Source of the DNA: an uncultured Clostridium sp.
GTDB lineage: Bacteria; Bacillota_I; Bacilli_A; RF39; UBA660
Direction of reading: 5' to 3'
Length of the DNA: 64,000 nucleotides
Assembly (NCBI GenBank): GCA_902493795.1
Contig: CABUQZ010000001.1
Coordinates: forward strand, 38,697-102,696
In this document: positions 1-64,000 of the stretch, in pieces
How the letters are laid out: each line of letters starts with the position of its first letter
Numbering within the stretch: position 1 is the first letter of the stretch
The notes under the pieces: model-generated
Seen by the model: only the letters and a program-made list of their open reading frames with translations
Database searches by the model: none
What the model was told of the DNA's origin: nothing
Made by a program: the position numbers and the translations under genes

Positions 1-253
1 TTGGAAGTAATCTATAATCTTGGAATACAATTCCTAATCTTCTTCTTAATTTGTATACTCTACTATTTCTAAGTTTAGCAACGTTAATTCCACCAACGAA
101 GATCTCTCCACGTGTTGGTTTTTCTTCACGATAAAGCATCTTAATAAGAGTTGACTTTCCGCTACCAGAACCACCAATTACAAAGACGAATTCCCCTTTT
201 TTTATCTTCAAATCCATATCATAAATAGCAGTGACGCCATTTTTATACTTCAT
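1..253 (-). CDS. ftsE: ABC transporter ATP-binding protein, FtsE-like (partial; C-terminal part lies beyond the window edge)
   Basis: Minus-strand translation reads MKYKNGVTAIYDMDLKIKKGEFVFVIGGSGSGKSTLIKMLYREEKPTRGEIFVGG...VFQDYRLL; Walker A GGSGSGKST and the FtsE-like N-terminus; ATG at 251-253 (complement). Confidence 0.7.
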   Translation of the reverse strand, partial: MKYKNGVTAIYDMDLKIKKGEFVFVIGGSGSGKSTLIKMLYREEKPTRGEIFVGGINVAKLRNSRVYKLRRRLGIVFQDYRLLP

Positions 254-363
254 ATTAACACCATTTAATGTTATTAATTCGGCCAATAAAAACACCTCTA
301 TTCTCAAGTAATTATAACATAAACAAGTGGATTTTGCTATAAAACCTCAGAAAAAATGTTTGT

Positions 364-843
364 TTACATATTATTAAACATTAATTGTCTATTAGAATTA
401 TCAAATATTATCTTATCTATCGTAATTTTATTAAAATAAAGAAAAATCAAAGTATACAAAAAATTATTAAATCCAAACATAAATAATCCAATAGAGACAA
501 TCCCTAAATTAATAATAAAATTACTCTTTGATATCGGAATAGACATTTTCTTATCTATTATTTGGGTAATTAATATTATGCCTCCAGGGCTTTTATTTAA
601 TCGGCAAATACATCCTGATACCACTCCTGATATTACTCCAGAAAAAATTGATAAAATTAACTTATCTTCATATCCATAAAAATTTATATTAGGTAAATAT
701 GAACAAATACTTATAAATAATGGATATATTAGACTTGCGTATACTGCACTTATTGTCTTTTGTTTACCAAGAAGAAAAAAAGAAAATACTAAGACCACAA
801 GATGAAATATAAGAACAAAAAAAGATGGACTAATTGGAAACAC
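364..843 (-). CDS. YitT-family (DUF161) membrane protein, truncated paralog lacking the DUF2179 C-terminal domain; the open frame continues upstream to 996 with no canonical start
   Basis: The tracked ORF starts at GTG. The in-frame upstream sequence ...GGINGLSIVVTSV matches the GGVSGLSIVFKEV motif of the neighbouring YitT; a stop occurs at 997-999. Confidence 0.5.
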   Translation of the reverse strand: MFPISPSFFVLIFHLVVLVFSFFLLGKQKTISAVYASLIYPLFISICSYLPNINFYGYEDKLILSIFSGVISGVVSGCICRLNKSPGGIILITQIIDKKMSIPISKSNFIINLGIVSIGLFMFGFNNFLYTLIFLYFNKITIDKIIFDNSNRQLMFNNM

Positions 844-977
844 ACTTGTAACTACAATTGATAAACCATTAATACCACCAGCAACTAAATCAAGAGGCTT
901 TAAAATATAATTTAAATTTAAAGCCCCTAAAAATAATAATAAATTAAATATTAAAAATTTTGTAAGTGAAGAAATAT

Positions 978-1829
978 TTATTCGCCTCCAGATACTTCAT
1001 AAGCATCACACACTACAAAGAATGAATCTTTATCTATTTCGTTAATACCTTCCTTTAAAGCATAATATTCTCTTGTAGGTACAACGCAGAAAATAATCTT
1101 TTGATTTTCTTTAGTATAACCACCTACTGCATCGATAATTGTAACACCATGTCCTAGTTTAGAAATAATATATTTTTTAACTTCTAAAGTTTTATCTGTA
1201 ACGATATAAAATGCTTTAGCTTGACCAACTCCTAGAATTACTCTATCTGTAATAGTAGTAACTAAATACAAAGCTACAATTGCATACATAAATAACCTAA
1301 ATCCAAATACAAATATACTGCTTGTAACAATTAAAAAGTCTACAATAAACATTGATTTACCAATACTTATTTTCAAGTATTTATTCATAATCTGATTAAT
1401 TATATCAGTTCCACCTGTAGTAAAGCCAGCTTTATAAACAAGACCTAAACCAATACCAGCAAGTACTCCTCCAAAGATTGCAGAAAGTAGAAGTTCTACT
1501 TCTTCAAGTACAATAAAACTACTTATAAAATCTGTAATCTCCATAAAAATAGGAAGTAGCAAAGATCCAAGAATTGACCCCATTGTCTTTTCTTTTCCTA
1601 ACACAAACCAACTTAATATTAATAATCCACAGGAAACTATAAAAACAAACAAAGATGGGTTTATTCCACATACTTCTTTAAAAACGATGGACAAACCAGA
1701 TACTCCACCAAATACTATATTATTAGGAGATAAAAAGAAAGAAAAGCCACAAGAAAAGGCAAGCAACCCAAAGAACAAACAAGTCGTTCTTTTAATGTTT
1801 TTTTTAGAAAATATTTTATTCTTGTTCAT
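978..1829 (-). CDS. yitT: YitT-family membrane protein (DUF161 plus C-terminal DUF2179)
   Basis: Multi-TM protein with a DUF2179-like tail ...CVVPTREYYALKEGINEIDKDSFFVVCDAYEVSGGE. Preferred start is MNKNK at 1829, preceded by AAGGAGG; the tracked ORF extends to 1877. Confidence 0.75.
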   Translation of the reverse strand: MNKNKIFSKKNIKRTTCLFFGLLAFSCGFSFFLSPNNIVFGGVSGLSIVFKEVCGINPSLFVFIVSCGLLILSWFVLGKEKTMGSILGSLLLPIFMEITDFISSFIVLEEVELLLSAIFGGVLAGIGLGLVYKAGFTTGGTDIINQIMNKYLKISIGKSMFIVDFLIVTSSIFVFGFRLFMYAIVALYLVTTITDRVILGVGQAKAFYIVTDKTLEVKKYIISKLGHGVTIIDAVGGYTKENQKIIFCVVPTREYYALKEGINEIDKDSFFVVCDAYEVSGGE

Positions 1830-2917
1830 TTTTATCCTCCTTAAGTTTTGCCTCAATAAAGCCATCAAGTGCTCCATCTAAAACCATATTAACATCGCTC
1901 ATCTCATACTTTGTCCTATGATCTTTAACCATTGAATAAGGATGCATAACATAACTTCTTATTTGAGAACCAAATTCAATATTTTTTTGTTCACCAATTA
2001 TGTTATTAAGTTTAGATTCTTTTTGTTCTATTTCAATTACTTTCAATTTATTTTTAAGAATCTTCATAGCTTGCTCTTTATTTTGCAACTGGCTTCTTTC
2101 ATTCTGGCAAACTACTACTATTTTTGTAGGAAGATGGGTAATCCTTACTGCAGAATCTGTTGTGTTAACTCCCTGACCACCATTTCCACTAGATCTATAA
2201 ACATCTATTTTTAAATCTTTTGGATCTATTTCAACATCATTTACGTCTTCTAACTCTGGTGTTACTAAAACAGAAGCAAAAGAAGTGTGTCTTTTATGAT
2301 TAGCATCAAATGGAGATAGTCTTACTAATCTATGAATTCCTTTTTCACATTTCAAGTAGCCATAAGCAAAAAGTCCTTTTACCAAAACAGAAACACTTTT
2401 TATTCCTACTTCGTCACCTTCTTGATAATCGATTAGTTCACACTTATACCCTTTCTTTTCACACCATCTCATATACATTCGATAAATCATATTAGCCCAG
2501 TCACAAGCTTCAGTTCCACCAGCACCAGAATGTATCTCTAATATACAATCGTTCTTATCATATTCTTTATTTAATAAAAGTAATAAATCAAGTCTTTCTA
2601 ACTCATTAGATATAGATAAAGCTTCTTCTTCAATTAATTCTTGAGTATCGCTATCCATAATAGGAGAATACATACTATCTAAATCTTTAACTCTTTCAGT
2701 AATACTAGATATATCTTTTACAACTTTTTTAAGTTCATTTAATAAAGAAACAACCTTACTACTTTCTTCTTGATCATTCCAAAAGGAAGAAGAAGACATC
2801 TGCTCCTCTAACTCACTTATTTTTTCCTTTTTACCTTCAATGTCAAAGTAACCTCCATAAGTCATCAACTTTTGCTAAAGAATTATTAATTGATTTTCTA
2901 AGTTCATATAGTTCCAT
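1816..2917 (-). CDS. prfB: Peptide chain release factor 2, requiring a programmed +1 frameshift
   Basis: SPF and GGQ motifs (RLSPFDANHKRHTSF, SGNGGQGVNTT). Frame 0 reads MELYELRKSINNSLAKVDDLWRLL then TGA; the recoding cassette GGAGG-TTA-CTT-TGA-C sits at 2842-2856 (complement); the downstream frame continues DIEGKK... Confidence 0.9.
2843..2856 (-). other. prfB +1 programmed frameshift site (internal SD-like GGAGG, CUU UGA C)
   Basis: Exact match to the canonical RF2 autoregulatory recoding motif. Confidence 0.85.
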
Positions 2918-2958
2918 AAAATCCTCCACACCCAAATTATATCATAAAAACTTTCTTA

Positions 2959-5085
2959 TTACATTTTAACACTATCTTTTAAATAATAATCTACTTTTTT
3001 AGCACCATTAGTAAGATATTCTGAGTTATATATTATTTCTTTAATTAAATTTATATTTTTCTTACTATTTTCAAGTTTCGTTTTTACTATCTGAACCATA
3101 TCTTCATAAGTTAAATCATTAAACATAATCTTTTTTAGATTAATATCTTCATCCATTTCTATTTTGTTATTATTACTTTGAAAACCAATTAATTCTTTAG
3201 ATATTTTATTGGTAATTAAAATAAAAAGTGAATTACTTAAATTATATTTAAATCCATTATAATCCTCGTAATGTCCAGTTTTCAACATTTTAAGAATAAT
3301 ATTTTTAACCTTATAATGACATTTATCAAAATTTTTAAGTATTATTAAATTAATAGGCTTATCTTTAATCATATTTAAAAATACATTATTGGTTTCGTTA
3401 ACTCCAAATTTAGCAAGATCATTAAGTTCACTTAAGTCAAGCTTGATTACATTATTATTAAATAAATATTGTCCTATTCTTTCTGCTAATAATGTTTTAC
3501 CTACCCCAGTCGAACCATAAAACATCAATGTAAGAGGTCTATCATTTTTATAATCACAATTAAAAATATTTTTACAATATGTAATAGTACTATCAATAGC
3601 TTTTGATTGAGCAATAACCTCTTTACTTAATTTCATCTTAATTCTTTTAAGATATCTATCTATATTTTTAGAATTATCAATGTAAACATTACATTTTTCA
3701 CTTATTATTTTATTTATTATATCTTTAGTAACCTTTTTAGGTTTATTATCACTTAACATTTTTATATCATTCAAATTTACTTCTGATTCAATTTCTCTTT
3801 CTTTTTTACGCAAAAGCATAGCTAACTTATAATTTTTTTTACTCAAAAACATATCTTTTTTTCTTTTTATTTCTTCAAGATTGTGTTTTAATTTACTGTT
3901 TTTAATTTGAATAAGAGAAGGCTTAACTGCCGTTTTAGAACAAGCTTCATCAAGTATATCAATTGATCTATCAGGTTCTTTTCTATTTGTTATATATCTA
4001 CGAGATAAGTCCATAATATATTTTAAAAGGTCATTAGTTATGTTAACGTTATGAAAATATTCATAACCTTTTTTTGTACTAACTAAAATGTTATAAAGCA
4101 TTTCTTCATTTGGTTCCTCAATTAATATATTTTGAAATCTTCTTGAAAGAGCTTTATCTTTTTCTATAAACTTTTTATATTCTTCATTTGTAGTAGCACC
4201 TATTATTTTAATATTTCCTCTTGCAAGAGCAGGTTTCAAAATATTACTTGCATCAATTGCACCATCAGCACCACCTGCTCCCACTAAAGTATGTATTTCG
4301 TCAATAAATAATATTATGTTGTTTTTCTCTGCATAGTTTATAACATTTAATAATTTTTCTTCAAACTCTCCCCTATATTTTGTACCAGAAACCATACCTG
4401 CCATTGAAATAGATACAATTTTTTTATTTAAAAGTTTATTAGGTACATCACCAATATTTATTTTTCTTGCTAGTTCTTCAACAATAGCAGTTTTTCCAAC
4501 ACCAGCATCTCCCAAAAGTAAAGGATTACATTTTGTTTTTCTAAGAAGAATTTCTATTATTTTCTCTATTTCCCTATCTCTTCCATATATTTTATTTTCA
4601 AAGTTATCTGAAGAAAGTATAACCCCAACATTTTTTAATATATCTTGATTAGCGTCATAAGAATATGAATCAAAACTTATCATCTCTTTAAGCATATCAA
4701 AATCAACATTGTATTCACAAAAAATTCTATAAGCTACACCCTCTCCTTCATCAAGAAGTAAAGAAAAAAACAGAGGTAAAGTAATTTTATCAAGATTATT
4801 TTTTGTCGAGTATTCAAAAGATTTATCAATTATTTTTTTTAATAATGGAGTATAAACAAATAATGAGTCTTCTTTTTCTCCGATTCCTAAATGCTCAATT
4901 ACTTTATTCTTAAATTCTGTGTATGTAATATTTTGTTGATTTAAAATACTACATATACTATTTTCAAAGCTTAGTATTGCCAGTATTATGTGTTCTGTTC
5001 CTATATAAGAATGTTTTAATGAAAACATTTCATTTTTAGAATAATTTAATACTTTTTTAAGTTCATCACTAAATTCTATAAACAT
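2959..5085 (-). CDS. clpC: Clp/Hsp100-family AAA+ ATPase, ClpC-like, with two N-terminal Clp_N repeats, an intact D1 and a degenerate D2
   Basis: D1 Walker A GDAGVGKTAIVE, Walker B ILFIDEIHTLVGAG, sensor SRRFQ. D2 P-loop GSTGVGKTLLAE but Walker B is degenerate (LIILKNFDKCH); an IGF tripeptide is present. Confidence 0.65.
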   Translation of the reverse strand: MFIEFSDELKKVLNYSKNEMFSLKHSYIGTEHIILAILSFENSICSILNQQNITYTEFKNKVIEHLGIGEKEDSLFVYTPLLKKIIDKSFEYSTKNNLDKITLPLFFSLLLDEGEGVAYRIFCEYNVDFDMLKEMISFDSYSYDANQDILKNVGVILSSDNFENKIYGRDREIEKIIEILLRKTKCNPLLLGDAGVGKTAIVEELARKINIGDVPNKLLNKKIVSISMAGMVSGTKYRGEFEEKLLNVINYAEKNNIILFIDEIHTLVGAGGADGAIDASNILKPALARGNIKIIGATTNEEYKKFIEKDKALSRRFQNILIEEPNEEMLYNILVSTKKGYEYFHNVNITNDLLKYIMDLSRRYITNRKEPDRSIDILDEACSKTAVKPSLIQIKNSKLKHNLEEIKRKKDMFLSKKNYKLAMLLRKKEREIESEVNLNDIKMLSDNKPKKVTKDIINKIISEKCNVYIDNSKNIDRYLKRIKMKLSKEVIAQSKAIDSTITYCKNIFNCDYKNDRPLTLMFYGSTGVGKTLLAERIGQYLFNNNVIKLDLSELNDLAKFGVNETNNVFLNMIKDKPINLIILKNFDKCHYKVKNIILKMLKTGHYEDYNGFKYNLSNSLFILITNKISKELIGFQSNNNKIEMDEDINLKKIMFNDLTYEDMVQIVKTKLENSKKNINLIKEIIYNSEYLTNGAKKVDYYLKDSVKM

Positions 5086-5142
5086 GTCATCACCTTTTAT
5101 TAGATTATATGTTTATAATGATTACACTTTTACTTTTTTAAA

Positions 5143-5172
5143 CAAAAAAAAGAAGCATACTACTATGCTTCA
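5143..5172 (-). terminator. Rho-independent terminator after the transporter gene
   Basis: Hairpin gaagcata/tatgcttc followed by a T-run on the minus strand. Confidence 0.6.
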
Positions 5173-5176
5173 AATT

Positions 5177-6601
5177 TTATAACCTTGCATTAAATATAAA
5201 CAAAATAACAAATATTGCCATAAATAATTCAAGTAATAGTTTCCATACAGCTTTTAGCCATTTACCATATGATACATCTGTATATGCAAGTGTAGACATC
5301 AAAATTACACTTGTTGGAGCAAACAACATAGTAAGTCCATACATTGATTGCCAAACTAATGCAGATAACCCTGCAGTCTTTGCAGTAGTTACAGCTAAAA
5401 TATAATATCCAGCAGAATTTGCTCCATAATATGATTCAACTGCAAATAAGCTAAACACTATTGCAACTATACACATAACAATTATTTGTGGAGATTCTGC
5501 TCCAAGATTAATTATATTTCTAACAATTGATAACTGAATTGGAACATTAGTTACAATAACTAATACTGTATAACACATTATAATTAATAATGCAGAGTAA
5601 ATTGCTTTTTTTGCACCTTCACCAAAATCTGTTAAGAAATCAGTAAATTTCTTTCTGTAGCAAAGGGATAATAAGTATCCAGCAAGTGCTACAACAAGAG
5701 CAGCTTCTAAAAGTGACCAAGCACCGAAAGCATTTTTTGTAGAAATTCCTAAAATTTTATTAAGATTTTCACACATAAATACTGCTTCATCACCAACTTT
5801 AGTGAAACTAGCAGTAATATCAGAAAAGAATGATATTTCAAATAAATCCCATGAAAAGAATGCCAATCCTAAAACTATTAATAAAACATCCAAAACTATA
5901 ACAATAGGATATGTTGTTTTATTTCTAGTTTCAACTTTTTCAGGTATACAATCTGAATTTACATTGCTTTCTACATTACGATGCTTTCTTGCATATAGAA
6001 TTGTGTTGATTAATACAATAGCTAATGATACTACTAGCAATATTAATTTGAAATAAAAGTTTGAACTTGCAGTTATTTTAAAAGAACTAAGAACATCAGT
6101 TATTCCAAATACATCATTAGCACTAAATACAGAACCAATTAATCCTGCTATTGTAGAACCAACAGTAAGCATTATTGCAGTAATTCTGTCATATCCCATT
6201 AATAATACTATAGATATTACAAAAGGGAATAACATCAACAATACTAAAGACATTCCTACCATTGATGATAATACTGCAAAAATTACTCCGATTATTATCA
6301 TAAATAACCATTCTAGACCATCAAATCCTTTAACAATTTTATCAAGTAGAACTCTATATTGAGGTATTTTATGTAAAACCCCATATAATCCACCTACTGC
6401 TAAAACAAATAAAGCAATATGGCCAAAATAACTAAGTGCTATTAAGAAATAATCTGCTACAGAGAACAAACCAACAACTGATGTATTATTTTGAGTTACA
6501 AATTCTCCATTTGAAACTCCAGTAATTGATAATGTCCAAGTTGCCATTACAACCAATAGAATAGTTATCAATAAAACCTTCAATAAATTATGCTTTTTCA
6601 T
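5177..6601 (-). CDS. Integral membrane transporter, IT superfamily (YfcC / C4-dicarboxylate anaerobic carrier-like)
   Basis: About 12 TM segments, roughly 475 aa; start MKKHNLLKV at 6601 preceded by AAAGGAGG (the tracked ORF begins 30 nt upstream). Confidence 0.45.
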   Translation of the reverse strand: MKKHNLLKVLLITILLVVMATWTLSITGVSNGEFVTQNNTSVVGLFSVADYFLIALSYFGHIALFVLAVGGLYGVLHKIPQYRVLLDKIVKGFDGLEWLFMIIIGVIFAVLSSMVGMSLVLLMLFPFVISIVLLMGYDRITAIMLTVGSTIAGLIGSVFSANDVFGITDVLSSFKITASSNFYFKLILLVVSLAIVLINTILYARKHRNVESNVNSDCIPEKVETRNKTTYPIVIVLDVLLIVLGLAFFSWDLFEISFFSDITASFTKVGDEAVFMCENLNKILGISTKNAFGAWSLLEAALVVALAGYLLSLCYRKKFTDFLTDFGEGAKKAIYSALLIIMCYTVLVIVTNVPIQLSIVRNIINLGAESPQIIVMCIVAIVFSLFAVESYYGANSAGYYILAVTTAKTAGLSALVWQSMYGLTMLFAPTSVILMSTLAYTDVSYGKWLKAVWKLLLELFMAIFVILFIFNARL

Positions 6602-6669
6602 TTTTCCTCCTTTAACAAAATTATACAACATTAAACCAAGGAATTACAACATTTTAAGCAAATTTATCT

Positions 6670-7257
6670 TTATTCTTCAACAACTTTAGTACCACAAATT
6701 AAATCATGAATAGATCTTTTATCTTTTCTAAATGCAATCATTAAAGTAGAAACAATTGTTATAAAGGAACTTAACATAGAAACAAGGAAAACAGTATAAA
6801 GATATTGATTTGATTTAATAAATAACAACATAATACATGAAATTAGTGAAAATAATACTCCAGACAAAATTAAAGCCCTTAATATATAGGTAGTATGTTT
6901 TAACTCTTTACCACTATTTGATGTTACTTTTATCTTTAATAATTTTTTTCCTAATGTTTGACCATTGTTGTAATATGCAAATGTACCAAAATAACCTATA
7001 GATAAAACACAAGATACTAAAGTTATTAAAATAGATTCTTTTTCTAATAAATATTGATTTTCTGTATACTTATCAAGATAAGTATCAAAATCTATTTTGT
7101 TTTCGGAATAATCATTTAACAAATTTCTTTCATCTTCTAAAGCTTTTTGATAGGAATTTGATTGAGGTACCCAAAATGTTAGTAAAGACAAAACAAGTGA
7201 TAATATTATTGAATCAATTAAAAATGAAGTAATTCTTGTAAAACTATGTGCAACCAT
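6670..7257 (-). CDS. RDD-family membrane protein
   Basis: TM helices flanking GQTLGKKLLKIKV (RDD-like motif). Confidence 0.45.
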   Translation of the reverse strand: MVAHSFTRITSFLIDSIILSLVLSLLTFWVPQSNSYQKALEDERNLLNDYSENKIDFDTYLDKYTENQYLLEKESILITLVSCVLSIGYFGTFAYYNNGQTLGKKLLKIKVTSNSGKELKHTTYILRALILSGVLFSLISCIMLLFIKSNQYLYTVFLVSMLSSFITIVSTLMIAFRKDKRSIHDLICGTKVVEE

Positions 7258-8240
7258 TATAAATCCTCCTCTATTTCACACTTATAATCATATAATATTT
7301 TTTTGATTTCTTCTATATCCTTAGTCATATATATCTTATTTTTTATTTCATTAGAGCCTTTTATTCCTTTTAAATACCATGCTACATGATTTCTTATTTC
7401 AAGAACAGCAACTTTTGATACTTTAATATCTTCTAAGTATTTAAAATGTTTAATACACATTTCTACTCTTTCAAGTGGAGTTGGGAGTTCAATTACTTTA
7501 TTATTTTCTATATACTCATTTACTTGTTTAAATATCCAAGGGTTTCCTAAAGCAGCTCTTCCTATCATAATAGCATCGCATCCTGTTTCATCTAGCATTT
7601 TCTTAGCACTAAAGATATCAACAATATCTCCATTTCCAATAACTGGAATTGAAACACTTTCTTTAACTTGTTTTATTACATTCCAATCAGCTTTTCCAGA
7701 GTATCCTTGACTTCTAGTTCTAGCATGAACACATATTGCACTAGCTCCTGCTTCTTCACATACTTTAGCAACTTCTACTGCATTAATATGTTCCATATCC
7801 CATCCGCTTCTTATCTTGACAGTCACTGGAATTGGCACAGTTTTAACAACTGTTTCTACTATCTCTCTGATTTTTTCAGGATTTTTTAATAAAGCAGACC
7901 CTGCCTGAGCTCTTAATGCAACTTTAGGCACAGGACACCCCATATTAATATCTATGATATCAGGATGCATATTTTCATAAATGTACTTTGCAGCAACAGC
8001 AAAAGACTCTTTATCACTTCCAAAAATTTGTTGAGAAATAGGTCTTTCTTCCTCTGTCATATAAAGCATATCAAGTGTCTTCTGATTATTATAAAAAATC
8101 GCTTTATCACTTACCATCTCTGCGTAAATTAGACCACAGCCCATTTCCTTCACAATCCTTCTAAAAGCAGAATTACAAACACCTGCCATAGGCGCAAGAA
8201 CCACTCTATTCTTTATTTCAACATTACCTATCTTCCACAT
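7257..8240 (-). CDS. dusB: tRNA-dihydrouridine synthase B
   Basis: VVLAPMAGVCNSAFRRI...INMGCPVPKV...KIRSGWD. Confidence 0.9.
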   Translation of the reverse strand: MWKIGNVEIKNRVVLAPMAGVCNSAFRRIVKEMGCGLIYAEMVSDKAIFYNNQKTLDMLYMTEEERPISQQIFGSDKESFAVAAKYIYENMHPDIIDINMGCPVPKVALRAQAGSALLKNPEKIREIVETVVKTVPIPVTVKIRSGWDMEHINAVEVAKVCEEAGASAICVHARTRSQGYSGKADWNVIKQVKESVSIPVIGNGDIVDIFSAKKMLDETGCDAIMIGRAALGNPWIFKQVNEYIENNKVIELPTPLERVEMCIKHFKYLEDIKVSKVAVLEIRNHVAWYLKGIKGSNEIKNKIYMTKDIEEIKKILYDYKCEIEEDL

Positions 8241-8345
8241 AAAATCACCAACAAATATTATAGAGGAAGAAAGAAATTAAAACAAGTTTTATAAAAAAAT
8301 AAAACCCCGTCTCTATATAAGAAACGAGGTAAATATTATTTTAAA

Positions 8346-10406
8346 TTAATCTTCTTTATCTTCAGTATCTTCATCCAAGTCTTCTTCTATTTCTTTATCA
8401 GAATCTTCAAGACCTTCTTCTATTTCTTTTGCTTCTTCTTGCTCTAATATATCCATTAGTTCATCTTTATTCATTTTTGCATAACCTTTTATACCTTTTT
8501 CTTTTGCTTTAGCTTTTAATTTATCTAAAGGTTCAGAAGCAAAATCTTCTTCCTCTGGCATATGACCATTTTTTACAAGATACTCAATTTGTTCATGAGT
8601 AAGAGTTTCGTACTCTAAAAGTGTTTCAGCAATTAATTTAACCAAATCTTCATTCTTTTTAAGAATATCTTTAGCATTTTTATAACATTCATCAACAATT
8701 TTTCTCATTTCAAGGTCTATTTCATGAGCAACTTCATTAGAGAAATTACGAGTTTTTCCATAATCTCTTCCAAGGAACACTCCACCTTCTTGTTGTTCTA
8801 ATTGAACAGGTCCTAAGTCACTCATTCCATATTCAGTTACCATAGCTCTTGCAATCTTTGTAGCTTTTTCAAAATCGTTATGAGCTCCAGTAGATATTTC
8901 ATTAAATGTTAGTTCTTCAGCAACACGACCACCTAATAAACCAGTAATTTCTTCAAGTAACTCAGTCTTAGTAGCTGTATATTTTTCCTCTTTAGGAACC
9001 ATTAGGTTATATCCACCTGCGTGCCCTCTAGGAATAATTGTTACTTTTTGAACATCATTAGCATTACTTAATTTAAGTCCAATAACAGCATGCCCTGCTT
9101 CATGGAAGGCAACCAATCTTCTTTCACTTTCAGTATATTTTTTACTCTTCTTAGCAGGTCCCATCATTACACGGTCAGTTGCTTCATCAATTTCCTTCAT
9201 AGTAATTTGTTCTTTATTTCCACGAACAGCTAGAAGTGCAGCTTCATTCATCAAATTTTCAAGATCTGCTCCAGAAAAACCAGGAGTTCTCTTAGCAAGA
9301 TTCTTTAATGAAACACTAGGAGCAAGTATCTTGTTTTTAGAATGAACTTCAAGTATTTCTTCTCTTCCTTTAATATCTGGTAAATTAACAATTACTTGTC
9401 TATCAAATCTTCCAGGTCTTAATAAGGCAGGATCCAAAACATCAGCTCTATTTGTAGCAGCTATAATGATTATTCCTTCATTAGCACCAAATCCATCCAT
9501 TTCAGTAAGTAATTGGTTAAGTGTTTGTTCTCTTTCATCATGTCCTCCACCTAAACCAGTTCCTCTTTGACGACCTACAGCGTCAATTTCATCGATAAAT
9601 ATTAAACATGGAGCATTATGTTTAGCTTCCTTAAACATATCTCTAACACGGCTTGCTCCAACTCCAACGAATAATTCAACAAAGTCAGATCCACTTATAT
9701 AATAAAATGGAACATTTGCTTCTCCAGCAACAGCTTTAGCAAGTAAAGTTTTACCAGTTCCTGGAGGTCCTACTAACAAAACTCCTTTAGGTATTCTTGC
9801 ACCAAGCTTTTGGAATCTTTTTGGATTCTTTAAGAAATCAATAAGTTCTTTAACTTCTTCTTTTTCTTCTTTAAGCCCAGCAACATCTTTAAATGTAGTC
9901 TTATTCTTTTCATTGTTTAATTTAGCTTTACTCTTTCCAAAATCCATACTTTTTCCAGCAGAACTCATTTGTTTAGAAATAAACCAATAACCCAATCCAA
10001 GAATAAGAATTAATGGAACTACATTAACTAATATATATAGTAATGGACTAGATCCTGGATCGCTTTCAGTATCTAGCTTATACTCTACATTTTCATCTGC
10101 TTGAACTATTTGATTAATAATTGCATCAGAATATGGAGTTGTAGTAGTAAATGATTCTTTCTCAGCATATCCTTCTAATTTACCAGTTATTATATAAGTA
10201 CCTTCATTAGAATGAGGAGTTATAACAACTTCAGTAACATTTCCATTTTTTAACTCACTTAGTAACTTATCATATGTTAGTTCATTAACCTTACTTCCAC
10301 CCATACTAAGGTAATAAGTAACACCTAATATAATAAGTAACAATATTAGATAAGGAACTAATCCCTTTTTGACATTTTTATTCTTCATCTTCTGCCTCCT
10401 AAACAT
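8346..10406 (-). CDS. ftsH: ATP-dependent zinc metalloprotease FtsH
   Basis: [24 protein letters not shown] zinc motif, N-terminal TM segments, acidic K/E-rich tail. Confidence 0.95.
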
Positions 10407-11724
10407 ATTTATATATTATATCATATTTTTCACTTTTTAATTTAGTATATTTTGATTTTTTTACACCAGGAATCCAAATAATTGTTCCACGAGAATCTGT
10501 AACAACTGGCCACGTGTCTCTTTCTGATATAGGTATCTTACAATCTATAAAGATATCTTTTATTTTTCTAGCACCATCTATTTTTTTAAGTGACATCTTA
10601 TCACCTAACTGTCTAGTTCTAACATAAAGTGGCAATTTAACTTCACTTGTATCTATTCTACATACATAATTATTATTACTTTCTTCTTCGTTAATTTCCT
10701 CAATTCTATGACCATTTGGTAAGATAACAAACTTTTCAAGTTCCATATTATAATCTACAACTTCTTTAACTTCTTTAGTAAAAGTAGCATAGTCATAGGA
10801 TTTAATAACCTCAATATTATGAGGCAAACTTATTTTAGCATTAGCTCTTTTTGAAGATAATAATTCTTCAATTAATTTAACGTGCTTATCATTTATCACC
10901 ATCAAATTCTTCTTATATATATCCTCTAATATATAAGATATTATCTTCTTTTGGAGTAATCTATCTAAAGTTTTATATTCTATAATGTTAATTTTATTAT
11001 CACAATATACTTTATTTATTGTTTTTTTAATTTCTTCATTAATAAATCTATCATACTCTTCAAGTGTTTCACTATACTTTAAGAACTTTTCATGAACATT
11101 TTCATCTTCATTTTTTAGAAATGGAAGAACATTCATTCTGTATCTGTTTCTTGTATACTTATCCTTAAAATTAGATTTATCAACTACATATGGTATATCA
11201 TGGGCTTCATCATAGTTTTTAATATAATCTTTTGTCAAAAAGATTAATGGTCTAACCATCTTATAAGAACCATTATCTACTATTTTTTCAAAGCCACTAT
11301 ATCCTTTTAAAGTAGATCCTCTCACAATTCTCATAAGTATCGTTTCAATTAAATCATCACCATGATGTGCAGTTATCAAATAATTTGCTTCATATTTTTT
11401 CACTAAGTCTTCAAAAAAGTTATAACGGATTTTTCTAGCTTGATTATGAAAATTATCATCACTATAAGACTCTATTTTCATTGTTTCAAATAATACATTA
11501 TTTTTTTCACAATATTCCATTAAAAATTTTTGCTCAGCATCGCTTTCACTTCTTACATTGTGATTAACATGAGCACATATTATTTTTAAATTAAACTTAT
11601 CTCTTAACTTAAGTAAAACATTAAATAAAAACATTGAATCAGGTCCACCCGAATTTCCAATTACAATAGTGTCATTTTTATTTAATTTAACTTCATTAAT
11701 TAAAAAATTAATTACTTTATCCAT
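10399..11724 (-). CDS. tilS: tRNA(Ile)-lysidine synthetase
   Basis: PP-loop IVIGNSGGPDSMFL; overlaps ftsH by 8 nt. Confidence 0.9.
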   Translation of the reverse strand: MDKVINFLINEVKLNKNDTIVIGNSGGPDSMFLFNVLLKLRDKFNLKIICAHVNHNVRSESDAEQKFLMEYCEKNNVLFETMKIESYSDDNFHNQARKIRYNFFEDLVKKYEANYLITAHHGDDLIETILMRIVRGSTLKGYSGFEKIVDNGSYKMVRPLIFLTKDYIKNYDEAHDIPYVVDKSNFKDKYTRNRYRMNVLPFLKNEDENVHEKFLKYSETLEEYDRFINEEIKKTINKVYCDNKINIIEYKTLDRLLQKKIISYILEDIYKKNLMVINDKHVKLIEELLSSKRANAKISLPHNIEVIKSYDYATFTKEVKEVVDYNMELEKFVILPNGHRIEEINEEESNNNYVCRIDTSEVKLPLYVRTRQLGDKMSLKKIDGARKIKDIFIDCKIPISERDTWPVVTDSRGTIIWIPGVKKSKYTKLKSEKYDIIYKYV

Positions 11725-11795
11725 AATGTCACCACACGAATAATATTTTAGTAAAAAAACACAAGAATAGCAAGAAAAAAGAAGATATATCTTCT

Positions 11796-12128
11796 TTATT
11801 TTTCATCTGGTAACTTTATTATATATTCATCAGATTTTGAATAAAAATATTTTTCACGTAAATATCTTCCAACATACTCTGGATCTTGTAATTTTAAAAC
11901 ATCTGTTGAAAGAACATTTTCTTCTTCTTTTAACTCCTCTAGTTGTTGATTTAATTCTTCTTTTTCATGATATTTGTTAACAATTTCTAAAACCATGTTA
12001 ACTATTAGACTAAACGAGTAAAAAACAAACACAAAACTTGCCACACCAAAAAGGAAAAAGCGTATTATTTTTTTGTTAAACTTTTTCACAGTTTTCGTTT
12101 GTTTAGTTTTGGTTGTAGTATTTTTCAC
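11796..12128 (-). CDS. divIC: Septum formation initiator, DivIC/FtsB family
   Basis: Basic N-terminus, one TM segment, a coiled coil, and a C-terminal EYVGRYLREKYFYSKSDEYIIKLP motif. Confidence 0.7.
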   Translation of the reverse strand: MKNTTTKTKQTKTVKKFNKKIIRFFLFGVASFVFVFYSFSLIVNMVLEIVNKYHEKEELNQQLEELKEEENVLSTDVLKLQDPEYVGRYLREKYFYSKSDEYIIKLPDEK

Positions 12129-12255
12129 CTATAGTCACCCACTCTAACAAATAAATAATAACATCAAAAAATAAATCAATAAATAAAATTTACTATGCAT
12201 ATTTACTTTATTTACATTATTTTTACAAAAAAAGTACCCTTAAAGGATACTTCTA

Positions 12256-12471
12256 TTATTTTGCATATGGTAATAATGCAATTTGTCTTGCTATTTTAAC
12301 TTGACTAGCAACATGTCTTTGATGCTTAGCACAATTTCCTGTTACACGTCTAGGTAAAATTTTACCTCTTTCGTTAACAAATTTCTTTAATGTTTCAACA
12401 TCTTTATAATCAACATCGTGCCCTGTGCACATATAACATACTTTTTTCTTTTTTCTAAAAAATTCTGCCAT
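12256..12471 (-). CDS. rpsR: 30S ribosomal protein S18
   Basis: [34 protein letters not shown]. Confidence 0.95.
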
Positions 12472-12485
12472 AATTATCTCCCTTC

Positions 12486-12959
12486 TTAATAGAACGGTAA
12501 CTCATCAGGATCAATCTCAATATTAGACCCTGCATTCCAAACACTAGCACCTTCAGAACTTGAATCGCTAGAAAAATCGCTTGGACTTACAGAAGAATCA
12601 TCAAAATTGCTGCTTGATGGCATATCACCTTTTCTATCCAAAAATTGAACAGAATCAGCAACTACATATGTTGACCATACTTGATTTCCATCTTTATTTG
12701 TATAATTATCAACCTGAAGTCTTCCATCGATAGCTATTTGATTTCCCTTTTTTTGAAACTTTGCCAAATTTTCTGCTTGTTTTCTCCATGCAACAACACT
12801 GATAAAATCAGCAGTTCTATTGCCATCTTGATTTCCAGATACAAAGCTTCTATCTACTGCGATAGTAAACCTACTACGAGCTACGCTTCCATTACTTGAA
12901 TTAACATACTCACATGTTGGGTCTTTTGTAAGACGACCAACTAAACATACTCTATTCAT
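12486..12959 (-). CDS. ssb: Single-stranded DNA-binding protein
   Basis: OB-fold N-terminus [14 protein letters not shown] and acidic tail ...DPDELPFY. Confidence 0.9.
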
Positions 12960-12973
12960 TTATTACCTCTTTC

Positions 12974-13264
12974 TTATTCACCAAGTTTAACAACGATACG
13001 ACGAATAATATTTTCATTGATTGAAGCAACACGATCAAATTCTTTAACAGCAACTGATCCTTTTTCTTCAACTAGATAATAGAAATAGTAACCTGTTTTA
13101 TATTTGTTAATTTCGTAGGCTAACTCTCTTTGTCCCCATTCTTTAGATTCAAGGATATTAGCTTTCTTCTCTTCTAAAAGTGTTTTAATTGATTCATTAA
13201 CACCTTTAATTTGAGCTTCTTCTAAATCAGGTCTTACGATAAAGATTAATTCATACTTTCTCAT
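12974..13264 (-). CDS. rpsF: 30S ribosomal protein S6
   Basis: MRKYELIFIVRPDL...; rpsF-ssb-rpsR synteny. Confidence 0.95.
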   Translation of the reverse strand: MRKYELIFIVRPDLEEAQIKGVNESIKTLLEEKKANILESKEWGQRELAYEINKYKTGYYFYYLVEEKGSVAVKEFDRVASINENIIRRIVVKLGE

Positions 13265-13375
13265 CTTTACACCTCCTTTTGGACTTTGGCCATACTAAAT
13301 ATGGCAAGGAGTATTAAATACTCGTATGTAATATAACAAAAAACGAAAAATTTGTCCAGCATTTTTTTACTTGGG

Positions 13376-13400
13376 GTTAAAAAAAGAAGTAAAACTTCTT
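13376..13400 (-). terminator. Rho-independent terminator ending the NAD operon; overlaps the nrtR stop codon
   Basis: Hairpin aagaagt-aaa-acttctt followed by a T-run on the minus strand. Confidence 0.6.
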
Positions 13401-14223
13401 ATTTACCATTATATTTAAATAATCTACTAGGTCTATGTCCTTCACCTGTTTTATATTTATCTGTTGGAATTACTTTATTAGCAATTATTCTTCTAAAAGC
13501 AGGGTCTAATAATTTCTTTCTCAAAATAACTTCATATACTCTTTGTAACTCTCCTAAAGTGAAATATTCAGGCATCATATTAAATACAATATCAGTATAC
13601 TCAATTTTATTTTTTAATCTTTCTATTCCACTTAAAATAACTAAAGGATGATCAAATGCCATATATTTGTTTTCGTGAATTTTAAATGAATATCTATCAG
13701 TAGTTAACTCTTTTAAGTGTTTTTCTATAGAAAAATCAATTATTTCTTCATTGTTACTAAGTGTTATTTTAACAATATTTTCATCCTGAGAAATATCAAT
13801 TATATCAAACCATGACGAATTACTACTTAAGTTTTCTGTTACTTTATCTTTATCAATTAAAGCCATATAGCTAACAGAAATAACTCTCATACGAGGATCT
13901 CTATCTATTTCTCCAAAAGTATACAACTGTTCCAAATAAATATTAGATATTCCAGTTTCATTCTTCAATACCTTAATAGGTGCTTCATCAAGAGTATCAG
14001 AAGTTCCAACAAATCCACCAGGTAAACACCACTTGTCTTTAAATGGATAAGTATCTCTTTTAACAAGTAACACACTCATCTTTTTATCATCTAACTTTTT
14101 ATAATTAGAAGAATCTACACTAGATATTCCAAAAACCAAAACATCAGTTGTACATGCAATACTAGGATAGTCTTTAGGATTATAATCTTTTAAAAACTCC
14201 TCCTCATTTTCATATTCTTTCAT
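13399..14223 (-). CDS. nrtR: Nudix-related transcriptional regulator NrtR (degenerate Nudix domain plus C-terminal winged helix)
   Basis: The Nudix box is degenerate (GGFVGTSDTLDEAPIKVLKNETGI). C-terminal FTLGELQRVYEVILRKKLLDPAFRR resembles the NrtR DNA-binding domain. It is the last gene of an NAD salvage operon. Confidence 0.65.
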   Translation of the reverse strand: MKEYENEEEFLKDYNPKDYPSIACTTDVLVFGISSVDSSNYKKLDDKKMSVLLVKRDTYPFKDKWCLPGGFVGTSDTLDEAPIKVLKNETGISNIYLEQLYTFGEIDRDPRMRVISVSYMALIDKDKVTENLSSNSSWFDIIDISQDENIVKITLSNNEEIIDFSIEKHLKELTTDRYSFKIHENKYMAFDHPLVILSGIERLKNKIEYTDIVFNMMPEYFTLGELQRVYEVILRKKLLDPAFRRIIANKVIPTDKYKTGEGHRPSRLFKYNGK

Positions 14224-14227
14224 ATTA

Positions 14228-14701
14228 TTATTTTAAATTAAACTTTTCTTTTAAAAGTCTAATAACCTCCTGTAACACAAGATTTTTATTATCTTCTCTT
14301 TTATCATAAATTACTTTAATATGTGATTTTAAATAACTATTATTATCTCTATCATAAATTGATATAAACACTTCATCATCATTACCATAATCGTTATTTT
14401 GATCACTTCTTAAAAGTTTTCCTGTTATACCAATTCCATAATTTGAATCTGCAAACTTCGAAATATTAAAGCTCATTTCATCAGCTACTTCTTGTGAATA
14501 AACAGTGTACTTATCTATTACTTTTTCGTCTACTCCCATTTTTACTTTAAAATGATTTGCATAAGTAACACTAGAATACTCAAGAACATAAGATGCACCC
14601 GGAATATTTGTTATAGCGTTTACAATATACCCACCAGTACAAGATTCCATTGTAGCAATTTTCTTATTATTATTTTTTAAATATTCAACAATTTCTTTCA
14701 T
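14228..14701 (-). CDS. pncC: NMN amidohydrolase (CinA C-terminal domain, PncC)
   Basis: IATMESCTGG, a variant of the CinA/PncC IATAESCTGG motif. Confidence 0.75.
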   Translation of the reverse strand: MKEIVEYLKNNNKKIATMESCTGGYIVNAITNIPGASYVLEYSSVTYANHFKVKMGVDEKVIDKYTVYSQEVADEMSFNISKFADSNYGIGITGKLLRSDQNNDYGNDDEVFISIYDRDNNSYLKSHIKVIYDKREDNKNLVLQEVIRLLKEKFNLK

Positions 14702-14702
14702 A

Positions 14703-15773
14703 TTATTTTCTTCCTAACAACTCTAAAATTTTATCATTACTATGAACAATTTTTTTAAGTGATTTTCCTTCATGAATGTAATCTATTATTTCTGCTATTC
14801 TTCTTGAACAATTTACAACGTGTAACCATTTATATTTTTGATATTCTTTAGGAATATACGTTAAATTAGTTGTATAAAGTTTATCAAACACTTTATTCTT
14901 TTTAGCTTCTTTAAATATATCTATTCCACCAGTAAATAATGAAAATGTTGTAATAAAGAATATTTTCTTTGCTCCTTTTTCTCTTAACTTTTCTCCAACT
15001 TCAATAATAGAGGCACCACTTGCTATCATATCATCTACAACAATTACATTTTTATCTTTAACATCTGCTCCCATATAAGCATGTTCTACTATCGGATTTT
15101 TACCATTAACCACTTTCGTTAAATCACGTCTTTTATAAAACATGCCAACATCACTAAGAAGCATATCAGCATAATATCTTGCTCTTTCCATAGCACCCAT
15201 ATCAGGACTAATTACAAGTAAGTTATCTATTACTCCTTCTTCTTGAATTAACTCTTCAAGTATTATATTTGTTGGATAAAAATTTTCAAAAGGTAAATTT
15301 GGTACTGCATTAGCAACCTTTTTTTCATGACAATCAAAAGTTATAATATGATTAACATTAAGTCTTTTTAATTCTTGTAAGGCAAGCGCACAGTCAAGTG
15401 ACTCTTTTCCTTTTCTTCTATCTTGTCTTGATTGATATAAAAGTGGCATTATTACAGTGATTCTTCTAGCATATCCAGATAAAGCACTAATTGCTCTTTT
15501 TATATCTTGAAAGTGTTCATCAGGTCCCATAGGAACTTTCATATCATGCATTTCGTAAGTGACACCATAATTTCCAACATCACTTAATATAAATACATCT
15601 TTATCTCTAGTTGTCTCATTTATTATTACTTTTCCTTCACCATTATTGAATCTTACAGCATCTAAATCCATGATATGTGACTTATCACTTCTATTCATTT
15701 TCTTAAGGTATTCATCAACCTCTTGTCCTATTTCCTTAATATTATCCATAACTATAAGCTTTAGATCATCCAT
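14703..15773 (-). CDS. Ribose-phosphate pyrophosphokinase-family protein (Prs paralog with an insertion; 356 aa)
   Basis: RFNNGEGKVIINETTR, PLLYQSRQDRR and the PRPP-binding motif VVDDMIASGASI; an extra segment sits near residues 68-95. Confidence 0.6.
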   Translation of the reverse strand: MDDLKLIVMDNIKEIGQEVDEYLKKMNRSDKSHIMDLDAVRFNNGEGKVIINETTRDKDVFILSDVGNYGVTYEMHDMKVPMGPDEHFQDIKRAISALSGYARRITVIMPLLYQSRQDRRKGKESLDCALALQELKRLNVNHIITFDCHEKKVANAVPNLPFENFYPTNIILEELIQEEGVIDNLLVISPDMGAMERARYYADMLLSDVGMFYKRRDLTKVVNGKNPIVEHAYMGADVKDKNVIVVDDMIASGASIIEVGEKLREKGAKKIFFITTFSLFTGGIDIFKEAKKNKVFDKLYTTNLTYIPKEYQKYKWLHVVNCSRRIAEIIDYIHEGKSLKKIVHSNDKILELLGRK

Positions 15774-15791
15774 TTCATACCTCCATTATCT

Positions 15792-16346
15792 TTACTTACT
15801 TATTATTTCTTCAACAATTTTATTTAAAACTTGGTCTCTATCATAAGTTGTATCATAGTATTTAATTCCAAGTTTTTTACATTCTTTTTCTACTTGTCTA
15901 GAATAATCTATATCTAATTCAATTAGTCTCAATAACTCTTCGTCACTTTTTTTATTTGTCCAAAAGTTATTATCATCTTTTTCTCTAATTGTTTTCAAAA
16001 TTTCTGAAGGTAACGCTTTACTATATCCTAAAAAGATAACTTCTGTATCACTTGTATCAATCATACTAATATCTTTAGGAAATACAAATGGAGTATCAAA
16101 CAAATACTTTTCTTTTCCAAAATTTGTATCTGTCTTATTATCTAAAATAATACGATTAATTATTTTACATACTATAGGAGATACATCTTCCCATTTATCA
16201 TATTTAACTCCATACGCTTCGCATATTCCTCTTTTAACAGAGTCCATCTTATAATGAGTAAACCCATATTTATTTAACATCAATGATAAAGTTGTTTTAC
16301 CACTTCTTGCTGCACCAGCAATTATTATGTGCATAAATACCACCAA
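15792..16346 (-). CDS. P-loop kinase, candidate nicotinamide riboside/nucleoside kinase
   Basis: Walker A IIAGAARSGKTTLS; sits in the NAD operon between nadD and the prs-like gene. Confidence 0.35.
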   Translation of the reverse strand: MVVFMHIIIAGAARSGKTTLSLMLNKYGFTHYKMDSVKRGICEAYGVKYDKWEDVSPIVCKIINRIILDNKTDTNFGKEKYLFDTPFVFPKDISMIDTSDTEVIFLGYSKALPSEILKTIREKDDNNFWTNKKSDEELLRLIELDIDYSRQVEKECKKLGIKYYDTTYDRDQVLNKIVEEIISK

Positions 16347-16347
16347 C

Positions 16348-16911
16348 CTAATTATTATACAATTTATTTTCTATGATATAGTTGTAAACTTCTAAAGGTA
16401 TATAATTTATATCAAGCTTATTTCTTAATTCAGTTGAACTAATATCTACGAAAGGATAATCTTTAATAATTACAAAATTTTCTTTATTTTCAAATTTATC
16501 AACATATTTTTTTATATCCAAATTATCTCTATTAAAAACAATTACTTTATTATTAGAAACAATTTGATCTACTTTCATCCATTTATCAAAAGAGACAATG
16601 TTATCAGCACCAATCATTAAATATAAATCATCATTTGGATGTTCTTTTTTTATAGCTTCTAACACTTGATAAGTATAATCATATTTATTATTAACGTTAT
16701 CTACAGTTAGATAATCTCTTTTAATCAGTTTTAACATTTCTACTCTTTTATTTATATCTGTCAAAGATTTTTTATCCCAATAATTCTTAGTAGGCAAAAT
16801 AACTATCTTATCTAAATAATTATTATCTATTAAATAATCCATAACTTTTATATGTCCAGTATGTATTGGGTCAAAAGATCCTACATAAACACCAAGTCTC
16901 ATTTTAATCAC
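16348..16911 (-). CDS. nadD: Nicotinate-nucleotide adenylyltransferase
   Basis: LGVYVGSFDPIHTGHIKV (HxGH motif) and a C-terminal SSTELR motif. Confidence 0.85.
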   Translation of the reverse strand: MIKMRLGVYVGSFDPIHTGHIKVMDYLIDNNYLDKIVILPTKNYWDKKSLTDINKRVEMLKLIKRDYLTVDNVNNKYDYTYQVLEAIKKEHPNDDLYLMIGADNIVSFDKWMKVDQIVSNNKVIVFNRDNLDIKKYVDKFENKENFVIIKDYPFVDISSTELRNKLDINYIPLEVYNYIIENKLYNN

Positions 16912-16938
16912 CTACCAATAAATAATATTATAACAAAT

Positions 16939-17712
16939 TTATTTAGTTTGGCGATAGGTTGGAATAACAAATTTATGTTGATTGTTATTATGTAGTCTTT
17001 CTATCTTTTCTCTTACTTCAACAGGTAATTGTTCTTTATCTTCTAAATATGTTGCAATATCTTTATATTTTACTCCCAACTTATCTTCATCACTTAAGTT
17101 TGATAATCCATCACTTGGAGTTCTATAAAGCACTTCTTTAGGTACTTTTAAGTATTCTCCTACTGCAATTACTTCGTCAACTGTTAAATCTGCAAGGGCT
17201 GAAATATCATGAACTGAATCCCCACCTTTAGTGAAATAACCTACATAAAGTTCACTCTTATTACTTGTTCCACCAACTAAATAAGTTTTACCTTTTATAC
17301 TAGAATATAAAGCTGCTAAATAATATAATGTACTCATTCTTAATCTAGGTTTTAAATTAATATCACTATTTTTTAAGTTTTCTTCTGTAAACTCACCTAA
17401 TTTATCGATTTCTTTTTTAAATGTATTAAAAGTTGGTGTTAAATCTACATTAATTAATTCAAATCCATAGTAATCTGCTACTACTTTAGCAAGATCTTTA
17501 TCTTTAGGTTTTGACTCACAAGGCATTGTTACACCAAGAACATTTTCACTTCCAAGAGCTTTAGTAAATAAAGCAGCAACAACACCAGAGTCTTTTCCAC
17601 CACTTATTCCTAAGACAACTCCCCCTAAATTATTTTTTTTGTAATAGTCTCTAATAAACTCGATTATTTCATTTGTAACTTTTTTAGCATCAAACATATT
17701 ATTTACCTCCAT
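16939..17712 (-). CDS. nadE: NH3-dependent NAD+ synthetase
   Basis: PP-loop GISGGKDSGVVAAL; 257 aa with no glutaminase domain. Confidence 0.85.
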   Translation of the reverse strand: MEVNNMFDAKKVTNEIIEFIRDYYKKNNLGGVVLGISGGKDSGVVAALFTKALGSENVLGVTMPCESKPKDKDLAKVVADYYGFELINVDLTPTFNTFKKEIDKLGEFTEENLKNSDINLKPRLRMSTLYYLAALYSSIKGKTYLVGGTSNKSELYVGYFTKGGDSVHDISALADLTVDEVIAVGEYLKVPKEVLYRTPSDGLSNLSDEDKLGVKYKDIATYLEDKEQLPVEVREKIERLHNNNQHKFVIPTYRQTK

Positions 17713-19180
17713 AAATATGACGTTTTACATTATTAATAACTTCTTGTTTTGAATCAATATATTCTTTTGTACCACTAACTCTATATTCGTGTGGATTTAG
17801 CTCTCTTCTAACTTCTGGATATAACTTATTCATTTCTTGTTCGCAATAAGCTTTCTTTTCAAGTAATGTTGGCTCATCATAAACAAGCTCTCCATCTTTA
17901 AAGATATATTGTTGAAGTTCTTTTAATTTAAATCCATCGATAACACTGCTTTTTAACATATCTTGTGGACTAATAATTAATAAATTACTTGTATCGATAT
18001 GTTTTCCTTCTTCAGTCATAACATCTGCTAAAGCATAACCTGTTTTTTCATCAAATGCTCTATATAATCTTTTATAAAAAGGATTTATTGTTTTTATTGT
18101 ATCATTACTTAATTTAATTTTTGGAACCCATTTACCATTTTGTTTAATTGCTACTTCTTTGTAAACACATCCCATTCTTCCATTAGGTTTAGAAATATTA
18201 TCACCAACTCCTAAACTATCAAATTTTGCTCCTTGTCTAACAAGCGCTTCGATAACTTCTGCAGTAAGTCCATTACTTAAACAAATCTTTGCATTTGGGT
18301 ATCCTGCTTCATCTAACATTTTTCTTGCTTCACAAGATAAGTAAGCTAAGTCACCAGAATCTATTCTAATTCCAATATGATCAGTAGGAAGTCCAATTTC
18401 TTTCATATAGTCAAAAGTTTTAATTGCGTTTGGTACACCACTTCTTAAAGTATCATAAGTATCTACAAGCAAAGTTGCATTATTTGGAAACTTCTTAACA
18501 AACGCTTTAAATGAATCTAGCTCAGTATCAAAAGATTCTACAAAACTGTGAGCCATAGTTCCTAATGGTTTTAATCCTAAAGCTTTAGCAACAAGTGTAT
18601 TACTAGTACCAGCACAACCTGCCATTACTCCATATATTGAAGAATCAATTGCAGCTTCAGGTCCATCAGCACGTCTTGCTCCAAACTCCATAACAGGAAC
18701 ATTTTTAGGTACTGCTTCAATTATTCTTCTTGCTCCAGTCGCATGTTCCATAGAACCATTAACAAGTGTTAATAAAGCAGTTTCTATAACTTGAGCTTCT
18801 ACTAGTGGAGCTCTTACAGTAACAATAGGTTCATTAGGAAATACTGGTGTCCCATCTGGTACTGCTTTTAAGTCACCATGGAATTTGAAGTTTCTTAGTT
18901 TTTCAACAAACTCTTCTCCTAATCCTTGTTCTTTCAAAAATTCTAAATCTTCTTCTGAAAAATGTAGATTCTTAATGTATTCAATTATCTTATCAACTCC
19001 TGCCATAACAGCATATCCACCATCATTAGGAACTTTTCTAAAAAATACATCAAATACAACTTCTTCAGTATCTTTACTAGCAGAATTATATCCATCACTC
19101 ATTGTTAATTCATACCAGTCTGTTAGCATTGTATAATTTCTAGGTAATCTTTCAAATTTTTTCATTTTATCTTCCTCCAT
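17699..19180 (-). CDS. pncB: Nicotinate phosphoribosyltransferase
   Basis: N-terminal LTDWYELTM (PncB-type); 493 aa. Confidence 0.8.
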   Translation of the reverse strand: MEEDKMKKFERLPRNYTMLTDWYELTMSDGYNSASKDTEEVVFDVFFRKVPNDGGYAVMAGVDKIIEYIKNLHFSEEDLEFLKEQGLGEEFVEKLRNFKFHGDLKAVPDGTPVFPNEPIVTVRAPLVEAQVIETALLTLVNGSMEHATGARRIIEAVPKNVPVMEFGARRADGPEAAIDSSIYGVMAGCAGTSNTLVAKALGLKPLGTMAHSFVESFDTELDSFKAFVKKFPNNATLLVDTYDTLRSGVPNAIKTFDYMKEIGLPTDHIGIRIDSGDLAYLSCEARKMLDEAGYPNAKICLSNGLTAEVIEALVRQGAKFDSLGVGDNISKPNGRMGCVYKEVAIKQNGKWVPKIKLSNDTIKTINPFYKRLYRAFDEKTGYALADVMTEEGKHIDTSNLLIISPQDMLKSSVIDGFKLKELQQYIFKDGELVYDEPTLLEKKAYCEQEMNKLYPEVRRELNPHEYRVSGTKEYIDSKQEVINNVKRHIYGGK

Positions 19181-19772
19181 ATTTTTTTACTAATTTAATT
19201 CCACCTGCATTCATAAACTCAAATGCCATATTATTCCATTTATCTCTTGGGTGTGTTGGTGCATCAAAAGTTTCTACTGCGTTTTCTGGAACAACTATTT
19301 CTATATCCATATTATGTTCATCAAAATAATTTCTTAATGGTATTGCAAGATTAATAACACATATATCTGTACAACATCCAGTAATAACAATTCTCTTTAA
19401 GTTCTTCATTTTCTTAATGTTTTCTAAGAATCCTTTTGAAAACATTGCACTTGTTGAATTCTTCTCTTGAACTAAAGCCATATTTTCATATTTTTTTAAT
19501 TCTGAAACAACTTCTGATTCACTTGTATCTCTACGACTATGTATAGGATATCTTTTAAACTCAAGGCAACCCTCATTATGTACATCTTTAATAAACATTG
19601 TTCCTTTGTTTTCATCTTCACTAAATTCTTGAGCCAAAGATTGAATTTCTGGAACGATATGCATAATATATGGATCTGCCATTGCTCCTTCTTTAGTAAA
19701 ACCATTAATCATATCAACTACAATCAATAACTCTTTAATTTCTTCTAAATTTTTCTTATTCATAACACTCAT
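19167..19772 (-). CDS. pncA: Nicotinamidase / isochorismatase-family hydrolase
   Basis: VVDMINGF ... GCCTDICV; first gene of the operon, with RBS GGGAG. Confidence 0.7.
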   Translation of the reverse strand: MSVMNKKNLEEIKELLIVVDMINGFTKEGAMADPYIMHIVPEIQSLAQEFSEDENKGTMFIKDVHNEGCLEFKRYPIHSRRDTSESEVVSELKKYENMALVQEKNSTSAMFSKGFLENIKKMKNLKRIVITGCCTDICVINLAIPLRNYFDEHNMDIEIVVPENAVETFDAPTHPRDKWNNMAFEFMNAGGIKLVKKYGGR

Positions 19773-19790
19773 ACTCCCTTCTTTTTAACA

Positions 19791-19807
19791 AAGTGTTAAT
19801 AACACTT
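19791..19807. promoter_or_regulatory. 17-bp perfect palindrome AAGTGTTA-A-TAACACTT at about +1 of the pncA promoter; candidate NrtR operator
   Basis: The arms are exact reverse complements. The element lies immediately downstream of the predicted -10 and upstream of the pncA RBS. Confidence 0.5.
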
Positions 19808-19815
19808 ACGAGACC

Positions 19816-19844
19816 ATTCTATAACAATAAACATCATTTGTCAA
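19816..19844 (-). promoter_or_regulatory. Sigma-A-type promoter of the NAD operon (-35 TTGACA, 17-bp spacer, -10 TAGAAT)
   Basis: Minus-strand TTGACA at 19839-19844 and TAGAAT at 19816-19821. Confidence 0.55.
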
Positions 19845-19873
19845 TATCTTTTTAACAAAATATTAAAAAGAGC

Positions 19874-20560
19874 TTATTTTCGCACATTAATAAAGTGCAT
19901 GAATAAACTCTTTGACTCTTCATCTTCTAATGTTTCTGGATGCCACTGAACTCCAATTACAAACTTTTTATCTTTCATTTCAATTGCTTCAATGTAATTA
20001 TCATCGCTAAATGCCACCGAATCAAAATAAGGATTTGGCAAGGCATGATAGTTATGCCTACTATTAACCACTAATCTACTAGATTTAACTATCGAAAACA
20101 ATTTACTTTTTTCATCTATAGACACATAATGAGCATGTTTATCAGCTGTATTATGTATTATCGAACTAGTATTTTTTTCATTCCATACTTTTTCCTTCTT
20201 ATAGTTAGATAATACCTGCATACCTAAACAAATACCTAATGTTGGAATATCATTTTCTATTACGTACTCAGCAATAAATCTATCAAATTTATTAATTTTA
20301 TTACCACCCGGAAGAACTATTCCATCACACAAGTTAATTTGACTAATCAGCATTTCTTTTTCGTCTATTGAAAGTTCTTCTTGATCATTATACTTAACTT
20401 CCAAATAATTTATATTTTGAGGAGGCATTATCATTATTGGAATTCCACCACACTCTATTATTTTTTTTCTATACCCCTCATTCACACTTGTTCTAACAAC
20501 CCCATCTAATTCTATAACTCTTGCAACAACACCTATCATCGGTTTCATACTATCACCCAA
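19874..20560 (-). CDS. Class I glutamine amidotransferase-like hydrolase (peptidase C26 / gamma-glutamyl hydrolase family)
   Basis: GICLGMQ ... GVQWHPE. Confidence 0.75.
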   Translation of the reverse strand: MGDSMKPMIGVVARVIELDGVVRTSVNEGYRKKIIECGGIPIMIMPPQNINYLEVKYNDQEELSIDEKEMLISQINLCDGIVLPGGNKINKFDRFIAEYVIENDIPTLGICLGMQVLSNYKKEKVWNEKNTSSIIHNTADKHAHYVSIDEKSKLFSIVKSSRLVVNSRHNYHALPNPYFDSVAFSDDNYIEAIEMKDKKFVIGVQWHPETLEDEESKSLFMHFINVRK

Positions 20561-20596
20561 ATTTATTATAAAATAAAAGAGGTTAAAAATAAACCT

Positions 20597-21694
20597 CTAA
20601 ACATTAAATCTAAAATAACAAATATCTCCATCTTGCATTAAATAATCTTTTCCTTCAAGACGAGTTTTACCAGCTTCCTTTACCTTTAATTCACTACCAT
20701 ATTGATCTAAATCTTCATAAGACATTATTTCAGCTTTGATAAATCCTTTTTCAAAATCAGTATGTATTATTCCAGCACACTCTTTAGCATTCATTCCTTT
20801 TTTGAATGTCCAAGCCCTTACTTCATCAGGTCCACCTGTGAAATATGTTGCAAGTCCTAACAAATCATATGTAGCTTTTACTAATTGATCAAGACCACTT
20901 TCTTTTATCCCTACAGAAAGAAGCATCTCTTTTTTATCTTCATCAGATAAATCACTTAAATCAGCTTCCATCTTAGCGCATGCTTTAACAACTTTTGAAT
21001 TTTCTTTTTCAGCATATTCTTTTACGCTTTTAACATATTGGTTATCTTCAGTTAATTCACTTTCTTTAACATTTGCTAAATAAATAATTGGTTTCATTGT
21101 AAGTAAATTAAATGATTTTAAAAATGGTAATTCATCTTTAGTAAACTCTACTCTTCTAAGTGCTACACCTTTTTCAAGATTTTCTTTAACTTTCTTTAAT
21201 ACATTTAATTCTTCTAAAGCTTCTTTATCTCTATTTGTTTCAGCTTTCTTTTTTATTTTATCTATTCTTGAATTAATTATTTCTAAGTCAGATAAAGATA
21301 ACTCAAGGTTAATAACTTCTATATCGCTTACTGGATCTATTTTACTTTCAACATGGATTATATTGTTATCATCAAAGCATCTAACTACTTCAACTATTGC
21401 ATCAACTTCTCTTATATGTGATAAGAATTTATTTCCTAATCCTTCACCCTCTGATGCTCCTTTTACAAGTCCTGCAATATCAGTAAACTCATAAGCTGTT
21501 GGTATTGTCCTAGCCGGATTATAAATTTCTGTTAATCTATCTAGCCTATCATCTTTTACTACAACAACTCCAACATTAGGTTCTATTGTAGCAAAAGGAT
21601 AATTTGCTGCTAAAATATTTTGTTTTGTAATTGCATTAAATAGTGTTGACTTTCCAACATTAGGAAGTCCAACAATTCCTGCTTTTAATCCCAT
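20597..21694 (-). CDS. ychF: Ribosome-binding ATPase YchF
   Basis: MGLKAGIVGLPNVGKSTLFNAIT; C-terminal TGS domain. Confidence 0.95.
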   Translation of the reverse strand: MGLKAGIVGLPNVGKSTLFNAITKQNILAANYPFATIEPNVGVVVVKDDRLDRLTEIYNPARTIPTAYEFTDIAGLVKGASEGEGLGNKFLSHIREVDAIVEVVRCFDDNNIIHVESKIDPVSDIEVINLELSLSDLEIINSRIDKIKKKAETNRDKEALEELNVLKKVKENLEKGVALRRVEFTKDELPFLKSFNLLTMKPIIYLANVKESELTEDNQYVKSVKEYAEKENSKVVKACAKMEADLSDLSDEDKKEMLLSVGIKESGLDQLVKATYDLLGLATYFTGGPDEVRAWTFKKGMNAKECAGIIHTDFEKGFIKAEIMSYEDLDQYGSELKVKEAGKTRLEGKDYLMQDGDICYFRFNV

Positions 21695-21706
21695 TTAAAC
21701 CACTCC

Positions 21707-23302
21707 TTATAACATTGGTGAAACATCTGGACCAATAGGTATTCCAATAACATAAGTTAAAATTACTATTAATAACCAAGCAATACTTATTATAAAACAA
21801 TAAGGTGATATATAAGATAATGCTTTCTTTATTGATATTGGTTCTTTCTCAGTATTATACACATTAAGATATCCTAAGTAAATAACAAAATAAGCCAAAA
21901 GTGGAGTAATACCCTTAGTCATTGAATCTCCAACTCTAAATAAGAATTGAGCAAACTGAGGAGAAACATTATTTTGCATTAAAAGTGGAACAGCTACTGG
22001 AGACAACAATGTCCATTTTGCTGTTGGTGTAGTAATAAATAGACTTGATAATGCAATTAGTAAAACAACAGCTATTATTAAAGGAAGTCCACTAAATGGA
22101 ATATCTTTAATAATATTTGATATAATTGCAACAATAAGTGTTCCAATATTTGTTTTTTTGAAGATAGCAATAAACTGAGCTGCAAAGAAAATCATTACTA
22201 CAAGATACCCAACATCTTTTAAGTAAAGTGATGATTTCTCAACTATTTCTTTATCACTTTTAATTGTTTTAGCACCTATTCCATATGCTATTCCTATAAC
22301 TAAAAATAACATTGAAATTAAATATGTAAATCCATCCTGGAAATAAGCATTTTCACCAAATAATTGATAAATATATGCTTCTTCATTCATATCAAGAAGA
22401 AGACCACTACCAGGAAGACCAGGTATCAACATATATACAAAGGCAAGAATAAATACTATAAGTGCAATTAATGCATATCTTAATCCTCTTTTTTCTCTTA
22501 TTTCTTGCTCTAATTTCTTTTGTTGTTCTTCTTCAACATCTTCTATTAAAATCTCTTTTGTCTCGTCACTTGCCTCAGCAACAGATAAACGATATCTTCC
22601 AATTCTTTTTGCAACAATTGATTCTATTATATAGGTTCCAACAATAGATAATACAACTGATGAAATAATAATTATAAATAAATTACTTAGTAAACTTACA
22701 TGAAAAGTTGGATCAACTATACGAGCAGCCTTTTCAGTGTAATTAACCAAATTCATTTCCATACTTCCTGCAAATATAGTAGCTCCATATCCAAAGGCAA
22801 CACCACAAAAGCTTGCTGTTATTCCTAATAATGGATTTCTTCTATTTGCAAGAAATATCAAAGCAGAAAGTGGTATTAAAATAACATAACCAACTTCATT
22901 TATTATACTAGAGATAGTTGCTATAAATATAATGAAAAATGTTAATGTTTTATTATTAATTTTTAAAGTTACTCTTTTTATAAAAGTATCAATAAGTCCA
23001 CTAGCATGTGCAACAGATAAGCCAATTAGACCTATCAGTAAAGTACTAAGTGGAGCAAAAGATATAAAATTCTTTGCAGCATTACTTATTAAAAACTTAA
23101 AGCCTTCAAAATTAAACAGTCCATCAACGGATACAACCACATTTTCTAGTGTACCAGACGAACTTATTCTTGAATATGTACTTTGAACGTCAAAGAAAGA
23201 TAATATTGAGCTAACTAGCATAACTAAAAAAGTTAGTACTATAAACGTGGTAATTGGATGCAATGTGATCTTTTTTAAACGAAACTTTTTCTTACTTTTC
23301 AT
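21707..23302 (-). CDS. AbgT-family-like (IT superfamily) membrane transporter
   Basis: 531 aa polytopic protein whose N-terminus resembles AbgT (..ITLHPITTFIVLTFLVMLVSSIL..). Confidence 0.4.
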   Translation of the reverse strand: MKSKKKFRLKKITLHPITTFIVLTFLVMLVSSILSFFDVQSTYSRISSSGTLENVVVSVDGLFNFEGFKFLISNAAKNFISFAPLSTLLIGLIGLSVAHASGLIDTFIKRVTLKINNKTLTFFIIFIATISSIINEVGYVILIPLSALIFLANRRNPLLGITASFCGVAFGYGATIFAGSMEMNLVNYTEKAARIVDPTFHVSLLSNLFIIIISSVVLSIVGTYIIESIVAKRIGRYRLSVAEASDETKEILIEDVEEEQQKKLEQEIREKRGLRYALIALIVFILAFVYMLIPGLPGSGLLLDMNEEAYIYQLFGENAYFQDGFTYLISMLFLVIGIAYGIGAKTIKSDKEIVEKSSLYLKDVGYLVVMIFFAAQFIAIFKKTNIGTLIVAIISNIIKDIPFSGLPLIIAVVLLIALSSLFITTPTAKWTLLSPVAVPLLMQNNVSPQFAQFLFRVGDSMTKGITPLLAYFVIYLGYLNVYNTEKEPISIKKALSYISPYCFIISIAWLLIVILTYVIGIPIGPDVSPML

Positions 23303-23309
23303 AAAGCAC

Positions 23310-23495
23310 CTACTTAATTATTTTTTTCAACTTCTTGTTAAAATCTACTCTAGGCATCATAACGACTCTTGAACAGCCAGTACATTTTAGTTTAATATCT
23401 GCACCAACTCTAATTACTTCCCATTCATTAGTACCACATGGATGTCCTTTTTTCATTTCAACTAAAGTTCCTAATTCAACTTTTTTGTCGTCCAT
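23310..23495 (-). CDS. DUF951-family small protein (YyzM-like)
   Basis: 61 aa, CxxC pair, located between ychF and parB as in Bacillus. Confidence 0.7.
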   Translation of the reverse strand: MDDKKVELGTLVEMKKGHPCGTNEWEVIRVGADIKLKCTGCSRVVMMPRVDFNKKLKKIIK

Positions 23496-23498
23496 ACT

Positions 23499-24392
23499 TT
23501 ACTCACTTATATTTAGTATTTCTAAAATTCTATTTAAATCATTTACATTGCTAAAAGAAATACTAATTTTATTAGAATTTATCTTTACTTTCGTTCCTAA
23601 CTTATCGCACATTACATTTTGAATATATTCATAATCATTATTTTTTGTTGTTTTTATTTTATGAGACTTTTCAATATTTCCTGTTTTAGAAACATTTTCA
23701 ATATCTCTAACGTTTAAGTTTTCATCAATAATTTTATTAGCTAAAGCCAAAATATCTTCTTTGTTTTCCATCTTACTAAGAACTCTTGCATGACTCATAG
23801 ATATTTTATTATCGATAATCATATCTTTAACTTCTTCAGGCAAATTTAAAAGTCCTAGCATATTAGTAATATAACTTCTACTTTTTCCTAGTCTGTTTGC
23901 TAGTTCTTCTTGAGTTATTTTCATAGCATCGATCAAACTTCTATATGCCATTGCTTCTTCTATTGAGTTTAAATTTTCTCTTTGCAAGTTTTCAAGCAAA
24001 GCAATTTCCATCATTTGTTGATCTGAAAAATCCCTTACGATAGCAGGTATTTTATCAATTTCTGCCATTTTACATGCTTTAACTCTTCTTTCACCCGCTA
24101 TTATTTCGTATCCCTTAATAGAACTTTTCTTAACTATTATTGGTTGAAATACTCCATGTTCTTTTATTGACTGAGCAAGTTCTTGAAGTTTTTCTTCATC
24201 AAAAACTTTTCTAGGTTGATATGGATTTGGTCTTAACTCATCAATTGGTAATTCTACTATTTCATCAACTGAAGTAGAATCAAGTATTTTTTCTTCAATT
24301 TGGTCAAAATTAATCTGTTCATTATTAAATAATTCTTCTAACCCTTTTCCAAGAGCTCTTCTTTTAAAATTACTATTGTCCATTTCTCTCAA
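23499..24392 (-). CDS. parB: Chromosome partitioning protein ParB/Spo0J
   Basis: LPIDELRPNPYQPRKVFDEEKLQELAQSIKEHGVFQPIIVKK...GYEIIAGERRVKA. Confidence 0.9.
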   Translation of the reverse strand: MREMDNSNFKRRALGKGLEELFNNEQINFDQIEEKILDSTSVDEIVELPIDELRPNPYQPRKVFDEEKLQELAQSIKEHGVFQPIIVKKSSIKGYEIIAGERRVKACKMAEIDKIPAIVRDFSDQQMMEIALLENLQRENLNSIEEAMAYRSLIDAMKITQEELANRLGKSRSYITNMLGLLNLPEEVKDMIIDNKISMSHARVLSKMENKEDILALANKIIDENLNVRDIENVSKTGNIEKSHKIKTTKNNDYEYIQNVMCDKLGTKVKINSNKISISFSNVNDLNRILEILNISE

Positions 24393-25158
24393 TCACTTCC
24401 TTAGCTAGATTTATATAGGCATCTGTTGCTCTACATTTTGGATCATAAGCAAGTATTGGTTTTCCATGTGAAGGACATTCAGCAAGTCTTACCAATCTTG
24501 GTATTATTGTATTATATACTCTTTCTTTAAAATACTTTCTAATTTCTTCAACGACTTCGAATCCTAAATTAGCTCTTGAATCAAGCATTGTAAGTAAAAC
24601 ACCTTCTATTTCCAAACTAGGATTCAATTGTTTTTGAGCCATCATAATTGTATTTAATAATTGCATTATTCCTTCAAGTGCTAAAAATTCACACTGAACC
24701 GGAATAATAACTGAATTAGAAGCTGTTAAAGCATTTATTGTAATAATACTTAAAGTTGGTGGACAATCAACTATTATATAATCATATTTATCTCTTATTG
24801 GATCTATTTTATTTTTTAATTGTGCACCCTTAACAAAATTAGGTTCTTCTTTAGATTTTTCAAAGAATTCCGTCTCTAATCCGCTTAAATTAACTGTAGC
24901 AGCAAGAAGATCTAGTCTATTATACTTCGTATGAATTATTGCTTCATCAATATTGCATTTTCCAATTAATACATCATATATTGTTCTATCTATATCACCC
25001 TTGTTCATACCAATTCCAGTTGTCGAATTACCTTGTGGGTCTAAATCTATAAGTAAAACTTTCTTACCTAAATAAGCTAAAGATGCAGATAAATTAATAC
25101 TAGTAGTAGTCTTTCCAACTCCACCTTTTTGATTAACAAGAGAAATCATTTTTCCCAT
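24373..25158 (-). CDS. parA: Chromosome partitioning ATPase ParA/Soj
   Basis: Deviant Walker A NQKGGVGKTTTSINLSA. Confidence 0.95.
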   Translation of the reverse strand: MGKMISLVNQKGGVGKTTTSINLSASLAYLGKKVLLIDLDPQGNSTTGIGMNKGDIDRTIYDVLIGKCNIDEAIIHTKYNRLDLLAATVNLSGLETEFFEKSKEEPNFVKGAQLKNKIDPIRDKYDYIIVDCPPTLSIITINALTASNSVIIPVQCEFLALEGIMQLLNTIMMAQKQLNPSLEIEGVLLTMLDSRANLGFEVVEEIRKYFKERVYNTIIPRLVRLAECPSHGKPILAYDPKCRATDAYINLAKEVIERNGQ

Positions 25159-25223
25159 CTACATCGCCTTCCTTATAACACATATACTATTTTATCAAAA
25201 ATTAAACGATTAATAAATAACTT

Positions 25224-25252
25224 TTAAAAAAAAGAAAGCATAACGCTTTCTT
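25224..25252 (-). terminator. Rho-independent terminator after noc
   Basis: gaaagcgttatgctttc followed by a T-run on the minus strand. Confidence 0.6.
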
Positions 25253-25258
25253 CTTGCA

Positions 25259-26617
25259 TTATTTTTGTAAATTAATAGTTATCTTGTAACTAGAGTCACT
25301 ATCTGCTTCTTCAAAGCTAACTTTATATCCTTTACCTTCAAGTGAAGTAATTGCATTTTTTATATCAGCAATTGCAGGAGTTAAATCAGCTTTAGTTGGA
25401 ACAGCAATTCCAACAGATCCAATAGAACTAGCAACATTTACTGGTTCTTTAGCTATATTTGAGTTAAAAAATTGATCAAAATTATTAGTAGTTGGTGGTG
25501 GAGCTAAAGTAGAAGCTGTCGTTGTTTGCAAAGGAGATGTTGTAGTTTGTTCTTTATTTGCTGTTTGATTAAAACCAAACGTTGGAACAAATTTAAATCC
25601 ATCATTTTGTGGCTCAGTTGTATCTTTCATAAGATCTTTTACATCAACTGTTTCTGGTTTTATTCCACCTATATCAACAGAATTTTCTCTTATTTTATTT
25701 ATATCTATTGTTGTAGGATTATTTTGAGTTATAGGAGCACTTGTTTCTTTTACAGGTTCAGTTTCAGGCTCTGTAGATGAAGGTATTCCAAAATTAGCTA
25801 AATTAAATTGAGGTGCTGTTGTAGATTGTTCACTTGGTAACGAACTAACACTACCAATAGCTTGATTTTGAACATTTCCCACTATATCATTAGCTGTTAA
25901 CATATTATTAATTCCTATCTGGTTATTCATAGTAGCACCACCCTCAACTGTTCCACTTGGATTTACATTATCTGTTCCAGGTTTACTATCATTTATTAAC
26001 TTAATTTCTTTATCTAAATCTCTAACAGTCATCTTTTCATCAATGATTCTATTTAACATTTTTATTTGGTCATTTTTATCTTGAAGATTCAATAAGCTTC
26101 TTGCATGACGTTCAGAAATTTTCGTTTTTAACAAAGCATCTTGTACTTCATCTGGAAGAGCAAGCAATCTTAATTTATTAGATACAGAAGACTGTGTTTT
26201 ACCCATCGTTGCAGCAAGTTGCTCTTGAGTCATATTATCCTCAAGTTCTAGTATTTTTTGGTAAGTTCTTGCTTCTTCAATAGGAGTTAAATCCCTTCTT
26301 TGTAAGTTTTCAATTAATGCAACCTTAGAACTTTCTTTATCATCTAAATTTTTTACTATAGCAGGTATTTTAGTAAGTCCTGCCATAGTAGAAGCCTTAT
26401 ATCTACGTTCTCCTGCTATTATCTCATACTTATTATCAACTTTTCTAACAATAATGGGCTGAATAACCCCATGTTCCTTAATTGAAACAGCAAGTTCCTT
26501 TAATGCTTGATCATCAAAAACTTCTCTTGGCTGAAATCTATTAGGAATAATATCATCTAAATATAATGAAACTACTTCACTATTACCATCCATAACTAAC
26601 ACCCTCTTCTTATACAC
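25259..26617 (-). CDS. noc: Nucleoid occlusion protein Noc (ParB paralog) with a long low-complexity C-terminal extension
   Basis: IPNRFQPREVFDD..GVIQPIIVRK..EIIAGERRYKAS..KISERHARSLL matches Noc/ParB. Residues 230-415 are a T/P/Q/N-rich disordered tract, followed by a short C-terminal domain. Confidence 0.75.
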   Translation of the reverse strand: MYKKRVLVMDGNSEVVSLYLDDIIPNRFQPREVFDDQALKELAVSIKEHGVIQPIIVRKVDNKYEIIAGERRYKASTMAGLTKIPAIVKNLDDKESSKVALIENLQRRDLTPIEEARTYQKILELEDNMTQEQLAATMGKTQSSVSNKLRLLALPDEVQDALLKTKISERHARSLLNLQDKNDQIKMLNRIIDEKMTVRDLDKEIKLINDSKPGTDNVNPSGTVEGGATMNNQIGINNMLTANDIVGNVQNQAIGSVSSLPSEQSTTAPQFNLANFGIPSSTEPETEPVKETSAPITQNNPTTIDINKIRENSVDIGGIKPETVDVKDLMKDTTEPQNDGFKFVPTFGFNQTANKEQTTTSPLQTTTASTLAPPPTTNNFDQFFNSNIAKEPVNVASSIGSVGIAVPTKADLTPAIADIKNAITSLEGKGYKVSFEEADSDSSYKITINLQK

Positions 26618-26667
26618 CTTACTATAACATTATAAAATAAAACAATAAAAAATTAAAGTATTTTATT

Positions 26668-26702
26668 AAAAAAGTGTGATTATATTAATCACACTAATTA
26701 AT
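26668..26702 (-). terminator. Rho-independent terminator after the pilin-like gene
   Basis: AGTGTGATTA-ATATA-ATCACACT followed by a T-run on the minus strand. Confidence 0.6.
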
Positions 26703-26707
26703 TTATA

Positions 26708-28030
26708 TTATTTTAATTCTGGAACTGCATTTGTATCAGACGTTTCTACTCTTAAGAATCCATCATATTCTGCTGTTTCTCCAGGAGACAACGTTCTTCT
26801 TGTAGTATCATATTCAGATGGATAAAACGTATACTCATTATTATTTTTTACATACATTAATGGATTATAAGAATAAGCATTTTTAAACTCAGGAGGTGCT
26901 ACTAAAACAAATGACCAGTCTTTAACATCAGTAGAAGAAGTATTAGTAACATAAACATTATAATCTTCTACATAAGAGCTTCCTCCAGCTGTATAATAAC
27001 TTTTTCTTTCTAATCTAACTTTTAATGTAGGAAGTTCAGCATACATATCATTTGAATCTCCAACTACACCACCATGTGATGTTCCTTCATGAGTACCATC
27101 GATAAGTTCAACATATTGAATATTACCATTTTTCAATATAAACTCTTTGTCTTTAGGGAACTTAATTTGGAATCCACTATTGAAATTGCTATGTGATGCA
27201 TTTAAATAGTTCCATGTAGATTGAGATGGATTTCCTATAACTTTTAATTTAGTTCCATTTAATTCAAGCTTTACTAAGCTTTGATCAAATCCAGGATTAT
27301 CTAGAATTGTTCCTTCTGGTACATCAAAAGTTGCATCAAATGACTTAATTGTCGACAAGTTACCAATATTTGTAACATCAATTGCAGCATTATAACAAAC
27401 TTTATAATCACCTTGAATACTACATCTATCTAAACGAACATCTATTTTTAATTTCAAGTCTTTATAAATCCATGTAATGTTATCTGTTGTTGTTGTAGTA
27501 GTAATATTTTGTTCAATTGTTTCTTTAGATGTACAGTTTGCATTATATACGACAACATGTTCTTTCCCCTCGATTGATTGAATCTTAACATCTGATATAG
27601 ATAATCCAGCTTCAATTAAATCGGCATCCAAATCATCGTATTTTGTTAAATCTTTAATTCCTTGTCCTGTTTCATCAACACTTGTCCAATAATAATCATA
27701 TCCATTACCATTGTAAGTAACAACTATATAGGCACTGACGAAATCACCATATGGTGAAACTGGTTTATCTCCGTTTTCAAGGTTAATACAAGAAGATGGA
27801 ATGTAATAAGTAACTGAGGAATCGTATGCTTCTAACTTACCGCTATTAACTAAAACTCTAGCACCGCCAATAACTTGTTTTGCTGTATCGACATATGCAT
27901 TTTTCCTTGAACTAGAGATATATGAAGTAACACTAGGAATTGCAATTATCATCAATATACCCAATATGATAATAACTGCTAATAATTCAATTAAAGTAAA
28001 CCCTTTCTTATTCTTTTTTTTCATTTTCAT
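26708..28030 (-). CDS. Type IV prepilin-like protein (N-terminal methylation motif) with a large C-terminal extension containing two repeated beta-rich modules
   Basis: Class III signal KKGFTLIELLAVIIILGIL. The C-terminal half has two modules of about 90 aa sharing VTN..G...W / GF motifs, reminiscent of carbohydrate-binding or Ig-like domains. Confidence 0.7.
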   Translation of the reverse strand: MKMKKKNKKGFTLIELLAVIIILGILMIIAIPSVTSYISSSRKNAYVDTAKQVIGGARVLVNSGKLEAYDSSVTYYIPSSCINLENGDKPVSPYGDFVSAYIVVTYNGNGYDYYWTSVDETGQGIKDLTKYDDLDADLIEAGLSISDVKIQSIEGKEHVVVYNANCTSKETIEQNITTTTTTDNITWIYKDLKLKIDVRLDRCSIQGDYKVCYNAAIDVTNIGNLSTIKSFDATFDVPEGTILDNPGFDQSLVKLELNGTKLKVIGNPSQSTWNYLNASHSNFNSGFQIKFPKDKEFILKNGNIQYVELIDGTHEGTSHGGVVGDSNDMYAELPTLKVRLERKSYYTAGGSSYVEDYNVYVTNTSSTDVKDWSFVLVAPPEFKNAYSYNPLMYVKNNNEYTFYPSEYDTTRRTLSPGETAEYDGFLRVETSDTNAVPELK

Positions 28031-28052
28031 ATATCCTCTCTAATATAAGAAC

Positions 28053-28081
28053 ATTATAATTGATTTAATTAGCATTGTCAA
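28053..28081 (-). promoter_or_regulatory. Consensus sigma-A promoter driving the pilin-like gene (-35 TTGACA, 17 bp, -10 TATAAT)
   Basis: Perfect hexamers on the minus strand at 28076-28081 and 28053-28058. Confidence 0.6.
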
Positions 28082-28098
28082 AAAAAAGAGAATATATT

Positions 28099-28803
28099 CT
28101 ACATATATTCCTTTTTAATTACATCCACTCTTCTAGGATACTTTTTATTTGTTTTTGATACTTTTACAAGATTAATGAGTGTTCTAGCACTGTTTTCTAG
28201 TGGTAAAACAAATTTATTAACATTAACTAGTTCTAAACCCAAAGAAGATGATTTAAGTAAAAATTTATTTAATTCTTCTTCACAATTACCTTTCATAAAA
28301 ACTAAATGACCATTAATTTTAAGAGCACTCACAGATATTTCTGATATAATTCCTAAATTAGCTACTGCTCTTGCAGTTATATAGTCAAATTCTTCAACAT
28401 GTTTTTTTGAATAATCTTCCATTCTTTCGTGATATGCATCAATATCTTTTAAATTTAATTCTCTTATTACATAAAGCAAATAATTAACACGCTTTTGTAA
28501 GGAATCAATCAAAGTAATTTTAACATTAGGAAAAAATATTTTTATTACTATTCCAGGAAACCCTGCACCACTTCCAACATCACATAATCTACACTCTTTA
28601 GATAAATCGATTTCTTTACAAAGTGTTAAACTATCATAAAAATGTTTCAAGTATACATCTTTTTCTTCTGTTATAGCAGTTAGATTAATCTTTTCATTCC
28701 AATCAACTAGCATATGATAAAATCTATCAAGTAAGTTTAACTTCTCTTCTGTAACTTCTATACCTAACTTTTTAACTTCTAAAATAAACTCATCCTTATT
28801 CAT
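28099..28803 (-). CDS. rsmG: 16S rRNA (guanine527-N7)-methyltransferase RsmG (GidB)
   Basis: LCDVGSGAGFPGIVIKIFFP. Confidence 0.9.
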   Translation of the reverse strand: MNKDEFILEVKKLGIEVTEEKLNLLDRFYHMLVDWNEKINLTAITEEKDVYLKHFYDSLTLCKEIDLSKECRLCDVGSGAGFPGIVIKIFFPNVKITLIDSLQKRVNYLLYVIRELNLKDIDAYHERMEDYSKKHVEEFDYITARAVANLGIISEISVSALKINGHLVFMKGNCEEELNKFLLKSSSLGLELVNVNKFVLPLENSARTLINLVKVSKTNKKYPRRVDVIKKEYM

Positions 28804-30652
28804 CTTTATTCCTCTTTAAATATAAAAGTAACATGGAAATATCAGCAGGATTAACTCCACTAATTCTAATTGCTTGTCCAATAGAAATAGGTTTAATCTC
28901 ATTAAGTTTTTGTGCTGCTTCCTTAGCAAGATTAGGTACTTTACTATAATCTATATCATCAGCTAATTTAATCTTTTCATATTCAAGCATTTTCTCTGCT
29001 TCTTTATTTGCCTTATTAATATATCCTTCATATTTAGTATTTATTACAACTTGTTCAATAACATCTTTAGAAAATTCTTTTTCTACAAACTTTTCTATGT
29101 TTTCATATTGAATCTCAGGTCTTTTTAATAAATCATAAAGTGTAATTGAATCAAGAAGTGTTGCACTATTTATACTTTCTAAATACTCATTAATCTCCTT
29201 TTTTGGAGTTATCTTAGTCTCTTTTAAAATATCTGTTAAAAGTTTTATATTATTCTTCTTATCTTCAAATTTCTTATATTCTTCTTCATTAATTAACCCA
29301 ATATTATGGCCATAATCCATAAGTCTTAAATCAGCATTATCATGTCTTAAAAGCAAACGATATTCTGCCCTTGATGTTAGAAGTCTATAAGGATCTATTA
29401 CCCCTTTAGTAACCAAGTCATCGATAAGCACCCCAATATATGCTTCATTTCTTCCTAAGATTATTGGTTCTTTTCCATCGATTTTTCTAGCTGCATTAAT
29501 TCCAGCAATTAATCCTTGACCTGCTGCTTCTTCATACCCACTTGTACCATTTATTTGTCCAGCAGTATATAAATTCTCTATAAATTTACATTCAAGTGAT
29601 GGTTTTAACTGCAATGAATCTATTGCATCATACTCTATAGCGTAAGCATATTTAACTATTTCGGCATGTTCAAGACCTGGAAGACTATGAACCATTTGTT
29701 CTTGTATGTCATGTGGCATACTTGTAGAAAATCCTTGTAAATAAATATCATCGTAGTATAAGCTTTCTGGTTCCAAAAATAACTGATGTCTTTCTTTATC
29801 AGCAAATTTAACTATTTTATCCTCAATAGATGGACAATATCTAGGCCCAACACCAGTAACATACCCACCATACATACTAGATTTAGATAAATTATTTCTT
29901 ATTATCTCATGTGTTTTTGGAGTAGTATAAATTAAATAGCAAGGAACTTGTTCTTTAGGGTCATAATTAGGAGTATTTGAAAAAGAAAAATTGTATAACT
30001 CATCATCACCAGGTTGTATAGTAGCCTTTGAATAATCAATACTACTTTTTTTAATTCTTTGAGGAGTTCCTGTTTTTAATCTTTTAATATTAAATCCAAT
30101 ACGCTTTAAGGCATCACTTAAATACAAAGATGGTTCTTCATCATGAGGCCCACTAGATACTTTAGTGTCCCCACATAAAACCATACCTTTTAAATATGTT
30201 CCAGTTGTAATGACTAAGCTTTTACCTTCTATTTTTGTTCCATCTCTTAATATAATCGCTTTAAACTTTCCATCTTCCACAATAATATCTTCGGCCATTG
30301 CCTCTAATACTTCCAAATTTTCTTGATGAAGAATTGTCTCTTGCATCTCTTTTTGATAAGTAACTTTGTCAGCTTGTGCCCTTAATGCTCTTACTGCAGG
30401 TCCCTTTTTTGTATTAAGCATTTTCATTTGAAGAAAACTCTTATCAGTATTCTTACCCATTTCCCCACCTAAGGCATCTATTTCTCTTACAATAACTCCT
30501 TTAGCAGGTCCACCAATTGATGGATTGCATGGCATATCAGCAATATTTTTTATTTTACCAGTAACCAATAATGTTTTCTTACCTAATCTTGCACTAGCAA
30601 GACTTGCTTCACATCCAGCATGACCTCCACCAATAACTATTACATCATACAT
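28796..30652 (-). CDS. mnmG: tRNA uridine 5-carboxymethylaminomethyl modification enzyme MnmG (GidA)
   Basis: MYDVIVIGGGHAGCEASLASARLG; the tracked ORF extends 5 codons further upstream. Confidence 0.95.
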   Translation of the reverse strand: MYDVIVIGGGHAGCEASLASARLGKKTLLVTGKIKNIADMPCNPSIGGPAKGVIVREIDALGGEMGKNTDKSFLQMKMLNTKKGPAVRALRAQADKVTYQKEMQETILHQENLEVLEAMAEDIIVEDGKFKAIILRDGTKIEGKSLVITTGTYLKGMVLCGDTKVSSGPHDEEPSLYLSDALKRIGFNIKRLKTGTPQRIKKSSIDYSKATIQPGDDELYNFSFSNTPNYDPKEQVPCYLIYTTPKTHEIIRNNLSKSSMYGGYVTGVGPRYCPSIEDKIVKFADKERHQLFLEPESLYYDDIYLQGFSTSMPHDIQEQMVHSLPGLEHAEIVKYAYAIEYDAIDSLQLKPSLECKFIENLYTAGQINGTSGYEEAAGQGLIAGINAARKIDGKEPIILGRNEAYIGVLIDDLVTKGVIDPYRLLTSRAEYRLLLRHDNADLRLMDYGHNIGLINEEEYKKFEDKKNNIKLLTDILKETKITPKKEINEYLESINSATLLDSITLYDLLKRPEIQYENIEKFVEKEFSKDVIEQVVINTKYEGYINKANKEAEKMLEYEKIKLADDIDYSKVPNLAKEAAQKLNEIKPISIGQAIRISGVNPADISMLLLYLKRNKDE

Positions 30653-30716
30653 ATTTATCACTTCCATAAATCTATTGTATTATAATACAAAAATTATTAA
30701 AAAAAAAGAAATATTT

Positions 30717-33700
30717 CTATTCCTTTTCTTTAGCGACAGTCAACATTAGTTTTATTCTATTAACTTGATTAGTATGACTTGCTCCTGGATCATAATCAAT
30801 AGCAACAATATTACTATCTGGATAAAGTTTTCTTACCTTTTTAATTACTGCCTTACCTACTATGTGATTAGGAAGACAAGCAAAAGGTTGAACACAAACA
30901 ATATTATTTATACCTTCTTTAATAAGTTCAACCATCTCTCCAGTTAAGAACCATCCTTCACCAGTTTGATTTCCAACAGACAATATTCCTTCAACATTAT
31001 CAGCAAGTTTATAAATATCAACACTTTTTCTAAATCTAGTACCCTCTAACGCTTTATCTATTGGTTTCTCATATAAATGGATAATTTCAAGCATTTTTTT
31101 ACATAAGTAAGAGTAAAATGACCCTGTCTTAAACAATTTATCTTTAATTAAGCTATTATAAGCACAATACTTAACAAATCCCATAAGTTCAGGAGCACAT
31201 ACTTCTACTCCTTCTTTTTCAAGTTTATCAACTAAATGGTCATTTCCAAACGTATGATACTTAATAAGTATTTCACCAACAATTCCAACTTTAGGTAATT
31301 TTTTATCTTCTATTTCAATCTCACTAAATCTTTTAACAATTTTATTTATATTTTTCTTATATTCTTTAAATTTTCCATGATACAATGACTCTTCACACAT
31401 TTTTTCAAGCTCATCATACACTCTATTAGTTTCACCTTTGTTAACTTCATAAGGTCTAGTAGCATAGCTAAGTTTCATTAATAAATCACCATAACTTACT
31501 GCTTGAAGTAATTTATTGATAAGTGAAATATTTAAATGGAACGCTTGATCTTTTTCAAGTCCAGAAAAATTCAAAGACATAACTGAAACTTGAGGAAGCC
31601 CAGCATCTACTAAAGCTTTTCTAATTAGTCCTATATAGTTAGTAGCACGACATCCACCACCAGTTTGGGTTAAAATGACACTAGTATTATTAACATCATA
31701 TTTTCCACTAAGCAAAGTATGTACAAGTTGGCCTATAACTATAATTGCAGGATAACAAGCATCATTATTAACATATTTTAACCCTGTTTCAATCATTTCT
31801 TCAGTTGTTTCTTTTAAATATACAGGTTTATATCCTTGTGATAACAATGTTGCGCCCAACAAAGGCATATGAAATTGCGAAACATCAGGAAATAACAATA
31901 TATGTTTTTTATCGGCTTCACTAAAAGTATTCTTTTGATAACTATATGTTTCATATTCTTTATCATTTTGTCTTTTATTCATAGATGCAATTAAAGATCG
32001 AATTCTAATCTTTGCAGTACCTAAATTATTTACTTCATCTATTTTAATTGTAGTAAATAACTTATTATTAAATCTTAATATTTCTTCAGCTTGATCTGTT
32101 ACTATCGCATCAAGTCCACATCCAAAAGAATTTAAATTAACAAGTTCTAGGTTATCATAGCGACTTACAACATCACACGTATTAAATATTCTAGCATGGT
32201 ATTCCCATTGATTCATTACTCTCATTTTAGATTTAATTTTACTTAGATGACAAATTGAGTCTTCTGATAACACAGCAAGGCCTAAAGAATTTATCATAGT
32301 ATCAATTCCATGATTTACTTCTTTATCCAAATGATATGGACGCCCAGCAAGAACAATTGCCTTCTCATTATGTTTTAAAATATATTCTAAGAATTCTTCA
32401 CCCTTATCTTGAACGTCTTTTTTAAACTTTTCTTGTTCTTTAAACCCTAAAGCAACAGCTTTTTTAACTTCACTCTTTTTAAACTTGTATTTCTTAAATT
32501 CAGGAATTTCTAATAATCTCAAAACAAGTTTTTCTTGTTCAATAGGTAAAAATGGATTTATATAAGTTATATTGTTCTTCTCGATATCTTCAACATTTAA
32601 TTTAATTGCTTCACTATAAGAAGTTACTATTGGACAGTTATAATGGTTATCTGAGTTATCAAATTCACTTCTTTCATACATCAAACAAGGATAAAATATT
32701 GTCTTTACTCCTTTATTTATTAAATTGATAATATGTCCATGTACTAGTTTTGCAGGATAGCAAACTGATTCACTAGGCATTGATTCAATACCGCTTTCAT
32801 ATATTCTTCTATTAGAATGATCTGAAATAACAACTTTAAATCCCAAATTAGTGAATATTGTAAACCATAAAGGATAATCTTCATACATATTAAGTACTCT
32901 TGGAATACCTATTTCTCCACGTGGAGCATCTTCTATTGGTTTATAATCAAATAATCTATCATACTTCCAAGCATACATATTGGGTAATGTTGAACTGCTT
33001 CCATTGTTACCACTACCTCTTTCACACCTGTTACCAGAAATAAACCTTTTCTTATCAAACATATTTATTGTTAATGCACAATGGTTTTCACATCCCTGGC
33101 ATCTTGTGTTTGTTGTCTTAACCTTTTGATTTAATAGTTCTTCTTTAGAAAGCATAGAACTTACTATATCTTTATCGTCATACTTATTAAAGTTATCAAG
33201 AGCAATTAAAGCTACTCCATAAGCCCCCATAAGTCCAGCTATATCAGGTCTAATTACTTCTTTATGCGTAATATTTTCAAAAGCTTTTAAGACAGCATCA
33301 TTTAAGAATGTTCCACCCTGAACAACTATCTTTTCTCCTAGAGTAGTCATATCTCTTATTTTCATAACTTTTTGAATGGCATTACGAATAACAGAATAAG
33401 AAAGCCCAGCAAAAATATCACCTAAAGGTCTTCCCTCTTTTTGAGTTTGTTTTATTTTACTATTCATAAATACTGTACAACGACTACCTAAATCTATTGG
33501 AGACTTACTCTTAACAGCTAAGTCTACAAAATCATTAACTGTCATACCTAAGCTCTTAGCAAGTGTTTCAATAAAAGAACCACATCCACTAGAACAAGCT
33601 TCATTTAACATTATAGAGTTAACTGCACCATCTTTAATTCTGATGTACTTCATATCTTGTCCACCAATATCTATGATACTTTCAACTCCAGGCAAGAAAT

Positions 33701-34961
33701 AATTAGCAGCTTCATAATGAGCCATTGTCTCTATTTCACTAATATCAAGATTAAACGCTGTTTTAATAAGCATTTCACCATAACCAGTTGAACCACTTTG
33801 CCTAATAATAACTTTAGGAGGAAGTTTACTATATAAATCAAGGATCATTTCCTTAGCAGTATCATAAGGAGTACCTTTATTGCTTTGATAATTTTCATAT
33901 AGTAATTCCCCATCACTACTTATCAAAACAACCTTACAAGTTGTACTTCCAGCATCTATTCCTACAAATGCATCTCCAACATAACTATTTAAATCTCTTT
34001 TCTTAATTGAGGACTTTTTATGACGTTTTAAAAACTTTTCATAATCTTTATTATCTTTAAATAATGCTGGTAAATTATTAGATTCCTCTTCTTTAAAAGA
34101 CTCTAGTTTTTCCTGTATTTTTTTAAATTCTTTAATATCAAATACATTTTTCTTTTCTTTATCAAGTATTGCACCAATACACACAAAAACTTTTGTATCG
34201 ATATTAGGGTTAACCACTTCATCATCATTTAAGTTCAAAGTACTAATAAATCTATCTTTTAAACTAGATAAATAAGTAAGAGGTCCTCCCAAAAATATAA
34301 CATTACCCTTTATTGGCTTACCACAAGCAAGTCCACTTATTGTTTGGTTAACAACTGCTTGCATTATAGAAAGAGCTACATCTTCTTTTTTAGCTCCTTC
34401 ATTTAAAAGAGGTTGAACATCTGCTTTTGCAAACACCCCACAACGAGAAGCTATTGGGTAAATTGTTTTACCATTCTTAGCTAAATCATTAAGTCCTTCT
34501 GTTGTTGTATTCAAAAGTACTGCCATTTGATCCAAAAAAGAACCTGTTCCACCAGCACAAGAACCATTCATTCTTTGTTCTATTGTTTGATCAAAATATA
34601 TAATTTTAGCATCTTCCCCACCAAGCTCAATACACACATCAGTTTGAGGAACAAATTCCATAATAGCATTCTTACATGCAATTACTTCTTGAACAAAGTT
34701 AACATCCAAAAACTTAGCAAGTGCAATAGCACCACTACCAGTCATTGTTAATGTATAATTGTAACCTTTAAACTTTTCCATAATTTCAGAAAACAAAGTA
34801 AAAATTGTTTTCTTAGTATCTGAAAAATGTCTTCTATATTCACAAAATAAAATATTATTTTCTTTATCCATTACAACTGCTTTAACAGTAGTTGAACCAA
34901 CATCTAATCCTATATTTACTACTTTCATATAAATTACCACCGATAAAAATAATAGTAACAC
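30717..34961 (-). CDS. Fusion protein: two BadF/BadG/BcrA/BcrD-type ATPase (CoA-substrate-specific enzyme activase) domains, a DUF2229-like Cys-rich segment and a 2-hydroxyacyl-CoA dehydratase D-component (HgdB)-like domain
   Basis: Two acetate/sugar-kinase-fold blocks (NIGLDVGSTTVKAVV and FVGIDAGSTTCKVVL); Cys cluster RCQGCENHCALT..CERGSG; C-terminal HgdB-like region (~520 aa); 1414 aa in total. Confidence 0.65.
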   Translation of the reverse strand: MLLLFLSVVIYMKVVNIGLDVGSTTVKAVVMDKENNILFCEYRRHFSDTKKTIFTLFSEIMEKFKGYNYTLTMTGSGAIALAKFLDVNFVQEVIACKNAIMEFVPQTDVCIELGGEDAKIIYFDQTIEQRMNGSCAGGTGSFLDQMAVLLNTTTEGLNDLAKNGKTIYPIASRCGVFAKADVQPLLNEGAKKEDVALSIMQAVVNQTISGLACGKPIKGNVIFLGGPLTYLSSLKDRFISTLNLNDDEVVNPNIDTKVFVCIGAILDKEKKNVFDIKEFKKIQEKLESFKEEESNNLPALFKDNKDYEKFLKRHKKSSIKKRDLNSYVGDAFVGIDAGSTTCKVVLISSDGELLYENYQSNKGTPYDTAKEMILDLYSKLPPKVIIRQSGSTGYGEMLIKTAFNLDISEIETMAHYEAANYFLPGVESIIDIGGQDMKYIRIKDGAVNSIMLNEACSSGCGSFIETLAKSLGMTVNDFVDLAVKSKSPIDLGSRCTVFMNSKIKQTQKEGRPLGDIFAGLSYSVIRNAIQKVMKIRDMTTLGEKIVVQGGTFLNDAVLKAFENITHKEVIRPDIAGLMGAYGVALIALDNFNKYDDKDIVSSMLSKEELLNQKVKTTNTRCQGCENHCALTINMFDKKRFISGNRCERGSGNNGSSSTLPNMYAWKYDRLFDYKPIEDAPRGEIGIPRVLNMYEDYPLWFTIFTNLGFKVVISDHSNRRIYESGIESMPSESVCYPAKLVHGHIINLINKGVKTIFYPCLMYERSEFDNSDNHYNCPIVTSYSEAIKLNVEDIEKNNITYINPFLPIEQEKLVLRLLEIPEFKKYKFKKSEVKKAVALGFKEQEKFKKDVQDKGEEFLEYILKHNEKAIVLAGRPYHLDKEVNHGIDTMINSLGLAVLSEDSICHLSKIKSKMRVMNQWEYHARIFNTCDVVSRYDNLELVNLNSFGCGLDAIVTDQAEEILRFNNKLFTTIKIDEVNNLGTAKIRIRSLIASMNKRQNDKEYETYSYQKNTFSEADKKHILLFPDVSQFHMPLLGATLLSQGYKPVYLKETTEEMIETGLKYVNNDACYPAIIVIGQLVHTLLSGKYDVNNTSVILTQTGGGCRATNYIGLIRKALVDAGLPQVSVMSLNFSGLEKDQAFHLNISLINKLLQAVSYGDLLMKLSYATRPYEVNKGETNRVYDELEKMCEESLYHGKFKEYKKNINKIVKRFSEIEIEDKKLPKVGIVGEILIKYHTFGNDHLVDKLEKEGVEVCAPELMGFVKYCAYNSLIKDKLFKTGSFYSYLCKKMLEIIHLYEKPIDKALEGTRFRKSVDIYKLADNVEGILSVGNQTGEGWFLTGEMVELIKEGINNIVCVQPFACLPNHIVGKAVIKKVRKLYPDSNIVAIDYDPGASHTNQVNRIKLMLTVAKEKE

Positions 34962-35018
34962 TATTTAAAATTAAATGCAATTTATGAATTTTTTTCCCAT
35001 AATTTTCCAAAACTGCAA

Positions 35019-36374
35019 TTACTTACCTAAACAGAACTGACTAAATAGCTGATCTATTAATTCATCACTATAGTTTTCTCCAAGAATTTCACCAAGTTTA
35101 GTCCAAATTCTTTTAATATCTATAGCAACTAAATCAACAGGAACATTGTTGCTTATACCATTTTCAACATCAGATAATATAGGTAAGCACTCTTTAGCAA
35201 GAGTTATTTGTCTTGCATTTGTTAGAATTTCAACATCAGAACTTCCTATTTCTTCTAGGTTAAATAATTCAATAATCTTATTTTTTAATGATTCAATACC
35301 ATCAAGTGAAACTGTATCAGTATAAATAACATTTTTTAAATTTGTTACATCACTTTCTATTTTACTTTCTAAGTCTTTTTTATTAATTACTGTAATATAC
35401 TTTTTATCACCAATCATATCGATTAATTTATAATCGTCACCAGTTAGCTTTTCATTATTATTTAAAACAAGTAGGACTAAATCTGCTTTACTAATTTCTT
35501 TAATACTCTTTTCGACACCAAATTTTTCTACAACATCATCAGTATCTCTAATTCCTGCTGTGTCAATAAAATTAAGTAGAATGCCATTAAGTGTTATGCT
35601 TCCTTCAACTACATCTCTAGTTGTACCAGCTATTTCTGTAACAATTGCTTTATTTTCTCCTAAAAGACAATTTAAAATACTACTCTTTCCTACATTTGGA
35701 CGTCCTACAATAGCTAGATTAATACCTTCTTTAATAATTTTTCTTGTTTCACTTTCCTTAATTATAGAGCTAATTGATTCTTTCATAGAAGCTACCCTAC
35801 TCTTTATATCATTAATAGTAACTGTTTCAATATCTTCATATTCTGGATAATCTATATTAACTTCTACATTAGCAAGTAATTCAAGTAATTCCTGTCTAAA
35901 TTTTCTAATTACACCAGTAAGTCTTCCCTCTAATTGTTTCATAGATTGTTCTCTTGCTTTATCAGTTTTAGAATTAACTATATCCATAACTGCCTCAGCT
36001 TCTACTAAATCTATTCTCCCATTTAAAAATGCTCTTTTGGTAAACTCCCCTTTTTCAGCAAGTCTAGCCCCATTAAGTACCATAATTTCAAGTATTTTAT
36101 TAGTTGAAGCAATACCACCATGACAATTTATTTCTACAACATCTTCCCTTGTATATGTCTTTGGTGCTTTCATAACGCTTACTAAAACCTGGTCTATTTT
36201 AACGTCATCTTGTACAATATATCCAAAATTAATAGTATGACTATCTACTTTAGTTAAGTCTTTGCCACTAAAACATTTATTAACTAACTCAATACACCCA
36301 TTACCAGTTAATCTAATAATTGATATAGCACCCTTCCCTAATGCTGTAGATATAGCTACAATAATATCATTCAT
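35019..36374 (-). CDS. mnmE: tRNA modification GTPase MnmE (TrmE)
   Basis: G domain GRPNVGKSSILN and a C-terminal CxGK motif. Confidence 0.95.
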   Translation of the reverse strand: MNDIIVAISTALGKGAISIIRLTGNGCIELVNKCFSGKDLTKVDSHTINFGYIVQDDVKIDQVLVSVMKAPKTYTREDVVEINCHGGIASTNKILEIMVLNGARLAEKGEFTKRAFLNGRIDLVEAEAVMDIVNSKTDKAREQSMKQLEGRLTGVIRKFRQELLELLANVEVNIDYPEYEDIETVTINDIKSRVASMKESISSIIKESETRKIIKEGINLAIVGRPNVGKSSILNCLLGENKAIVTEIAGTTRDVVEGSITLNGILLNFIDTAGIRDTDDVVEKFGVEKSIKEISKADLVLLVLNNNEKLTGDDYKLIDMIGDKKYITVINKKDLESKIESDVTNLKNVIYTDTVSLDGIESLKNKIIELFNLEEIGSSDVEILTNARQITLAKECLPILSDVENGISNNVPVDLVAIDIKRIWTKLGEILGENYSDELIDQLFSQFCLGK

Positions 36375-36411
36375 ATAATCACTCCCTTAAAGAAAAAAGG
36401 ACTTCACGTCC

Positions 36412-37026
36412 TTAATCATTTCTAACTTTAATGACAACACATCTATTAGGTTCTTCGCCAATACTTTCTGTATAAACATAACGATCATCATTTAATGCAT
36501 TGTGTATTATTCTTCTTTCATATGAGTTCATTGGATCAAGTTTAACTTCTATTTTACTTTTGGCAACTTCTCTTCCTATTTGCTTTGCCATTCTTTCTAA
36601 ATTTTTCTGTTGTTTTAATTTGTATTCACCAACATCTAAGTTAAATTTGTAAAATCTTCCAATTTCATTTTGAACAATTTGTTTAACAATAACACTAAGA
36701 GCACTCATATTTTTTCCATCTCTACCAATTAGTAAGTTATTATTGCTACTATTAAGTGTTAAATTTAATATTCCATCTCTTACTTTAGATTCGATTTGAG
36801 CATCACTAAATCCCATATCTTTTACTAATTTTAATACTGTCTCTTTTATAAACTTATTAATATCTTCTTTCTTAGTAACAGAAACTTCATATTTTTTTCC
36901 TTTAAATAACCCACTTTTTTGTTCTTTAACATCGTAGAAAATTTCTTCTTTTGTTACATTTAATTCATTCAATGCACTTTCAAGTGCTTCTTCCTCTGTT
37001 TTCCCAGAAAATACGTACTTCTCCAT
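36412..37026 (-). CDS. jag: RNA-binding protein Jag/KhpB (KH plus R3H domains)
   Basis: Synteny yidC-jag-mnmE; C-terminal R3H-like ...YVYTESIGEEPNRCVVIK. Confidence 0.8.
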   Translation of the reverse strand: MEKYVFSGKTEEEALESALNELNVTKEEIFYDVKEQKSGLFKGKKYEVSVTKKEDINKFIKETVLKLVKDMGFSDAQIESKVRDGILNLTLNSSNNNLLIGRDGKNMSALSVIVKQIVQNEIGRFYKFNLDVGEYKLKQQKNLERMAKQIGREVAKSKIEVKLDPMNSYERRIIHNALNDDRYVYTESIGEEPNRCVVIKVRND

Positions 37027-37028
37027 AT

Positions 37029-37952
37029 TTATACCTTCTCTTTCTTCATCTTAACTATCATATTTTGAACAACTGTAAATAAGTTTGTTGTAATCCAATA
37101 TATATTTAAAGCTGACGTCATGAAAATTGAAGTAAACAATATTAAGAAAAACATAAATCTAGACATCATCTTCATACTTTGATCACTAGGATTAGATGAA
37201 GAATTCATCTTTAATGAGAAATATGTAGTAGCACCAACTACTATAATAAGAACTAAATATAATAAGTTACCACCTTTTATTCCAGTAAATGGTGTTGTTC
37301 CAAGTTGTAGACCTAATAAATGTTCCTCAAATATAGCAGGTACCCTATTTATTGCTTCTAAAAATCCTATAAATAAAGGTATTTGTATGAAAGCGAACAA
37401 GCAACCAGAAATAGGATTAATATTATACTTTTTATAAATCATTGCCATTTCATTTGATTTTTTCATCATTGAAGCTTGATCTGTTTTTCCTTGATACTTC
37501 TTCTCTAGCCTATCTAACTCTGGCTTAGCATCTTTCATCAATTCAGATTGCATTGCTGTTTTTCTAGTTAATGGATATGCTATTAATCTAATTATCAAAC
37601 TAGTAATTATTAAACCAATTCCATAATCTTTAAAGATATTACCTAATTGAATAATAACCCATGCAAGTGGCTTAACTATTCCACTAGACCATAATCCATC
37701 ATATCCTCCACTACCTATTGAAAAATTCTTACATACAGGTAGTTCATCAATATTCTTATTATTATCTATATAAAGTTTTCTTACTTCTTCATCCTCTGGC
37801 TGACACAAAATATTTTCTGTTAAACTTTGACCTGTTGTAGGATTAGTAACAACCTTACTGTTTTTATCCTCTAATTGTTTTGTACAACCAGTTAGTAAAA
37901 ATACTCCTATTAAAATAACAAATATTTTAGCTATGTTTTTTCTATCTTTCAT
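37029..37952 (-). CDS. yidC: Membrane protein insertase YidC (lipoprotein type)
   Basis: Lipobox LLTGC and YidC/Oxa1 core TM helices. Confidence 0.85.
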   Translation of the reverse strand: MKDRKNIAKIFVILIGVFLLTGCTKQLEDKNSKVVTNPTTGQSLTENILCQPEDEEVRKLYIDNNKNIDELPVCKNFSIGSGGYDGLWSSGIVKPLAWVIIQLGNIFKDYGIGLIITSLIIRLIAYPLTRKTAMQSELMKDAKPELDRLEKKYQGKTDQASMMKKSNEMAMIYKKYNINPISGCLFAFIQIPLFIGFLEAINRVPAIFEEHLLGLQLGTTPFTGIKGGNLLYLVLIIVVGATTYFSLKMNSSSNPSDQSMKMMSRFMFFLILFTSIFMTSALNIYWITTNLFTVVQNMIVKMKKEKV

Positions 37953-38317
37953 TTTTTCTCCTTAAATTTTTGAATTCTTTCCAATAAAGACAAAAAATCT
38001 TTATCTTTAGTAGAAAAATCTACACTTCCATTCCTAATTATTATAATATAATCATAGCCTTTTTGGTAGTATTTTTTATATTTATCAATTATAAAGCGTA
38101 ATTGCCTTTTATATTTATTTCTATTAACTGCGTTACCAAGTTTTTTACTAACAGATATTCCAAACCTGTAATAATCACGTTTATTATCCTTATAATATAT
38201 AACATAACTATTATTTTTAAAAAAATGACCATTATGAATAACATCAGAAAATTCAAAATTTTTCTTAACTGTATGATATCTATCCATAATGATCACCTCT
38301 TTTAACAAAAAAGCCAC
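37949..38317 (-). CDS. rnpA: Ribonuclease P protein component
   Basis: Basic protein with a ...KKLGNAVNRNKYKRQLR.. motif, downstream of rpmH. Confidence 0.85.
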   Translation of the reverse strand: MAFLLKEVIIMDRYHTVKKNFEFSDVIHNGHFFKNNSYVIYYKDNKRDYYRFGISVSKKLGNAVNRNKYKRQLRFIIDKYKKYYQKGYDYIIIIRNGSVDFSTKDKDFLSLLERIQKFKEKK

Positions 38318-38333
38318 TGATTACAGTGGAATT

Positions 38334-38453
38334 TTAAACTAATTTTTTGCGTCCTTTACTTCTTCTATTATTTAAAACTTTTGTCTTTTTACGAGCAAAG
38401 AATCCGTGTTTTTTAGCTTTTTTTCTATTATTTGGTTGATAAGTTCTTTTCAC
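38334..38453 (-). CDS. rpmH: 50S ribosomal protein L34 (short, 39 aa, GTG start)
   Basis: Translation [50 protein letters not shown] upstream. Not in the ORF track because it is under 60 aa. Confidence 0.8.
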
Positions 38454-38580
38454 AATTCCACCTCCAAACTAAAATCGACATTATTATAATAAGGAAATAA
38501 CAAAATGTCAATTAAAATAATATCATTAAAATAATTATGATGCAACAAAAAAATACAAATTTCCACATTATTCACAACCC

Positions 38581-38743
38581 TGTGTATAAATATACGTAAA
38601 GTTATTCACATAATTAACAAACATGTTGAAAACTTAATAACATCCTGTGATTTAAAATTTGTGGAAAAAGTGGAAAACTCATATTTTACATATAAATAAA
38701 AGGTTTTACCTATGGATAACTTAGTGTATAACTTATGGATAAC
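38581..38743. promoter_or_regulatory. oriC upstream part (incA/B-like): cluster of degenerate DnaA boxes upstream of dnaA
   Basis: TGTGTATAA (38581), TTATTCACA (38602), TGTGGAAAA (38660), TATGGATAA x2 (38711, 38734). Each is one mismatch from TTATCCACA. Confidence 0.6.
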
Positions 38744-38825
38744 TATTTTTTGATTTTTTCTCTTTCTTTTTTTGCACAATTGGTCTACAATATTTGTTGT
38801 ATTTTGACAGGGGGCTTGATAAAGA

Positions 38826-40208
38826 ATGAACAACAATTCTATACTTTGGACAAAGATTCTTGAAAAGATCAAAAGTGAAATCAATTCTTTATCTTTTCAA
38901 ACATGGTTTGAAGAAACCACTTTGTACGATTTTAGTAACGGAGTAGCGAAGATAATTGTTCCTTATGCATTACACAAGGACCACTTAGCAAATAACTACA
39001 AAAAGCTTATAACTTCATGTTTTATTGAAGAAATAGGGGAACCAGTTGAACTTGAATTCCTAATCCAAGAGGAAATAGAAGAGCAAGATGAACTCCTAAA
39101 TGAACCAGAAATAAAGTTAGATTTTAATGACAATATATATAAGGATGTCAAAGATACTAATTTTGAATCACATTTGGATAAAAAATACACATTCGAAAAC
39201 TTTGTAGTAGGAAATACTAACAAATTTGCCCATGCAGCAGCACTTGCAGTAGCAGAAAAACCTGGAACTATGTATAATCCTCTGTTTATATATGGAAATA
39301 GTGGGTTAGGGAAGACCCATTTGATGCATGCAATAGGAAATTACATAGAAAAGAACTCAAATAAAAAAGTTTTATATATAACAAGTGAGACTTTTGTAAA
39401 TGATTTCATTGAAATTACAAGGAAAAAAGAAGAAAAAAGTAATTTTGAAAACATTGATTTCTTTAAGAAAAAATATAGAGATATAGATGTTCTAATTGTT
39501 GATGATATTCAGTTTTTAGCTAAAAAGAATGAATCTCAAAAAGAATTTTTCCATACATTTAACAACTTATATGGTGATGATAAACAAATAATCATATCTT
39601 CAGATAGATCGCCAAATGACTTGAAAATATTTGAGGATAGGTTAAGAACAAGATTCAATTGGGGATTACCAGTTAATATTTATCCACCAGATTTTGACTT
39701 AAAAGTTGCTATATTAAAGAAAAGAATAGCAGCAGAAGCCATGAATACTGATATACCTGATAATGTTATAGAATATATGGCATCAAATATAGGAACAGAC
39801 ATAAGAAGTTTGGAAGCTAGTCTGAATAGATTGTTTGCATATTCAACAATGATGGGAGCAGATATAACACTAGATTTAGCAATAGAAGCCCTAAAAGACT
39901 ATATAAATGCTGGATTTAGTGAAAAAAATGACGTAGGAAAAATCCAAAAATTAGTAGCAGATTACTTTAAAGTATCAATTGATGACCTAAAATCTAAGAA
40001 AAGAAACGCTGATTTAGCATTTCCAAGACAAATTGCTATGTATCTCTGTAGAAAACATACTGATGAATCTTTTCCTAAGATAGGGCTAGAGTTTGGTGGA
40101 AAAGACCATACAACTGTTATGCACTCTTGTTACAAGATAGAAAAAGAGATAAAAAATAACAAAAATTTAGCTGAAGAAATTGATAAACTTGAAAAAGAAT
40201 TACATTAA
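38826..40208 (+). CDS. dnaA: Chromosomal replication initiator DnaA
   Basis: GNSGLGKTHLMHAIGN ... C-terminal DNA-binding domain. Confidence 0.97.
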   Translation: MNNNSILWTKILEKIKSEINSLSFQTWFEETTLYDFSNGVAKIIVPYALHKDHLANNYKKLITSCFIEEIGEPVELEFLIQEEIEEQDELLNEPEIKLDFNDNIYKDVKDTNFESHLDKKYTFENFVVGNTNKFAHAAALAVAEKPGTMYNPLFIYGNSGLGKTHLMHAIGNYIEKNSNKKVLYITSETFVNDFIEITRKKEEKSNFENIDFFKKKYRDIDVLIVDDIQFLAKKNESQKEFFHTFNNLYGDDKQIIISSDRSPNDLKIFEDRLRTRFNWGLPVNIYPPDFDLKVAILKKRIAAEAMNTDIPDNVIEYMASNIGTDIRSLEASLNRLFAYSTMMGADITLDLAIEALKDYINAGFSEKNDVGKIQKLVADYFKVSIDDLKSKKRNADLAFPRQIAMYLCRKHTDESFPKIGLEFGGKDHTTVMHSCYKIEKEIKNNKNLAEEIDKLEKELH

Positions 40209-40337
40209 TTAACAAGTTATCAACAAGAATGTTAATAAAAAAATTGCTAAAATGTCGTAAAATCAAGAATTTTGAAAGTTATACACAATATTCACTTCAA
40301 TAATATAAATAATATATAAAAAGAAAGAGGTAATAAT
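40209..40337. promoter_or_regulatory. dnaA-dnaN intergenic region (incC-like): two degenerate DnaA boxes plus an AT-rich unwinding-element candidate
   Basis: TTATCAACA, TTATACACA, then aataatataaataatatataaaaag. Confidence 0.5.
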
Positions 40338-41468
40338 ATGAAATTAAAAATAAAAAAAGATTTATTATTAGAAAATTTAAACAAAGTATCAAAAGCAATA
40401 TCAACAAAAAATTTAATACCAACTTTAGCAGGAATAAAGTTTGATCTTACAAAACAAGGATTAACTTTAACAGCATCTAATAATGATATTACAATCCAAA
40501 AATTTATTAAAATAGAAAAAGATAACATAAATGTGGATAAAGAAGGAGTAGCAATACTTCAAGGAAAAGATATATTAGATATAGTAAGAGTAATTCCTGA
40601 AGAAGAGATTAACATAGAAGTATTTGATGAATCAAAAGTACTAATATATACAGATGATGAAAAAATAAAATATGACTTAAATGTTATTAATAAAAATGAT
40701 TATCCTAATGTTGATTTAGAAAAAAGTGACAATTATATCACAATATCTGCAAAAAACTTACTTGATATAGTAAGAGAAACAGCATTTGCAACTTCAAGTG
40801 ATGAATCACGTCCTGTTCTTACAGGTATAAGCTTCAAAATTAATGGAGATTTACTTGAGTGTATAGCAACAGATTCTTATAGATTATCAAGAAAGAATTT
40901 AAGATTAGACAAAGCTGTTGAAGAAAACTACAATATTATAATTCCAGGAAAAAATATAATTGAATTTTCAAGAATAATAGATAGTAATGAAACAGAAGTC
41001 AAAATGCATATATTTAACAATAAAGTATTATTTGAAAATGAAGATTTACTATTCCAATCTAGATTAATAAGTGGAAATTATCCACCAACATCTAAATCTA
41101 TACCAGAAGAATTTAATTTAACTATTAAGGCTAATTTATCACAATTATATAATGTTATTGAACAAGCAAGTATTTTAACAACAGATAAAGAAAAAAATAT
41201 CGTTTCATTATCAACTAAAGACAACTTATTAACAGTAAAATCAGTTTCTAATGAAAAGGGAAAAGCTGAAATGAAAATGAATATAGAAAAAAATAACAAC
41301 GAAGAAATAACAATTGCTTTCAGTGCAAAATATATGATGGAAGCTTTAAACGCTTTATCAACAGAAGAAGTGGAAATGTCTTTTGTAGGAGAAGTAAAGC
41401 CTATAGTTATCAAGAATAACGTTGATGATGGATTACTTCAATTAGTAGTACCAATAAGAACATATTAA
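40338..41468 (+). CDS. dnaN: DNA polymerase III beta sliding clamp
   Basis: 376 aa three-domain beta clamp; synteny after dnaA. Confidence 0.95.
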   Translation: MKLKIKKDLLLENLNKVSKAISTKNLIPTLAGIKFDLTKQGLTLTASNNDITIQKFIKIEKDNINVDKEGVAILQGKDILDIVRVIPEEEINIEVFDESKVLIYTDDEKIKYDLNVINKNDYPNVDLEKSDNYITISAKNLLDIVRETAFATSSDESRPVLTGISFKINGDLLECIATDSYRLSRKNLRLDKAVEENYNIIIPGKNIIEFSRIIDSNETEVKMHIFNNKVLFENEDLLFQSRLISGNYPPTSKSIPEEFNLTIKANLSQLYNVIEQASILTTDKEKNIVSLSTKDNLLTVKSVSNEKGKAEMKMNIEKNNNEEITIAFSAKYMMEALNALSTEEVEMSFVGEVKPIVIKNNVDDGLLQLVVPIRTY

Positions 41469-41545
41469 TTACAATTTATTAGATAATTCGACAAATTATT
41501 ACAAACAAGGATGTTAATATATACCTCGTTCAAAGGGGGATATAT

Positions 41546-42004
41546 ATGAACAATTATGAAATTAATGAAGATACGTATGCAATTATTTCACAGAATAGTG
41601 GAAAAACAAGAATAGTAGAAAGAAAATATGAGTTAGATGTGGAAAAAAATGCATACGAAATTATGGATGAAAGCTGTAAATACTATGGAAGTAGCTATAA
41701 GGGTAGAATAGAAGCTGCTAAAGATATTTTAAATTGTAGCTATAAACTGCCAATACTAGTAGAGGAGAGTAGTGCATTAATATTTTTTCCAATTAAGTCT
41801 TCTTTATTAGAAGATTGCTGTTGGATTAATCTTAATAGCATTGATAATATTGAAAAACAGAATAATAAATCTATTGTGACATTTAAAAATGGTAAAAAAG
41901 TGACCTTTGATATTTCTAAACTTTCACTAGAAAATCAAATTTATAGATCATCTAAATTAGAGTCAATAATTTATAAAAGAAAAAGTGCAAAAAAAAGGGA
42001 TTAA
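41546..42004 (+). CDS. comK: ComK-family competence transcription factor homolog
   Basis: SCKYYGSSYKGR, KLPILVEESSALIFFPIKS, CCWINL, VTFKNGKKVTFDISKLSLENQIYRSSKL align with conserved blocks of B. subtilis ComK. Confidence 0.7.
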   Translation: MNNYEINEDTYAIISQNSGKTRIVERKYELDVEKNAYEIMDESCKYYGSSYKGRIEAAKDILNCSYKLPILVEESSALIFFPIKSSLLEDCCWINLNSIDNIEKQNNKSIVTFKNGKKVTFDISKLSLENQIYRSSKLESIIYKRKSAKKRD

Positions 42005-42101
42005 TTCCTTTTTTTTATTGGTTTTAGCCTCAAATTATGATATAATTATATTGTCTGTACAGGAATACCTAATATGGGGTAAGGTGAGAATATGAGCATT
42101 T

Positions 42102-43241
42102 TTGAGAGAAAAAATGATAGTTAAGAAAATTAGCTTAATAAATTTTAGAAATTTAATAAAACAAACAGTAACATTTTCAAAACATGCAAATGTTTTTATA
42201 GGAGATAATGCTCAAGGAAAGACAAATCTATTAGAAAGTATTTATTTTTTAGCTTTAACTAAATCATATAAAACAATAGATGCTAATTTAATAAATAAAG
42301 ATAAAACTTTTACTAAAGTTAAAGCAGAAATAAGAGATGAAAATATTTTTAAAAGTTTATCTGTTGAATTAAATGAGTCTAAAAAGATAGTTAAAGTAAA
42401 TAATAACGAAATTAGTAGAATTTCTGATTATATAACAAACCTTAATGTAATATTAGTATGTCCTGAAGATATAAATATTTTAGAAGGAGCACCTGCAGAA
42501 CGTAGAAACTTTTTAAATATTGAATTGAGTCAGTTATCAACAAATTATATTAAAAAGTATAACGAATTTAATAAGATATTAAAAATAAGAAATAACTACC
42601 TAAAAATGTTATCTCATAACGCTAATTCTGACCAAAGATACCTTGATAGCTTAACAGAGAATCTAATTGAAAGAGAGATAAGTATTTACCAGGAAAGAAA
42701 AAAATTTATTGATTTAATTAATTCAAATATAGCAGAAATTTATAAGGACATCATTGGAATAGATAATTTTAAAATTGTTTATGAAACAAACGTCGAATTT
42801 GATAATTATGAGACAGAACATTTAAAAGAAAGATTAATAAAAAAATATAAGACAAATTTAAAAAGAGAGATTGAAAATGGTATGACACTATATGGTCCTC
42901 ATAGAGATGACTTACATTTTTTTATTGATGATGATGATATAAAGTTATATGGATCACAGGGGCAGCAAAAAGTAGCTATAATAGCTCTTAAATTAGCAGA
43001 AATACCAATATTTAAGAATTTAACTACTACATATCCTATAATGTTATTAGATGATATTTTTAGTGAACTTGATGTAAAAACAAGGAATAAATTAATAAAT
43101 TATATTCCTGAAGATATTCAAGTAATAATAACATCTAATGATACAAGAGGTATAAATAAAAAATTTTTAGACTCTGCAAAGATATTTAAAGTAGTAAGAG
43201 GAAATATAATAGAAAAGGTGGGAAATAACAATGGAAAATGA
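42102..43241 (+). CDS. recF: DNA replication and repair protein RecF
   Basis: Walker [13 protein letters not shown] and signature LYGSQGQQK. An alternative start lies at 42114. Confidence 0.95.
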
Positions 43242-45153
43242 AAATTATGATTCTTCTTCGATACAAGTTTTAGAAGGACTAGAAGCTGTTAGAAAAAGAC
43301 CAGGAATGTACATAGGTACAACAGATGTTAAAGGATTACATCATCTTGTATGGGAAATTGTCGATAATTCAATTGATGAAGCTATGGCAGGATTCTGTAA
43401 GAATATTGAAGTAGTTATTAATAAAGACAATTCAATAACAGTAAAAGATGACGGACGTGGAATACCAGTAGATGTGCATCCTAAAACTAAAAAATCCACA
43501 GTAGAAACAGTATATACAATACTACATGCTGGAGGAAAATTTGGTGGAGGAGGATACAAGGTATCTGGAGGACTTCATGGTGTAGGAGCATCAGTTGTAA
43601 ACGCTTTATCAAAATGGCTTGAAGTAAAAGTATATAAAAATGGAAAAGTACATTTTATTAGATTTGAAAATGGTGGACATGCAGTCGAACCTCTTAAAAT
43701 AATAGGGGATTGCGAAGAAAATAGAACAGGAACAACAGTAACTTTTAAACCAGATCCTGAAATCTTTGATACAGATATCTATGACTACAACACATTAATG
43801 GTGAGAATAAGAGAGCTAGCATTCTTAAATAAAGGTTTATCTATTAATTTAAGAGATGATAGAGATGACGAAGATACAACAGGTCAAACATTCTTATATG
43901 ATGGTGGAATAAGTGAATATGTTAAGTTTATTAACACCGGAAAGACACCAGTACATGAAGATATTATTCACTTAGATGGTGAAGAAGATAGTGTTTTCTT
44001 TGAAGTAGCACTACAATATAACACTGGATATAATGAAAACATCTATTCATTTGTTAATAATATTAATACACATGATGGTGGAACGCATGAAGAAGGTGTA
44101 AGACGTGCTTTAACAAGAGTTATAAATAATTATGCTAGAAAATATAATTTGTTAAAAGAAAAAGATGAACCACTTACAGGAGACGATGTTAAAGAAGGTT
44201 TAACAATGATTGTATCTTGTAAGCATCCAAATCCTCAATTTGAAGGTCAAACAAAAGGAAGATTAGGTAACTCAGAAGTAAGAAAACTTGCTGATAATGT
44301 ATTTTCTGAAGGATTTGAAAGATTCCTATTAGAAAATCCAGATGATGCTAAGGCAATAGTAAATAAAGCAATACTTGCCTGTCATGCTAGAAATGCAGCA
44401 AAAAGAGCAAGAGAAATAACAAGAAAAAGTGACCTTGCAACAACTAATTTCTTTGGAAAATTATCAGATTGTAAAAGTAAAGATCCAAAAGTTTCAGAAA
44501 TATTTATAGTCGAGGGAGATTCAGCTGGAGGATCAGCTAAAAAAGAAAGAGATTCAATGACTCAAGCAATACTTCCATTAAGAGGAAAAATACTTAATGT
44601 TGAAAAGGCAAGAGTAGATAAAGCATTATCAAATGAAGAAATAAGAACGATAATTACAGCATTTGGTACTGGTATAGGTGATGAATTCGATTTAAGTAAA
44701 TTAAGATATGACAAAATTATAATAATGACCGACGCCGATGTTGATGGTTCTCACATAAGAGTACTTCTATTAACACTATTTTATAGATTCTTTAAACCAA
44801 TAGTAGAGGCAGGACATGTATATGCAGCACAACCTCCATTATTTAGAATTACACATGGAAAAATAAGAAAATATGTACTAAATGAAGAAGAACTTGATAA
44901 ATATTTAAATACTCTTCCTGAAAACGTAAGAAGCAAAGCAGAAATTGCCAGAATGAAAGGTTTAGGAGAGATGGACGCTGATGAATTAAATGAAACAACT
45001 ATGGATATTGAAAAGCGTGTATTAAGAAAGATAAATGTTGATGATTGTGTAGCAGCAGATGCAATATTCGAAAAATTAATGGGTGATGAAGTTGAACCAA
45101 GAAGAAAATTTATCGAAGAAAATGCTGGATACGTACAAAATCTAGATATTTAG
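43231..45153 (+). CDS. gyrB: DNA gyrase subunit B
   Basis: GHKL ATPase domain, Toprim [19 protein letters not shown]. Confidence 0.97.
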
Positions 45154-45165
45154 GAGGTGAGTTGA

Positions 45166-47763
45166 ATGGAAAACGAAGAAAATGAAAACAAAAATGAAGA
45201 GTTTGATGAAGCTCTAGAGAAAGTTGAAATAGATAATGCAAATTTTGCTGGATATTTCCATGAAAGAGATAGCCTAGCAGAAAACAACATTGTGGATGAA
45301 GTTAAAACATCATTTTTGGAATACTCAATGAGTGTAATTGCTTCTCGTGCTTTACCAGACTTAAGAGACGGTCTAAAACCCGTTCACAGACGTATTTTAT
45401 GGTCAATGTATGAATCAGGTTATACTCCAGATAAACCTCACAGAAAGAGCGCAAAAACAGTTGGAGAAGTTATGGGTAATTACCACCCACATGGAGATTC
45501 ATCAATTTATGAAGCAATGGTAAGAATGGCTCAAGATTTTAACCAAAGATATATGTTAATCGATGGACATGGAAACTTTGGTAATATCGATGGTGATGGA
45601 GCAGCAGCAATGCGTTATACTGAGTCAAGATTATCAAAGATATCACTTGAATTACTAAGAGATATTAATAAAAATACAGTTGATATGGATGATAACTTTG
45701 ATGTTACAAGAAAAGAACCTAAAGTCCTACCTGGAAGATTTCCAAATGTTTTAGTTAATGGAGCAATGGGAATAGCAGTAGGTATGGCTACAAATATTCC
45801 ACCACATAATTTAGGTGAAGTAATAGATGGTTGTGTTGCCTATATTGATAACCCAGATATTGATACTTTAGGACTTATGCATTATATCAAAGGACCTGAT
45901 TTTCCAACTGGTGGAACTATTTTAGGAAACTCTGGTATCAAACAAGCGTACGATACAGGAAAAGGAACAATAACTATACGCAGTAAAGCTGAAATAGAAG
46001 ATCATGGATCACATAGTTGTATAGTATTTTCTGAAGTACCATATGGAGTTAATACTATGGAGCTTAAGAATAAAGTTGCAGAACTTGTTCATAACAAAAC
46101 TCTAGATGGCATCGCAGATTATCACACAGATTTAAAAAATGGTATAAAAATAACAATTACATTAAAGAAAGATGCTAATCCGCAAGTTGTATTAAATAAC
46201 TTATATAAACACACTAATTTTCAAGTAACTTATGGAATAATAATGTTAGTACTTGATGGATTAACACCAAAAACATTGGGATTAAAATCAATTATTTCTA
46301 AATATATTGATTTCCAAAAAGAAGTAATAATTAGAAGAACTAAATTTGATCTTGAAAAAGACGAAAAAAGAGTACATATCCTAGAAGGATTTAAAATAGC
46401 ACTAGATAATATCGATGAAGTAGTTAAGATAATAAGAAATGCTGAAACTGATACAGAAGCTAAGAATAAATTGATGGAACGCTTCTCATTATCTGAAATT
46501 CAGTCAGATGCAATATTAGAGTTGAAATTAAGAAGATTAACAGGACTAGAAAGAGACAAGATTGAAGCTGAATTAAAGGCTTTACTTGCTGAAATAGAAG
46601 AGTTAAAATCTATTCTTGCTTATGAAAAGAAAGTACTAGAAATAATTAAGAAAGAAATGTTAGATATTAAATCTAAGTATTCTGATGAAAGAAGAACTAC
46701 TATAGATATGACAGCAGTAGATTACATCGAAGATGAATCATTAATTCCTGTTGAAAATATCTTAATTGCCTTAACTAATAAGGGATACATAAAAAGAGTA
46801 CCAAACGATACATTTAAGGCTCAAAATCGTGGTGGAGTAGGAATAAAAGGAATGTCAACTAACGAAGAAGATTTCCCTGAAAAACTTATTTCAATGAAGA
46901 CACATGATTATATATTAATGTTTAGTAATCTAGGTAAGGTATATAGAATGAAAGGATACGAAGTACCTGAGTATTCAAGACAAGCTAAAGGATTACCAAT
47001 AATTAATTTATTACCATTAGAAAAAGGAGAGAAAATAACATCTGTAGTTACACTAAAAGCAGAAAAAGATAACTCTTATTTAACTTTTGTAACTAAAAAA
47101 GGATTAATAAAGAGAACTGCTAGAGAAGAATTTGATACAATAAGATCTAATGGAAAGAAAGCTATTGTATTAAAAGAAGATGACGAATTAATAGCAGTAA
47201 AAAGAACAGATGGATCAAAAGAAATAGTAATTGGTGCAAGTAATGGTAAAGTAGTAAGATTTAATGAAACAGAAGTTCGTGTAATGGGAAGAGGAAGTTC
47301 TGGAGTAAGAGGAATCGAACTAATGGATGATGAACAAGTAGTAGGAGCAGAAGTTGTTGAAAAAGATGCTGAAGTTCTTATAGTAACAGAAAAAGGATAT
47401 GGAAAGAAAACACCAATTGAAGAATATAGATTAACTCATAGAGGAAGTAAAGGTGTTAAAACTCTAAATATTACTGATAAAAATGGAAAACTTGTTTCAT
47501 TAAGAACAGTAAATGGAACTGAAGATTTGATTATAATAACTGATAGTGGTATGACAATAAGAATTAATCTATCCCAAATATCAACATTAAGTAGAAATAC
47601 TCAAGGAGTAAGATTAATTAATCTAAAAGACGAACAAAAGGTATCTACAACAGCAATAATAGAAAAAGAAGAAAACGAAGAACAATTAGAGACTGAATCA
47701 GAAATAGAACAAAATATCGAATCTAATGAAGAAAATACTGTGGAAAAAAGTGAAGAAAATTAA
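45166..47763 (+). CDS. gyrA: DNA gyrase subunit A
   Basis: AMRYTE active-site Tyr region, C-terminal beta-pinwheel repeats and an acidic tail. Confidence 0.97.
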
Positions 47764-47804
47764 TAATTTAGTTGTAATTTATTAATTAATATAGTAAAAT
47801 TTAA

Positions 47805-47892
47805 TTGATGCAATAAGTACGGCAGAACTAGGTCAGGACAGGAATGTAGCAGCCTTAATGCTTATAAAAATTTGTACTTATGTGCATCATTT
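47805..47892 (+). ncRNA. ffs: Signal recognition particle RNA (small 4.5S-type)
   Basis: Domain IV motif AGGUCAGG-ACA-GGAA-UGU-AGCAGCC closes a GGAA tetraloop. The 5' segment GATGCAATAAGTAC pairs with the 3' segment GTACTTATGTGCATC. A tadA-scr-dnaX neighbourhood is known from Bacillus. Confidence 0.7.
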
Positions 47893-47913
47893 TTTTTGGA
47901 GTTGTGGAAGTAT

Positions 47914-48336
47914 ATGATCAAAGATGATTTATATTATATGAATCAAGCCTATAATGAAGCATTAAAGGCCTATGATAAAAATGAAATTCCAGTAGGAGCT
48001 GTAATTGTATGTAATGGAAAAATTATAGCAAGAGGACATAATTTAAGAGATTCGAGCAATATTGTGACAAAACATGCAGAAATCATAGCAATAGAAAAAG
48101 CAAATAAAAAGAAAAAAAACTGGAGATTAATAGATTGCATTCTATATACTACATTAGAGCCATGTAATATGTGCAAAGAGGTAATAAAAGAAACAAAAAT
48201 AAACAAAGTTATCTACGGAGCAAGTGGTAAAAATCCAAGTAAAGAGGAAAAAATAATTCAAATTAAAGATCAAAATATAATAGCACAGTGTGAGAATATT
48301 ATTTGTAAAATGTTCAAAAATATAAGAGAAAAGTAA
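47914..48336 (+). CDS. tadA: tRNA-specific adenosine deaminase TadA
   Basis: HAEIIAIEKA ... TLEPCNMCKEVI zinc-binding motifs. Start placed at MIKDD to avoid overlapping ffs (the tracked ORF starts at 47872). Confidence 0.85.
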   Translation: MIKDDLYYMNQAYNEALKAYDKNEIPVGAVIVCNGKIIARGHNLRDSSNIVTKHAEIIAIEKANKKKKNWRLIDCILYTTLEPCNMCKEVIKETKINKVIYGASGKNPSKEEKIIQIKDQNIIAQCENIICKMFKNIREK

Positions 48337-48346
48337 TATAAAAAAT

Positions 48347-48372
48347 TGTGGATAAAAGTTTCACGTGAAACG
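48347..48372 (+). promoter_or_regulatory. Composite element 1: DnaA box TGTGGATAA (48347-48355) abutting parS-like AGTTTCACGTGAAACG (14/16)
   Basis: Direct sequence match; 1-nt gap. Confidence 0.7.
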
Positions 48373-48465
48373 AAGTAAAAAAAATCTACGTAATAATTCC
48401 AATAATAGATTATTTATTGGAATTTTTTTTTGAAAATATTTCCTTATTACATTTTTTATTTAAAT

Positions 48466-48850
48466 ATATTATTTCTTGGGAAATATTCTATAAATTATTT
48501 CCCAAAGACCATAGATAGTAAAAATATATTTCCCGAGAAATATTTATATATAATTATTATCTTAATATATTAGTTGTTAAAAAAAATATTTCCTGGGAAA
48601 TATTCGATAAATTATTTCCCAAAAACTATAAATAGTAAAAAATATATTTCCCGGGAAATAATTATATGTAATTATTATCCAATATAATAGTTGTTGAAAA
48701 AAAATTTTTCCCAGGAAATATTCTATAAATTATTTCCCAAAAACTATAAATAGTAAAAAATATATTTCCCGGGAAATAATTATATGTAATTATTATCCAA
48801 TACAATAGTTGTTGAAAAAAAATATTTCCTAGGAATTATATAAATATTTT
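48466..48850. repeat. About 3.2 tandem copies of a 119-bp repeat, each carrying two Noc-binding-site-like palindromes
   Basis: Unit starts at about 48466, 48586, 48704 and 48823. Perfect ATTTCCCGGGAAAT at 48646-48659 and 48764-48777. Variants with 1-3 mismatches: ATTTCTTGGGAAAT (48471), ATTTCCCGAGAAAT (48528), ATTTCCTGGGAAAT (48588), TTTTCCCAGGAAAT (48706), ATTTCCTAGGAATT (48825). Confidence 0.85.
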
Positions 48851-49135
48851 ATATAAAGTATTAATTAAAGAATAGTGATTGCAATTTTATTTTAAGAATA
48901 ATCTTTTTATATTATATAAGATTATTTTTATTTGTGGAAAAAGAAATATATAGTTTTAATAATAAAGAAAATAAACGAAGAAAAAATATTTAATAATAAA
49001 CATATTTTATAAAAAATAAATTTTGTATATGCATCTTGTTGATAAAAGTTATAAGTGGCAAAAGAGAAGAAAATATAAATGAAAAAATGGTAAAACGAAG
49101 AAAAAAAGATTAATTTATTAAATACAAACAGTTTA

Positions 49136-49161
49136 TGTGGATAAATGTTTCACGTGAAACA
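49136..49161 (+). promoter_or_regulatory. Composite element 2: perfect DnaA box TGTGGATAA plus perfect parS TGTTTCACGTGAAACA (49146-49161)
   Basis: 16/16 match to the Bacillus-type parS consensus TGTTNCACGTGAAACA. Confidence 0.85.
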
Positions 49162-49250
49162 TAATAATAATCTGGAAAAAGGAAGTAATAAACAAAATAG
49201 GTGAAAAACAGAACGGAGAATAAGATATTGATGAATAAATTAAGAAATCA

Positions 49251-49275
49251 AAAGGATAAAGTTTCATGTGAAACT
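49251..49275 (+). promoter_or_regulatory. Composite element 3 (degenerate): AAAGGATAA plus AGTTTCATGTGAAACT (13/16)
   Basis: Same architecture as the other units, with mismatches. Confidence 0.45.
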
Positions 49276-49375
49276 ATTGATAGTGGAAAAAGATATTATA
49301 TAGAATAAAAAAGAAAGTAAAACGGAGAAAAAAAGTTTTATATATAACATTTAAGAAAAATAATATGAACATTTT

Positions 49376-49400
49376 TGTGAATAATGTTTCACGTGAAACA
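49376..49400 (+). promoter_or_regulatory. Composite element 4: DnaA box TGTGAATAA plus perfect parS TGTTTCACGTGAAACA (49385-49400)
   Basis: 16/16 parS; the box has one mismatch. Confidence 0.85.
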
Positions 49401-49488
49401 TAAAACTTAGTGGAAAATATAAAAAATATTAATAATTTGATATGATTATAATTGTGACTAAATGCTTTATGTATCAAAATTTCTAGAT

Positions 49489-49513
49489 TGTGGAAAAAGT
49501 TTCACGTGAAACA
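49489..49513 (+). promoter_or_regulatory. Composite element 5: DnaA box TGTGGAAAA plus parS AGTTTCACGTGAAACA (15/16)
   Basis: Direct sequence match. Confidence 0.75.
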
Positions 49514-49585
49514 TTATAAATAAAATGTAGAATATAACTTATAAATAATATTTTAAATAATAATGTAATAAAAACGGTTGTGCTT

Positions 49586-49686
49586 TGTGGATAAAAATTG
49601 TTGATTAAAAAAATAGAAATATATGTAAAGTAAAATAAAAATAGAATATTAAAAAATAATTTTTATATATTTTTTATTGTGGATAA
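49586..49686 (+). promoter_or_regulatory. Two further perfect DnaA boxes (TGTGGATAA at 49586-49594 and 49678-49686) inside an almost pure A/T tract (49600-49900)
   Basis: 9/9 consensus boxes in the same orientation as the composite units; the flanking DNA is over 90% AT. Confidence 0.7.
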
Positions 49687-49930
49687 AATTTAAAAAAACA
49701 AAAAAATATGTGTTTTAACACTTTTTATATCAAGAAAATAACAAAAATGTAATAATAATATTTATATGTATGATTTTGCTTATAAAATATTTTTATAGAT
49801 AAAAAATAATGTTTTTATATAATGTCAATATGTATGCTTAAAAATAAATGTAAAGTATGTAAATATACGTAAAAATAATGATAACTTGTTGATAAAAAAT
49901 ATATTCAAAATGTCTGTAAAATAAAATATT

Positions 49931-49945
49931 TATGGTATAATATAT
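49931..49945 (+). promoter_or_regulatory. Extended -10 promoter element (TGgTATAAT) for dnaX
   Basis: tatggtataat lies 25 nt upstream of the dnaX start. Confidence 0.45.
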
Positions 49946-49967
49946 CTTGAGATTTATAGGGGGACTT

Positions 49968-51536
49968 ATGGAATATCAGACATTATATAGAAAATATAGA
50001 CCTAAGAATTTTGATGAAGTTGTGGGACAAAAAGTAACTATTCAAATATTGAAAAATGCTTTGAACAAAAATAAATTGTCTCATGCGTATCTTTTTTATG
50101 GACCACGTGGAACTGGAAAAACATCAATTGCCAAAATACTTTCAAGAACGATCAATTGTGAACATCACGAAGATGGAATTCCATGCGAAGAATGCACAAG
50201 TTGTTTAGCATCCATTAATCCAGGATGTGTGGATATTATAGAAATAGATGCGGCTTCAAATAATGGTGTTGATGAAATAAGAGAATTAAAAAATAACGTT
50301 ACTTTTGTTCCATCTGAATTAAAATACAAGGTATATATTGTTGATGAGGTGCATATGCTTTCTTCAAGTGCCTTTAACGCACTATTAAAAACATTAGAAG
50401 AACCACCAGCTCACGCTATATTTATTCTTGCAACTACAGAGTTTCAGAAAGTTCCGTTGACTATTGTTTCTAGATGCCAAACTCTTGAATTTAAAAAAAT
50501 TGATGATATTTCAATGACACAAAAGTTAAAAGAAATCTCTTTAAAAGAAAATATCAAAATAGATGATACTGGCTTAAAAGAAATATGTAAATATTCTAAT
50601 GGAGGACTTCGTGATGCAATAGGAATACTTGAAAAAGCAATTGCATATACTGATGATACAATCACAGATAATACCATAAAAGAAATATCTGGTAATATAT
50701 CTGATAGTGAACTTGAGATGTTTACAAAAATGTTTGATGATAAAAATATTGAAGGAATTATTCAAAAAATATCTGACTATTATAACGAAGGTATTGATCT
50801 AATAAAATTGTCTAATAATTTAATTGATTATAATAGAAATAAGATGATTAACACAAAAAAATATTCTACTAAAACATGTAGTTTACTAATTGAATTAGAT
50901 AAAATGGTATCTAATATGGAAAAGTCAGAAAATCCAAAAACTTTGTTAGAAGCAACTATAATTAATTTTCTTATTGATAAAAAAGAAGAAAATATACCAA
51001 ATAATAGTAACGTTTCTAAGAATGTTAATCAAATAGATACAGAATCAACTGAGCAAAATAATAATGAAGTAAAACCAATAGAAGAAAAGCCTGTTTCAAT
51101 AGAAACAAAAGATGATTTAATAGAGATAAGGGTTAACAATACTCTATGTAATCCTCAAAAAAATATTATTTCAGAAATAAGAAATAATTGGGATAAAATG
51201 AAAGATTATGCGTTTGATGAGGAATTTGGTAACATAGCAAGATTATTATCATCTGATGTGGTGCCAGTTGCAGCAAGTGATACAAACGTAGTATTAACAT
51301 CAAAAATGGGTGGAATAGCAACACAAATTAATACTGAACTAGACACTGTGGAAAAAATATTTAACAAAATCTTCAATAAGAAATATAAGGTAATTTGTTT
51401 ATCTGAAACAACGTGGAAAAAATATACTGAAGAATATAGAGAAAATAAATCGAAATTTACTTATATTGAAGAAAAAATAAACGAAAAAAAGAATAAGACA
51501 TTAAAAGAAAAAGCAAGAGAATTATTTGATGAATAG
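49968..51536 (+). CDS. dnaX: DNA polymerase III subunit gamma/tau
   Basis: YRPKNFDEVVGQ ... GPRGTGKTSIAKIL ... zinc module CEHHEDGIPCEECTSC. Start at MEYQTLY with RBS GGGGGA (the tracked ORF begins 7 codons upstream). Confidence 0.95.
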   Translation: MEYQTLYRKYRPKNFDEVVGQKVTIQILKNALNKNKLSHAYLFYGPRGTGKTSIAKILSRTINCEHHEDGIPCEECTSCLASINPGCVDIIEIDAASNNGVDEIRELKNNVTFVPSELKYKVYIVDEVHMLSSSAFNALLKTLEEPPAHAIFILATTEFQKVPLTIVSRCQTLEFKKIDDISMTQKLKEISLKENIKIDDTGLKEICKYSNGGLRDAIGILEKAIAYTDDTITDNTIKEISGNISDSELEMFTKMFDDKNIEGIIQKISDYYNEGIDLIKLSNNLIDYNRNKMINTKKYSTKTCSLLIELDKMVSNMEKSENPKTLLEATIINFLIDKKEENIPNNSNVSKNVNQIDTESTEQNNNEVKPIEEKPVSIETKDDLIEIRVNNTLCNPQKNIISEIRNNWDKMKDYAFDEEFGNIARLLSSDVVPVAASDTNVVLTSKMGGIATQINTELDTVEKIFNKIFNKKYKVICLSETTWKKYTEEYRENKSKFTYIEEKINEKKNKTLKEKARELFDE

Positions 51537-51547
51537 AGGAGGAAAAT

Positions 51548-51847
51548 ATGAATATTCAAGCTTTAATGAGACAAGCACAAACACTACAAAAGGATATGCA
51601 AAAACAAGAAGAGGAAATTGAAAAAACAACATTTGAAGGAGAAAGCGCATTAGTAAAAGTAAAAGTAAATGGTAAAAAAGAAATCCTTTCAGTAACTATT
51701 GAAAATAAAGAAAATTTAGAAAAAGATGATCTAGAAATACTAGAAGATATGATAATGGTTGCTATTAATAATGCTTTTAAAAAAGTTGATGATTTAAGAG
51801 AAAAGAAAATGTCAAAATATTCTAATATGATGCCAGGATTATTTTAA
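51548..51847 (+). CDS. ybaB: Nucleoid-associated protein YbaB/EbfC
   Basis: MNIQALMRQAQTLQKDMQKQEEEI...; dnaX-ybaB-recR synteny. Confidence 0.9.
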   Translation: MNIQALMRQAQTLQKDMQKQEEEIEKTTFEGESALVKVKVNGKKEILSVTIENKENLEKDDLEILEDMIMVAINNAFKKVDDLREKKMSKYSNMMPGLF

Positions 51848-52443
51848 TGTATCCAGAAAGTTTAAAAAATTTAATTGAAAGTTTTAAATTATTGCCAGGA
51901 ATTGGTGAAAAAACAGCTGAAAGAATGGCATTTTTCATACTAAACGAAGATGAAGAAAAGACAGAATTCTTTGCTAAATCAATAAAAGAAGCAAAACAAA
52001 AAATTAGAAGATGTTCTATTTGTAATGGTATAACAGACAAAGATATATGCGAAATATGTTCTAATGAATGCAGAAATAAAAATACACTTTGTGTAGTAGA
52101 AGATCCAAAAAGTATCTTCTTATTCGAAAAAATAGGGGCTTATAATGGCGAATATCACGTATTAGATGGCCTAATATCACCACTAGATGGTGTTGATCCA
52201 GATGATATAGGAATAGAAAAACTAGTTAAGAGAATTGAAACAAACCATTATGATGAAATAATAATTGCAGTAAAACCTAGTGTAGAAGGTGAAACTACAG
52301 CAATGTATATAAAAAAGATAATCGAAGGAATGAATATTAAAGTAACAAGATTAGCAAGTGGAGTACCTATAGGAACAGATATTGAATACATAGATTCTAT
52401 GACATTAGAAAGAGCTCTAACAGATAGAAAAGAAATTGAATAA
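51847..52443 (+). CDS. recR: Recombination protein RecR
   Basis: HhH LPGIGEKTAERMAFF, C4 zinc finger CSICNGITDKDICEIC, Toprim. Confidence 0.95.
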   Translation: MYPESLKNLIESFKLLPGIGEKTAERMAFFILNEDEEKTEFFAKSIKEAKQKIRRCSICNGITDKDICEICSNECRNKNTLCVVEDPKSIFLFEKIGAYNGEYHVLDGLISPLDGVDPDDIGIEKLVKRIETNHYDEIIIAVKPSVEGETTAMYIKKIIEGMNIKVTRLASGVPIGTDIEYIDSMTLERALTDRKEIE

Positions 52444-52481
52444 CTTTTCTAGTTTTTTCATATTAGTAAATAGGTGAAAGT

Positions 52482-52673
52482 GTGAAAAAACTGATTTTTT
52501 TGATTAGAAAAATAATATTATCTTTTTTGATTTTGTATACCTATAATTTAATTGCAGTATCATTTAATATGGTTATCCCAATTAATATTTTTTCACTTGG
52601 AATATTAACCTTTTTGGATGCTCCTGGATTAATTCTATTGGTATCAATATTAAAAATATTTTATATGGGGTAA
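52482..52673 (+). CDS. bofA: BofA-family small membrane protein (pro-sigma-K processing inhibitor-like)
   Basis: Two-TM 63-aa protein. VIPINIFSLGILTFLDAPGLILLVSILKIF resembles B. subtilis BofA HVPINLVTTAISGILGIPGIAALVVIKQF. GTG start with RBS AGGTGA. Confidence 0.5.
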   Translation: MKKLIFLIRKIILSFLILYTYNLIAVSFNMVIPINIFSLGILTFLDAPGLILLVSILKIFYMG

Positions 52674-52677
52674 TTAT

Positions 52678-53529
52678 ATGGATGAAGAAAGTATTAGGAA
52701 AAAATTTAATGAGTATATCTCAAAATATATAAAAAACGATAGAATAAATCATGCATATATGATTGAGACAAACTACACTGATAAAGTTACTTTAGCTAAA
52801 GAATTAGTTAATCTAATAATAAAAAATGATAGTGTAACTATTGATGATATGATAAAAAATGAGGATTTAATTATTTTATCTAGTGACACAAATTTAATAC
52901 TTGTTAAAGAAATAGAAAATTTAAAAGAAAAATTCAAAACAAAATCTATATATGATAAAAAAAGAATATATATAATAGATGGAGCAGAAAAACTAAATGA
53001 TTCTTCATCAAATAAATTACTTAAATTCCTAGAAGAACCAGAACAAGATATAATTGCAATTTTATTAACTAATAACAAAAATAAAGTAATAAATACGATC
53101 GTATCAAGATGTCAGCTGCTAAGATTCATATTAAATGAAAATAAGTTCAAAAAAATAGAGAATGATTATATAGAAAATATGTTCGATTTTTTGATGAATA
53201 TCGAAGAAAACAAAGAAGCAGCAATTGCTTTTCCAAATAGAATGAATTTAAAAAATTTAAATGATAGAAAATACTGCTTTGACTTTTTGAATAATTTGTT
53301 ATACATATATGATGATGTATTAAATTATAAGGTAGGAAAAAAGATTAATTATTTTGAAAATAACATTGATAAACTTGAGATAATAAGTTCAAATAACGAT
53401 ACAAAAGATATAATGAGAAAAATTGATGCTATCAATCAATGTATATATAGACTAAAGTTTAATCCTAATATTAGATTATTATTAGACAAGCTTATAATGC
53501 TAATGACGGGAGATGATAATAATGAATGA
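52678..53529 (+). CDS. holB: DNA polymerase III delta-prime subunit
   Basis: AAA+-like protein with a degenerate P-loop (NHAYMIE) and clamp-loader sensor motifs; synteny. Confidence 0.6.
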   Translation: MDEESIRKKFNEYISKYIKNDRINHAYMIETNYTDKVTLAKELVNLIIKNDSVTIDDMIKNEDLIILSSDTNLILVKEIENLKEKFKTKSIYDKKRIYIIDGAEKLNDSSSNKLLKFLEEPEQDIIAILLTNNKNKVINTIVSRCQLLRFILNENKFKKIENDYIENMFDFLMNIEENKEAAIAFPNRMNLKNLNDRKYCFDFLNNLLYIYDDVLNYKVGKKINYFENNIDKLEIISSNNDTKDIMRKIDAINQCIYRLKFNPNIRLLLDKLIMLMTGDDNNE

Positions 53530-54322
53530 AGTAATAGGAATAAATTATGAAACTGGAAATAGAATTCACTATTTTAGCACAAATAATTTAGAAATAAAAA
53601 AGGGAGATAATCTTATAGTAGAAACAGAAAGAGGACTTCAGTTTTGTACAGCAGCAACAGATATAATGGAACTACCAGATTCTAAGATTATTGCCCCTTT
53701 AAAGCCTGTTTTAAGAATTGCTAGTAAAGAAGACATAAAAAAAGCAGCAGATAATAGAAAAGTATGTACTGAAGCAATAGCAAAAGCAAGAAAAATAGCT
53801 AACGATTTAAAACTAGATATGAAATTTATCGACTGTAGTTATACTTTAGATAGAAATCAATTGGTTTTTAACTTTCTAGCAGATGAAAGAGTAGATTTTA
53901 GAGAACTAGCCAAAAAATTAGCTTCTCAGTACAAAACAAGAATTGAATTAAGACAAATTGGTGTAAGAGATAAAGCAAAAGAAATAGGTGGAATAGGTCC
54001 ATGTGGTAGGGTACTATGTTGTGCAACCTTCCTAAATGATTTTAGTAGTGTATCAATAAATATGGCTAAAAATCAGAATATATCTTTAAATCCATCAAAA
54101 ATCAATGGAATATGCGGAAGATTATTATGTTGCTTGAATTATGAAGATGATACATATACTGAGTTAAAAAAAGTATTTCCACCTGTAGGATCTAGAATCA
54201 AAGTAAATGATATTGAAGGAAAAGTTGTATCTTGTAACGTACTAAATAACAAAATAACTATTGAAAAAAGTGATAAAACTCAATTAGAAGTAGAGTATAA
54301 ACCAAATGAAAGTAATAAATGA
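53513..54322 (+). CDS. yaaT: PSP1-domain protein YaaT/RicT
   Basis: PSP1 C-terminal-like region; synteny after holB. Confidence 0.75.
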   Translation: MIIMNEVIGINYETGNRIHYFSTNNLEIKKGDNLIVETERGLQFCTAATDIMELPDSKIIAPLKPVLRIASKEDIKKAADNRKVCTEAIAKARKIANDLKLDMKFIDCSYTLDRNQLVFNFLADERVDFRELAKKLASQYKTRIELRQIGVRDKAKEIGGIGPCGRVLCCATFLNDFSSVSINMAKNQNISLNPSKINGICGRLLCCLNYEDDTYTELKKVFPPVGSRIKVNDIEGKVVSCNVLNNKITIEKSDKTQLEVEYKPNESNK

Positions 54323-55037
54323 TTTGCTAAATTATAGTGATTTGAAAATAGTACAAGATGATGATTATTTTAATTTTTCTTTAGATTCTGTACTTTTACC
54401 AAATTTTGTCAAAATTAATAGTAGAACTAAGAATATATTGGATTTAGGTACTGGAAATGCTCCAATTCCTATGATACTTTCAACAATGACAGATGCTAAT
54501 ATATATGGTATCGAACTACAAAAAGAAATATTTGATATGGCTAAAGAGTCTTTAAAAATTAATAATTTAGAGGATAAAATTACATTAATTAATGATAATA
54601 TGAAGAATTTGGACAAGTATTTTCCAGCAAATTATTTTGATGTAATAGTATCTAATCCACCATATTTCAGACTAAATGAAATGTCTAACGTTAATGAAAC
54701 CATTCAAAAGACAATTGCTCGTCATGAAAAAGAAATCACTCTAGAAGAAATTGTACAAATTGCCAAAAAATTCTTAAATAACAATGGTACTTTTGCTATG
54801 GTACATAGAACTGATAGATTAATAGAAATAATAGAAGAATTTAGAAAAAATAACATTGAACCAAAAAGAATACAGCTTATATATCCAAAAGACAATACAG
54901 AATCAAACATGGTATTAATCGAAGGAAGAAAAAATGGAAATATTGGGTTAAAAATACTTCCACCATTGATTGCTCATAAACAAAATGGGGAATATAGTGA
55001 AGAAGTTAAAAAAATGTTCCAAGAAAGGGGTAAATAA
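54306..55037 (+). CDS. SAM-dependent methyltransferase, YabB/TrmN6-like (NPPY motif)
   Basis: LDLGTGNAPIP ... VSNPPYF. Confidence 0.7.
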   Translation: MKVINDLLNYSDLKIVQDDDYFNFSLDSVLLPNFVKINSRTKNILDLGTGNAPIPMILSTMTDANIYGIELQKEIFDMAKESLKINNLEDKITLINDNMKNLDKYFPANYFDVIVSNPPYFRLNEMSNVNETIQKTIARHEKEITLEEIVQIAKKFLNNNGTFAMVHRTDRLIEIIEEFRKNNIEPKRIQLIYPKDNTESNMVLIEGRKNGNIGLKILPPLIAHKQNGEYSEEVKKMFQERGK

Positions 55038-55038
55038 A

Positions 55039-55593
55039 ATGAAATTAATAGTAGGTTTAGGTAATCCTGGAAAAGAATATGAAAATACAAGACATAATAT
55101 CGGGTTTATTTTTATAGATAATTTTGCTAAATCATTAGGAGTAACTATAGAAAAAGAAAAATTTAATGGATTATATACACAAGTTACAATTAATGATGAA
55201 AAAGTAATTTTGTTAAAACCATTATCTTTTATGAACCTTTCTGGTGAAGTAGTAAGAAAATATGTTGATTTTTTTAAAATAGATATAAATGACATTTTAA
55301 TAATAAATGATGACTTAGATTTAACTTTTGGTAGAATTAGATTAAGGCCTTCTGGATCAAGTGGAGGACACAATGGTCTTAAAAATATTGCCTTACATTT
55401 AAATTCAGAGAAGTTTAAACGCATAAAAATAGGAATTTCTAATGATAAATCTATTGATACAAAAGATTATGTCTTAGGAAAATTTAGTAAAGAAGAAAAA
55501 GAAACTTTAGATAATCTGAAAGAAACAGTCAATAACATACTTAATGACTTTCTTTTAACAGATTTCGACAAGTTAATGTGCAAATATAATTAA
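55039..55593 (+). CDS. pth: Peptidyl-tRNA hydrolase
   Basis: MKLIVGLGNPGKEYENTRHNIGF; RBS AAAGGGG. The tracked ORF is extended upstream in-frame. Confidence 0.95.
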   Translation: MKLIVGLGNPGKEYENTRHNIGFIFIDNFAKSLGVTIEKEKFNGLYTQVTINDEKVILLKPLSFMNLSGEVVRKYVDFFKIDINDILIINDDLDLTFGRIRLRPSGSSGGHNGLKNIALHLNSEKFKRIKIGISNDKSIDTKDYVLGKFSKEEKETLDNLKETVNNILNDFLLTDFDKLMCKYN

Positions 55594-55605
55594 AAAGGGA
55601 TTAAA

Positions 55606-58600
55606 ATGGATTTACTAAAAGATTTAATTACAATAAAAGAAGGTAAAAAAATAGGATTGGTCGGACTAAACGACGAATTCTTTTCGTTGTACATTAATAA
55701 ACTTCTTGATGAAAGTAACAAAAATATATTAATAGTAACATCAACATTATATGAAGCAAATATTTTAAATAACTTTTTATCAAGTTACACAAATAAATCA
55801 TATTTATTTCCCATGGATGACTTCTTAACAAGTGAGTCTATTGCAATGAGCCCTGATTTAAAGGTATCAAGACTTGAAACAATAAATAAAACTTTATCAA
55901 ATGATAAAAAAATAATAGTAACGCATTTAAATGGGTATTTAAGATATTTGCCAACAAAACAAAATTATATTAACTCTATAATTAATTTAAAAGTAGGGCA
56001 AGAAATATCAAGAGATGAATTATTAAAAAGAATAATTACTTCTGGATACACAAGAGAAAGTATTGTAACTAAAACAGGTGAACTAGGAGTAAGAGGATAT
56101 GTTCTTGATATATTTCCAGTAGAATATGAGCATCCTGTAAGAATTGAATTTTTTGGTGATGAAATTGATTCATTAAGACTATTTGATGAAGTAAGCCAGA
56201 AAACAATCGAAGAAATAAAAGAATGTAGAATATTTCCAAATACTGAATTTATTGTTGACGATGAAGTAGAGATAGAAAAAAATAATCAAAAGTATTTGAA
56301 AGAATTAACAGGTGGAAAAATAAATTCAATTTATGATTATTTAGATAAACCAGTAACAGTATTTAAAAATTATAATCAGATATTGGTTAACTATGAAACA
56401 ATGCTAGAACAAATAAAAGAGTATAATAGTGATCAAGATAGTGACTTTACAGATGACTACATGTATAGTATCGATGACATTAAAAACGATTTAGTGATTT
56501 ACTATAACACTATTGATAACATAATAGAGGGTATAAGTAAACAAGATGTAGTAAATTTCGACATAAAAGAAGTAAATAGTTTCAACGAGAATATAGATTC
56601 TATTAATAAATATTTAAGTACTAATATTTATATGGGAAAAACATTTGTAATAGCCTTAAAAGACTTTCAAATCAAAAGTTTTACGAAATATCTAACAGAG
56701 CCTTACATAGTAACCAACACTAACAATATTATTGAAAATAAAATAAATATTATTAATAAAAGCTTAAATAAAGGATTCATTTATAAAAACATAATATTAC
56801 TTACAGAAACAGAATTATTTAATAAGCACATTAACAAAGCAAAGTATAAAACTAATTTTAAATACTCTTCCAAAATTAGAAACATTAATAACTTAGAAGT
56901 AGGGGATTACGTGGTTCATAGCCTTCATGGTATTGGTGTATACAATGGAATTAAGACACTTAACCAAGGTTCTTTCTTAAAAGATTATCTTGAAATACTT
57001 TATCAAGGTAAAGATAAGCTTTATATTCCAGTAGAGAAAATAGAGTTAATATCTAAATACACTGGAAAAGAAGGAGTAACACCTAAAATAAATAAATTAG
57101 GTGGTGTTGAATGGGAAAAAACTAAGAAAAGAGTAAAAAATAAAGTAAAAGATATAGCTGAAAAATTATTAAAGTTGTATGCATTAAGAGAAATTAAAAA
57201 AGGTCATCAATTTAGAAAAGACGATGAACTTCAAGAGCTATTTGAAAACGAATTTGCATATACTCCAACTGATGATCAACTTTTAGCATCAAAACAGATA
57301 AAAGAAGATATGGAGTCAAGTACCCCAATGGATAGACTTCTATGTGGCGATGTTGGTTATGGAAAAACAGAAGTAGCTTTTAGAGCCATGTTCAAAGCAG
57401 TAAATGATGGAAAGCAAGTATTATATTTGTGTCCTACAACTATTTTATCTAAACAACAGTACGAAAGTGCTAAAGAAAGATTTAAAAATTTCCCAGTAAA
57501 CATGGGACTTTTAAACAGATTTACTTCCCCAAAAGAAGTAAAACAGATAATAAGCGATTTAGAAGAAAAGAAAGTTGATATTGTTTTTGGGACTCATAGA
57601 TTACTAAGTAATGATATTAAGCCAAAAGACTTAGGTCTTCTTGTAATAGATGAGGAGCAAAGATTTGGAGTTGTTCACAAAGAAAAAATAAAGGAATATA
57701 AAGAAAATGTTGATGTACTAACTCTTACTGCAACACCTATTCCAAGAACTCTACAAATGTCTATGACAGGGCTTAGAAGTCTTTCCTTAATTGAGACTCC
57801 TCCTGTTGATAGATATCCTGTACAAACTTATGTTATGGAAGAAAATAATCACATCATAAAAGATGCAGTATATAAAGAACTATCAAGAAATGGACAAATA
57901 TTCATACTTTATAATAGAGTTGAAACAATAGAAGCAAAAAAACTAGAAATACAAAAACTAATTCCTGAAGCAAGAATAGTTGTAGCCCATGGACAAATGG
58001 GTAAAGATGAACTAGAAAATAAAATGATTGAGTTTGTTAATCATGAATATGACATTATGTTGTGTACCACTATCATTGAAACAGGAATAGACATTCCAAA
58101 TGTTAATACGATAATAATATTAAATGCTGATTACTTTGGGTTAAGTCAGTTATATCAAGTAAGAGGAAGGGTTGGAAGAAGTAATAAAATAGCTTATGCA
58201 TATCTTATGTATGACAGAAATAAAGTTCTAAACGATATTGCTATAAAAAGATTAAATGTTTTAAAAGAATTTACAGAATTAGGTAGTGGATTTTCTATTG
58301 CAACAAGGGATTTATCAATAAGAGGAGCAGGAGATATATTAGGAAGTGAACAAGCCGGTTTTATTGATAATATAGGTATTGAACTATACTTAAAAATATT
58401 AAATGAAGAAGTTGCAAGATTAAAAGGTGAAACTGTAGAAGAAGAGCCAGTAAAAGATGAAAGACCACTATTAAATGTAGAAACGCATATTAGTGATGAA
58501 TATGTAGATGATACAGATTTAAAAATAGAAATTCACAAAAAGATTAATCAAATAGACTCACTAGAAAAATTAGAATCAATCAAGAAAGAACTTGAAGATA

Positions 58601-58932
58601 GATTTGGTAAACTTGATGAAAAAGTAATAATATATATGTATGAAGAATGGTTTGAGGCATTAGCTAAGAAAAATGAAGTTGAAGAAGTACATGAAACTAA
58701 AAACTCTGTTGAACTAGTATTTTCTAGAGAAATGTCTGATAAGATAGATGGTGAGCAATTATTTGTCGATGCATATCAAATTTCAAGAATGTTTAGATTC
58801 CAAATGAAAAATAACCATTTAATATTAATTCTAGACACGATAAAACTAGAAGAAAATTACATCTATCTACTTACAAAAATTTTAGACAAAATAAAAATAA
58901 AAAACTTTAAAACAACTGAAAATATTGACTAA
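55606..58932 (+). CDS. mfd: Transcription-repair coupling factor Mfd
   Basis: RecG-like SF2 helicase motifs (LLCGDVGYGKTEVA, DEEQRFGV) with a UvrB-homology N-terminus; 1108 aa. Confidence 0.95.
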   Translation: MDLLKDLITIKEGKKIGLVGLNDEFFSLYINKLLDESNKNILIVTSTLYEANILNNFLSSYTNKSYLFPMDDFLTSESIAMSPDLKVSRLETINKTLSNDKKIIVTHLNGYLRYLPTKQNYINSIINLKVGQEISRDELLKRIITSGYTRESIVTKTGELGVRGYVLDIFPVEYEHPVRIEFFGDEIDSLRLFDEVSQKTIEEIKECRIFPNTEFIVDDEVEIEKNNQKYLKELTGGKINSIYDYLDKPVTVFKNYNQILVNYETMLEQIKEYNSDQDSDFTDDYMYSIDDIKNDLVIYYNTIDNIIEGISKQDVVNFDIKEVNSFNENIDSINKYLSTNIYMGKTFVIALKDFQIKSFTKYLTEPYIVTNTNNIIENKINIINKSLNKGFIYKNIILLTETELFNKHINKAKYKTNFKYSSKIRNINNLEVGDYVVHSLHGIGVYNGIKTLNQGSFLKDYLEILYQGKDKLYIPVEKIELISKYTGKEGVTPKINKLGGVEWEKTKKRVKNKVKDIAEKLLKLYALREIKKGHQFRKDDELQELFENEFAYTPTDDQLLASKQIKEDMESSTPMDRLLCGDVGYGKTEVAFRAMFKAVNDGKQVLYLCPTTILSKQQYESAKERFKNFPVNMGLLNRFTSPKEVKQIISDLEEKKVDIVFGTHRLLSNDIKPKDLGLLVIDEEQRFGVVHKEKIKEYKENVDVLTLTATPIPRTLQMSMTGLRSLSLIETPPVDRYPVQTYVMEENNHIIKDAVYKELSRNGQIFILYNRVETIEAKKLEIQKLIPEARIVVAHGQMGKDELENKMIEFVNHEYDIMLCTTIIETGIDIPNVNTIIILNADYFGLSQLYQVRGRVGRSNKIAYAYLMYDRNKVLNDIAIKRLNVLKEFTELGSGFSIATRDLSIRGAGDILGSEQAGFIDNIGIELYLKILNEEVARLKGETVEEEPVKDERPLLNVETHISDEYVDDTDLKIEIHKKINQIDSLEKLESIKKELEDRFGKLDEKVIIYMYEEWFEALAKKNEVEEVHETKNSVELVFSREMSDKIDGEQLFVDAYQISRMFRFQMKNNHLILILDTIKLEENYIYLLTKILDKIKIKNFKTTENID

Positions 58933-58985
58933 AAACACCATTTTTGTTAATATTTATTTAAAGAAAATAGGTGAATATTTGAAAG

Positions 58986-59609
58986 ATGAATAAGATAGAC
59001 GCAGACATTAGTAAAATGTTCAAGGATAAAAATAAAGAGATTTTTCTTAACAGTTTAACACTTGAAATGGAAAGAAATTTAGAAACACTAAAAAATACAA
59101 CAGACAATTGTGTAGCACTCGAGATTAATAAACTATTTTTATTCTTTAAAAAGTATTTTCAAGAAATTGATATTAAATATAAAAAAGAAGAATTACTAGG
59201 AATGCTATACAGAGAAAGAAAAAAGATAAATGATATTGTAAATGCCAAAATAGAAGAAAAAAAACAACGTATAAAAGAAAATTTCCTAGAAAAAGTTCAA
59301 GAAATTGATGAAAATTTCTTAGATAAATATAGTGAAGAGTTATCTTCTGAAACAAATAGAATTAATGAAGAAATCGAATTAGAACTAAAAAAAGAAATAC
59401 GTACAGAGTTTTCTTTATATATAACAAGTAAATATAAATTAAAAACTGTTGAACAAGACGAAAGAATTCATTCAAGAGTAGATATATTGTTTAACGAAAG
59501 TGTAATATCAAGAATCAAAGAACAAACAGTTTTTAGAGATGATTCATTAAAAAATATGGCAAAAGAATCATACAATAAGTATCTTGAATTAAATAAAAGA
59601 ACAACATAA
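58986..59609 (+). CDS. Hypothetical K/E-rich coiled-coil protein
   Basis: No recognisable motifs; coding potential supported by length and context. Confidence 0.4.
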   Translation: MNKIDADISKMFKDKNKEIFLNSLTLEMERNLETLKNTTDNCVALEINKLFLFFKKYFQEIDIKYKKEELLGMLYRERKKINDIVNAKIEEKKQRIKENFLEKVQEIDENFLDKYSEELSSETNRINEEIELELKKEIRTEFSLYITSKYKLKTVEQDERIHSRVDILFNESVISRIKEQTVFRDDSLKNMAKESYNKYLELNKRTT

Positions 59610-59631
59610 AGAACAAACTTATCTATTATGG

Positions 59632-60119
59632 ATGAGTTTGTTTTTACAAGGAGTAAAAAAAGAAAGTTTGAAAAAAATAAGTTTTGAACAATTCAAAATA
59701 GACATTAAAGATGATAAAAAATTATATGATGCATACAATTTACCAAAAAGAAGTACATTGTATGCAGCAGGTTATGATTTTGAAGCTATTGAACCTTTTA
59801 CAATAAAATCTGGGGAAATAAAAAAATCCCAACTGGAATAAAAGCTACAATGGAAAATGATGAGGTATTATTATTAATTGTTAGGAGTAGTCAAGGATTT
59901 ACTTATAACCTTAGAATGTGTAATCAAGTTGGGGTAATAGATAAAGATTATTTCAACAACAAAGATAACGAAGGACATATTTGGATAAAACTCAAAAATG
60001 AAGGCGATAAAGACTATGTCGTTTCAAAACATGATAGAATTATTCAAGGACTATTTATAAAATATTTATTAACAGATGACGATATTAAACCAATAAAAGA
60101 AAGAAAAACAAATCTTTAA
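59632..60119 (+). pseudogene. dut: dUTP diphosphatase (dut) split by a -1 frameshift inside an A7 run (either recoding or a homopolymer indel)
   Basis: ORF1 (59632-59841) has the dUTPase N-terminus ..PKRSTLYAAGYDFEAI... ORF2 (59850-60119) has the C-terminus ..LLLIVRSSQGFTYNLRMCNQVGVIDKDY..DRIIQGLF. The minus-one frame is open from 59793 and reads ..KKIPTGIKATMEND, restoring the conserved PTGI segment. Confidence 0.75.
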
Positions 60120-60152
60120 GAATATTCTTTCTTTTAATTTTTAGGAGGAAAC

Positions 60153-60905
60153 ATGTTTATAGATACCCATTGTCATATATCAAAAGATGATTATGAAGAC
60201 GTTGAAACAGTAATAAAAAAAGCAAAAGAAAACAATGTAGGAACGTTATTACTATGCGGATGCGATAAAAAAGGAATAAAAGAAGCAATAGAAATAGCAA
60301 AATCACACGATAATATATATTTAGAAATTGGTTATCATCCAAGCGAGACGAACACAACTACTGATGAAGACTTAGAAGAGTTAAAAAAACTAGCACAAAA
60401 TCCTAAAGTAGTTGCAATTGGAGAAATAGGGCTAGATTATCACTGGGAAAAAGAAAATAAAGAAGAACAGAAAAAATTATTTAGAAAGCAAATTAATATT
60501 GCAAAAGAATTAAAACTTCCAATAGTAATTCACACTAGAGATGCTTTTCAAGATACTTATGACATACTAAAAGAAGAAAATCACTATGGAGATATTCACT
60601 GTTTTAGTGGAAATAAAGAAAATGCAAAAATGTATATTTCTTTAGGATATTATTTAGGTATAGGGGGTGTGTTAACTTTTAAAAATACTAATCTAACTGA
60701 AACTTTAAAGGATATACCACTAGAAAGAATTTTACTAGAAACGGACTGTCCATACCTTACTCCAGAACCATATAGAAAAGAAAAAAACGAACCAATGTAT
60801 ATTCCTGTAATAGCTAAAAAAATAAGTGAAGTTCTTGATAAAGATATAAATGAAGTAGAAAAAACTATATGTAATAACACAATTACTCTTTTTAAATTAA
60901 AGTAA
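60153..60905 (+). CDS. tatD: TatD-family metal-dependent hydrolase/DNase
   Basis: MFIDTHCHI ... GEIGLDYHW ... VIHTRDA. Confidence 0.9.
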   Translation: MFIDTHCHISKDDYEDVETVIKKAKENNVGTLLLCGCDKKGIKEAIEIAKSHDNIYLEIGYHPSETNTTTDEDLEELKKLAQNPKVVAIGEIGLDYHWEKENKEEQKKLFRKQINIAKELKLPIVIHTRDAFQDTYDILKEENHYGDIHCFSGNKENAKMYISLGYYLGIGGVLTFKNTNLTETLKDIPLERILLETDCPYLTPEPYRKEKNEPMYIPVIAKKISEVLDKDINEVEKTICNNTITLFKLK

Positions 60906-60977
60906 AATAGTGAAATTGACTATAATTATAATCTGTGCTATGATTTTTATATATATGAAAGATAGGTAGCTGATTCT

Positions 60978-61577
60978 ATGAGAAAAAAAAGAACATTAAA
61001 GATTCTAAGAAATGCATCTTTATATACTTTGTATGTAGCATTAATTTTTATAATGTTGTTTAACTTTGGATCAAAAAATAAAATAACTACTTATAATGTT
61101 GCTGGAGTAAGTTCTCTTAATTCTTCACATATGTTAGACAAATACACGCCTAAACCTAAAAAAGAAGAAGTACCGGTTGTTAAATATCCAGTAAACACTA
61201 AGTATCGTCTTACATCATATTATGCAAATGATGAATTAAATACAGGTGAGTGTACAGGAGCAGGATTCTGTGCATGGGAATTTGGAGTAAATGAAAAAGG
61301 TTGGTATACATACAAAGGAAAGTTAGTTTTAGCAGCAGCAACTACATATTTACAAAACAAATTTGGAACAAAGCCTGGTAAAACATATTTTAAATATTAC
61401 GATGAAGTTAACCTAACAATAGATGGGGAAGTATATCAAGGAATTATCCTAGACACATGTGGAGCATGTTATAGAGATGAACGAATTGACTTGTTTGTAA
61501 AAGATCGTGCAAGTGTAATCGATCGTGGTTACATGGGAAGAAATATGATAGATGTTAAAATAACAAAAAAAAGATAA
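60978..61577 (+). CDS. 3D-domain protein (YabE/MltA-like)
   Basis: N-terminal TM segment; a C-terminal 3D domain with conserved D/G/C pattern (..GECTGAGFCA..ILDTCGA..IDLFV). Confidence 0.6.
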   Translation: MRKKRTLKILRNASLYTLYVALIFIMLFNFGSKNKITTYNVAGVSSLNSSHMLDKYTPKPKKEEVPVVKYPVNTKYRLTSYYANDELNTGECTGAGFCAWEFGVNEKGWYTYKGKLVLAAATTYLQNKFGTKPGKTYFKYYDEVNLTIDGEVYQGIILDTCGACYRDERIDLFVKDRASVIDRGYMGRNMIDVKITKKR

Positions 61578-61614
61578 ATCTGAATTTATTCAGGTTTTTT
61601 TAAAAGGAAGAAAT

Positions 61615-62397
61615 ATGATAGAACATAATTTTAAGAAAAAATTTGGTCAAAACTTTTTAAAGGATAAAAATATTTTAAAGAAAATAGCGGAACTTGCTCC
61701 ATCTAATAAAGATGATTTAATAATAGAGGTTGGTCCAGGTGCTGGAGCTTTAACTGAAGAAATATTAAAAAAATCGAAAGTTCTAGCTTATGAAATAGAT
61801 AAAGATTTAGAGGAAAGATTAAGAGAAAAATTTCAAGATAATGATTTTAATCTAATTATAGATGATTTTTTAAATAGAAATTTAACACAAGACTTAAAAG
61901 AATATAAATACAATAAATTATATGTAGTAGCAAATCTTCCTTACTATATAACAACACCAATAATAAATAAACTAATAGAAGAAGAATTAGACATAGATAA
62001 AATGGTATTTATGGTTCAAAAAGAAGTAGGAGAGCGTTTTAGTGCTAAAGTAGGTACTAGGGATTATTCTTCTATCACAGTATTTTTAAATTACTATTAT
62101 GACATAAAAAAAGAATTTGTAGTCTCAAGACATTGTTTCTTTCCAACACCAAATGTCGATAGCATAATAATATCTCTTACAAAGAAAAAAAATCAAATAC
62201 CAGTAAAAAACAAAGAGTTATTTTTTAAATTAATAAGAGAATCTTTTACTCAAAAAAGGAAAACATTAAAAAATAACCTAAGAAATTATGATTTTACAAA
62301 AATAGAAAAAGTTTTGGAAAAACACAATTTACCTAGTGATGTAAGAGCAGAAAACATACCAATTGAGGTATTTGTAGATATAAGTAATGAATTATAA
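61615..62397 (+). CDS. rsmA: 16S rRNA (adenine1518/1519-N6)-dimethyltransferase RsmA (KsgA)
   Basis: KKKFGQNFLKD ... VGPGAGALTE ... NLPYYITTPII. Confidence 0.95.
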   Translation: MIEHNFKKKFGQNFLKDKNILKKIAELAPSNKDDLIIEVGPGAGALTEEILKKSKVLAYEIDKDLEERLREKFQDNDFNLIIDDFLNRNLTQDLKEYKYNKLYVVANLPYYITTPIINKLIEEELDIDKMVFMVQKEVGERFSAKVGTRDYSSITVFLNYYYDIKKEFVVSRHCFFPTPNVDSIIISLTKKKNQIPVKNKELFFKLIRESFTQKRKTLKNNLRNYDFTKIEKVLEKHNLPSDVRAENIPIEVFVDISNEL

Positions 62398-62450
62398 AAT
62401 TGTAATAATTATTTAAAGTAAATGCATATAATCTTAAAGGAGATGATTAT

Positions 62451-63209
62451 ATGCTTTTTTCAATTGGAGATTACGTAAGTAGAAATTCTCATAACAATGA
62501 TATTGTATTTAAGATTAAAAGAATAGATGGAAAAACTGCGATACTAGAAGGTGTAGAAGAAAGACTAATTGCAGATAGTGATTTAACTGATTTAAAAAAA
62601 GAAATAGAACTTCTTAACGATGATGATGAACGGCTAGAAGAAATATTTCAAAATACCAGGCTAGATAGAGGAGAGTATTTTTATCTTCCTGGTAAAATAC
62701 TACACATTGATGCAGATAAAGAGTATTTAGAAAGATGTATGAAACTTTATAAAAAAATGCATATAATGTCTTATGGAATTGTAATAGATGAAAAAGAAAT
62801 AGAAAATGTTATAACAGATTATTTAAATAAAATTAATCCAGACATCTTAGTAATAACAGGTCATGATGCATTAATAGGAAATAGAGAATATAAAAATAGC
62901 AAAAATTTCATAAATAGTATTTATAAAGCGAGACAATATGAAAAAAGTCACGATAAATTAATAATAATCGCAGGTGCTTGCCAATCAAACTACGAGGAAC
63001 TTATAAAAGCAGGTGCAAATTTTGCAAGTAGTCCTAAAAGAATAAACATACATGCACTAGATCCTGGTATTATTGCAAGTAAAATAGCATTATCAGATAA
63101 AAATAAACCTCTAGATTTAATTGAAATAATTAATAGTACTAAATATAAAGAGGAAGGGTTTGGTGGAATCATAACTAATGGAACTATGTATCAGGGGTAC
63201 CCAAGATGA
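62451..63209 (+). CDS. yabG: YabG-like protease (peptidase U57 family)
   Basis: N-terminus MLFSIGDYVSRNSHNNDIVFKIKRIDGKTAILEG resembles YabG; ksgA-yabG-veg synteny. Confidence 0.55.
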   Translation: MLFSIGDYVSRNSHNNDIVFKIKRIDGKTAILEGVEERLIADSDLTDLKKEIELLNDDDERLEEIFQNTRLDRGEYFYLPGKILHIDADKEYLERCMKLYKKMHIMSYGIVIDEKEIENVITDYLNKINPDILVITGHDALIGNREYKNSKNFINSIYKARQYEKSHDKLIIIAGACQSNYEELIKAGANFASSPKRINIHALDPGIIASKIALSDKNKPLDLIEIINSTKYKEEGFGGIITNGTMYQGYPR

Positions 63210-63421
63210 ATAAACAGAGGATGATTGAGGAAATAGAGAAGTATCGTGGTAAGTTAGTTAGATTTAAATATAATGGTTCTAGAAATCAGACAGAAGAGTT
63301 TTATGGAACCATAGAAAATACTTATAACTCAATATTTACAATAAAAATAAAAGACTCGAATTCAATTAAATCATTTTCATATAATGATGTTATTAATAAA
63401 ACACTACAAATTTTTATATAA
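63206..63421 (+). CDS. veg: Veg protein (DUF1021)
   Basis: LVRFKYNGSRNQTEEFYGTIENTYNSIFTIKI matches the Veg pattern; synteny. Confidence 0.75.
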   Translation: MNKQRMIEEIEKYRGKLVRFKYNGSRNQTEEFYGTIENTYNSIFTIKIKDSNSIKSFSYNDVINKTLQIFI

Positions 63422-63502
63422 ATTGTTTGCATTTTCTTGCATTTTATATTACGATTATATTATAAGGTTATAGAAACTTTATGGATGGGGAGGATTCTAA
63501 TG

Positions 63503-63790
63503 GAGATTACATCAGTAAGAGTTAAAAGAGAAGAACGCGAAGGTTCTCATATGAAGGGTAGAGCTTCTGTTGTTATTGACAACGGTCTTGCAATTCACAA
63601 CATTCGTATCATTGAAGGAAAGAACGGATTGTTTATAGCTATGCCTAGCACTTCTAGAGAAGTTGAGAATGAAGAAGGAGAAACAGTAACAGTTCATCGT
63701 GATATTGTACACCCAATCAATCCTGAAATCAGAGCTATGTTCGAAGAAAAGATTCTTAAAGCTTACGAAGAAGCAGAAGAAACTGAATAA
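63503..63790 (+). CDS. spoVG: Septation protein SpoVG
   Basis: MEITSVRVKR...MKGRASVVIDNGLAIHNIRIIEGKNGLFIAMPS; RBS GGGGAGG. The tracked ORF begins upstream at 63437. Confidence 0.95.
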   Translation, partial: EITSVRVKREEREGSHMKGRASVVIDNGLAIHNIRIIEGKNGLFIAMPSTSREVENEEGETVTVHRDIVHPINPEIRAMFEEKILKAYEEAEETE

Positions 63791-63796
63791 GAATAA

Positions 63797-63830
63797 TAAA
63801 AGGCCAAATGGTCTTTTTATTTTGTAGGAA
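63797..63830 (+). terminator. Rho-independent terminator after spoVG
   Basis: aaaggccaaatggtcttt hairpin followed by a T-run. Confidence 0.55.
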
Positions 63831-64000
63831 AGTAATATTATTCATGTTTAAAATTTATAAAAAACAATTGAATTTTAAGTCTATAAATGATAGATGATAC
63901 TTATCAATAAAGTAAATTATTTGAGTGGTGACGCCCAAAGTGGTTAAAAATATTTATTTTAATCTTTTGCATAATAACTTGTACTAGTCATATATTTTAA

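Follow-up and report, generated by a model that had tools for sequence, protein, structure and literature searches.

A mostly ordinary NrtR-type NAD salvage operon in which one conserved kinase-like gene stands out

NAD salvage genes controlled by the regulator NrtR are among the closest described systems to the locus presented here. They include pncA-pncB-nadD-nadE in Clostridium acetobutylicum and prs in Shewanella (PMC2330246). NrtR proteins release DNA on ADP-ribose (anti-repression), and their operators are 21-bp palindromes that overlap the promoter or lie between the promoter and the start codon, with a GT-N7-AC core in most but not all groups, as some Firmicute and gamma-proteobacterial groups diverge (PMC2330246). 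In phages, some genes formerly annotated as prs encode ADP-ribose pyrophosphokinases (Adps), and NARP1, which combines Adps with Namat, is present outside prophages in some bacteria (bioRxiv 10.1101/2024.02.11.579819; PMC12774641).

Eight co-oriented open reading frames were found on the minus strand between 13399 and 19772 of the window (the whole 64-kb stretch of DNA analysed), in the order pncA, pncB, nadE, nadD, a P-loop gene, prs2, pncC and nrtR (Table 1). With the longest open reading frames the successive junctions measured -14, -14, +27, +1, +18, +1 and +4 nt. When downstream starts were taken from the gene callers on 23 public contigs with the same operon, these distances became 1, 1, 36, 13, 18, 1 and 4 nt. 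Probable starts are an ATG at 19763 for pncA (gene callers give 198 aa), 19165 for pncB and 17697 for nadE, and the longest frame of the P-loop gene begins at a TTG at 16346. As the junctions are small with either set of starts, the original prediction that the genes overlap or abut one another held, and the eight-gene NAD salvage operon is real and tightly packed. Full synteny, ychF-C26-pncA-pncB-nadE-nadD-Ploop-prs-pncC-nrtR-rpsF, was found in two related loci (L003 and L004) at 62-93% protein identity. The 31 related loci in the genome collection come almost all from uncultured Bacilli/Erysipelotrichaceae-type metagenome assemblies, many of them labelled gut or rumen.

Table 1. Coordinates of the genes and control elements of the operon in the window.
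Feature	Position	Strand	Evidence
Distal candidate NrtR operator CTCTTTTTAATATTTTGTTAAAAAGAT	19846..19872	-	PWM 27.6 bits
Sigma-70-type promoter TTGACA-17 nt-TAGAAT	19816..19844	-	11/12 consensus matches; sequence read directly
Proximal candidate NrtR operator GTGTTATTAACACTTTGTTAAAAAGAA	19779..19805	-	PWM 24.3 bits
pncA-like nicotinamidase, isochorismatase fold	19167..19772	-	PF00857, 77 bits
pncB, nicotinate phosphoribosyltransferase (NaPRTase)	17699..19180	-	NF006695, 532 bits (cut-off 469)
nadE, single-domain ammonia-type NAD synthetase	16939..17712	-	PF02540, 180 bits; TIGR00552, 186 bits
nadD, nicotinate-mononucleotide adenylyltransferase	16348..16911	-	TIGR00482, 134 bits (cut-off 112)
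P-loop kinase-like protein, 180 aa, unannotated family	15792..16334	-	Walker A GAARSGKTT
prs2, Prs paralogue, ribose-phosphate diphosphokinase-like	14703..15773	-	NF005299 (formerly PRK06827)
pncC, stand-alone CinA C-terminal domain (NMN amidohydrolase)	14228..14701	-	PF02464; TIGR00199
nrtR, Nudix-like effector domain and winged-helix DNA-binding domain	13399..14223	-	PF00293; PF21906
Weak terminator-like hairpin AGAAGU-UUU-ACUUCU followed by U7	13379..13399	-	Read in sequence

Domain and family searches agreed with the identities proposed earlier for the NAD genes and the regulator, the P-loop protein being left without a family hit, and PncB, NadE, NadD, Prs and PncC all scored above curated cut-offs. 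In PncA, of isochorismatase fold, the catalytic Asp-Lys-Cys triad and the D-x-H...H metal site align with the solved chain 5zn8 (deposited as 'Isochorismatase'), and the clearer, more distant matches of the search include the pyrazinamidase/nicotinamidases 1ilw and 3s2s. No NCBIfam equivalog model came near its cut-off for this protein; its active-site residues and gene context point to a PncA-like nicotinamidase. A glutaminase domain was not found in NadE by Pfam and NCBIfam domain searches. The NadD translation contains the motifs GSFDPIHTGH and ISSTELR. PncC, with an ESCTGG motif, belongs to the CinA subfamily (PF02464, 93 bits; TIGR00199, 72.4 bits against a cut-off of 68.9). In the proposed pathway, PncA would deamidate nicotinamide to nicotinate, which PncB would combine with PRPP made by the Prs paralogue to give NaMN; NadD would adenylylate NaMN to NaAD, and the ammonia-type NadE would amidate NaAD to NAD. 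PncC would make NMN, which DNA ligase or riboside salvage yields, available to NadD by converting it into NaMN.

The operon had been described as bracketed by a single promoter and a single terminator. The promoter is indeed present upstream of pncA. However, a second site with an equal 11/12 match, TTGAAA-16-TATAAT at 15289-15262, lies inside prs2, these two being the only ones at that level in the region, and the promoter upstream of pncA may therefore not be the only one. Promoter-like hexamer pairs were not enriched (50 found versus 52.7 expected from shuffled DNA). Because of this internal site, and because prs and pncC are separated in two related loci (L002 and L004) by intergenic DNA with an operator-like site in it, pncC and nrtR may also be expressed separately. 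As for the terminator, a 6-bp, A/U-rich hairpin with a run of seven U lies directly 3' of the nrtR stop codon, but it is a weak one: it folds at -5.1 kcal/mol (z = -1.4, with 20 of 200 shuffles folding at least as well) and fell below the criteria of the scanner applied to the region.

To describe the operators, a position weight matrix (PWM) was learned from related metagenome-assembled genomes alone, with the window excluded. The motif is a 21-bp palindrome with the core TTAA-N5-TG-TTAA, that is, TTAA-N7-TTAA. Exact TTAA-N5-TGTTAA occurs 21 times in the 31 related loci, 16 of these being intergenic and upstream of NAD-cluster genes, and every one of the 36 matches of at least 17 bits in those loci precedes pncA, prs2, nadD, the P-loop gene, radical-SAM genes or pncC. 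Across the whole window only two positions reached at least 12 bits, both at the operon promoter, with scores of 27.6 and 24.3 bits versus a maximum of 21.1 bits in 30 Markov shuffles of the window. The distal candidate starts just after the C26/GATase gene upstream, 2 nt past its stop codon, and stops 2 nt short of the -35 hexamer, and its position and sequence upstream of the -35 recur in L003, L004, L012, L017 and L023. The proximal candidate, located 3' of the -10 and 5' of the ribosome-binding site, partly coincides with a perfect 17-bp palindrome, AAGTGTTATTAACACTT (19807-19791), which has no other match in the window at up to two mismatches and one chance-level match with three mismatches at 14357-14373. 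Both candidates thus have the form expected of the NrtR family, palindromes of about 21 bp near the promoter of NAD genes, although the GT-N7-AC core is absent from both and TTAA-N7-TTAA takes its place.

The regulator has the NrtR architecture, with a Nudix-like N-terminal domain (PF00293, 40 bits; cut-off 21) and a winged-helix C-terminal domain (PF21906 NrtR_WHD, 57 bits; cut-off 27), and matches the solved NrtR-family structures 5bs6, 3gz5 and 2fml. Against the NCBIfam equivalog NF050029 it scored 152 bits, below the cut-off of 400; it is a family member by architecture and not an equivalog of the curated set. As its Nudix box is degenerate (G-x5-D-x7-K-V-L-x-N-E-x-G-I, read directly), the protein probably works as a sensor rather than as a hydrolase. 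These family assignments, together with a conserved operator motif found only at the operon promoter, bear out the earlier proposal that the last gene of the operon encodes the NrtR that controls it. Moreover, operator geometry and the predicted ADP-ribose anti-repression match the published description of NrtR (PMC2330246) and were counted in favour of this control, so that regulation through two putative operators flanking the promoter is supported. NrtR, encoded by the last gene, would repress its own operon through these 21-bp palindromes, of which the distal one abuts the -35 and the proximal one follows the -10, ahead of the ribosome-binding site. As with the NrtR proteins already characterised, ADP-ribose, a by-product of NAD cleavage, would release it from DNA and induce the operon; this responsiveness we infer from the family.

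Taken as a whole, we regard as very probable a single NrtR-repressed transcription unit, its co-transcription predicted from sequence, that salvages pyridines into NAD, with the P-loop protein as a small-molecule kinase that truly belongs to the NrtR regulon.

The Prs paralogue scored 435 bits against NF005299 (cut-off 327) and 184 bits against TIGR01251 (cut-off 113), also matched PF13793, PF00156 and PF14572, in keeping with the Pribosyltran_N and PRTase domains of its subfamily, and gave 96 bits with E. coli Prs. The insertion reported earlier was seen in alignments: 14 extra residues stand in the N-terminal domain (a pairwise phmmer alignment gives 12) and six in the catalytic flexible loop, and there is a C-terminal extension. 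The catalytic elements are all in place (K-R-R flexible loop, D-x-H histidine, R-Q-D-R, S-P-D, D-D and a 5-phosphate loop), the 5-phosphate loop reading ASGAS versus DTGGT in canonical Prs. This divergent loop is one of the points in favour of a chemistry like that of NARP1, in which the Prs-like enzyme would convert ADP-ribose to ADPR-PP and the neighbouring transferase would add nicotinate or nicotinamide to give NaAD or NAD directly. Two others are that the regulator family senses ADP-ribose (PMC2330246) and that phage 'prs' genes proved to be ADP-ribose pyrophosphokinases, with NARP1 found in some bacteria outside prophages. However, a neighbour-joining tree, a modest test since it holds 18 sequences, resolved phage Adps-like, NF005299-type (the window protein) and canonical Prs as three clades, each in 200 of 200 bootstraps, and under midpoint rooting the window clade joins canonical Prs. 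The Adps-like clade comprises eight phage proteins. Seven have a Nampt/Namat-like gene next to their own, and the neighbour in ICP1 carries no annotation beyond 'hypothetical'. The Adps signatures are K-x-R and D-P-H-S, versus the Prs-type K-R-R of the window protein, and tblastn searches against the window gave 88-118 bits with canonical Prs versus 41-79 bits with Adps. The partner enzyme also argues against direct synthesis: the operon contains no Namat (Nampt-like) gene, and its sole phosphoribosyltransferase is a standard NaPRTase, PncB, above the NF006695 cut-off, with 284 bits against the Enterococcus faecalis NaPRTase structure 2f7f and 21 bits against SPbetaL1 Namat. Furthermore, NadD and NadE are kept, though redundant under the direct route, and NF005299-type homologues occur also apart from NAD genes. 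The separate clade, the K-R-R loop and the non-Namat partner led us to reject a phage-type Adps identity, so the ADP-ribose pyrophosphokinase that the original prediction offered as a speculative alternative was not upheld, and NARP1-like chemistry at this locus is highly improbable. PRPP supply to PncB is the role we prefer for the Prs paralogue.

While the operon is mostly ordinary, its P-loop gene is not. The protein, which carries an invariant H-Y-K-x-D-x3-R motif besides its Walker A, had no sequence match in Pfam, NCBIfam or the PDB. Its AlphaFold2 model (pLDDT 92.6) showed an NMP-kinase-like fold in Foldseek searches, with UMP/CMP, adenylate and shikimate kinases as best matches (TM 0.5-0.63). 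The family has 173 close homologues, all without a name, and the identical protein is encoded on 23 contigs. Links of the gene to NAD genes and to NrtR operators in relatives were counted for membership of the regulon: it stands next to or near pncC or nadD in 12 of the 31 loci and, when otherwise isolated (L022, L024 and L026), has an NrtR-type operator directly upstream. As to its substrate, our leading guess, a tentative one, is the riboside of nicotinamide or nicotinate, whose phosphorylation would supply PncC and NadD. Pfam and NCBIfam searches gave no hit to known riboside kinases (the NadR RNK domain, Nrk), hhalign with E. coli NadR reached a probability of 22% over the P-loop region only, and PnuC transporters were not found in the neighbourhoods by BLAST to window proteins and Pfam scans of selected neighbouring ORFs.

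In four related loci (L001, L006, L008 and L009) the P-loop gene lies beside prs while pncA, pncB, nadE, nadD and nrtR are missing from the locus, an arrangement that favours ribose-phosphate or adenylate chemistry over riboside salvage. The kinase could then recycle the AMP released by Prs and NadE, act as an analogue of ribose-1,5-bisphosphate kinase leading to PRPP, or phosphorylate ADP-ribose or a derivative. UMP/CMP and adenylate kinases being the best structural matches fits with this, as does the resemblance of the P-loop motif to the YxLDGDNIRxGL segment of APS kinase, and several invariant basic residues (H27, K29, K34, R35, R10 and R117) suggest an anionic substrate. There is also a precedent in PhnN of E. 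coli, a ribose-1,5-bisphosphate kinase with a P-loop and about 185 aa, which can supply PRPP for NAD synthesis. However, neither the NCBIfam search nor a further one at a maximum E-value of 1 matched the sequence to models of adenylate, guanylate or PhnN-type kinases, the protein has fewer arginines than true NMP kinases, and more distant loci pair its gene with pncC or nadD and not with prs. We consider a place on this side of the cycle, taking all three examples together, rather unlikely.

Another possibility is raised by the radical-SAM genes, usually three, that immediately precede the P-loop gene in nine related loci, and by a HEAT-radical-SAM fusion 3' of it in two further ones. These proteins weakly resemble MoaA and prokaryotic viperins, enzymes whose substrates are nucleoside triphosphates and which frequently occur together with kinases, so that the P-loop gene might belong primarily to a nucleotide-modifying radical-SAM pathway and be a leftover inside the operon of the window. 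Yet the radical-SAM modules themselves lie inside NAD clusters controlled by NrtR operators, and the P-loop protein is intact and 60-69% identical across L001-L009, nine loci all lacking radical-SAM genes, besides being identical on the 23 contigs. A leftover is thus improbable, and the riboside kinase remains our leading guess. In a broader and still doubtful proposal, the P-loop protein would found an undescribed kinase family performing a step of NAD/ADP-ribose recycling for which no bacterial enzyme has yet been named; alongside the MoaA/viperin-like radical-SAM enzymes, an ADP-ribosylglycohydrolase and NadK of sister lineages, the same kinase would take part in an NrtR-controlled route for making or repairing an as yet undescribed NAD-related nucleotide.

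Compared with known kinases of the NMP-kinase fold (adenylate, UMP/CMP, shikimate, gluconate and APS kinases, NadR and Nrk), the P-loop protein shares the Walker A, the predicted fold and an Asp/Arg motif that immediately follows strand 2, but lacks a profile or sequence match and has a distinctive H-Y-K-M-D-S-I-K-R-G motif. Like phage NARP1 (bioRxiv 10.1101/2024.02.11.579819, PMC12774641), the locus sets a Prs-fold protein beside one of pyridine phosphoribosyltransferase fold in an ADP-ribose-related context; unlike it, its Prs has none of the Adps signatures and does not fall into the Adps clade, its transferase is not Namat-like, and NadD and NadE are present. With the prs-nadV operons of gamma-proteobacteria (Shewanella, Acinetobacter; PMC2330246) it shares a dedicated, NrtR-controlled Prs beside a pyridine phosphoribosyltransferase, although the partner here is PncB and not NadV/Nampt, and the Prs is of the NF005299 subfamily. 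The known NrtR NAD operons described in 2008 (PMC2330246) have in common with this one a Nudix-like plus winged-helix regulator, the pncA/pncB/nadD/nadE core, autoregulation, and 21-bp palindromes as operators, which overlap the promoter or come just after it. They differ in that nrtR comes first there and last here, in the P-loop kinase, Prs paralogue and pncC added in the window, and in an operator core of TTAA-N7-TTAA instead of GT-N7-AC, with two operators bracketing the core promoter. The operon of the window is a variant of this known NrtR-regulated salvage operon.

Eight ORFs were read on the minus strand of the window within 13399-19772, and their products were assigned to families with the scores listed in the table below. 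The isochorismatase-fold protein presents the Asp/Lys/Cys triad and the D-x-H...H metal site, as in nicotinamidases, and the structure closest to PncB was the NaPRTase of Enterococcus faecalis (2f7f, 284 bits). The window NrtR matched solved proteins of its family, and its Nudix box, read from the sequence as G-x5-D-x7-K-V-L-x-N-E-x-G-I, is degenerate, and in this it resembles NrtR proteins without catalytic activity. On 23 public metagenome contigs this operon recurs with its P-loop protein unchanged, and there gene callers placed the starts slightly later, giving junctions of 1, 1, 36, 13, 18, 1 and 4 nt. The ORFs, the domain scores and these short junctions (1-36 nt) bear out the original prediction of eight tightly packed NAD salvage genes ending in nrtR. 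In an uncultured gut lineage of low-GC Bacilli, the operon serves as a compact unit that recycles NAD and regulates itself, and that much was expected; presumably, the host lineage depends on vitamin B3 salvage.

Features of the NAD operon, of its surroundings in the window and of loci from related metagenome-assembled genomes (L handles)
Feature	Position	Strand	Assignment or remark
Isochorismatase-fold protein (pncA-like)		minus	PF00857, 77 bits
PncB		minus	NF006695, 532 bits (cut-off 469)
NadE, single-domain		minus	TIGR00552, 186 bits
NadD		minus	TIGR00482, 134 bits (cut-off 112)
P-loop protein		minus	no family match in Pfam or NCBIfam
Prs-like protein (prs2)		minus	NF005299, 435 bits (cut-off 327)
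PncC		minus	TIGR00199, 72.4 bits (cut-off 68.9)
NrtR		minus	NUDIX and NrtR_WHD domains
Distal candidate operator	19872-19846	minus	PWM 27.6 bits; ends 2 nt before -35
Promoter, TTGACA-17-TAGAAT	19844-19816	minus	sequence reading and promoter scan
Proximal candidate operator	19805-19779	minus	PWM 24.3 bits; between -10 and ribosome-binding site
Promoter-like match, TTGAAA-16-TATAAT	15289-15262	minus	11/12; inside prs2 coding region, ~560 nt upstream of pncC
AbgT-family transporter (531 aa), YchF, peptidase C26/class-I glutamine amidotransferase	19874-23302	minus	conserved syntenic block upstream of operon
Likely replication origin	37952-38826		GC skew sign change
dnaA-sized ORF	38826-40208	plus	followed by dnaN-, gyrB- and gyrA-sized ORFs
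prs-pncC gap with operator-like site	L002 2093-2599		21.4 bits
prs-pncC gap with operator-like site	L004 9637-9703		18.0 bits
Expanded NrtR cluster	L011 1364-12041		pncA-pncB-Nudix hydrolase-nadE-nadD-three radical-SAM genes-P-loop-ADP-ribosylglycohydrolase-pncC-DUF5662-nadK-nrtR
Radical-SAM genes	L011 5331-7998		upstream of P-loop gene
HEAT-repeat-radical-SAM fusion	L020 5920-7174		downstream of kinase gene
HEAT-repeat-radical-SAM fusion	L024 8536-9801		downstream of kinase gene

The operator of this NrtR was sought by reading the DNA upstream of NAD clusters in 31 related loci. A perfect 17-bp palindrome, AAGTGTTATTAACACTT, lies just past the -10 box and has no near match elsewhere in the window, but it is not conserved among the related loci and was rejected as the operator. 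The conserved element is a 21-bp TTAA-N5-TG-TTAA palindrome that overlaps it, the exact pattern of which occurred 21 times in the 31 loci, 16 of these being intergenic and upstream of NAD-cluster genes. A weight matrix (PWM) trained on foreign sites only, with those of the window left out, had two matches in the 64-kb window, each at the NAD operon promoter; 30 Markov shuffles scored no higher than 21.1. In the related loci, all matches of at least 17 bits (36/36) were found upstream of pncA, prs, nadD, the P-loop gene, radical-SAM genes or pncC, and in several loci a TATAAT -10 box sits inside the central spacer of the operator. That a motif derived from relatives matches the window only at this promoter supports control of the operon by its own NrtR, a repressor family released from DNA by ADP-ribose (PMC2330246). 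The motif for this NrtR group is thereby clearly defined and opens the way to regulon mapping in related metagenome-assembled genomes.

The original prediction also had the set bracketed by a single promoter and a single terminator, of which the promoter was recovered and the remainder fared less well. Within prs2 lies a further promoter-like match that could, judging from its sequence, be a source of basal pncC-nrtR expression, in AT-rich DNA where such matches occur at chance frequency (50 found, 52.7 expected). The nrtR stop codon is followed directly by an A/U-rich hairpin of 6 bp and then U7, and folding predicted the hairpin to be weak (-5.1 kcal/mol, z = -1.4). The prs-pncC gap is 1 nt in the window; two close relatives, L002 and L004, have an intergenic gap with an operator-like site at this junction, and there pncC-nrtR may form a separately regulated sub-operon.

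Upstream of the operon, the C26/amidotransferase gene was considered as a ninth member that would provide NadE with ammonia, and was rejected because both the promoter and the distal operator intervene between this gene and pncA. Its synteny with the AbgT transporter suggests p-aminobenzoyl-glutamate or folate-type chemistry, and the gene is probably unrelated to NAD. The GC skew flip and the dnaA- and dnaN-sized ORFs near 38 kb place the NAD operon region ~20 kb from the likely replication origin, and the operon is co-oriented with replication. Elsewhere in the window (GC ~27%), a stretch of ~1.6 kb at 48336-49947, just past the SRP RNA (47804-47894), has 19% GC, ORFs all of 67 aa or less and no Rfam match.

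The Prs paralogue is full length and, relative to E. coli Prs, is longer at three points: an N-terminal-domain insert of 14 residues (12 when aligned pairwise), one of six residues in the flexible catalytic loop, and an extended C-terminus, so the insertion noticed at first was real. The accompanying speculation that this protein is an ADP-ribose pyrophosphokinase (Adps), as in the phage NAD route NARP1, was addressed with a neighbour-joining tree including the experimentally characterised Adps of SPbetaL1, seven more phage Prs-like genes, four canonical Prs proteins and two further NF005299-type sequences. Six of the seven phage genes adjoin a Nampt/Namat-like gene, and the neighbour in ICP1 is annotated only as hypothetical. 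Three clades were obtained, each with a bootstrap of 200/200, and under midpoint rooting the window family joined canonical Prs. The flexible loop reads K-R-R in canonical Prs and in the window family versus K-x-R in Adps; the D-x-H motif is D-L-H-A in canonical Prs, D-C-H-E or D-A-H-D in the window family and D-P-H-S in Adps; and the 5-phosphate loop is DTxGT, ASGxS, and CDGGxT or SFGGT, respectively. The SPbetaL1 Namat, collected apart for this comparison, showed no similarity to PncB (21 bits). A clade outside Adps, the K-R-R loop and a PncB unlike Namat speak against the pyrophosphokinase reading: the locus is not a NARP1-type system, and the paralogue is most likely, on these sequence features, a genuine PRPP synthase. 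It parallels the prs paralogues under NrtR control described in Shewanella (PMC2330246), and mere analogy with NARP1 does not justify renaming the NF005299-type paralogues of NrtR regulons ADP-ribose pyrophosphokinases. The family numbers at least 7,993 proteins, some encoded away from NAD genes, and among the related loci this is the best-conserved operon protein (80-86% identity versus 60-69% for the kinase and 71-75% for NrtR). A search of the 64-kb window found no canonical prs.

Records labelled 'Bacteriophage sp.' matched the paralogue at 40-44% identity; among them, two human faecal contigs (L045 and L046; GenBank MT836735.1 and MT836918.1) contain an NF005299-type prs 41-44% identical to that of the window, with no NAD genes near it. 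Both contigs are unverified and unannotated and may be bacterial, and they were not accepted as evidence that the paralogue came from a phage.

The P-loop protein, whose true length is probably 180 aa, has a Walker A motif (GAARSGKTT) and an invariant H-Y-K-x-D-x3-R segment past strand 2, and gave no match in PADLOC or PDB sequences either. Its confident AlphaFold2 model (pLDDT 92.6) resembles UMP/CMP, adenylate, shikimate and gluconate kinases (TM 0.5-0.63), and the family profile matched PDB sequences and E. coli NadR at the P-loop level only. The family is small, with 173 close homologues, all unnamed or labelled hypothetical, and 1,175 homologues among cluster representatives at E < 0.001; no phage homologues were found. 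Fusions of distant homologues to HD, methyltransferase, GT2 and DUF4298 domains gave no coherent functional hint. One close orthologue from the representative search (P0241, 369 aa) bears a C-terminal HD domain of the CCA-adding enzyme type (phosphohydrolase), a single instance that may be real or a gene-calling artefact.

Synteny with the window is complete in L003 and L004, the kinase gene adjoins nadD and/or pncC in 12 of the 31 loci, otherwise isolated copies have an NrtR-type operator directly upstream (L022, L024, L026), and the gene is kept beside prs in four loci lacking nrtR and the other NAD genes (L001, L006, L008, L009). For these reasons we regard the gene as truly belonging to the NrtR regulon, the operators thus marking an unannotated kinase family as part of NAD metabolism. 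Phosphorylation of nicotinamide or nicotinate riboside, feeding PncC and NadD, is our leading guess for its activity, with a role on the ribose-phosphate or adenylate side as a serious rival.

Moreover, radical-SAM genes lie immediately upstream of the kinase gene in nine related loci (L011, L012, L014-L017, L019, L023 and L027), seven of which have three such genes; one copy is truncated or interrupted in L016 and L019. The usual set is one protein of ~221 aa and two paralogues of ~320-345 aa, weakly similar to MoaA and prokaryotic viperins with scores far below curated cut-offs. These modules are located within operator-controlled NAD clusters, which can also contain a separate Nudix hydrolase, an ADP-ribosylglycohydrolase, DUF5662 and NadK. 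The gene content of the L011 cluster suggests that sister lineages have a more complete regulon for ADP-ribose recycling, and the radical-SAM/kinase clusters, absent from the window, potentially represent a new pathway. Knowing what the kinase phosphorylates could close a gap in how bacteria recycle NAD or ADP-ribose, and could also explain the recurrent pairing with radical-SAM enzymes. The kinase is the part of the locus that merits experimental follow-up.

In its regulatory logic and operator geometry, the window locus is like the published NrtR-regulated NAD operons (PMC2330246). It differs from them in having nrtR last in the gene order, in the addition of pncC and prs, in the inclusion of a new kinase family, and in a divergent operator core (TTAA-N7-TTAA versus the published GT-N7-AC) present at two sites that bracket the promoter.

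Follow-up and report, generated by a model that had tools for sequence, protein, structure and literature searches.

Canonical Noc carries a highly conserved N-terminal amphipathic membrane-targeting helix (~residues 1–10), which precedes a spacer and is required for function (PMC4331003, PMC8429893). [quoted passage not shown] A longer linker is found in KorB of plasmid RK2, where 53 amino acids separate the DNA-binding and C-terminal domains and function depends on docking of KorA (PMC11790492). The gene analyzed here lies in a stretch of 64,000 nucleotides (the window) from contig CABUQZ010000001.1 of an uncultured Clostridium sp., and its product differs from canonical Noc at the N-terminus and in the linker. 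Table 1 lists the features of the locus.

Table 1 Features of the noc gene, its product, and the NBS array, with positions in the window.
Feature	Position	Strand	Evidence or remark
Uninterrupted ORF, 452 aa from GTG	25259-26617	-	
Noc-lineage CDS, 444 aa, ATG at 26593, stop codon 25259-25261	25259..26593	-	ORF list, homologs with 100% coverage
Shine-Dalgarno-like GAGGG, 8 nt 5' of the ATG	26602..26606	-	Sequence reading
Terminator-like hairpin between upstream pilin-like gene and noc	26673..26695	-	Consensus scan, 10-bp stem and T-run
Terminator-like hairpin and U-run directly 3' of the noc stop	25226..25255	-	11-bp stem, -11.4 kcal/mol, z -3.0
ParB N-terminal CTP-binding domain, residues 7-98	26300..26575	-	Pfam PF02195 (ParB_N), E 1.6e-35
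ParB helix-turn-helix domain, residues 101-200	25994..26293	-	Pfam PF17762 (HTH_ParB), E 1.1e-31
Expanded linker, residues 203-400, 198 aa	25394..25987	-	Composition, charge, pLDDT <50, no Pfam/PDB match
Island B, residues 291-322, NPTTIDINKIRENSVDIGG...VDVKDLMKD	25628..25723	-	Motifs M2 and M3
Island C, residues 331-340, GFKFVPTFGF	25574..25603	-	Motif M4, [FY][KR]F[FVI]
Islands D (NNFDQFFNSN, residues 372-381) and E (NVASSIGS, residues 385-392), just N-terminal of the C-terminal domain	25418..25480	-	
Canonical Noc C-terminal dimerization domain, residues 401-444	25262..25393	-	Helix 405-420, beta-hairpin 424-431/436-443
Tandem array, 7 NBS-like sites ~59 bp apart, two exact 16-mers TATTTCCCGGGAAATA	48471..48837	.	

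The best PDB matches of the protein are the Noc structures 7ng0 and 7nfu (E about 1e-63); structures of Spo0J/ParB rank below them with E values of 7.5e-50 and weaker. Among NCBIfam models, the protein matches that for Noc (TIGR04285) best. Its score of 287.3 bits lies below the curated cutoff of 315, and the match covers model positions 1–201 only because the linker interrupts it. Homologs are labeled generic ParB in public records. The gene occupies the rsmG (gidB)-noc-soj-spo0J position near oriC, with dnaA 12 kb off at 38826–40208, and the order mnmG-rsmG-noc-soj-spo0J-DUF951 is kept in 64 of 80 related loci. The true Spo0J, a protein of 297 amino acids, is encoded 0.9 kb downstream of noc. 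A preliminary description of the window had taken the gene for a noc paralog. Instead, it is the sole Noc-type gene at the canonical position and is, to judge from sequence and gene order, the positional noc ortholog of the lineage. We hold the identity of the protein as Noc, together with the architecture described below, to be highly probable. For comparison within the clade, we used 77 complete species-level homologs, the linker being measured in 59 of them. The relatives are uncultured gut Bacilli; a single one is named, Candidatus Onthousia, which NCBI taxonomy places in Bacilli incertae sedis.

The true start of noc is likely ATG 26593 rather than GTG 26617. Initiation at the GTG adds just MYKKRVLV, and at most 8 extra residues fit before an in-frame stop. 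Gene callers also chose the ATG on independent contigs, and M[DE]NN.EVV constitutes the N-terminus in all homologs. The GTG extension was considered as a mini-anchor and rejected: its equivalent in other species, KR[IV].G, is the ribosome-binding region, and the callers use the ATG. Terminator-like hairpins on both sides of the gene suggest that noc is a separate transcription unit; the hairpin 3' of the stop codon was not reported by the consensus terminator scan.

The unusual length of the protein is the one observation in favor of an artefact of assembly or frameshifting, in which noc would be falsely fused to a downstream ORF, a concern raised in the preliminary description. An identical 444-aa protein with identical gene neighbors is encoded by 15 independent metagenome contigs from different samples, which excludes a frameshift or fusion. 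Homologs are 395–521 aa long, and more than half of the 120 matches listed align over 99–100% of the query. Furthermore, the frame stays open through very unequal linkers in 77 species and ends in frame with the Noc C-terminal domain, and a terminator-like hairpin separates noc from the downstream soj. An artefact therefore retains practically no likelihood.

The folded parts of the protein retain the hallmarks of Noc. The GERR (G61-E62-R63-R64) and ENLQR (E95-N96-L97-Q98-R99) motifs of the ParB-type CTP-binding domain are invariant across 26 homologs, and the family alignment reveals that PNRFQPR within this domain is invariant clade-wide. The N-terminal and DNA-binding domains are 90% identical in the clade, indicating strong constraint. 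The Noc/ParB-like nature of this region, noted in the preliminary description, is confirmed by these features; its extent, put there at 230 residues, is about 202 because the Pfam domains end at residue 200.

Alignment with B. subtilis Noc (7ol9) pairs GKTQSSVSNKLRLLALP...SERHAR of the present protein with GKGQSTIANKLRLLKLP...TERHAR. At the positions that determine specificity, the protein contains Q, K, A, and R, compared with Q173, K179, K184, and R201 in canonical Noc. For NBS specificity, a single lysine suffices, at either position 179 or position 184 (PMC7383237), and the residues are of the NBS type despite the alanine at position 184. As read from sequence, Spo0J of the window has R, M, N, and S at these positions. 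The long-linker protein contains neither an LG[KR]GL[DE]ALF-type peptide nor the parS-specificity residues R173 and G201, which are replaced by Q and R.

The protein lacks about the first 21 residues of canonical Noc, such that its residue 6 aligns with residue 27 of 7nfu and its residue 7 with residue 4 of the N-delta-26 construct in 7ng0. Consequently, both the membrane-targeting helix alpha1, with its amphipathic character, and helix alpha2 are absent. The corresponding motif, MKHxFSRFFGLGEKE, is found in 9 non-redundant Bacillaceae Noc proteins. The truncated form is general in the clade: the start lies 12 residues ahead of DDIIPNRFQPR in the present protein and 8–22 residues ahead of the motif in all 77 relatives. 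A scan of hydrophobic moment and charge found no cationic amphipathic segment elsewhere in the protein. The full-length AlphaFold model has pLDDT values below 50 for residues 1–80, which we attribute to a shallow, low-diversity alignment; we relied on this model solely in the linker and C-terminal domain.

At the other end of the protein, the preliminary description had recognized a short structured segment, and AlphaFold indeed models residues 401–444 as a helix and beta-hairpin with pLDDT values of 80–89 in the full-length protein and 89 when modeled alone. The long tail with this terminal module had been suggested as a possible tether or interaction domain. Our analysis identifies the module as the ordinary Noc-type dimerization domain. 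The isolated C-terminal peptide matches positions 212–255 of TIGR04285 (E 0.0027), and an hhalign comparison of the clade's C-terminal domain with that of Bacillaceae Noc yields a probability of 97.5% (E 6.1e-12) over 43 end-to-end columns. The alignment is gapless, and G, E, and K are invariant. A Foldseek search of the domain model against the PDB returned no meaningful match (best E 0.44), so the homology rests on sequence profiles; the domain is too small for Foldseek, and no structure of a Noc C-terminal domain appears to be deposited in the PDB.

Because the last 44 residues are the Noc dimerization domain, the long tract that precedes them represents an expansion of, or an insertion into, the linker that joins this domain to the DNA-binding domain rather than the C-terminal extension for which it had been taken. 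Its disordered, low-complexity character was correctly foreseen: S, T, P, Q, N, and G make up 56% of residues 203–400 compared with 27% of the folded parts, T, N, P, and S being abundant, and pLDDT is below 50 over nearly all of residues 205–400. The tract is the strongest of its kind among the 49 ORFs of the window (0.60 in the best 100-aa stretch versus a median of 0.34), and it is not a tandem repeat. Searched alone, the linker found nothing in Pfam (E up to 10) or, by profile search, among PDB sequences. A profile of the linker matches Noc-family proteins only among 1.84 billion representatives.

Judged by sequence, the linker is roughly tenfold expanded relative to that of canonical Noc, which contains about 13–15 basic residues. 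The protein also departs from the short, Lys-rich linker that characterizes chromosomal ParB-family CTP clamps, the net charge of its 198 residues being -10. The search for homologs proposed in the preliminary description found the long form in 77 of 77 complete species-level homologs; the tract is thus common to the clade and not a peculiarity of one protein, an outcome that the preliminary description had itself named as counting against its reading. In the 59 measured species, linkers have a median length of 221 aa (range 86–353) and net charges between -2 and -35, all of them acidic. No species among the 77 has reverted to a short linker. By comparison, Spo0J measures 280–310 aa in 73 of the same genomes (one truncated ORF aside). 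In the six Spo0J proteins inspected, the linker is normal and Lys-rich, and the N-terminus carries the canonical KRRALGKGLEELF motif. Since Spo0J stays normal in the same genomes, the expansion is specific to Noc and does not reflect a general drift toward low complexity.

Further analysis of the linker revealed islands of conservation that are 46–65% identical in a tract with 20% identity elsewhere. Island B has a mean identity of 0.62 compared with 0.20 in the rest of the linker, and its residues T294, D297, R302, D307, and I308 are invariant. It contains two motifs, M2 ([IV]D[IV]xx[IL][RK]xN[AS]xDI) and the DLDSLL-like M3, that occur in 38 and 40 of the 77 species, respectively, whereas shuffled linkers lead one to expect at most 1. 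Island C has two invariant residues, F335 and V336, and a nearly invariant one, F333; the corresponding M4 is present in 42 of 77 species (1.1 expected). Islands D and E have mean identities of 0.46 and 0.60, and F376, A388, and S389 hardly vary within the near sub-clade. AlphaFold predicts helices at residues 298–304 of island B and 373–377 of island D with a pLDDT of about 55, which denotes weak propensity only. Together, M1 to M5 are each found in 24–42 of the 77 species, mostly in colinear order, versus at most 1.1 expected from shuffled linkers. The motifs matched no Pfam family or solved structure. When compared by eye with the ParA-contacting peptide of Spo0J, beta-clamp-binding motifs, and FtsZ-tail motifs, they differ in order and key residues.

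Much of the linker's length may be tolerated spacer because identity outside the islands is low and none of the motif patterns is matched in 15 of the 77 species. Carried further, these observations could mean that the entire linker arose by neutral expansion, as a low-complexity tract of the kind typical of AT-rich reduced genomes and a sequence without function. The protein would then be either a Noc with weakened function or simply a clamp that binds NBS, and the motifs would be remnants of common ancestry. The fourfold range of linker lengths agrees with such neutrality, as do the absence of a linker fold in the AlphaFold model and an N/S/T-rich composition, which is expected at about 29% GC. 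Neutral expansion is harder to reconcile with a motif order that is kept in otherwise dissimilar linkers, with the failure of any species to return to a short linker, with the acidity of 59 of 59 measured linkers where canonical ones are basic, and with unexpanded Spo0J in the same genomes. We consider both the neutral origin of the linker and the reduced role of the protein unlikely.

The aromatic motifs of the linker (F[KR]F[FV]xP and FxxFF) raise another possibility, namely that the membrane anchor has been relocated. These motifs would bind the membrane directly and classical nucleoid occlusion would be kept. They bear a surface likeness to canonical SFSRFFGLGEKE, as illustrated by SGSRFFNQNEEKE and NNFKFFNPN in two relatives (L011 and L009, respectively), and the aromatic motif is retained in the 42 species that contain M4. 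Moreover, canonical Noc accepts an amphipathic helix of heterologous origin (PMC4331003). However, no 11-residue stretch of the linker is both cationic and amphipathic: a HeliQuest-type discriminant reaches at most 0.50 in every such stretch, compared with 1.13 for the membrane-targeting sequence of B. subtilis. The usual threshold of this discriminant is 0.68. Island C contains a proline and scores 0.21. The linker surrounding the motifs is net acidic, which disfavors binding to anionic membranes. A relocated anchor is thus very unlikely.

The NBS tandem array mentioned in the preliminary description is indeed present in the window. Its 7 NBS-like sites, two of which are exact, correspond to the cognate sequence of Noc (ATTTCCCGGGAAAT), and 12 matches were reached in none of 100 shuffles. 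The window outside the array contains just 3-mismatch matches. Five parS sites flank the array, four of which abut a DnaA-box-like TGTGGATAA. In metagenomes, a scan for pairs of NBS sites yielded 120 loci with a median GC of 0.28, some of which have up to 8 NBS within 600 bp. Homologs of gyrA, tadA, or dnaX accompany 66 of them and parS sites 58, which indicates that the arrangement of NBS plus parS at this locus is conserved. Exact NBS 14-mers occur 13 times in 0.95 Mb of related loci, compared with about 0.002 estimated by chance. The array presumably provides the loading sites of the long-linker Noc.

This arrangement invites the explanation that the protein, its membrane anchor gone, has given up nucleoid occlusion and been repurposed as an organizer of the origin. 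It would assemble on the origin-proximal NBS array beside the cluster of parS sites and DnaA boxes, and its linker motifs would bridge the origin to the replication machinery, to Soj/Spo0J, or to a landmark of the pole or of division. Confinement of all good NBS sites of the window to a single array, the flanking parS sites with their DnaA-box-like neighbors, and the recurrence of this context in the metagenome loci all agree with such a role. Against it, NBS were sampled over 64 kb of the source genome and sites elsewhere may exist; a lone NBS is found upstream of mnmG in at least 10 related loci; among the loci compared, those from other genomes span about 20 kb each, and the window alone shows noc and the array on one contig, 22 kb apart; no partner was found for the linker motifs; and the protein lacks the N-terminal peptide by which ParB contacts ParA. 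Accordingly, we regard both this assembly at the origin in place of nucleoid occlusion and the bridging by linker motifs as quite unlikely.

We favor a model built on two linked changes in architecture. The CTP-binding domain is intact, as are the dimerization domain and the DNA-recognition residues, both of the Noc type, whereas the N-terminal helix is absent and the short basic linker is replaced by a disordered, acidic one of about 200 residues with ordered motifs. With this acidic tether present and the membrane anchor missing, the protein probably works differently from textbook Noc. In our model, loading at NBS sites and closure into a CTP clamp would be retained, and the DNA-entrapping ring would be closed by two long flexible arms. 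Clamps on the NBS array would display many copies of the arm motifs at once, which could recruit a partner protein and thereby replace the direct N-terminal membrane contact of canonical Noc. The recruiting role of the linker is itself tentative, plausible but somewhat short of probable. As a whole, the explanation that the protein is the noc ortholog, a CTP clamp whose long motif-bearing arms serve in partner recruitment, strikes us as fairly probable.

A broader possibility is that, in an entire lineage of gut Bacilli with small genomes, Noc lost the anchor, ceased to act as a membrane-tethering nucleoid occlusion factor, and remodeled the linker of its clamp as a long acidic scaffold for motif display. 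Loaded on the conserved origin-proximal NBS array beside the parS and DnaA-box cluster, it would form a second ParB-like hub for organizing the origin. This proposal is speculative and more apt to be wrong than right, as is the corollary that the linker motifs connect the origin region with partition, replication, or division proteins. If true, it would constitute a natural experiment in which a ParB-family CTP clamp works with a DNA-entrapping ring about 10 times larger than that set by an "invariably ~20 amino acid" linker.

Two rules stated in the literature, the "highly conserved N-terminal motif" and the "invariably ~20 amino acid" linker, are broken together in at least 77 species, in which the CTP domain, NBS specificity, and dimerization domain remain under strong constraint. 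These proteins provide a natural test of how the length and charge of the linker affect clamp loading, sliding, and DNA entrapment, and the conserved linker peptides can be used as bait for partners. For annotators, they carry the warning that long-linker Noc proteins are hidden under the generic ParB label. Because they fall below the curated cutoff and are so labeled, annotation would record the lineage as lacking Noc.

Comparison with canonical Noc of B. subtilis and Geobacillus thermoleovorans (7ol9, 7nfu, 7ng0, and 6y93) reveals the same rsmG-noc-soj-spo0J position and an alignment of residues 7–201 without large gaps (E about 1e-63). GERR, ENLQR, Q173, K179, and R201 are common to both, while position 184 is Ala here; the C-terminal dimerization domains are homologous, and NBS sites occur in the genome. 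Canonical Noc has the membrane-targeting helix and alpha2, whereas the long-linker Noc begins about where the N-delta-26 construct begins. The canonical linker of about 13–15 basic residues (KRKPKPRRKAFS) contrasts with 198 acidic residues that include conserved motifs, and the long-linker Noc lies below the NCBIfam cutoff for Noc.

The three-domain CTP-clamp architecture is shared with chromosomal ParB/Spo0J, whose linker seals the compartment that entraps DNA (PMC8367383). The ParA-contacting N-terminal peptide of those proteins (KRRALGKGLEELF in Spo0J of the window) is absent from the long-linker Noc, and their parS-specificity residues (R, M, N, and S in Spo0J of the window) are of the Noc type here. 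ParB/Spo0J also has a different C-terminal domain, which matches Pfam ParB_C, and a Lys-rich linker of ~20 aa. KorB of RK2, a distant homolog (E 1e-14) that binds OB sites as a transcriptional repressor, is likewise a ParB-family CTP clamp with an unusually long flexible linker. However, the KorB linker is 53 aa long compared with 86–353 aa in the present clade, and the docking surface for KorA belongs to the folded part of KorB rather than to linker motifs.

Protein searches and structure predictions place the low-complexity tract of the window protein inside a Noc rather than behind one. Pfam detects no domain beyond HTH_ParB, which ends at residue 200. The residues S, T, P, Q, N and G make up 56% of the tract that follows, compared with 27% of the folded parts. 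The tract carries a net charge of -10, contains no tandem repeat and is the most extreme of such composition among the 49 ORFs in the window. AlphaFold assigns pLDDT values below 50 to nearly all of residues 205–400 and confidently folds the last 44 residues into one helix and a beta-hairpin. The disorder and the folded end noted in the preliminary description thus stand, but its C-terminal extension does not: the tract is an expanded linker that joins the DNA-binding domain to the C-terminal one. We assign the terminal segment to the ordinary Noc dimerisation domain because of three sequence comparisons. The full-length protein matches TIGR04285 (Noc) up to model position 201, and the only NCBIfam match of the isolated 46-residue C-terminus is to the same model (positions ~214–255 of 255; E 0.0027). 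The canonical comparison set consisted of Bacillaceae Noc proteins of 279–298 amino acids, except for one 265-residue metagenome entry. A profile of the clade C-termini aligned by hhalign with the last-50-residue profile of this set end to end over 43 columns (probability 97.5%, E 6.1e-12). In a MAFFT alignment of both sets the domain has no gaps, and G, E and the terminal K do not vary.

The ORF lies where first reported and would encode 452 amino acids if begun at GTG, 5′ of which an in-frame stop is reached after four codons. Translation almost certainly begins instead at ATG 26593, which gives a product of 444 amino acids. A GAGGG ribosome-binding site, read from the sequence, lies 8 nucleotides 5′ of this ATG, which gene callers chose in independent assemblies; every homolog begins with M[DE]NN.EVV. 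A frameshift or fusion artefact, raised earlier as a possible source of the tract, is contradicted by 15 contigs from different samples that encode the identical protein in an identical gene neighbourhood, and by homologs of 395–521 amino acids (more than half of the 120 matches listed align over 99–100% of the query). In each of 77 species-level genomes, whose linkers differ widely in length, no stop interrupts the frame, and every protein finishes with the same conserved C-terminal module.

The gene order mnmG-rsmG-noc-soj-spo0J, which is the classical Bacillus arrangement, continues into DUF951 in 64 of 80 related loci, and dnaA lies 12 kb from noc. The best solved-structure matches are to Noc (E ~1e-63), with Spo0J/ParB behind (E 7.5e-50 and weaker). 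Specificity for NBS (Noc-binding sites) versus parS is set by Q173, K179, K184 and R201, and one lysine, at 179 or 184, suffices for NBS (PMC7383237). By alignment, the window protein has Q, K, A and R at these positions; the neighbouring 297-residue Spo0J has R, M, N and S, together with a canonical ParA-contacting N-terminal peptide and a Pfam ParB_C match. The window holds seven NBS-like sites, two of them exact, and related loci contain 13 exact NBS 14-mers in 0.95 Mb against ~0.002 estimated by chance. The protein is of the Noc type, as first described, but sequence and locus identify its gene as the noc ortholog, not an extra paralog. Most of 12 related species have an exact NBS 14-mer at or near the mnmG start, ~2.7 kb upstream of noc; it resembles a conserved, solitary Noc-binding site beside the noc operon region. 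The equivalent place in the window holds an inserted 4.2-kb gene. The genes mnmE and mnmG, normally adjacent in the origin-proximal cluster, are separated here by a 1414-residue ORF. The 440-residue gene next to noc is a recent insertion, since a homolog occupies that position in just one of 80 related loci.

Features of the window protein (residues, 444-aa numbering), the window (nucleotides) and related loci
Feature	Position	Strand	Remarks
ParB_N	residues 7–98		Pfam
HTH_ParB	residues 101–200		Pfam
Expanded linker, low-complexity	residues 203–400		198 aa; composition, AlphaFold
Noc dimerisation domain (assigned)	last 44 residues		helix + beta-hairpin, AlphaFold; profile match
noc ORF	25259–26617	minus	
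Terminator-like hairpin	26673–26695		after 440-aa gene
440-aa protein	26708–28030	minus	prepilin-type N-terminal methylation motif; between rsmG and noc
1414-aa ORF	30717–34961	minus	BcrAD/BadFG ATPase + DUF2229 (CoA-enzyme activase) domains; between mnmE and mnmG
DnaA-box-like cluster	38568–38744		threefold tandem TATGGATAACT at 38711–38744
Bacterial small SRP RNA	47804–47894	plus	Rfam RF00169, 44.9 bits; overlaps TTG start 47872 of deaminase ORF
Gene-free gap	48336–49947		1.6 kb; between tadA-like deaminase gene and dnaX
parS	48357		first in gap
NBS array	48471–48837		7 NBS-like sites ~59 bp apart; 118-bp unit x3.1, 91% match
parS x4	49146, 49260, 49385, 49498		downstream of NBS array
Exact DnaA boxes, further	49586, 49678		
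Exact NBS 14-mer, 12 related loci	mostly 3150–3350 of locus		L010, L025, L030, L031, L043, L054, L057, L064, L065, L068, L069, L078

The long form is not peculiar to the window protein but common to the clade, in whose genomes Noc spans 332–593 amino acids. The 80 loci found by scanning GTDB come from uncultured "Bacilli bacterium" or "Tenericutes" MAGs of gut and rumen, from Clostridium sp. CAG:417 and CAG:710, and from Candidatus Onthousia, which NCBI taxonomy places in Bacilli incertae sedis and no finer. Canonical Noc has a linker of ~13–15 basic residues (KRKPKPRRKAFS); the 59 linkers measured here have 86–353 (median 221), and their net charge is always negative (-2 to -35). In 73 of these genomes, Spo0J has 280–310 amino acids, apart from one truncated ORF, and the six inspected have an ordinary, lysine-rich linker. 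The expansion is therefore specific to Noc and not a general low-complexity drift of AT-rich genomes.

Canonical Noc begins with MKH[SP]FSR[FL]FG[LI]GEKE and a ~20-residue spacer. Deletion of 10 residues at this end abolishes membrane binding and function (PMC4331003), and CTP governs release of the helix (Jalal et al., PMC8429893). The window protein starts only 12 residues ahead of DDIIPNRFQPR; its residue 6 pairs with G. thermoleovorans Noc residue 27, and its N-terminus almost coincides with that of the N-delta-26 construct, crystallised without helices alpha1 and alpha2. All 77 relatives likewise lack the canonical N-terminus. The anchor might instead have moved into the linker, where a scan of hydrophobic moment and charge found no cationic amphipathic segment (discriminant at most 0.50, versus 1.13 for the B. 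subtilis helix).

Could the linker serve only as a spacer? Most of it is poorly conserved: mean identity to the window protein among 25 homologs is 0.20, against 0.90 for the N-terminal and DNA-binding domains and 0.57 for the C-terminal domain. Four linker islands, however, reach 0.46–0.65. Five motifs, M1 ([KR]F[IV][ND][YF]G, then an acidic run), M2 ([IV]D[IV]xx[IL][RK]xN[AS]xDI), M3 (DLDSLL-like), M4 ([FY][KR]F[FVI]xP) and M5 ([YF]F[KQ]xP[DE]), recur through the wider clade with their order mostly kept, each in 24–42 of 77 species compared with at most 1.1 expected from shuffled linkers. A linker-only profile found 14 matches among 1.84 billion representative proteins, all of them Noc-family members or N-terminally truncated fragments thereof, and the linker matched nothing in Pfam or PDB sequences. 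This conservation points to a role for the linker beyond that of a spacer.

A further reading is that Noc was repurposed here as an origin organiser. This reading is motivated by the conserved NBS/parS arrangement and is not proven. In the window, NBS and parS share one gene-free gap, and a DnaA-box-like TGTGGATAA lies 1–2 nucleotides upstream of all but one of the five parS sites. When metagenomes were scanned for paired NBS sites, 120 loci emerged (median GC 0.28): homologs of gyrA, tadA or dnaX are present in 66 and parS sites in 58. The placement of NBS beside parS near the origin is therefore conserved in low-GC gut bacteria. A DnaA box adjoins 29 of 187 parS sites in these loci versus 5 of 2400 random positions. 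A separate DnaA-box-like cluster upstream of dnaA is presumably part of oriC. Because the SRP RNA overlaps the mechanically called TTG, the true deaminase start must lie farther downstream.

Descent and the majority of defining features put these proteins in the Noc lineage. A membrane helix at the N-terminus and a linker that is short and basic, both treated as defining for the way Noc/ParB works, are absent, and the proteins are therefore not filed as canonical Noc. Literature searches turned up no account of a Noc that lacks the membrane-targeting helix or that has a long linker. Because the long linker interrupts the alignment to the curated Noc model, the TIGR04285 score of 287 bits falls below the cutoff of 315. 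Public records consequently carry generic ParB/RepB/Spo0J names ("ParB/RepB/Spo0J family partition protein" for the window protein and the homologs P0019, P0025 and P0040), and automated surveys would count this lineage as lacking Noc.

The motifs for NBS nucleation and CTP clamp closure are invariant, from which we infer that the protein would nucleate at NBS and shut as a CTP clamp. Two acidic arms of ~200 residues apiece would close the ring. As these proteins have no intrinsic membrane anchor, recruitment would have to go through the linker motifs, which clamps on the NBS array would display many at once to reach whatever is recruited. ParB-family clamps entrap DNA in a linker-closed compartment, which lies between their DNA-binding domain and their C-terminal domain; their linker has been called "invariably ~20 amino acid", lysine-rich and of unknown significance (PMC8367383). 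The longest characterised linker that we found, that of KorB, has 53 amino acids (PMC11790492), compared with 198 in the window protein.

Follow-up and report, generated by a model that had tools for sequence, protein, structure and literature searches.

A lone gene between rsmG and noc probably encodes a modular type IV pilin with two CBM2-like modules

In the analyzed window, a stretch of 64 kb, one gene encodes what is probably a modular type IV pilin, in which a conserved pilin "carrier" is joined to two CBM2-like "effector" modules. A modular pilin, as defined by Raynaud et al. (2021, PMC8179133), combines an N-terminal pilin module with one or more modules whose domains are not peculiar to pili. 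This definition describes the protein of the window, where the pilin module (residues 11-175) is followed by modules at residues 183-322 and 333-440. The protein, which comes from an uncultured low-G+C bacterium of the gut or rumen, is most likely a surface adhesin, which would bind glycans and be incorporated into a filament. The gene and its control elements were located as follows.

26708..28030, minus strand: modular prepilin coding sequence, 440 aa from the first ATG; stop codon at 26708-26710
28053..28081, minus strand: sigma-70-type promoter, TTGACA at 28081-28076, 17-nt spacer, TATAAT at 28058-28053
28034..28041, minus strand: Shine-Dalgarno sequence AGAGAGGA, 3 nt from the first ATG (28030) and 9 nt from the second (28024)
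26673..26695, minus strand: intrinsic-terminator-like hairpin, 10-bp stem and 3-nt loop followed by TTTTTT, 13 nt past the stop codon

The gene lies on the minus strand, which corrects the first-pass annotation. Its homologues reached E=1e-285, indicating that the gene is real, and the AlphaFold2 model of the full-length protein had a mean pLDDT of 86.4. The open reading frame of 440 aa annotated earlier, whose translation starts with MKMKKKNKKGFTLIELLAVIIILGIL, was recovered from the first ATG. However, the second ATG (28024), which gives a protein of 438 aa, appears to be favored as the start, because of its spacing from the Shine-Dalgarno sequence and because the same start is called in 98%-identical relatives (438 aa). 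The promoter begins 18 nt past the rsmG stop codon and is indeed the perfect TTGACA-17-TATAAT reported before, being the sole 12/12 match in the scanned region (26500-28300). It is kept in two related contigs (L001 and L002), and a third (L006), whose protein is 49% identical, carries TTGATA-17-TATAAT. The presence of both a promoter and a terminator indicates that the prepilin gene is probably expressed as its own transcription unit. A consensus promoter points to strong expression, more in line with a major surface protein than with a rare subunit at the tip.

The N-terminal part of the protein was divided into three elements.

28001..28030, minus strand: class III leader, residues 1-10 (MKMKKKNKKG), matched by Pfam N_methyl and TIGR02532 above their cutoffs
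27935..28000, minus strand: hydrophobic alpha1-N segment, residues 11-32 (mature F1 to P22), carrying F1, E5, G14 and P22
27506..28000, minus strand: pilin (carrier) module, residues 11-175, alpha1 helix 13-62 plus a beta-sheet in the AlphaFold2 model

The class III signal with a pilin methylation motif, claimed at first reading, was borne out by two curated models. Pfam N_methyl (PF07963) matched residues 5-31 with E=1.1e-8 and 34.7 bits (cutoff 21.2), and TIGR02532 scored 29.7 bits against a cutoff of 16.3. The prepilin peptidase is predicted to cut between G10 and F11, with Gly at -1 (MKMKKKNKKG/FTLIE). F11, T12, L13 and E15 were invariant among 36 full-length homologues, and the whole G-1/F+1/T+2/L+3/E+5 motif was invariant both in these and in 84 more distant homologues. 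The mature alpha1-N segment reads F1 TLIELLAVIIIL G14 ILMIIAI P22. In type IVa pilins, alpha1-N typically comprises about 21 hydrophobic residues, with Gly14 and Pro22 as helix-breaking residues. Among the 36 homologues, P32 (mature P22) was invariant and G24 (mature G14) was conserved in at least 90%. Profile matches to solved pilins (MshA, PilA, PilE1 and the gonococcal pilin) spanned query positions 1-63. The match to GspG (TIGR01710), the major pseudopilin of type II secretion, was confined to residues 9-45 and missed its cutoff (29.3 bits vs. 88.85).

Structure prediction, which had been proposed as a check, was carried out, and AlphaFold2 gave a pilin helix with a beta-sheet and two beta-sandwich modules. 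When the pilin module was modeled alone, pLDDT rose to 93.7, with four strands after a helix of some 50 residues (13-62/63). The predicted strands are at residues 73-78, 96-106, 111-119 and 124-130, and a short C-terminal hairpin comes after them. Cys81 and Cys166 of this module are conserved in the homologue alignment. Foldseek with the isolated module returned no solved pilin at E<1, leaving the globular part without a placement in a known pilin structural class. The first-pass annotation had described a C-terminal extension of about 380 aa; since the pilin module itself takes up about 165-175 residues, the extension is shortened to about 265 aa. Judged from sequence and model, the 440-aa protein has three of the features by which a type IV pilin is recognized, namely a class III signal, an alpha1-N segment with G14 and P22 and a predicted helix-on-sheet architecture.

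The extension consists of two modules.

27065..27484, minus strand: CBM2-like beta-sandwich module A, residues 183-322, model pLDDT about 90, homologous to module B
26711..27034, minus strand: CBM2-like beta-sandwich module B, residues 333-440, assigned from Foldseek, profile comparison and the homologues' matches to Pfam CBM_2

Modules A and B are mutually related (hhalign probability 94.7%, E=6e-8). Module A carries the conserved Cys203 and Cys212, and a low-confidence linker (about residues 320-335) precedes module B in the model. In Foldseek, module B was superposed on the cellulose-binding domain of Cellulomonas fimi Cex (6qfs_A) with a TM score of 0.69 over the target, an rmsd of 2.8 Å and a probability of 1.00. 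Further matches of module B were the endoglucanase D CBM (3ndy_E) and the chitin-binding ChiC (2rtt), and the module profile matched 1exg with E=2.8e-6. An HMM search for CBM families gave a divided answer. The query itself had no match to Pfam CBM_2 (PF00553) even at E≤1, and so did not reach the gathering score of 24 bits, but 26 of the 36 homologues matched this family at E≤0.1 (best E=7.5e-11), some of them above the gathering score. Such scores were found in the module A region of P0003, P0024 and P0018 (32.2, 31.3 and 28.8 bits) as well as in the module B region of P0021 and P0025 (30.5 and 26.3 bits). Both C-terminal modules therefore appear, by homologues and fold comparison, to belong with CBM family 2, and they are written "CBM2-like" because membership of the query comes by homology transfer only. 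Of the earlier description as two related carbohydrate-binding-like or Ig-like modules, the relatedness and the beta-sandwich fold were retained and the carbohydrate-binding type was specified as CBM2-like; the Ig-like matches to sortase-type pilins turned out to be generic.

CBM2 domains bind polysaccharides through an exposed aromatic strip, with three Trp in CBM2a and two in CBM2b. In the alignment of the family profile to 1exg, the consensus has aromatic residues in the columns paired with Cex W54 and W72, and the residues of the query that map to them are putatively Y388 and Y407. The Y388 position is aromatic in 72% of homologues and the Y407 position in 56% (Trp in 13, Tyr in 7). The Y346 position, aromatic in 92%, immediately precedes the segment aligned to W17; we read Y346 as the probable equivalent of W17 and a candidate third residue of the binding face. 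The invariant W372 aligned with Cex W38. The candidate binding-face positions are Tyr in the query, not Trp, and are aromatic in 56-92% of homologues. When residues 183-440 alone, and then an 18-sequence profile, were used as queries, all proteins recovered (8 and then 13) also carried N_methyl; this search for the cassette outside pilins was word-indexed and missed many known members, so that it counts as a weak negative. Alternatively, the CBM2-like sandwiches could serve as a stalk or as spacers, or their ligand could be something other than a glycan.

The sortase-type pilin and integrin-like readings offered by the top Foldseek rows were rejected, as those rows had TM scores below 0.2 and rmsd above 20 Å. 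In particular, the matches to BcpA, EbpC and FimA (TM 0.13-0.17, rmsd >23 Å) reflect generic beta-sandwich similarity only. The protein ends in ...TNAVPELK, with neither LPXTG nor a C-terminal hydrophobic tail.

For the modular pilin, the following mechanism is proposed. The gene would be transcribed as a single-gene unit from its consensus sigma-A promoter, and the prepilin would enter the membrane via its hydrophobic alpha1-N helix. A prepilin peptidase whose gene lies elsewhere, suggested by the motif and by the occurrence of PilD in relatives, would cut past Gly10 and methylate Phe11. The pilin module would then allow type IV filament machinery to lift the protein from the membrane into the pilus. 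In view of the roughly 265 residues added to every copy, and by analogy with PilB and PilC of Streptococcus sanguinis, it would most likely occupy the pilus tip or be a sparsely incorporated subunit. Flexible linkers would hold both CBM2-like sandwiches off the cell, and in the distal one aromatics seem to be kept where CBM2a has its cellulose-binding tryptophans. The ligand would be an insoluble or polymeric glycan (plant fiber, a chitin-like polymer or a host glycan), and the cell could attach to gut or rumen particles via the glycan bound by the modules.

The gene is flanked by rsmG (GidB, E=9e-48) and by a gene for a 452-aa ParB_N/HTH_ParB protein (noc-like parB). Three lineages with pilins 49-98% identical share the order rsmG-pilin-noc, and the G+C content of the pilin gene (28-30%) is like that of its flanks. 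These results indicate that the gene is an old resident of the rsmG-noc junction and rule out a recent horizontal insertion. The earlier wording, which had the gene inserted into a normally invariant junction, was right about the location, but "inserted" is misleading. The remark that no pilB, pilC or pilD lies nearby could be extended, since no homologue of PilB, PilT, PilC, PilD or PilM was found in the 64-kb window, nor was there a second prepilin motif anywhere in it.

Residues 36-175 alone retrieved at least 661 cluster representatives, in which the module was always N-terminal, in proteins of 126-1291 aa; their C-termini included DUF285, DUF6273 or no known domain. Identity of the globular pilin module was 55-72%, vs. 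27-66% for the effector modules. Many paralogues with this module are scattered among housekeeping genes, with three in 21 kb of one contig (L008) and several in two others (L091 and L093). The machinery is dispersed in a similar way. A pilC-pilD pair recurs amid housekeeping genes in low-G+C contigs of related uncultured gut/rumen Bacilli, and in three of them (L090, L095 and L097) the pair is followed downstream, at a distance of 1-8 kb, by a gene with the same pilin module. The full-length homologue P0013 (46% identical) is encoded 8 kb from T2SSF and Peptidase_A24 genes, PilB adjoins small pilins in L055, and PilC occurs together with PilD in L022. Judging from these gene neighborhoods, lone pilin genes far from a pil operon are normal in the related uncultured Bacilli. 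The gene, called an orphan in the first-pass annotation, does stand alone, but its solitude is the rule there and no anomaly.

A wider reading of these data can be offered tentatively, as a possibility that we regard with some doubt. One pilin module may serve as a general surface-display carrier, onto which hundreds of effectors (CBM2-like, DUF285, DUF6273 and many with no known domain) have been grafted, encoded by genes dispersed among housekeeping genes with their own promoters and served by dispersed machinery. Its scope would be the small-genome, low-G+C uncultured gut/rumen Bacilli, some orders of which, RFN20 and ML615J-28, have been reported to be without sortases (PMC10868615). If this reading is true, a pilus system, not the sortase/LPXTG pathway, builds most of the adhesive cell surface, new adhesins arise by recombination at the carrier-effector linker, and the gene of the window is one fixed, highly expressed member beside chromosome-partition genes. 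A literature search on pilin expansion in RF39, RFN20, ML615J-28 or Erysipelotrichales MAGs found nothing specific; for Bulleidia, one paper describes tad and comG loci only.

The same observations bear on an alternative in which no filament is built. The protein would be a pilin-like membrane anchor, tethered N-in/C-out, with the CBM2-like modules displayed directly on the cell surface as a sortase-independent display system of reduced-genome Bacilli. A monocistronic gene with a consensus promoter and no linkage to machinery genes is in keeping with this, as are the many dispersed paralogues in relatives, the reported lack of sortases in the two related orders and the bulky load of 265 aa on every subunit. 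However, E5, G14 and P22 of type IV pilins serve filament assembly, not mere anchoring, and all three are conserved in this family (E5 and P22 invariantly). The stronger conservation of the pilin module relative to its effectors also suggests contacts between subunits or between subunit and machinery, and family members are found near pilC-pilD in related contigs. We therefore consider an anchor without a filament rather unlikely, and the modular pilin is preferred.

The first-pass annotation had linked the gene with the ComK homologue, raising the question of a competence pseudopilus or an adhesive pilus tip protein. In the competence (Com) reading, the protein would be a ComK-controlled pseudopilus subunit, assembled by ComGA/ComGB and taking part in DNA uptake. 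The ComK homologue was confirmed between dnaN and recF (PF06338, E=2.8e-41), 13.5 kb from the pilin gene. The genome may therefore contain a Com system, and any class III signal could in principle be cut by such machinery if it includes a ComC peptidase. ComGC was also the best NCBIfam match by E-value. However, it scored only 30.9 bits against a cutoff of 75, on residues 8-39 only, and ComGE (21.5 bits, cutoff 49), ComGD (19.6, cutoff 70) and ComGF (14, cutoff 80) fell far short as well, all ComG matches being confined to residues 6-43. As every ComG equivalog cutoff was missed and only the shared N-terminal helix was matched, a ComG-type competence pilin is unsupported. ComG pilins are small proteins whose genes form part of the comG operon, whereas this gene is monocistronic between rsmG and noc, and no PilB/ComGA-like ATPase was found in the 64-kb window. 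No pair of ComK boxes was present within 300 nt upstream of the gene, against 42 elsewhere in the window, as base composition predicts. The promoter is a full sigma-A consensus, which we would expect to need no activator, and the effector modules are of the carbohydrate-binding, not the DNA-binding, type. Taken together, a role in competence is very improbable, and of the two possibilities raised earlier the adhesive pilus protein is the better supported. An ordinary Sec-dependent secreted or membrane protein, whose positive n-region and hydrophobic stretch would resemble a prepilin by chance as these are also typical of a Sec signal or signal anchor, is hardly credible in view of the motif invariant in 36 homologues plus 84 more distant ones, the two curated models above cutoff, the predicted 50-residue alpha1 helix with its beta-sheet (pLDDT 93.7) and the solved-pilin profile matches running to about residue 60.

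Should plant or host glycans be the ligands of the CBM2-like modules, the modular pilin would be a candidate fiber or mucus adhesin of abundant uncultured gut/rumen Bacilli, and a second route to pilin-mediated cellulose adhesion would exist besides the Ruminococcus CbpC type. The pilin-module family, with at least 661 clusters and many effectors, is a natural system for studying how type IV filaments tolerate bulky cargo, and could reveal whether pilins replace sortase-anchored proteins in lineages that lost sortases. For annotation, a lone prepilin gene in related Bacilli should not be taken for a remnant or a recent insertion.

With CBM family 2 (Cex 1exg, 6qfs), the modules of this pilin share the beta-sandwich, the "V.V.N.....I..W.F.F" core and the buried Trp (W372, corresponding to Cex W38). 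CBM2 has a terminal disulfide, which is absent from module B, a module without Cys, and the Cys pair of module A differs. In further contrast to CBM2, the query has diverged too far to be matched by the Pfam model, its putative binding-face residues are mostly Tyr and only partly conserved, and its modules are fused to a pilin instead of a glycoside hydrolase. With ComGC and the other ComG pilins of Bacilli, the protein shares the N-terminal cleavage/methylation motif and the hydrophobic helix, in addition to ComK being encoded in the window; size, gene context and C-terminal modules set it apart.

Cellulose adhesion by type IV pilins has a precedent in Ruminococcus. CbpC/GP25 of R. albus and Pil3 of R. 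flavefaciens are small classical pilins encoded in a pil cluster, and they are not known to contain a recognizable CBM. They share with the protein of the window a Gram-positive host, a rumen/gut habitat and a proposed Pil-family cellulose adhesion; the difference is that binding is here proposed to reside in added CBM2-like modules. Both Ruminococcus pilins have been reported to bind cellulose (Pegden et al. 1998, cited in PMC3672088). CofB, a type IVb minor pilin of enterotoxigenic Escherichia coli, consists of a pilin module, a beta-repeat and a beta-sandwich, and a location at the pilus tip has been proposed for it (PMC8179133). The three-part layout, with two beta-rich domains following the pilin module on a flexible linker, is similar, but CofB, the product of a cof operon gene, is part of a diderm type IVb system, in which it trimerizes and recruits a protein that is secreted, and no sequence or fold match of the window protein to CofB was found.

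The modular pilins of S. sanguinis are PilB (pilin plus vWA) and PilC (pilin plus concanavalin-A-like lectin) (PMC8179133; Shahin et al. 2023, PMC9934059). Like them, the protein of the window carries a class III signal ahead of a small pilin module, followed by a short linker and a non-pilus domain, and it comes from a monoderm Firmicute with a predicted role in adhesion (S. sanguinis PilC binds glycans). Unlike them, its gene stands alone with its own consensus promoter, whereas theirs lie inside the pil locus. It also has two tandem CBM2-like modules, vs. a single vWA or lectin module. Its carrier module, known here from sequence, forms a separate, large family, seen so far in uncultured gut/rumen Bacilli. 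In the InterPro survey of PMC8179133 (Dataset S1), the combination IPR012902-IPR001919 (pilin plus CBM2) is listed three times, and pilin plus DUF285 is listed as well. The pilin plus CBM2 architecture is thus already catalogued, and the gene described here is a new example of it, not a new principle.

The AT-rich window (27.6% G+C) contains a modular prepilin gene with its own expression signals, located between rsmG and a parB paralogue.

28099-28803: rsmG
28081-28053, minus strand: promoter TTGACA-17-TATAAT, matching the consensus at 12/12 positions and the sole perfect match in the scanned region
Downstream of this promoter, minus strand: Shine-Dalgarno sequence AGAGAGGA, seen in the sequence
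28030 to 26708, minus strand: modular prepilin ORF, 440 codons
26695-26673, minus strand: terminator (hairpin and T-run) after the prepilin stop codon
25259-26617, minus strand: ParB_N/HTH_ParB protein of 452 aa at the noc position, followed by parA and parB

The ORF, the promoter and the solitary position reported by the first-pass annotation were all recovered, while its strand and the size of its C-terminal "extension" had to be revised. The Shine-Dalgarno spacing favoured the second ATG (28024), giving a 438-aa product as called in relatives. The N-terminus reads MKMKKKNKKG/FTLIELLAVIIILGILMIIAIPSV, and F1, E5, G14 and P22 were present (numbered from the predicted mature N-terminus). Both Pfam N_methyl (34.7 bits, cutoff 21.2) and TIGR02532 (29.7 bits, cutoff 16.3) matched above their curated thresholds. 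No second prepilin motif was found in the 64-kb window.

The AlphaFold2 model of the protein, built on 36 full-length homologues, had a mean pLDDT of 86.4. Its low pTM (0.55) was consistent with domains strung as beads on a string. The pilin part was predicted to comprise a helix (13-62), beta-sheet strands at 73-78, 96-106, 111-119 and 124-130, and a short hairpin to about residue 173; the N-terminal 180 residues modelled alone gave a pLDDT of 93.7. Two predicted beta-sandwiches followed (186-317 and 336-440), with a low-confidence linker between them (about 320-335). Foldseek matched module B (333-440) to the cellulose-binding domain of Cellulomonas fimi Cex (6qfs; TM 0.69 over target, rmsd 2.8 Å, probability 1.00), and further to an endoglucanase D CBM (3ndy) and a chitin-binding domain (2rtt), which places the modelled module in CBM family 2. 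The module B profile also matched 1exg (E=2.8e-6), and modules A (183-322) and B were mutually homologous (hhalign probability 94.7%, E=6e-8). Pfam CBM_2 was matched by 26 of the 36 aligned homologues, the gathering score (24 bits) being exceeded by module A in three of them (P0003, P0018, P0024) and by module B in two (P0021, P0025). Because the query itself stayed below the CBM_2 threshold whereas these homologues exceeded it, both modules are called CBM2-like. In the alignment, the invariant W372 of module B stood opposite Cex W38, which we take to be a buried core Trp. The columns facing Cex W54 and W72 are aromatic in the family consensus, and we map them to Y388 and Y407, which are aromatic in 72% and 56% of homologues, respectively (relatives mostly have Trp at the latter). 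Y346, just upstream of the W17-aligned region and Tyr/Trp/Phe in 92% of homologues, is a candidate third residue of the strip. These positions would suit an aromatic strip of the CBM2a type without proving it.

The gene had been regarded as inserted at the rsmG-noc junction. However, the rsmG-pilin-noc order was kept in three lineages, namely a 98%-identical strain (contigs L001-L003) and the lineages of two homologues, P0008 (contig L006) and P0010 (contig L092), whose pilins are each 49% identical to the window pilin. The G+C of the gene was no different from that of its flanks, and a consensus-like promoter, TTGATA-17-TATAAT, was present in L006. Housekeeping proteins of the window were 70-88% identical to their L006 counterparts, compared with 50% for the pilin. 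These results indicate that the pilin gene has long resided at this junction and evolves fast, rather than being a recent insertion. The neighbouring noc-position ParB paralogue is also fast-evolving (55% identity to its L006 orthologue versus 87% for ParA), and the C-terminal ~240 residues after its ParB_N and HTH_ParB domains are mostly low-complexity and Thr/Pro/Asn/Ser-rich. As for the label "orphan", the gene is indeed solitary in the window, but this is not unusual. Genes of other full-length homologues stood alone between LemA-like and AAA ATPase genes (P0020), between thrS and mraZ (P0013) and ahead of yabP and yqfD (P0015), and two more (P0026, P0021) lay amid unrelated genes. Several loci carried two to five pilin-module genes within 20 kb, amid housekeeping genes. 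Scattered, separately transcribed pilin genes are therefore the rule in the clade.

The window gene and its L001 counterpart differed at 23 codons (14 synonymous, 9 not), all in codons 5-169 and 0 in codons 170-440. Over 26400-36400, divergence was about 4% in a tract that starts at ~27,500 and extends upstream past rsmG and mnmG, whereas 26,400-27,500 was almost identical. This one-sided divergence points to a recombination breakpoint at or near the boundary of the pilin and CBM2-like modules.

Other features of the window were as follows.

30717-34961, minus strand: 1414-aa fusion of BcrAD_BadFG ATPase domains and DUF2229, of the 2-hydroxyacyl-CoA-dehydratase activator/component type
41546-42004, plus strand: ComK homologue (PF06338, E=2.8e-41)
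47804-47894, plus strand: small SRP RNA (Rfam RF00169, 44.9 bits)
48337-49946: 1.6 kb without an ORF >67 aa, between a tadA-like deaminase gene and dnaX, ~10 kb from dnaA

The fusion gene is inserted between mnmE and mnmG, in the same place in L001, L006 and L092. The ComK homologue noticed in the first-pass annotation is real; its site between dnaN and recF is unusual, and its presence suggests that this genome, small and low in G+C, has a competence regulon. The SRP RNA overlaps the deaminase ORF by 23 nt when that ORF is taken from its mechanically listed TTG start (47872); the true start is probably further downstream. The 1.6-kb region holds four of the window's five perfect DnaA boxes (TTATCCACA, all minus strand) and five one-mismatch boxes, most of them within a repeated unit, TTGTGGATAAAAGTTTCACGTG. 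It also contains the palindromes GTTTCACGTGAAAC (five copies) and TATTTCCNGGGAAATA (seven copies, spaced 57-60 nt). The region could represent a second or displaced portion of oriC, or else a cluster that titrates DnaA.

The full-length query gave >2,100 matches. In word-indexed protein searching, sensitivity for the C-terminal CBM2-like cassette is limited. The whole architecture was common to ~35 matches (98-36% identity). In the remainder, similarity was limited to the first 160-175 residues (50-70% identity) and the C-termini were unrelated, with DUF285 or DUF6273 in a few and no Pfam domain in the majority. A carrier-only query (residues 36-175, excluding the generic hydrophobic helix) against 1.84 billion cluster representatives gave 661 matches at E<=1e-3, of which 120 reached E<=1e-30. 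The target proteins were 126-1291 aa long, and in all of them the alignment began at residue 10-80, which marks the pilin module as a conserved carrier in its own right, combined with many effectors. Among full-length homologues, conservation was higher in the carrier than in the effectors and lowest in the linker (136-182). In the GTDB species representatives scanned, the hosts were uncultured gut/rumen Bacilli, with records labelled Erysipelotrichaceae, Bacilli, Tenericutes, Mollicutes or Candidatus Onthousia, one being a complete 1.31-Mb chromosome. Several relatives bore labels resembling rumen/herbivore-gut sources (e.g. "RUG", "Sheep_Rumen", "Goat_Rectum"), habitat being read from contig or sample names alone.

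Local expansion of large pilin-like proteins was seen in a Hadza-gut "uncultured Bacilli" MAG, where five tandem genes (L028 2900-13405; ~590-680 aa each) all encode an N-terminal prepilin motif. In another locus (L016 9989-14400), two small pilin genes in tandem (products of 188 and 192 aa) precede a set of genes resembling the conjugation modules of Gram-positive bacteria, one of which encodes a polytopic TrbL/VirB6-like protein of 580 aa. The resemblance, judged by eye alone, hints that some small pilins of the family travel on mobile elements. Sporulation proteins (YabP, YqfD) are encoded on the P0015 contig along with a Mur ligase (L093 1470-2853), and a PASTA-domain PBP on the P0013 contig; some hosts, at the least, are thus walled and may form spores.

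No PilB, PilT, PilC, PilD or PilM homologues were found in the window by phmmer with the Bacillales pil operon proteins of two loci (L040, L052). In the contig of P0013 (27.2% G+C), whose protein is 46% identical with the same architecture, T2SSF and Peptidase_A24 genes lie ~8 kb upstream and a second family member is present. With its PilD as probe, ten metagenomic loci were recovered, of which six had 23-28% G+C and a conserved addB-addA-pilC-pilD-dnaI-like arrangement. The same pilin module is encoded 1-8 kb downstream in three loci (L090, L095 and L097, the last as pilin+DUF285). Elsewhere, a PilB ATPase adjoins four small pilins (L055), and PilC and PilD are present in L022. No PilB adjoined pilC-pilD in the related loci examined; the machinery genes are themselves dispersed in the clade. 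A prepilin peptidase and a platform protein linked to the family thus exist in the clade, which is not proof for the window's own genome. The pilC-pilD pair lies between addB/addA-like nuclease-helicase and dnaI/IstB-like ATPase genes (L090 1-3300, L094 2691-11752, L097 941-7505), and the T2SSF protein of related low-G+C contigs is unusually long (526-537 aa).

With a strong independent promoter, ribosome-binding site and terminator, the prepilin would be highly expressed. Its class III signal, with F1, E5, G14 and P22, would make it a substrate for a PilD- or ComC-type peptidase, which would cleave and methylate it. S. sanguinis PilB/PilC (PMC8179133) offer the analogy for the next step, in which the predicted pilin fold could allow extraction from the membrane and incorporation, probably sparse or at the tip, into a type IV filament. 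The conservation of E5, G14 and P22, that of the globular pilin module, and the family linkage to pilC-pilD all speak against the main rival, in which the pilin module is only a membrane anchor for surface display. We consider this rival improbable, even though the lone strong promoter, the expansion of paralogues and the sortases reported lacking in RFN20 and ML615J-28 (PMC10868615) would suit it. Carried on a type IV filament, the tandem CBM2-like modules may bind insoluble glycans and mediate attachment to fibre or host surfaces, as suggested by the retained aromatic positions, the rumen/herbivore-gut labels of relatives and the precedent set by Ruminococcus, in which a pilin mediates adhesion to cellulose (PMC3672088).

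By the features tested for each, the protein did not qualify as a ComG pilin, a GspG or a sortase-type pilin. Modular pilins, in which an effector is grafted onto a carrier pilin, number >1,200 proteins in 264 architectures (Raynaud et al., PMC8179133), and Dataset S1 of that study contains IPR012902-IPR001919 (pilin + CBM2) three times as well as pilin + DUF285; the concept is established and the pilin + CBM2 architecture already catalogued. What is new, at the level of description, is that the CBM2-like modules form a divergent tandem cassette, that this particular carrier module defines a family of at least 661 clusters among uncultured Bacilli, that pilin and machinery genes are dispersed over the genomes, and that the prepilin gene keeps a fixed place by the partition genes; none of this overturns current understanding. 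Like the modular pilins PilB and PilC of S. sanguinis, the window protein is a carrier pilin joined to an effector.

Follow-up and report, generated by a model that had tools for sequence, protein, structure and literature searches.

What is encoded by the single large ORF that is located between mnmE and mnmG in this stretch of DNA, and what does that location mean? The whole stretch that was analysed (64,000 nucleotides) is referred to here as the window. As judged from sequence comparisons, the gene probably codes for an anaerobic plasmalogen (vinyl-ether lipid) synthase that consists of one polypeptide. This enzyme is a fusion of PlsA and PlsR that is usually called PlsA, and it belongs to the BCR/HAD superfamily. 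The architecture is already known from validated enzymes, and the unusual feature of the window gene is its genome position only.

Coding sequence and modules of the protein

The window contains a single ORF at 30717..34961 on the minus strand. It has 1414 codons when counted from a GTG, as shown by the ORF list and the translation. The equivalent start position in all close homologues is the ATG at 34928 (MKVVNIGLDVGS), and a Shine-Dalgarno-like motif (GGTGG) is located approximately 8 nt upstream of that ATG. Gene callers have called exactly the 1403-aa product on 18 independent contigs. Based on the N-termini of the homologues and these gene calls, the translated protein is most likely 1403 aa that start from ATG 34928 and not 1414 aa. 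The giant ORF of 1414 aa in the initial annotation is thus retained as a single ORF but not at that length. The whole CDS of the fused PlsA-PlsR-type enzyme is assigned to 30717..34928 on the minus strand (1403 aa and stop), inside the maximal ORF that extends to GTG 34961. It had been suggested that two genes might have been merged by a sequencing error. The 18 independently assembled contigs exhibit the identical protein with identical neighbours, therefore the ORF is real and not a merge artefact. The window protein also aligns colinearly with over 100 homologues that are 1402-1438 aa long.

The N-terminal part consists of two ATPase domains of the BCR/HAD-type activases, Act1 (aa 1-262; 34143..34928, minus strand) and Act2 (aa 320-580; 33189..33971, minus strand). 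The two domains were scanned separately with BcrAD_BadFG (PF01869), which matched Act1 at E 8e-26 and Act2 at E 8e-42, in agreement with the two BadF/BcrA/HgdC-type ATPase domains that had been noted initially. The acyl-CoA dehydratase activase model TIGR00241 also matches the window protein in two stretches (E 1e-74). Act1 matches HadI (E 9e-21) and HgdC (E 1e-18). Act2 matches the same two proteins (E 1.6e-32 and E 2.8e-28, respectively), and its AlphaFold model resembles MbdQ, HadI, and HgdC with Foldseek TM of 0.82-0.89 (target-normalised). Cys124 and Cys163 of Act1 align with the two Cys columns of HgdC (motifs MNDKCAAGTG and SSTCTVF), are invariant in 31/31 sequences, and are putative cluster ligands. 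The conserved Cys of Act2 are Cys445, Cys449, and Cys484, where Cys445 and Cys484 occupy the same two HgdC columns. The window protein thus exhibits the two tandem N-terminal BcrAD_BadFG domains with retained cluster-binding Cys that are expected of PlsA.

The activases are followed by a linker module with four Cys (aa 600-640; 33009..33131, minus strand), which reads RCQGCENHC...GNRCERG in the translation. The four Cys are arranged as C610-x2-C613-x3-C617...C635 in the numbering of the 1403-aa protein. The Cys-rich linker had already been pointed out from the sequence, and its four Cys proved to be invariant in 31/31 PlsA-like sequences and missing from a paralogue at 24-28% identity. The linker forms a small three-stranded sheet in the AlphaFold model with moderate confidence. 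The four Cys may bind a metal or a cluster. In a more speculative and doubtful reading, the linker would carry an extra relay cluster that is undescribed for HAD/BCR enzymes and that would make the fused enzyme self-contained.

The catalytic part consists of two reductase/dehydratase halves. The first half, Red1 (aa 655-990; 31959..32966, minus strand), contains DUF2229 (PF09989) at aa 673-892 with E 8.7e-91 over profile positions 2-218 of 218. This is the DUF2229 'reduction' domain that is expected after the activases in PlsA. The invariant Cys of Red1 are Cys723, Cys765, and Cys937. The second half, Red2 (aa 1005-1403; 30720..31916, minus strand), exhibits the invariant Cys1058, Cys1093, and Cys1351, together with Cys1345 that is kept in 29/31 sequences. 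Red2 shows weak matches to DUF2229 and HGD-D that are like those in E. faecalis PlsA. The match of HGD-D (PF06050) to the C-terminal part is below the threshold (E 0.0055; 16.8 bits compared to the Pfam cut-off of 28.4). An internal repeat between Red1 and Red2 was found by hhalign around a CYPA motif, and the two halves are related.

The AlphaFold model of the C-terminal part has a pLDDT of 82. DCCP, HadB/HadC, and BzdNO account for all of its top ten Foldseek hits, where the fold matches of the reductase halves reach only 9-15% identity with TM of 0.39-0.48 (target-normalised). DCCP (7yyl and 6eno) is among the top hits at 11-12% identity with TM of 0.40-0.46 (target-normalised), which is in line, at the level of fold, with the likeness to double-cubane cluster proteins that had been proposed. 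The HgdB-like C-terminal domain of the initial annotation is supported at the level of fold by AlphaFold and Foldseek and is only weakly visible in the sequence. Domain annotation with BcrAD_BadFG, HGD-D, and DUF2229, which had been suggested as a check, recovered the activases and DUF2229. The superfamily had also been placed correctly, with a right domain list, as an activase pair fused to Fe-S catalytic modules of the HAD/BCR/DCCP type.

Comparison with plasmalogen synthases and related enzymes

The sequence of E. faecalis plsA was recovered from a metagenome contig by means of the published cloning primer (PMC12838417; PMC9702350). The recovered gene is 4,248 bp, as published, and has the expected TetR gene upstream. 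The window protein and E. faecalis PlsA (EF1327/Q835P9; strain K-4 plsA; PMC12838417), which is encoded by a single gene and was validated by expression in E. coli, are alike in length (1403 and 1415 aa). They exhibit 51% identity, 69% positives, and 1% gaps over window aa 3-1399 and E. faecalis aa 2-1404. Both proteins share the domain order Act1, Act2, four-Cys linker, Red1 (DUF2229), and Red2, and the same Pfam pattern, including the weak C-terminal fragments of DUF2229 and HGD-D. They also share all the conserved Cys, where 15 Cys are invariant in 31/31 sequences that include E. faecalis and the sixteenth (Cys1345) is present in 29/31. The PlsA-like proteins that were compared, from Clostridium, Listeria, Collinsella, Blautia, and others, exhibit 46-58% identity to E. 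faecalis PlsA. The clade of the window protein falls inside this PlsA-like clade, and the separate paralogue class exhibits only 24-28% identity. The host of the window gene is an uncultured low-GC Bacilli lineage, unlike E. faecalis, and the function of the window protein is predicted from its sequence.

PlsA-PlsR was identified in C. perfringens, and the genes of E. faecalis, L. cremoris, B. longum, S. mutans, and M. elsdenii were validated by heterologous expression (PMC12838417; PMC9702350). The enzyme converts diacyl lipids to plasmalogens, and its proposed chemistry consists of two sequential electron reductions that are followed by protonation and dehydration (PMC8788747; PMC9702350; PMC12838417). 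The initial annotation had left the function as unknown, a call that followed from how this family is labelled in databases ('2-hydroxyacyl-CoA dehydratase' and 'CoA-substrate-specific enzyme activase'). That call is now replaced, given the fused PlsA-PlsR architecture and the end-to-end identity to the validated E. faecalis enzyme. The family is large and widespread, and a search with the reductase half alone (E <= 1e-30) retrieved 1,020 representatives of clusters built at 50% identity.

The operon of C. perfringens (CPE1194/CPE1195), reportedly the PlsA-PlsR anaerobic plasmalogen synthase of Jackson et al. 2021, consists of two genes whereas the window form is one polypeptide. Both have the same overall set of modules. 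The two-gene form was compared through Fusobacterium, where the genes encode 975 and 404 aa and the split point falls at window aa 988/1005. Red2 is the equivalent of PlsR because the two proteins of Fusobacterium correspond to window aa 1-988 and 1005-1403, with the 404-aa one aligned to Red2. The second reduction/dehydration module of the PlsR type, which is fused or adjacent in PlsA, is thus represented by Red2.

The same database labels and the fold matches to DCCP, HadB/C, and BzdNO would fit an enzyme of the BCR/HAD type with a non-lipid substrate, such as a self-activating 2-hydroxyacyl-CoA dehydratase or a DCCP-like small-molecule reductase. Paralogue classes of similar layout and unknown function also exist, for example in Paraclostridium (27% identity). 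We regard this reading as very unlikely. The low identity and TM of those fold matches are set against 51% identity to a validated PlsA, and HGD-D remains below the Pfam cut-off. The catalytic half matched none of the solved catalytic subunits, including HadB/C, at the sequence level, even with a profile. The genes nearby are mnmE, mnmG, rsmG, jag, and yidC, with no CoA-transferase or fermentation genes among them. DCCP has six Cys per subunit, and the window protein has three invariant Cys in each of its two halves, which are not identical. DCCP itself is a single subunit type of ~420 aa that binds an [8Fe-9S] cluster and has a separate reductase, DCCP-R. The activase fold of the window protein is common to HgdAB/HgdC, HadBC/HadI, BzdNOPQ, MbdONPQ, and DCCP/DCCP-R (TM 0.79-0.89), where both HgdC Cys columns are kept, and the fold of its catalytic halves is common to HadB/C, BzdNO, and DCCP at 9-15% identity only. 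The HAD/BCR/DCCP systems and the window protein would share the same logic of ATP-driven low-potential electron transfer. However, those systems are built from separate subunits that act on CoA-thioester or small-molecule substrates, and the invariant four-Cys linker is an extra of the window protein.

The main rival to the PlsA assignment is a homologue, glycerol ester reductase (Ger). It would take the reduction of the sn-1 (possibly also the sn-2) ester past the vinyl ether, as far as a saturated alkyl ether. Ger (Tmari_0479 of T. maritima and SHJ90043 of D. alkenivorans) was compared by description, and ten distant representatives that were looked up by name included none from Thermotogota. 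It is under the same superfamily and has the same layout of two PF01869, PF09989, and small D and H fragments (PMC13159169). It likewise targets the sn-1 ester in membrane lipids, and only under anoxia, but its product is a saturated alkyl ether and its hosts make alkyl ethers and no plasmalogens. It has been reported that PlsA and Ger are at present not assignable from primary structure alone, and the presence of two activase domains has been linked to Ger as a speculation (PMC13274423). That heuristic fails because E. faecalis PlsA, a validated plasmalogen synthase, likewise carries two activases. The identity of the window protein to E. faecalis PlsA and its nesting inside that clade argue against Ger. 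The confirmed Ger enzymes belong to Thermotogota and Desulfobacterota, which are alkyl-ether makers without plasmalogens (PMC8788747). The relatives of the window protein are from MAGs labelled Bacilli, Clostridia, and Clostridium, several of them gut or rumen as judged only by record names. Ger is therefore considered unlikely for the window enzyme.

Proposed reaction of the fused enzyme

For the PlsA assignment, we infer the steps of the mechanism from the enzyme families, and the same holds for how many clusters there are and of which type, for what the linker does, and for the source of the electrons. Act1 and Act2 would form an intramolecular pseudo-dimer that shares one [4Fe-4S] cluster through Cys124/Cys163 and Cys445/Cys484. 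This cluster would be reduced by a low-potential donor of the cell, and the binding and hydrolysis of ATP would lower its potential and push the electron onward. On its way to the Fe-S clusters of Red1 (DUF2229) and Red2, the electron may cross the invariant four-Cys linker. Three invariant Cys are present in each of these halves, a pattern that would resemble the alpha and beta subunits of HAD, in whose clusters one iron site stays open. The substrate would be a completed diacyl glycerophospholipid. Its sn-1 acyl ester carbonyl would take two electrons, and protonation and dehydration would follow. This would yield a plasmalogen with its vinyl ether (1-alk-1'-enyl) bond.

Genomic placement of the gene

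The upstream neighbour of the gene is mnmE (35019..36374, minus strand; TrmE_N, MnmE_helical, and MMR_HSR1 domains), and the downstream neighbour is mnmG (28796..30667, minus strand; GIDA E 5e-165), which is followed by rsmG (28099-28803). Beyond mnmE are jag, yidC, and rnpA, followed by dnaA in the opposite orientation. The sign of the GC skew changes near 38.5 kb, hence the origin is placed near that position. The gap between mnmE and the plsA-like gene is 90 nt (34929..35018, minus strand), in which a consensus scan of the sequence detected no terminator and no strong promoter. The gap between the gene and mnmG is 49 nt. Judging from these short gaps and the lack of a predicted terminator, the plsA-like gene is probably co-transcribed with the mnmE/mnmG unit.

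The placement between mnmE and mnmG is common to four examined contigs of one sub-lineage, the relatives being at 78-84% identity, and is absent in six other close relatives that were examined. Orthologues at 73-80% identity are found in at least three unrelated contexts. The first context has maf before the gene and rubrerythrin 0-1 genes downstream. The second context has a glycosyltransferase before the gene and an ABC transporter within the next two genes. The third context has the gene between PHP and HD. The plsA-like genes of E. faecalis, Listeria, Collinsella, and Fusobacterium are also located elsewhere. The placement is a lineage-specific rearrangement in which the gene moved into the origin-proximal mnmE-mnmG-rsmG unit. 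The insertion between mnmG and mnmE that had been highlighted initially is real, but it is the rearrangement of one lineage and only the position is unusual.

The shared strand, the short gaps, and the recurrence of the arrangement in three related contigs could be read as a functional partnership with MnmE/MnmG, for example as an Fe-S reductase for tRNA wobble-uridine modification under anoxia. This is hardly credible in view of the unrelated contexts of the orthologues and the lipid-modifying role of the gene in other species. Unrelated small genes have also gathered in the mnmE-mnmG gap of this lineage, which therefore behaves as a permissive insertion site. No functional tie of the gene to tRNA modification was found in this analysis. 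Relocation into the gap has no evident mechanistic message, and it serves as a synteny marker for the lineage. The finding as a whole is of value mostly for annotation.

In E. faecalis, a divergently oriented TetR/AcrR regulator gene lies immediately upstream of plsA, whereas the window gene has none and lies within the mnmE-mnmG unit. As a plsA, it would operate without the TetR-type regulator of facultative anaerobes. It is conceivable, though doubtful, that the synthase was captured by the mnmE-mnmG-rsmG unit with the loss of TetR, so that vinyl-ether synthesis would be constitutive and track the gene dosage of replication. Plasmalogens would then be an obligatory core component of the membrane and not a conditional adaptation. 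If the identity as plsA is true, it predicts plasmalogens in this uncultured anaerobe and its relatives. Plasmalogens act on membrane packing, on tolerance of acid and oxidative stress, and possibly on host lipid signalling. Several of the related genomes are apparently from gut or rumen, according to their record names only.

Sequence and gene order of the large ORF

The GC content of the window is low (~28%), and the sign of the GC skew reverses near 38.5 kb, adjoining dnaA. The minus-strand gene order is rnpA, yidC, jag, mnmE, the large ORF, mnmG, and rsmG, as indicated by strong Pfam matches. The Pfam matches place mnmE at 35019-36374, mnmG at 28796-30667, and rsmG at 28099-28803, while the ORF list places the large ORF at 30717-34961, all on the minus strand.

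The large ORF consists of 1414 codons when counted from GTG. The ATG at 34928 (MKVVNIGLDVGS...) is preceded by a GGTGG motif and is the start position in all close homologues, and the ORF is best given as 1403 aa. On 18 contigs assembled independently of one another, gene callers predicted exactly this 1403-aa product with the same neighbours. This establishes the ORF as real and confirms the single giant ORF that the initial annotation placed between mnmG and mnmE. The merging of two genes by a sequencing or assembly error is ruled out by these identical products and by more than 100 colinear full-length homologues.

Domain organisation and conserved cysteines

The N-terminal half contains two activase domains of the BcrAD_BadFG / TIGR00241 type, Act1 (aa 1-262) and Act2 (aa 320-580). 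HadI and HgdC can be aligned to each of them separately. C124 and C163 of Act1 and C445 and C484 of Act2 sit in both HgdC cysteine columns, namely those of the MNDKCAAGTG and SSTCTVF motifs. In the HgdC structure, the cysteines of these columns ligate the [4Fe-4S] cluster bridging the two subunits. The AlphaFold model of aa 1-680 (pLDDT 81) exhibits TM scores of 0.82-0.89 (target-normalised) against MbdQ, HadI, and HgdC.

The activase domains are followed by a linker (aa 600-640) with the pattern C610-x2-C613-x3-C617...C635. All four linker cysteines are invariant in 31/31 family members and are missing in a distant paralogue. The reductase half consists of Red1 (aa 655-990), which matches DUF2229 (E 9e-91) and has invariant C723, C765, and C937, and Red2 (aa 1005-1403), which exhibits only sub-threshold matches to DUF2229 and HGD-D. 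C1058, C1093, and C1351 of Red2 are invariant, and C1345 is kept in 29/31 members.

A fold search was needed for the reductase half because sequence and profile searches of the PDB matched the activase domains only. The AlphaFold model of aa 590-1403 has a pLDDT of 82 and a pTM of 0.79, and its ten best PDB fold matches all belong to DCCP (7yyl, 7yzm, and 6eno), HadB/HadC (3o3n and 3o3o), or BzdNO (8s2r and 8s02). Red1 and Red2 are detectably related around a common xCYPA motif with C723 aligned to C1058 (hhalign local probability 80%), as expected for a fused alpha/beta pair.

Relationship to plasmalogen synthase and glycerol ester reductase

The papers on ether lipids were reached by a full-text literature search with DUF2229. 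According to these papers, which cite Jackson et al. (2021), the plsA-plsR operon of C. perfringens encodes the anaerobic plasmalogen synthase (PMC12838417, PMC9702350, PMC8788747). In many bacteria one gene of about 4.2-4.9 kb encodes the whole synthase, and plasmalogen synthesis has been obtained by expression in E. coli of the genes of E. faecalis K-4 (4,248 bp), L. cremoris, B. longum subsp. suis, and C. perfringens (PMC12838417). The genes of S. mutans and M. elsdenii are described there as confirmed in the same way in earlier work (PMC12838417).

The E. faecalis plsA was identified among metagenome contigs through the published forward cloning primer (PMC12838417). The locus found carries a 4,248-bp gene that starts with this primer and whose 3' end differs from the reverse primer only by a single additional A in an A-run. 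Immediately upstream is a TetR-family gene, as in EF1326/EF1327 (PMC9702350). Over its aa 3-1399, the window protein shares 51% identity and 69% similarity with this validated PlsA, with 1% gaps. The Pfam patterns of both proteins agree down to the weak fragments at the C-terminus.

The initial annotation described a fusion of activase and HgdB-like domains with unknown function. This description is right at the level of superfamily, but its statement on function is out of date in view of the ether-lipid literature and the validated, full-length PlsA homologue.

Most of the 31 PlsA-like proteins, which include those of Listeria, Clostridium, Blautia, Collinsella, Desulfosporosinus, and Fusobacterium, are 46-58% identical to E. 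faecalis PlsA. Haliovirga is the outlier (38%). In the neighbour-joining tree the clade of the window protein is nested within the PlsA-like group, and Paraclostridium forms a separate paralogue class (24-28% identical) that has neither the linker nor the Red2 cysteines. The Fusobacterium enzyme is split into proteins of 975 aa and 404 aa, and the break falls at window aa 988/1005; Red2 is therefore the equivalent of PlsR. The reductase half is represented by 1,020 representatives of 50%-identity clusters (E <= 1e-30), which occur in fused, reductase-only, and PlsR-sized forms. The best 120 matches of a protein search seeded with Listeria were from Listeria, Paenibacillus, and Bacillus only.

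The window protein might instead be Ger, the homologous glycerol ester reductase, whose products in T. maritima and D. alkenivorans are saturated sn-1 alkyl ethers (PMC13159169). The published layout of Ger is of the same overall plan as that of the window protein (PMC13159169), and it was stated in 2026 that Ger and PlsA are at present unassignable from sequence and that two activase domains may mark Ger (PMC13274423). However, the validated E. faecalis plasmalogen synthase also has two activase domains, and this criterion therefore has no discriminating power. Ten distant representatives identified by name belong to Spirochaetes, Synergistetes, Ignavibacteria, Opitutales, and a protist, with no Thermotogota among them. 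We consider Ger an improbable identity. PlsA is preferred because of the 51% full-length identity, the clade membership, and the type of organism, and these sequence comparisons suggest that the window gene probably encodes a PlsA-type anaerobic plasmalogen synthase. The nearest named relatives are labelled 'MAG: Bacilli bacterium'. The gene is a known kind of enzyme in an uncultured Bacilli-type anaerobe and is ordinary save for its position in the genome.

The plasmalogen synthase has been reported to be oxygen-sensitive and to turn the acyl ester at sn-1 of an already complete diacyl phospholipid into a vinyl ether, with two electron reductions in sequence preceding protonation and dehydration (PMC12838417, PMC9702350, PMC8788747). 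The module order, the conserved cysteine set, and the folds come from the present analysis, and the cluster steps are drawn by analogy with HgdC/HadI, HAD, and BCR. Act1 and Act2 would form an intramolecular pseudo-dimer with one common [4Fe-4S] cluster. ATP hydrolysis would drive a low-potential electron to the clusters of Red1 and Red2, each of which would be held by three cysteines with an iron site open to the substrate carbonyl. The four linker cysteines may bind a relay cluster or a metal with a structural role.

An anaerobic protist, Barthelona sp. PCE, has an annotated full-length homologue of 1415 aa (P0292; KAL0229736.1, 2.17-Mb contig) with 39% identity in the reductase half. This homologue may represent a bacterial-to-eukaryote transfer of a PlsA/Ger-type enzyme. 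The Listeria plsA locus was taken from a chromosomal record filed in PLSDB. Several of the PLSDB 'plasmid' matches (H2, H3, H19, H20, and others) are clearly chromosomes or chromosome fragments, for instance one L. monocytogenes record of 2.9 Mb and E. coli records of 4.8-4.9 Mb.

Genomic placement and neighbouring features

The mnmE-gene-mnmG arrangement is identical in each of the four places recorded for the protein of the window itself. In the relatives at 84%, 82%, and 78% identity (loci L005 and L088, and the contig with P0021), the gene likewise lies between mnmE and mnmG, with 0-2 extra unrelated small genes at either side. Other relatives at 73-80% identity exhibit three different contexts. 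The gene follows maf, with at most one gene between it and a downstream rubrerythrin gene; follows a glycosyltransferase gene, with an ABC transporter as the first or second gene after it; or has a PHP-domain gene on one side and an HD-domain gene on the other. Two genomes at 58% identity have contiguous rsmG-mnmG-mnmE with the plsA-like gene 4-5 kb off, and the gene of E. faecalis, Listeria, Collinsella, and Fusobacterium is elsewhere than mnmE-mnmG. The genome-contig scan for close relatives, among whose listed matches identity was at most 58%, served diversity and not close synteny.

The placement shared by close relatives and the three other contexts at 73-80% identity therefore denote a rearrangement specific to one lineage, into an insertion-tolerant gap, with no conserved functional association. 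A functional link to MnmE/MnmG is unsupported, as the gene lies in unrelated contexts in relatives. Recent horizontal insertion is also unsupported, as GC (0.296), GC3 (0.151), and codon usage (r 0.96) match the neighbours.

The small genes in the jag-mnmE, mnmE-plsA, and plsA-mnmG gaps differ among related genomes (L005 4923-5570 and 7105-7917; L088 4033-4806, 6192-7904, and 12283-14027). Most have no Pfam match, and those matched include DUF4234, DUF2752, and Gp10_C-like genes. The block from jag to mnmG looks like a gene-insertion hotspot in this lineage.

No terminator and no strong promoter were predicted in the 90-nt and 49-nt gaps flanking the gene, and a terminator-like hairpin is predicted between jag and mnmE. 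Co-transcription of plsA with mnmE-mnmG-rsmG is plausible. The missing TetR regulator at the window gene fits the Goldfine review on strict anaerobes (PMC9702350).

A second insertion in the usually conserved origin-proximal block lies between rsmG and noc/parB (26708-28030, minus strand). Its 440-aa product has a methylation motif of the prepilin type at the N-terminus, and the gene is present in L088 (16728-18044) and absent from L005. The otherwise standard dnaA-dnaN-recF-gyrB-gyrA block contains comK (41546-42004, plus strand; PF06338, E 3e-41) between dnaN and recF.

A 1.6-kb non-coding stretch of ~19% GC (48340-49950) lies between a tadA-like deaminase gene and dnaX, with the SRP RNA (47804-47894) on the deaminase side. 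Neither a tRNA nor an above-threshold Rfam family was found in this stretch. The palindrome ATATTTCCYGGGAAATAT occurs seven times at a spacing of 57-60 nt, and TGTGGATAAAnGTTTCACGTGAAAC occurs five times. Within the latter, TGTGGATAA is the DnaA-box consensus TTATCCACA in reverse complement, and the palindrome GTTTCACGTGAAAC comes after it. The stretch may represent a cluster of DnaA boxes or an array with a regulatory role, ~10 kb from dnaA.
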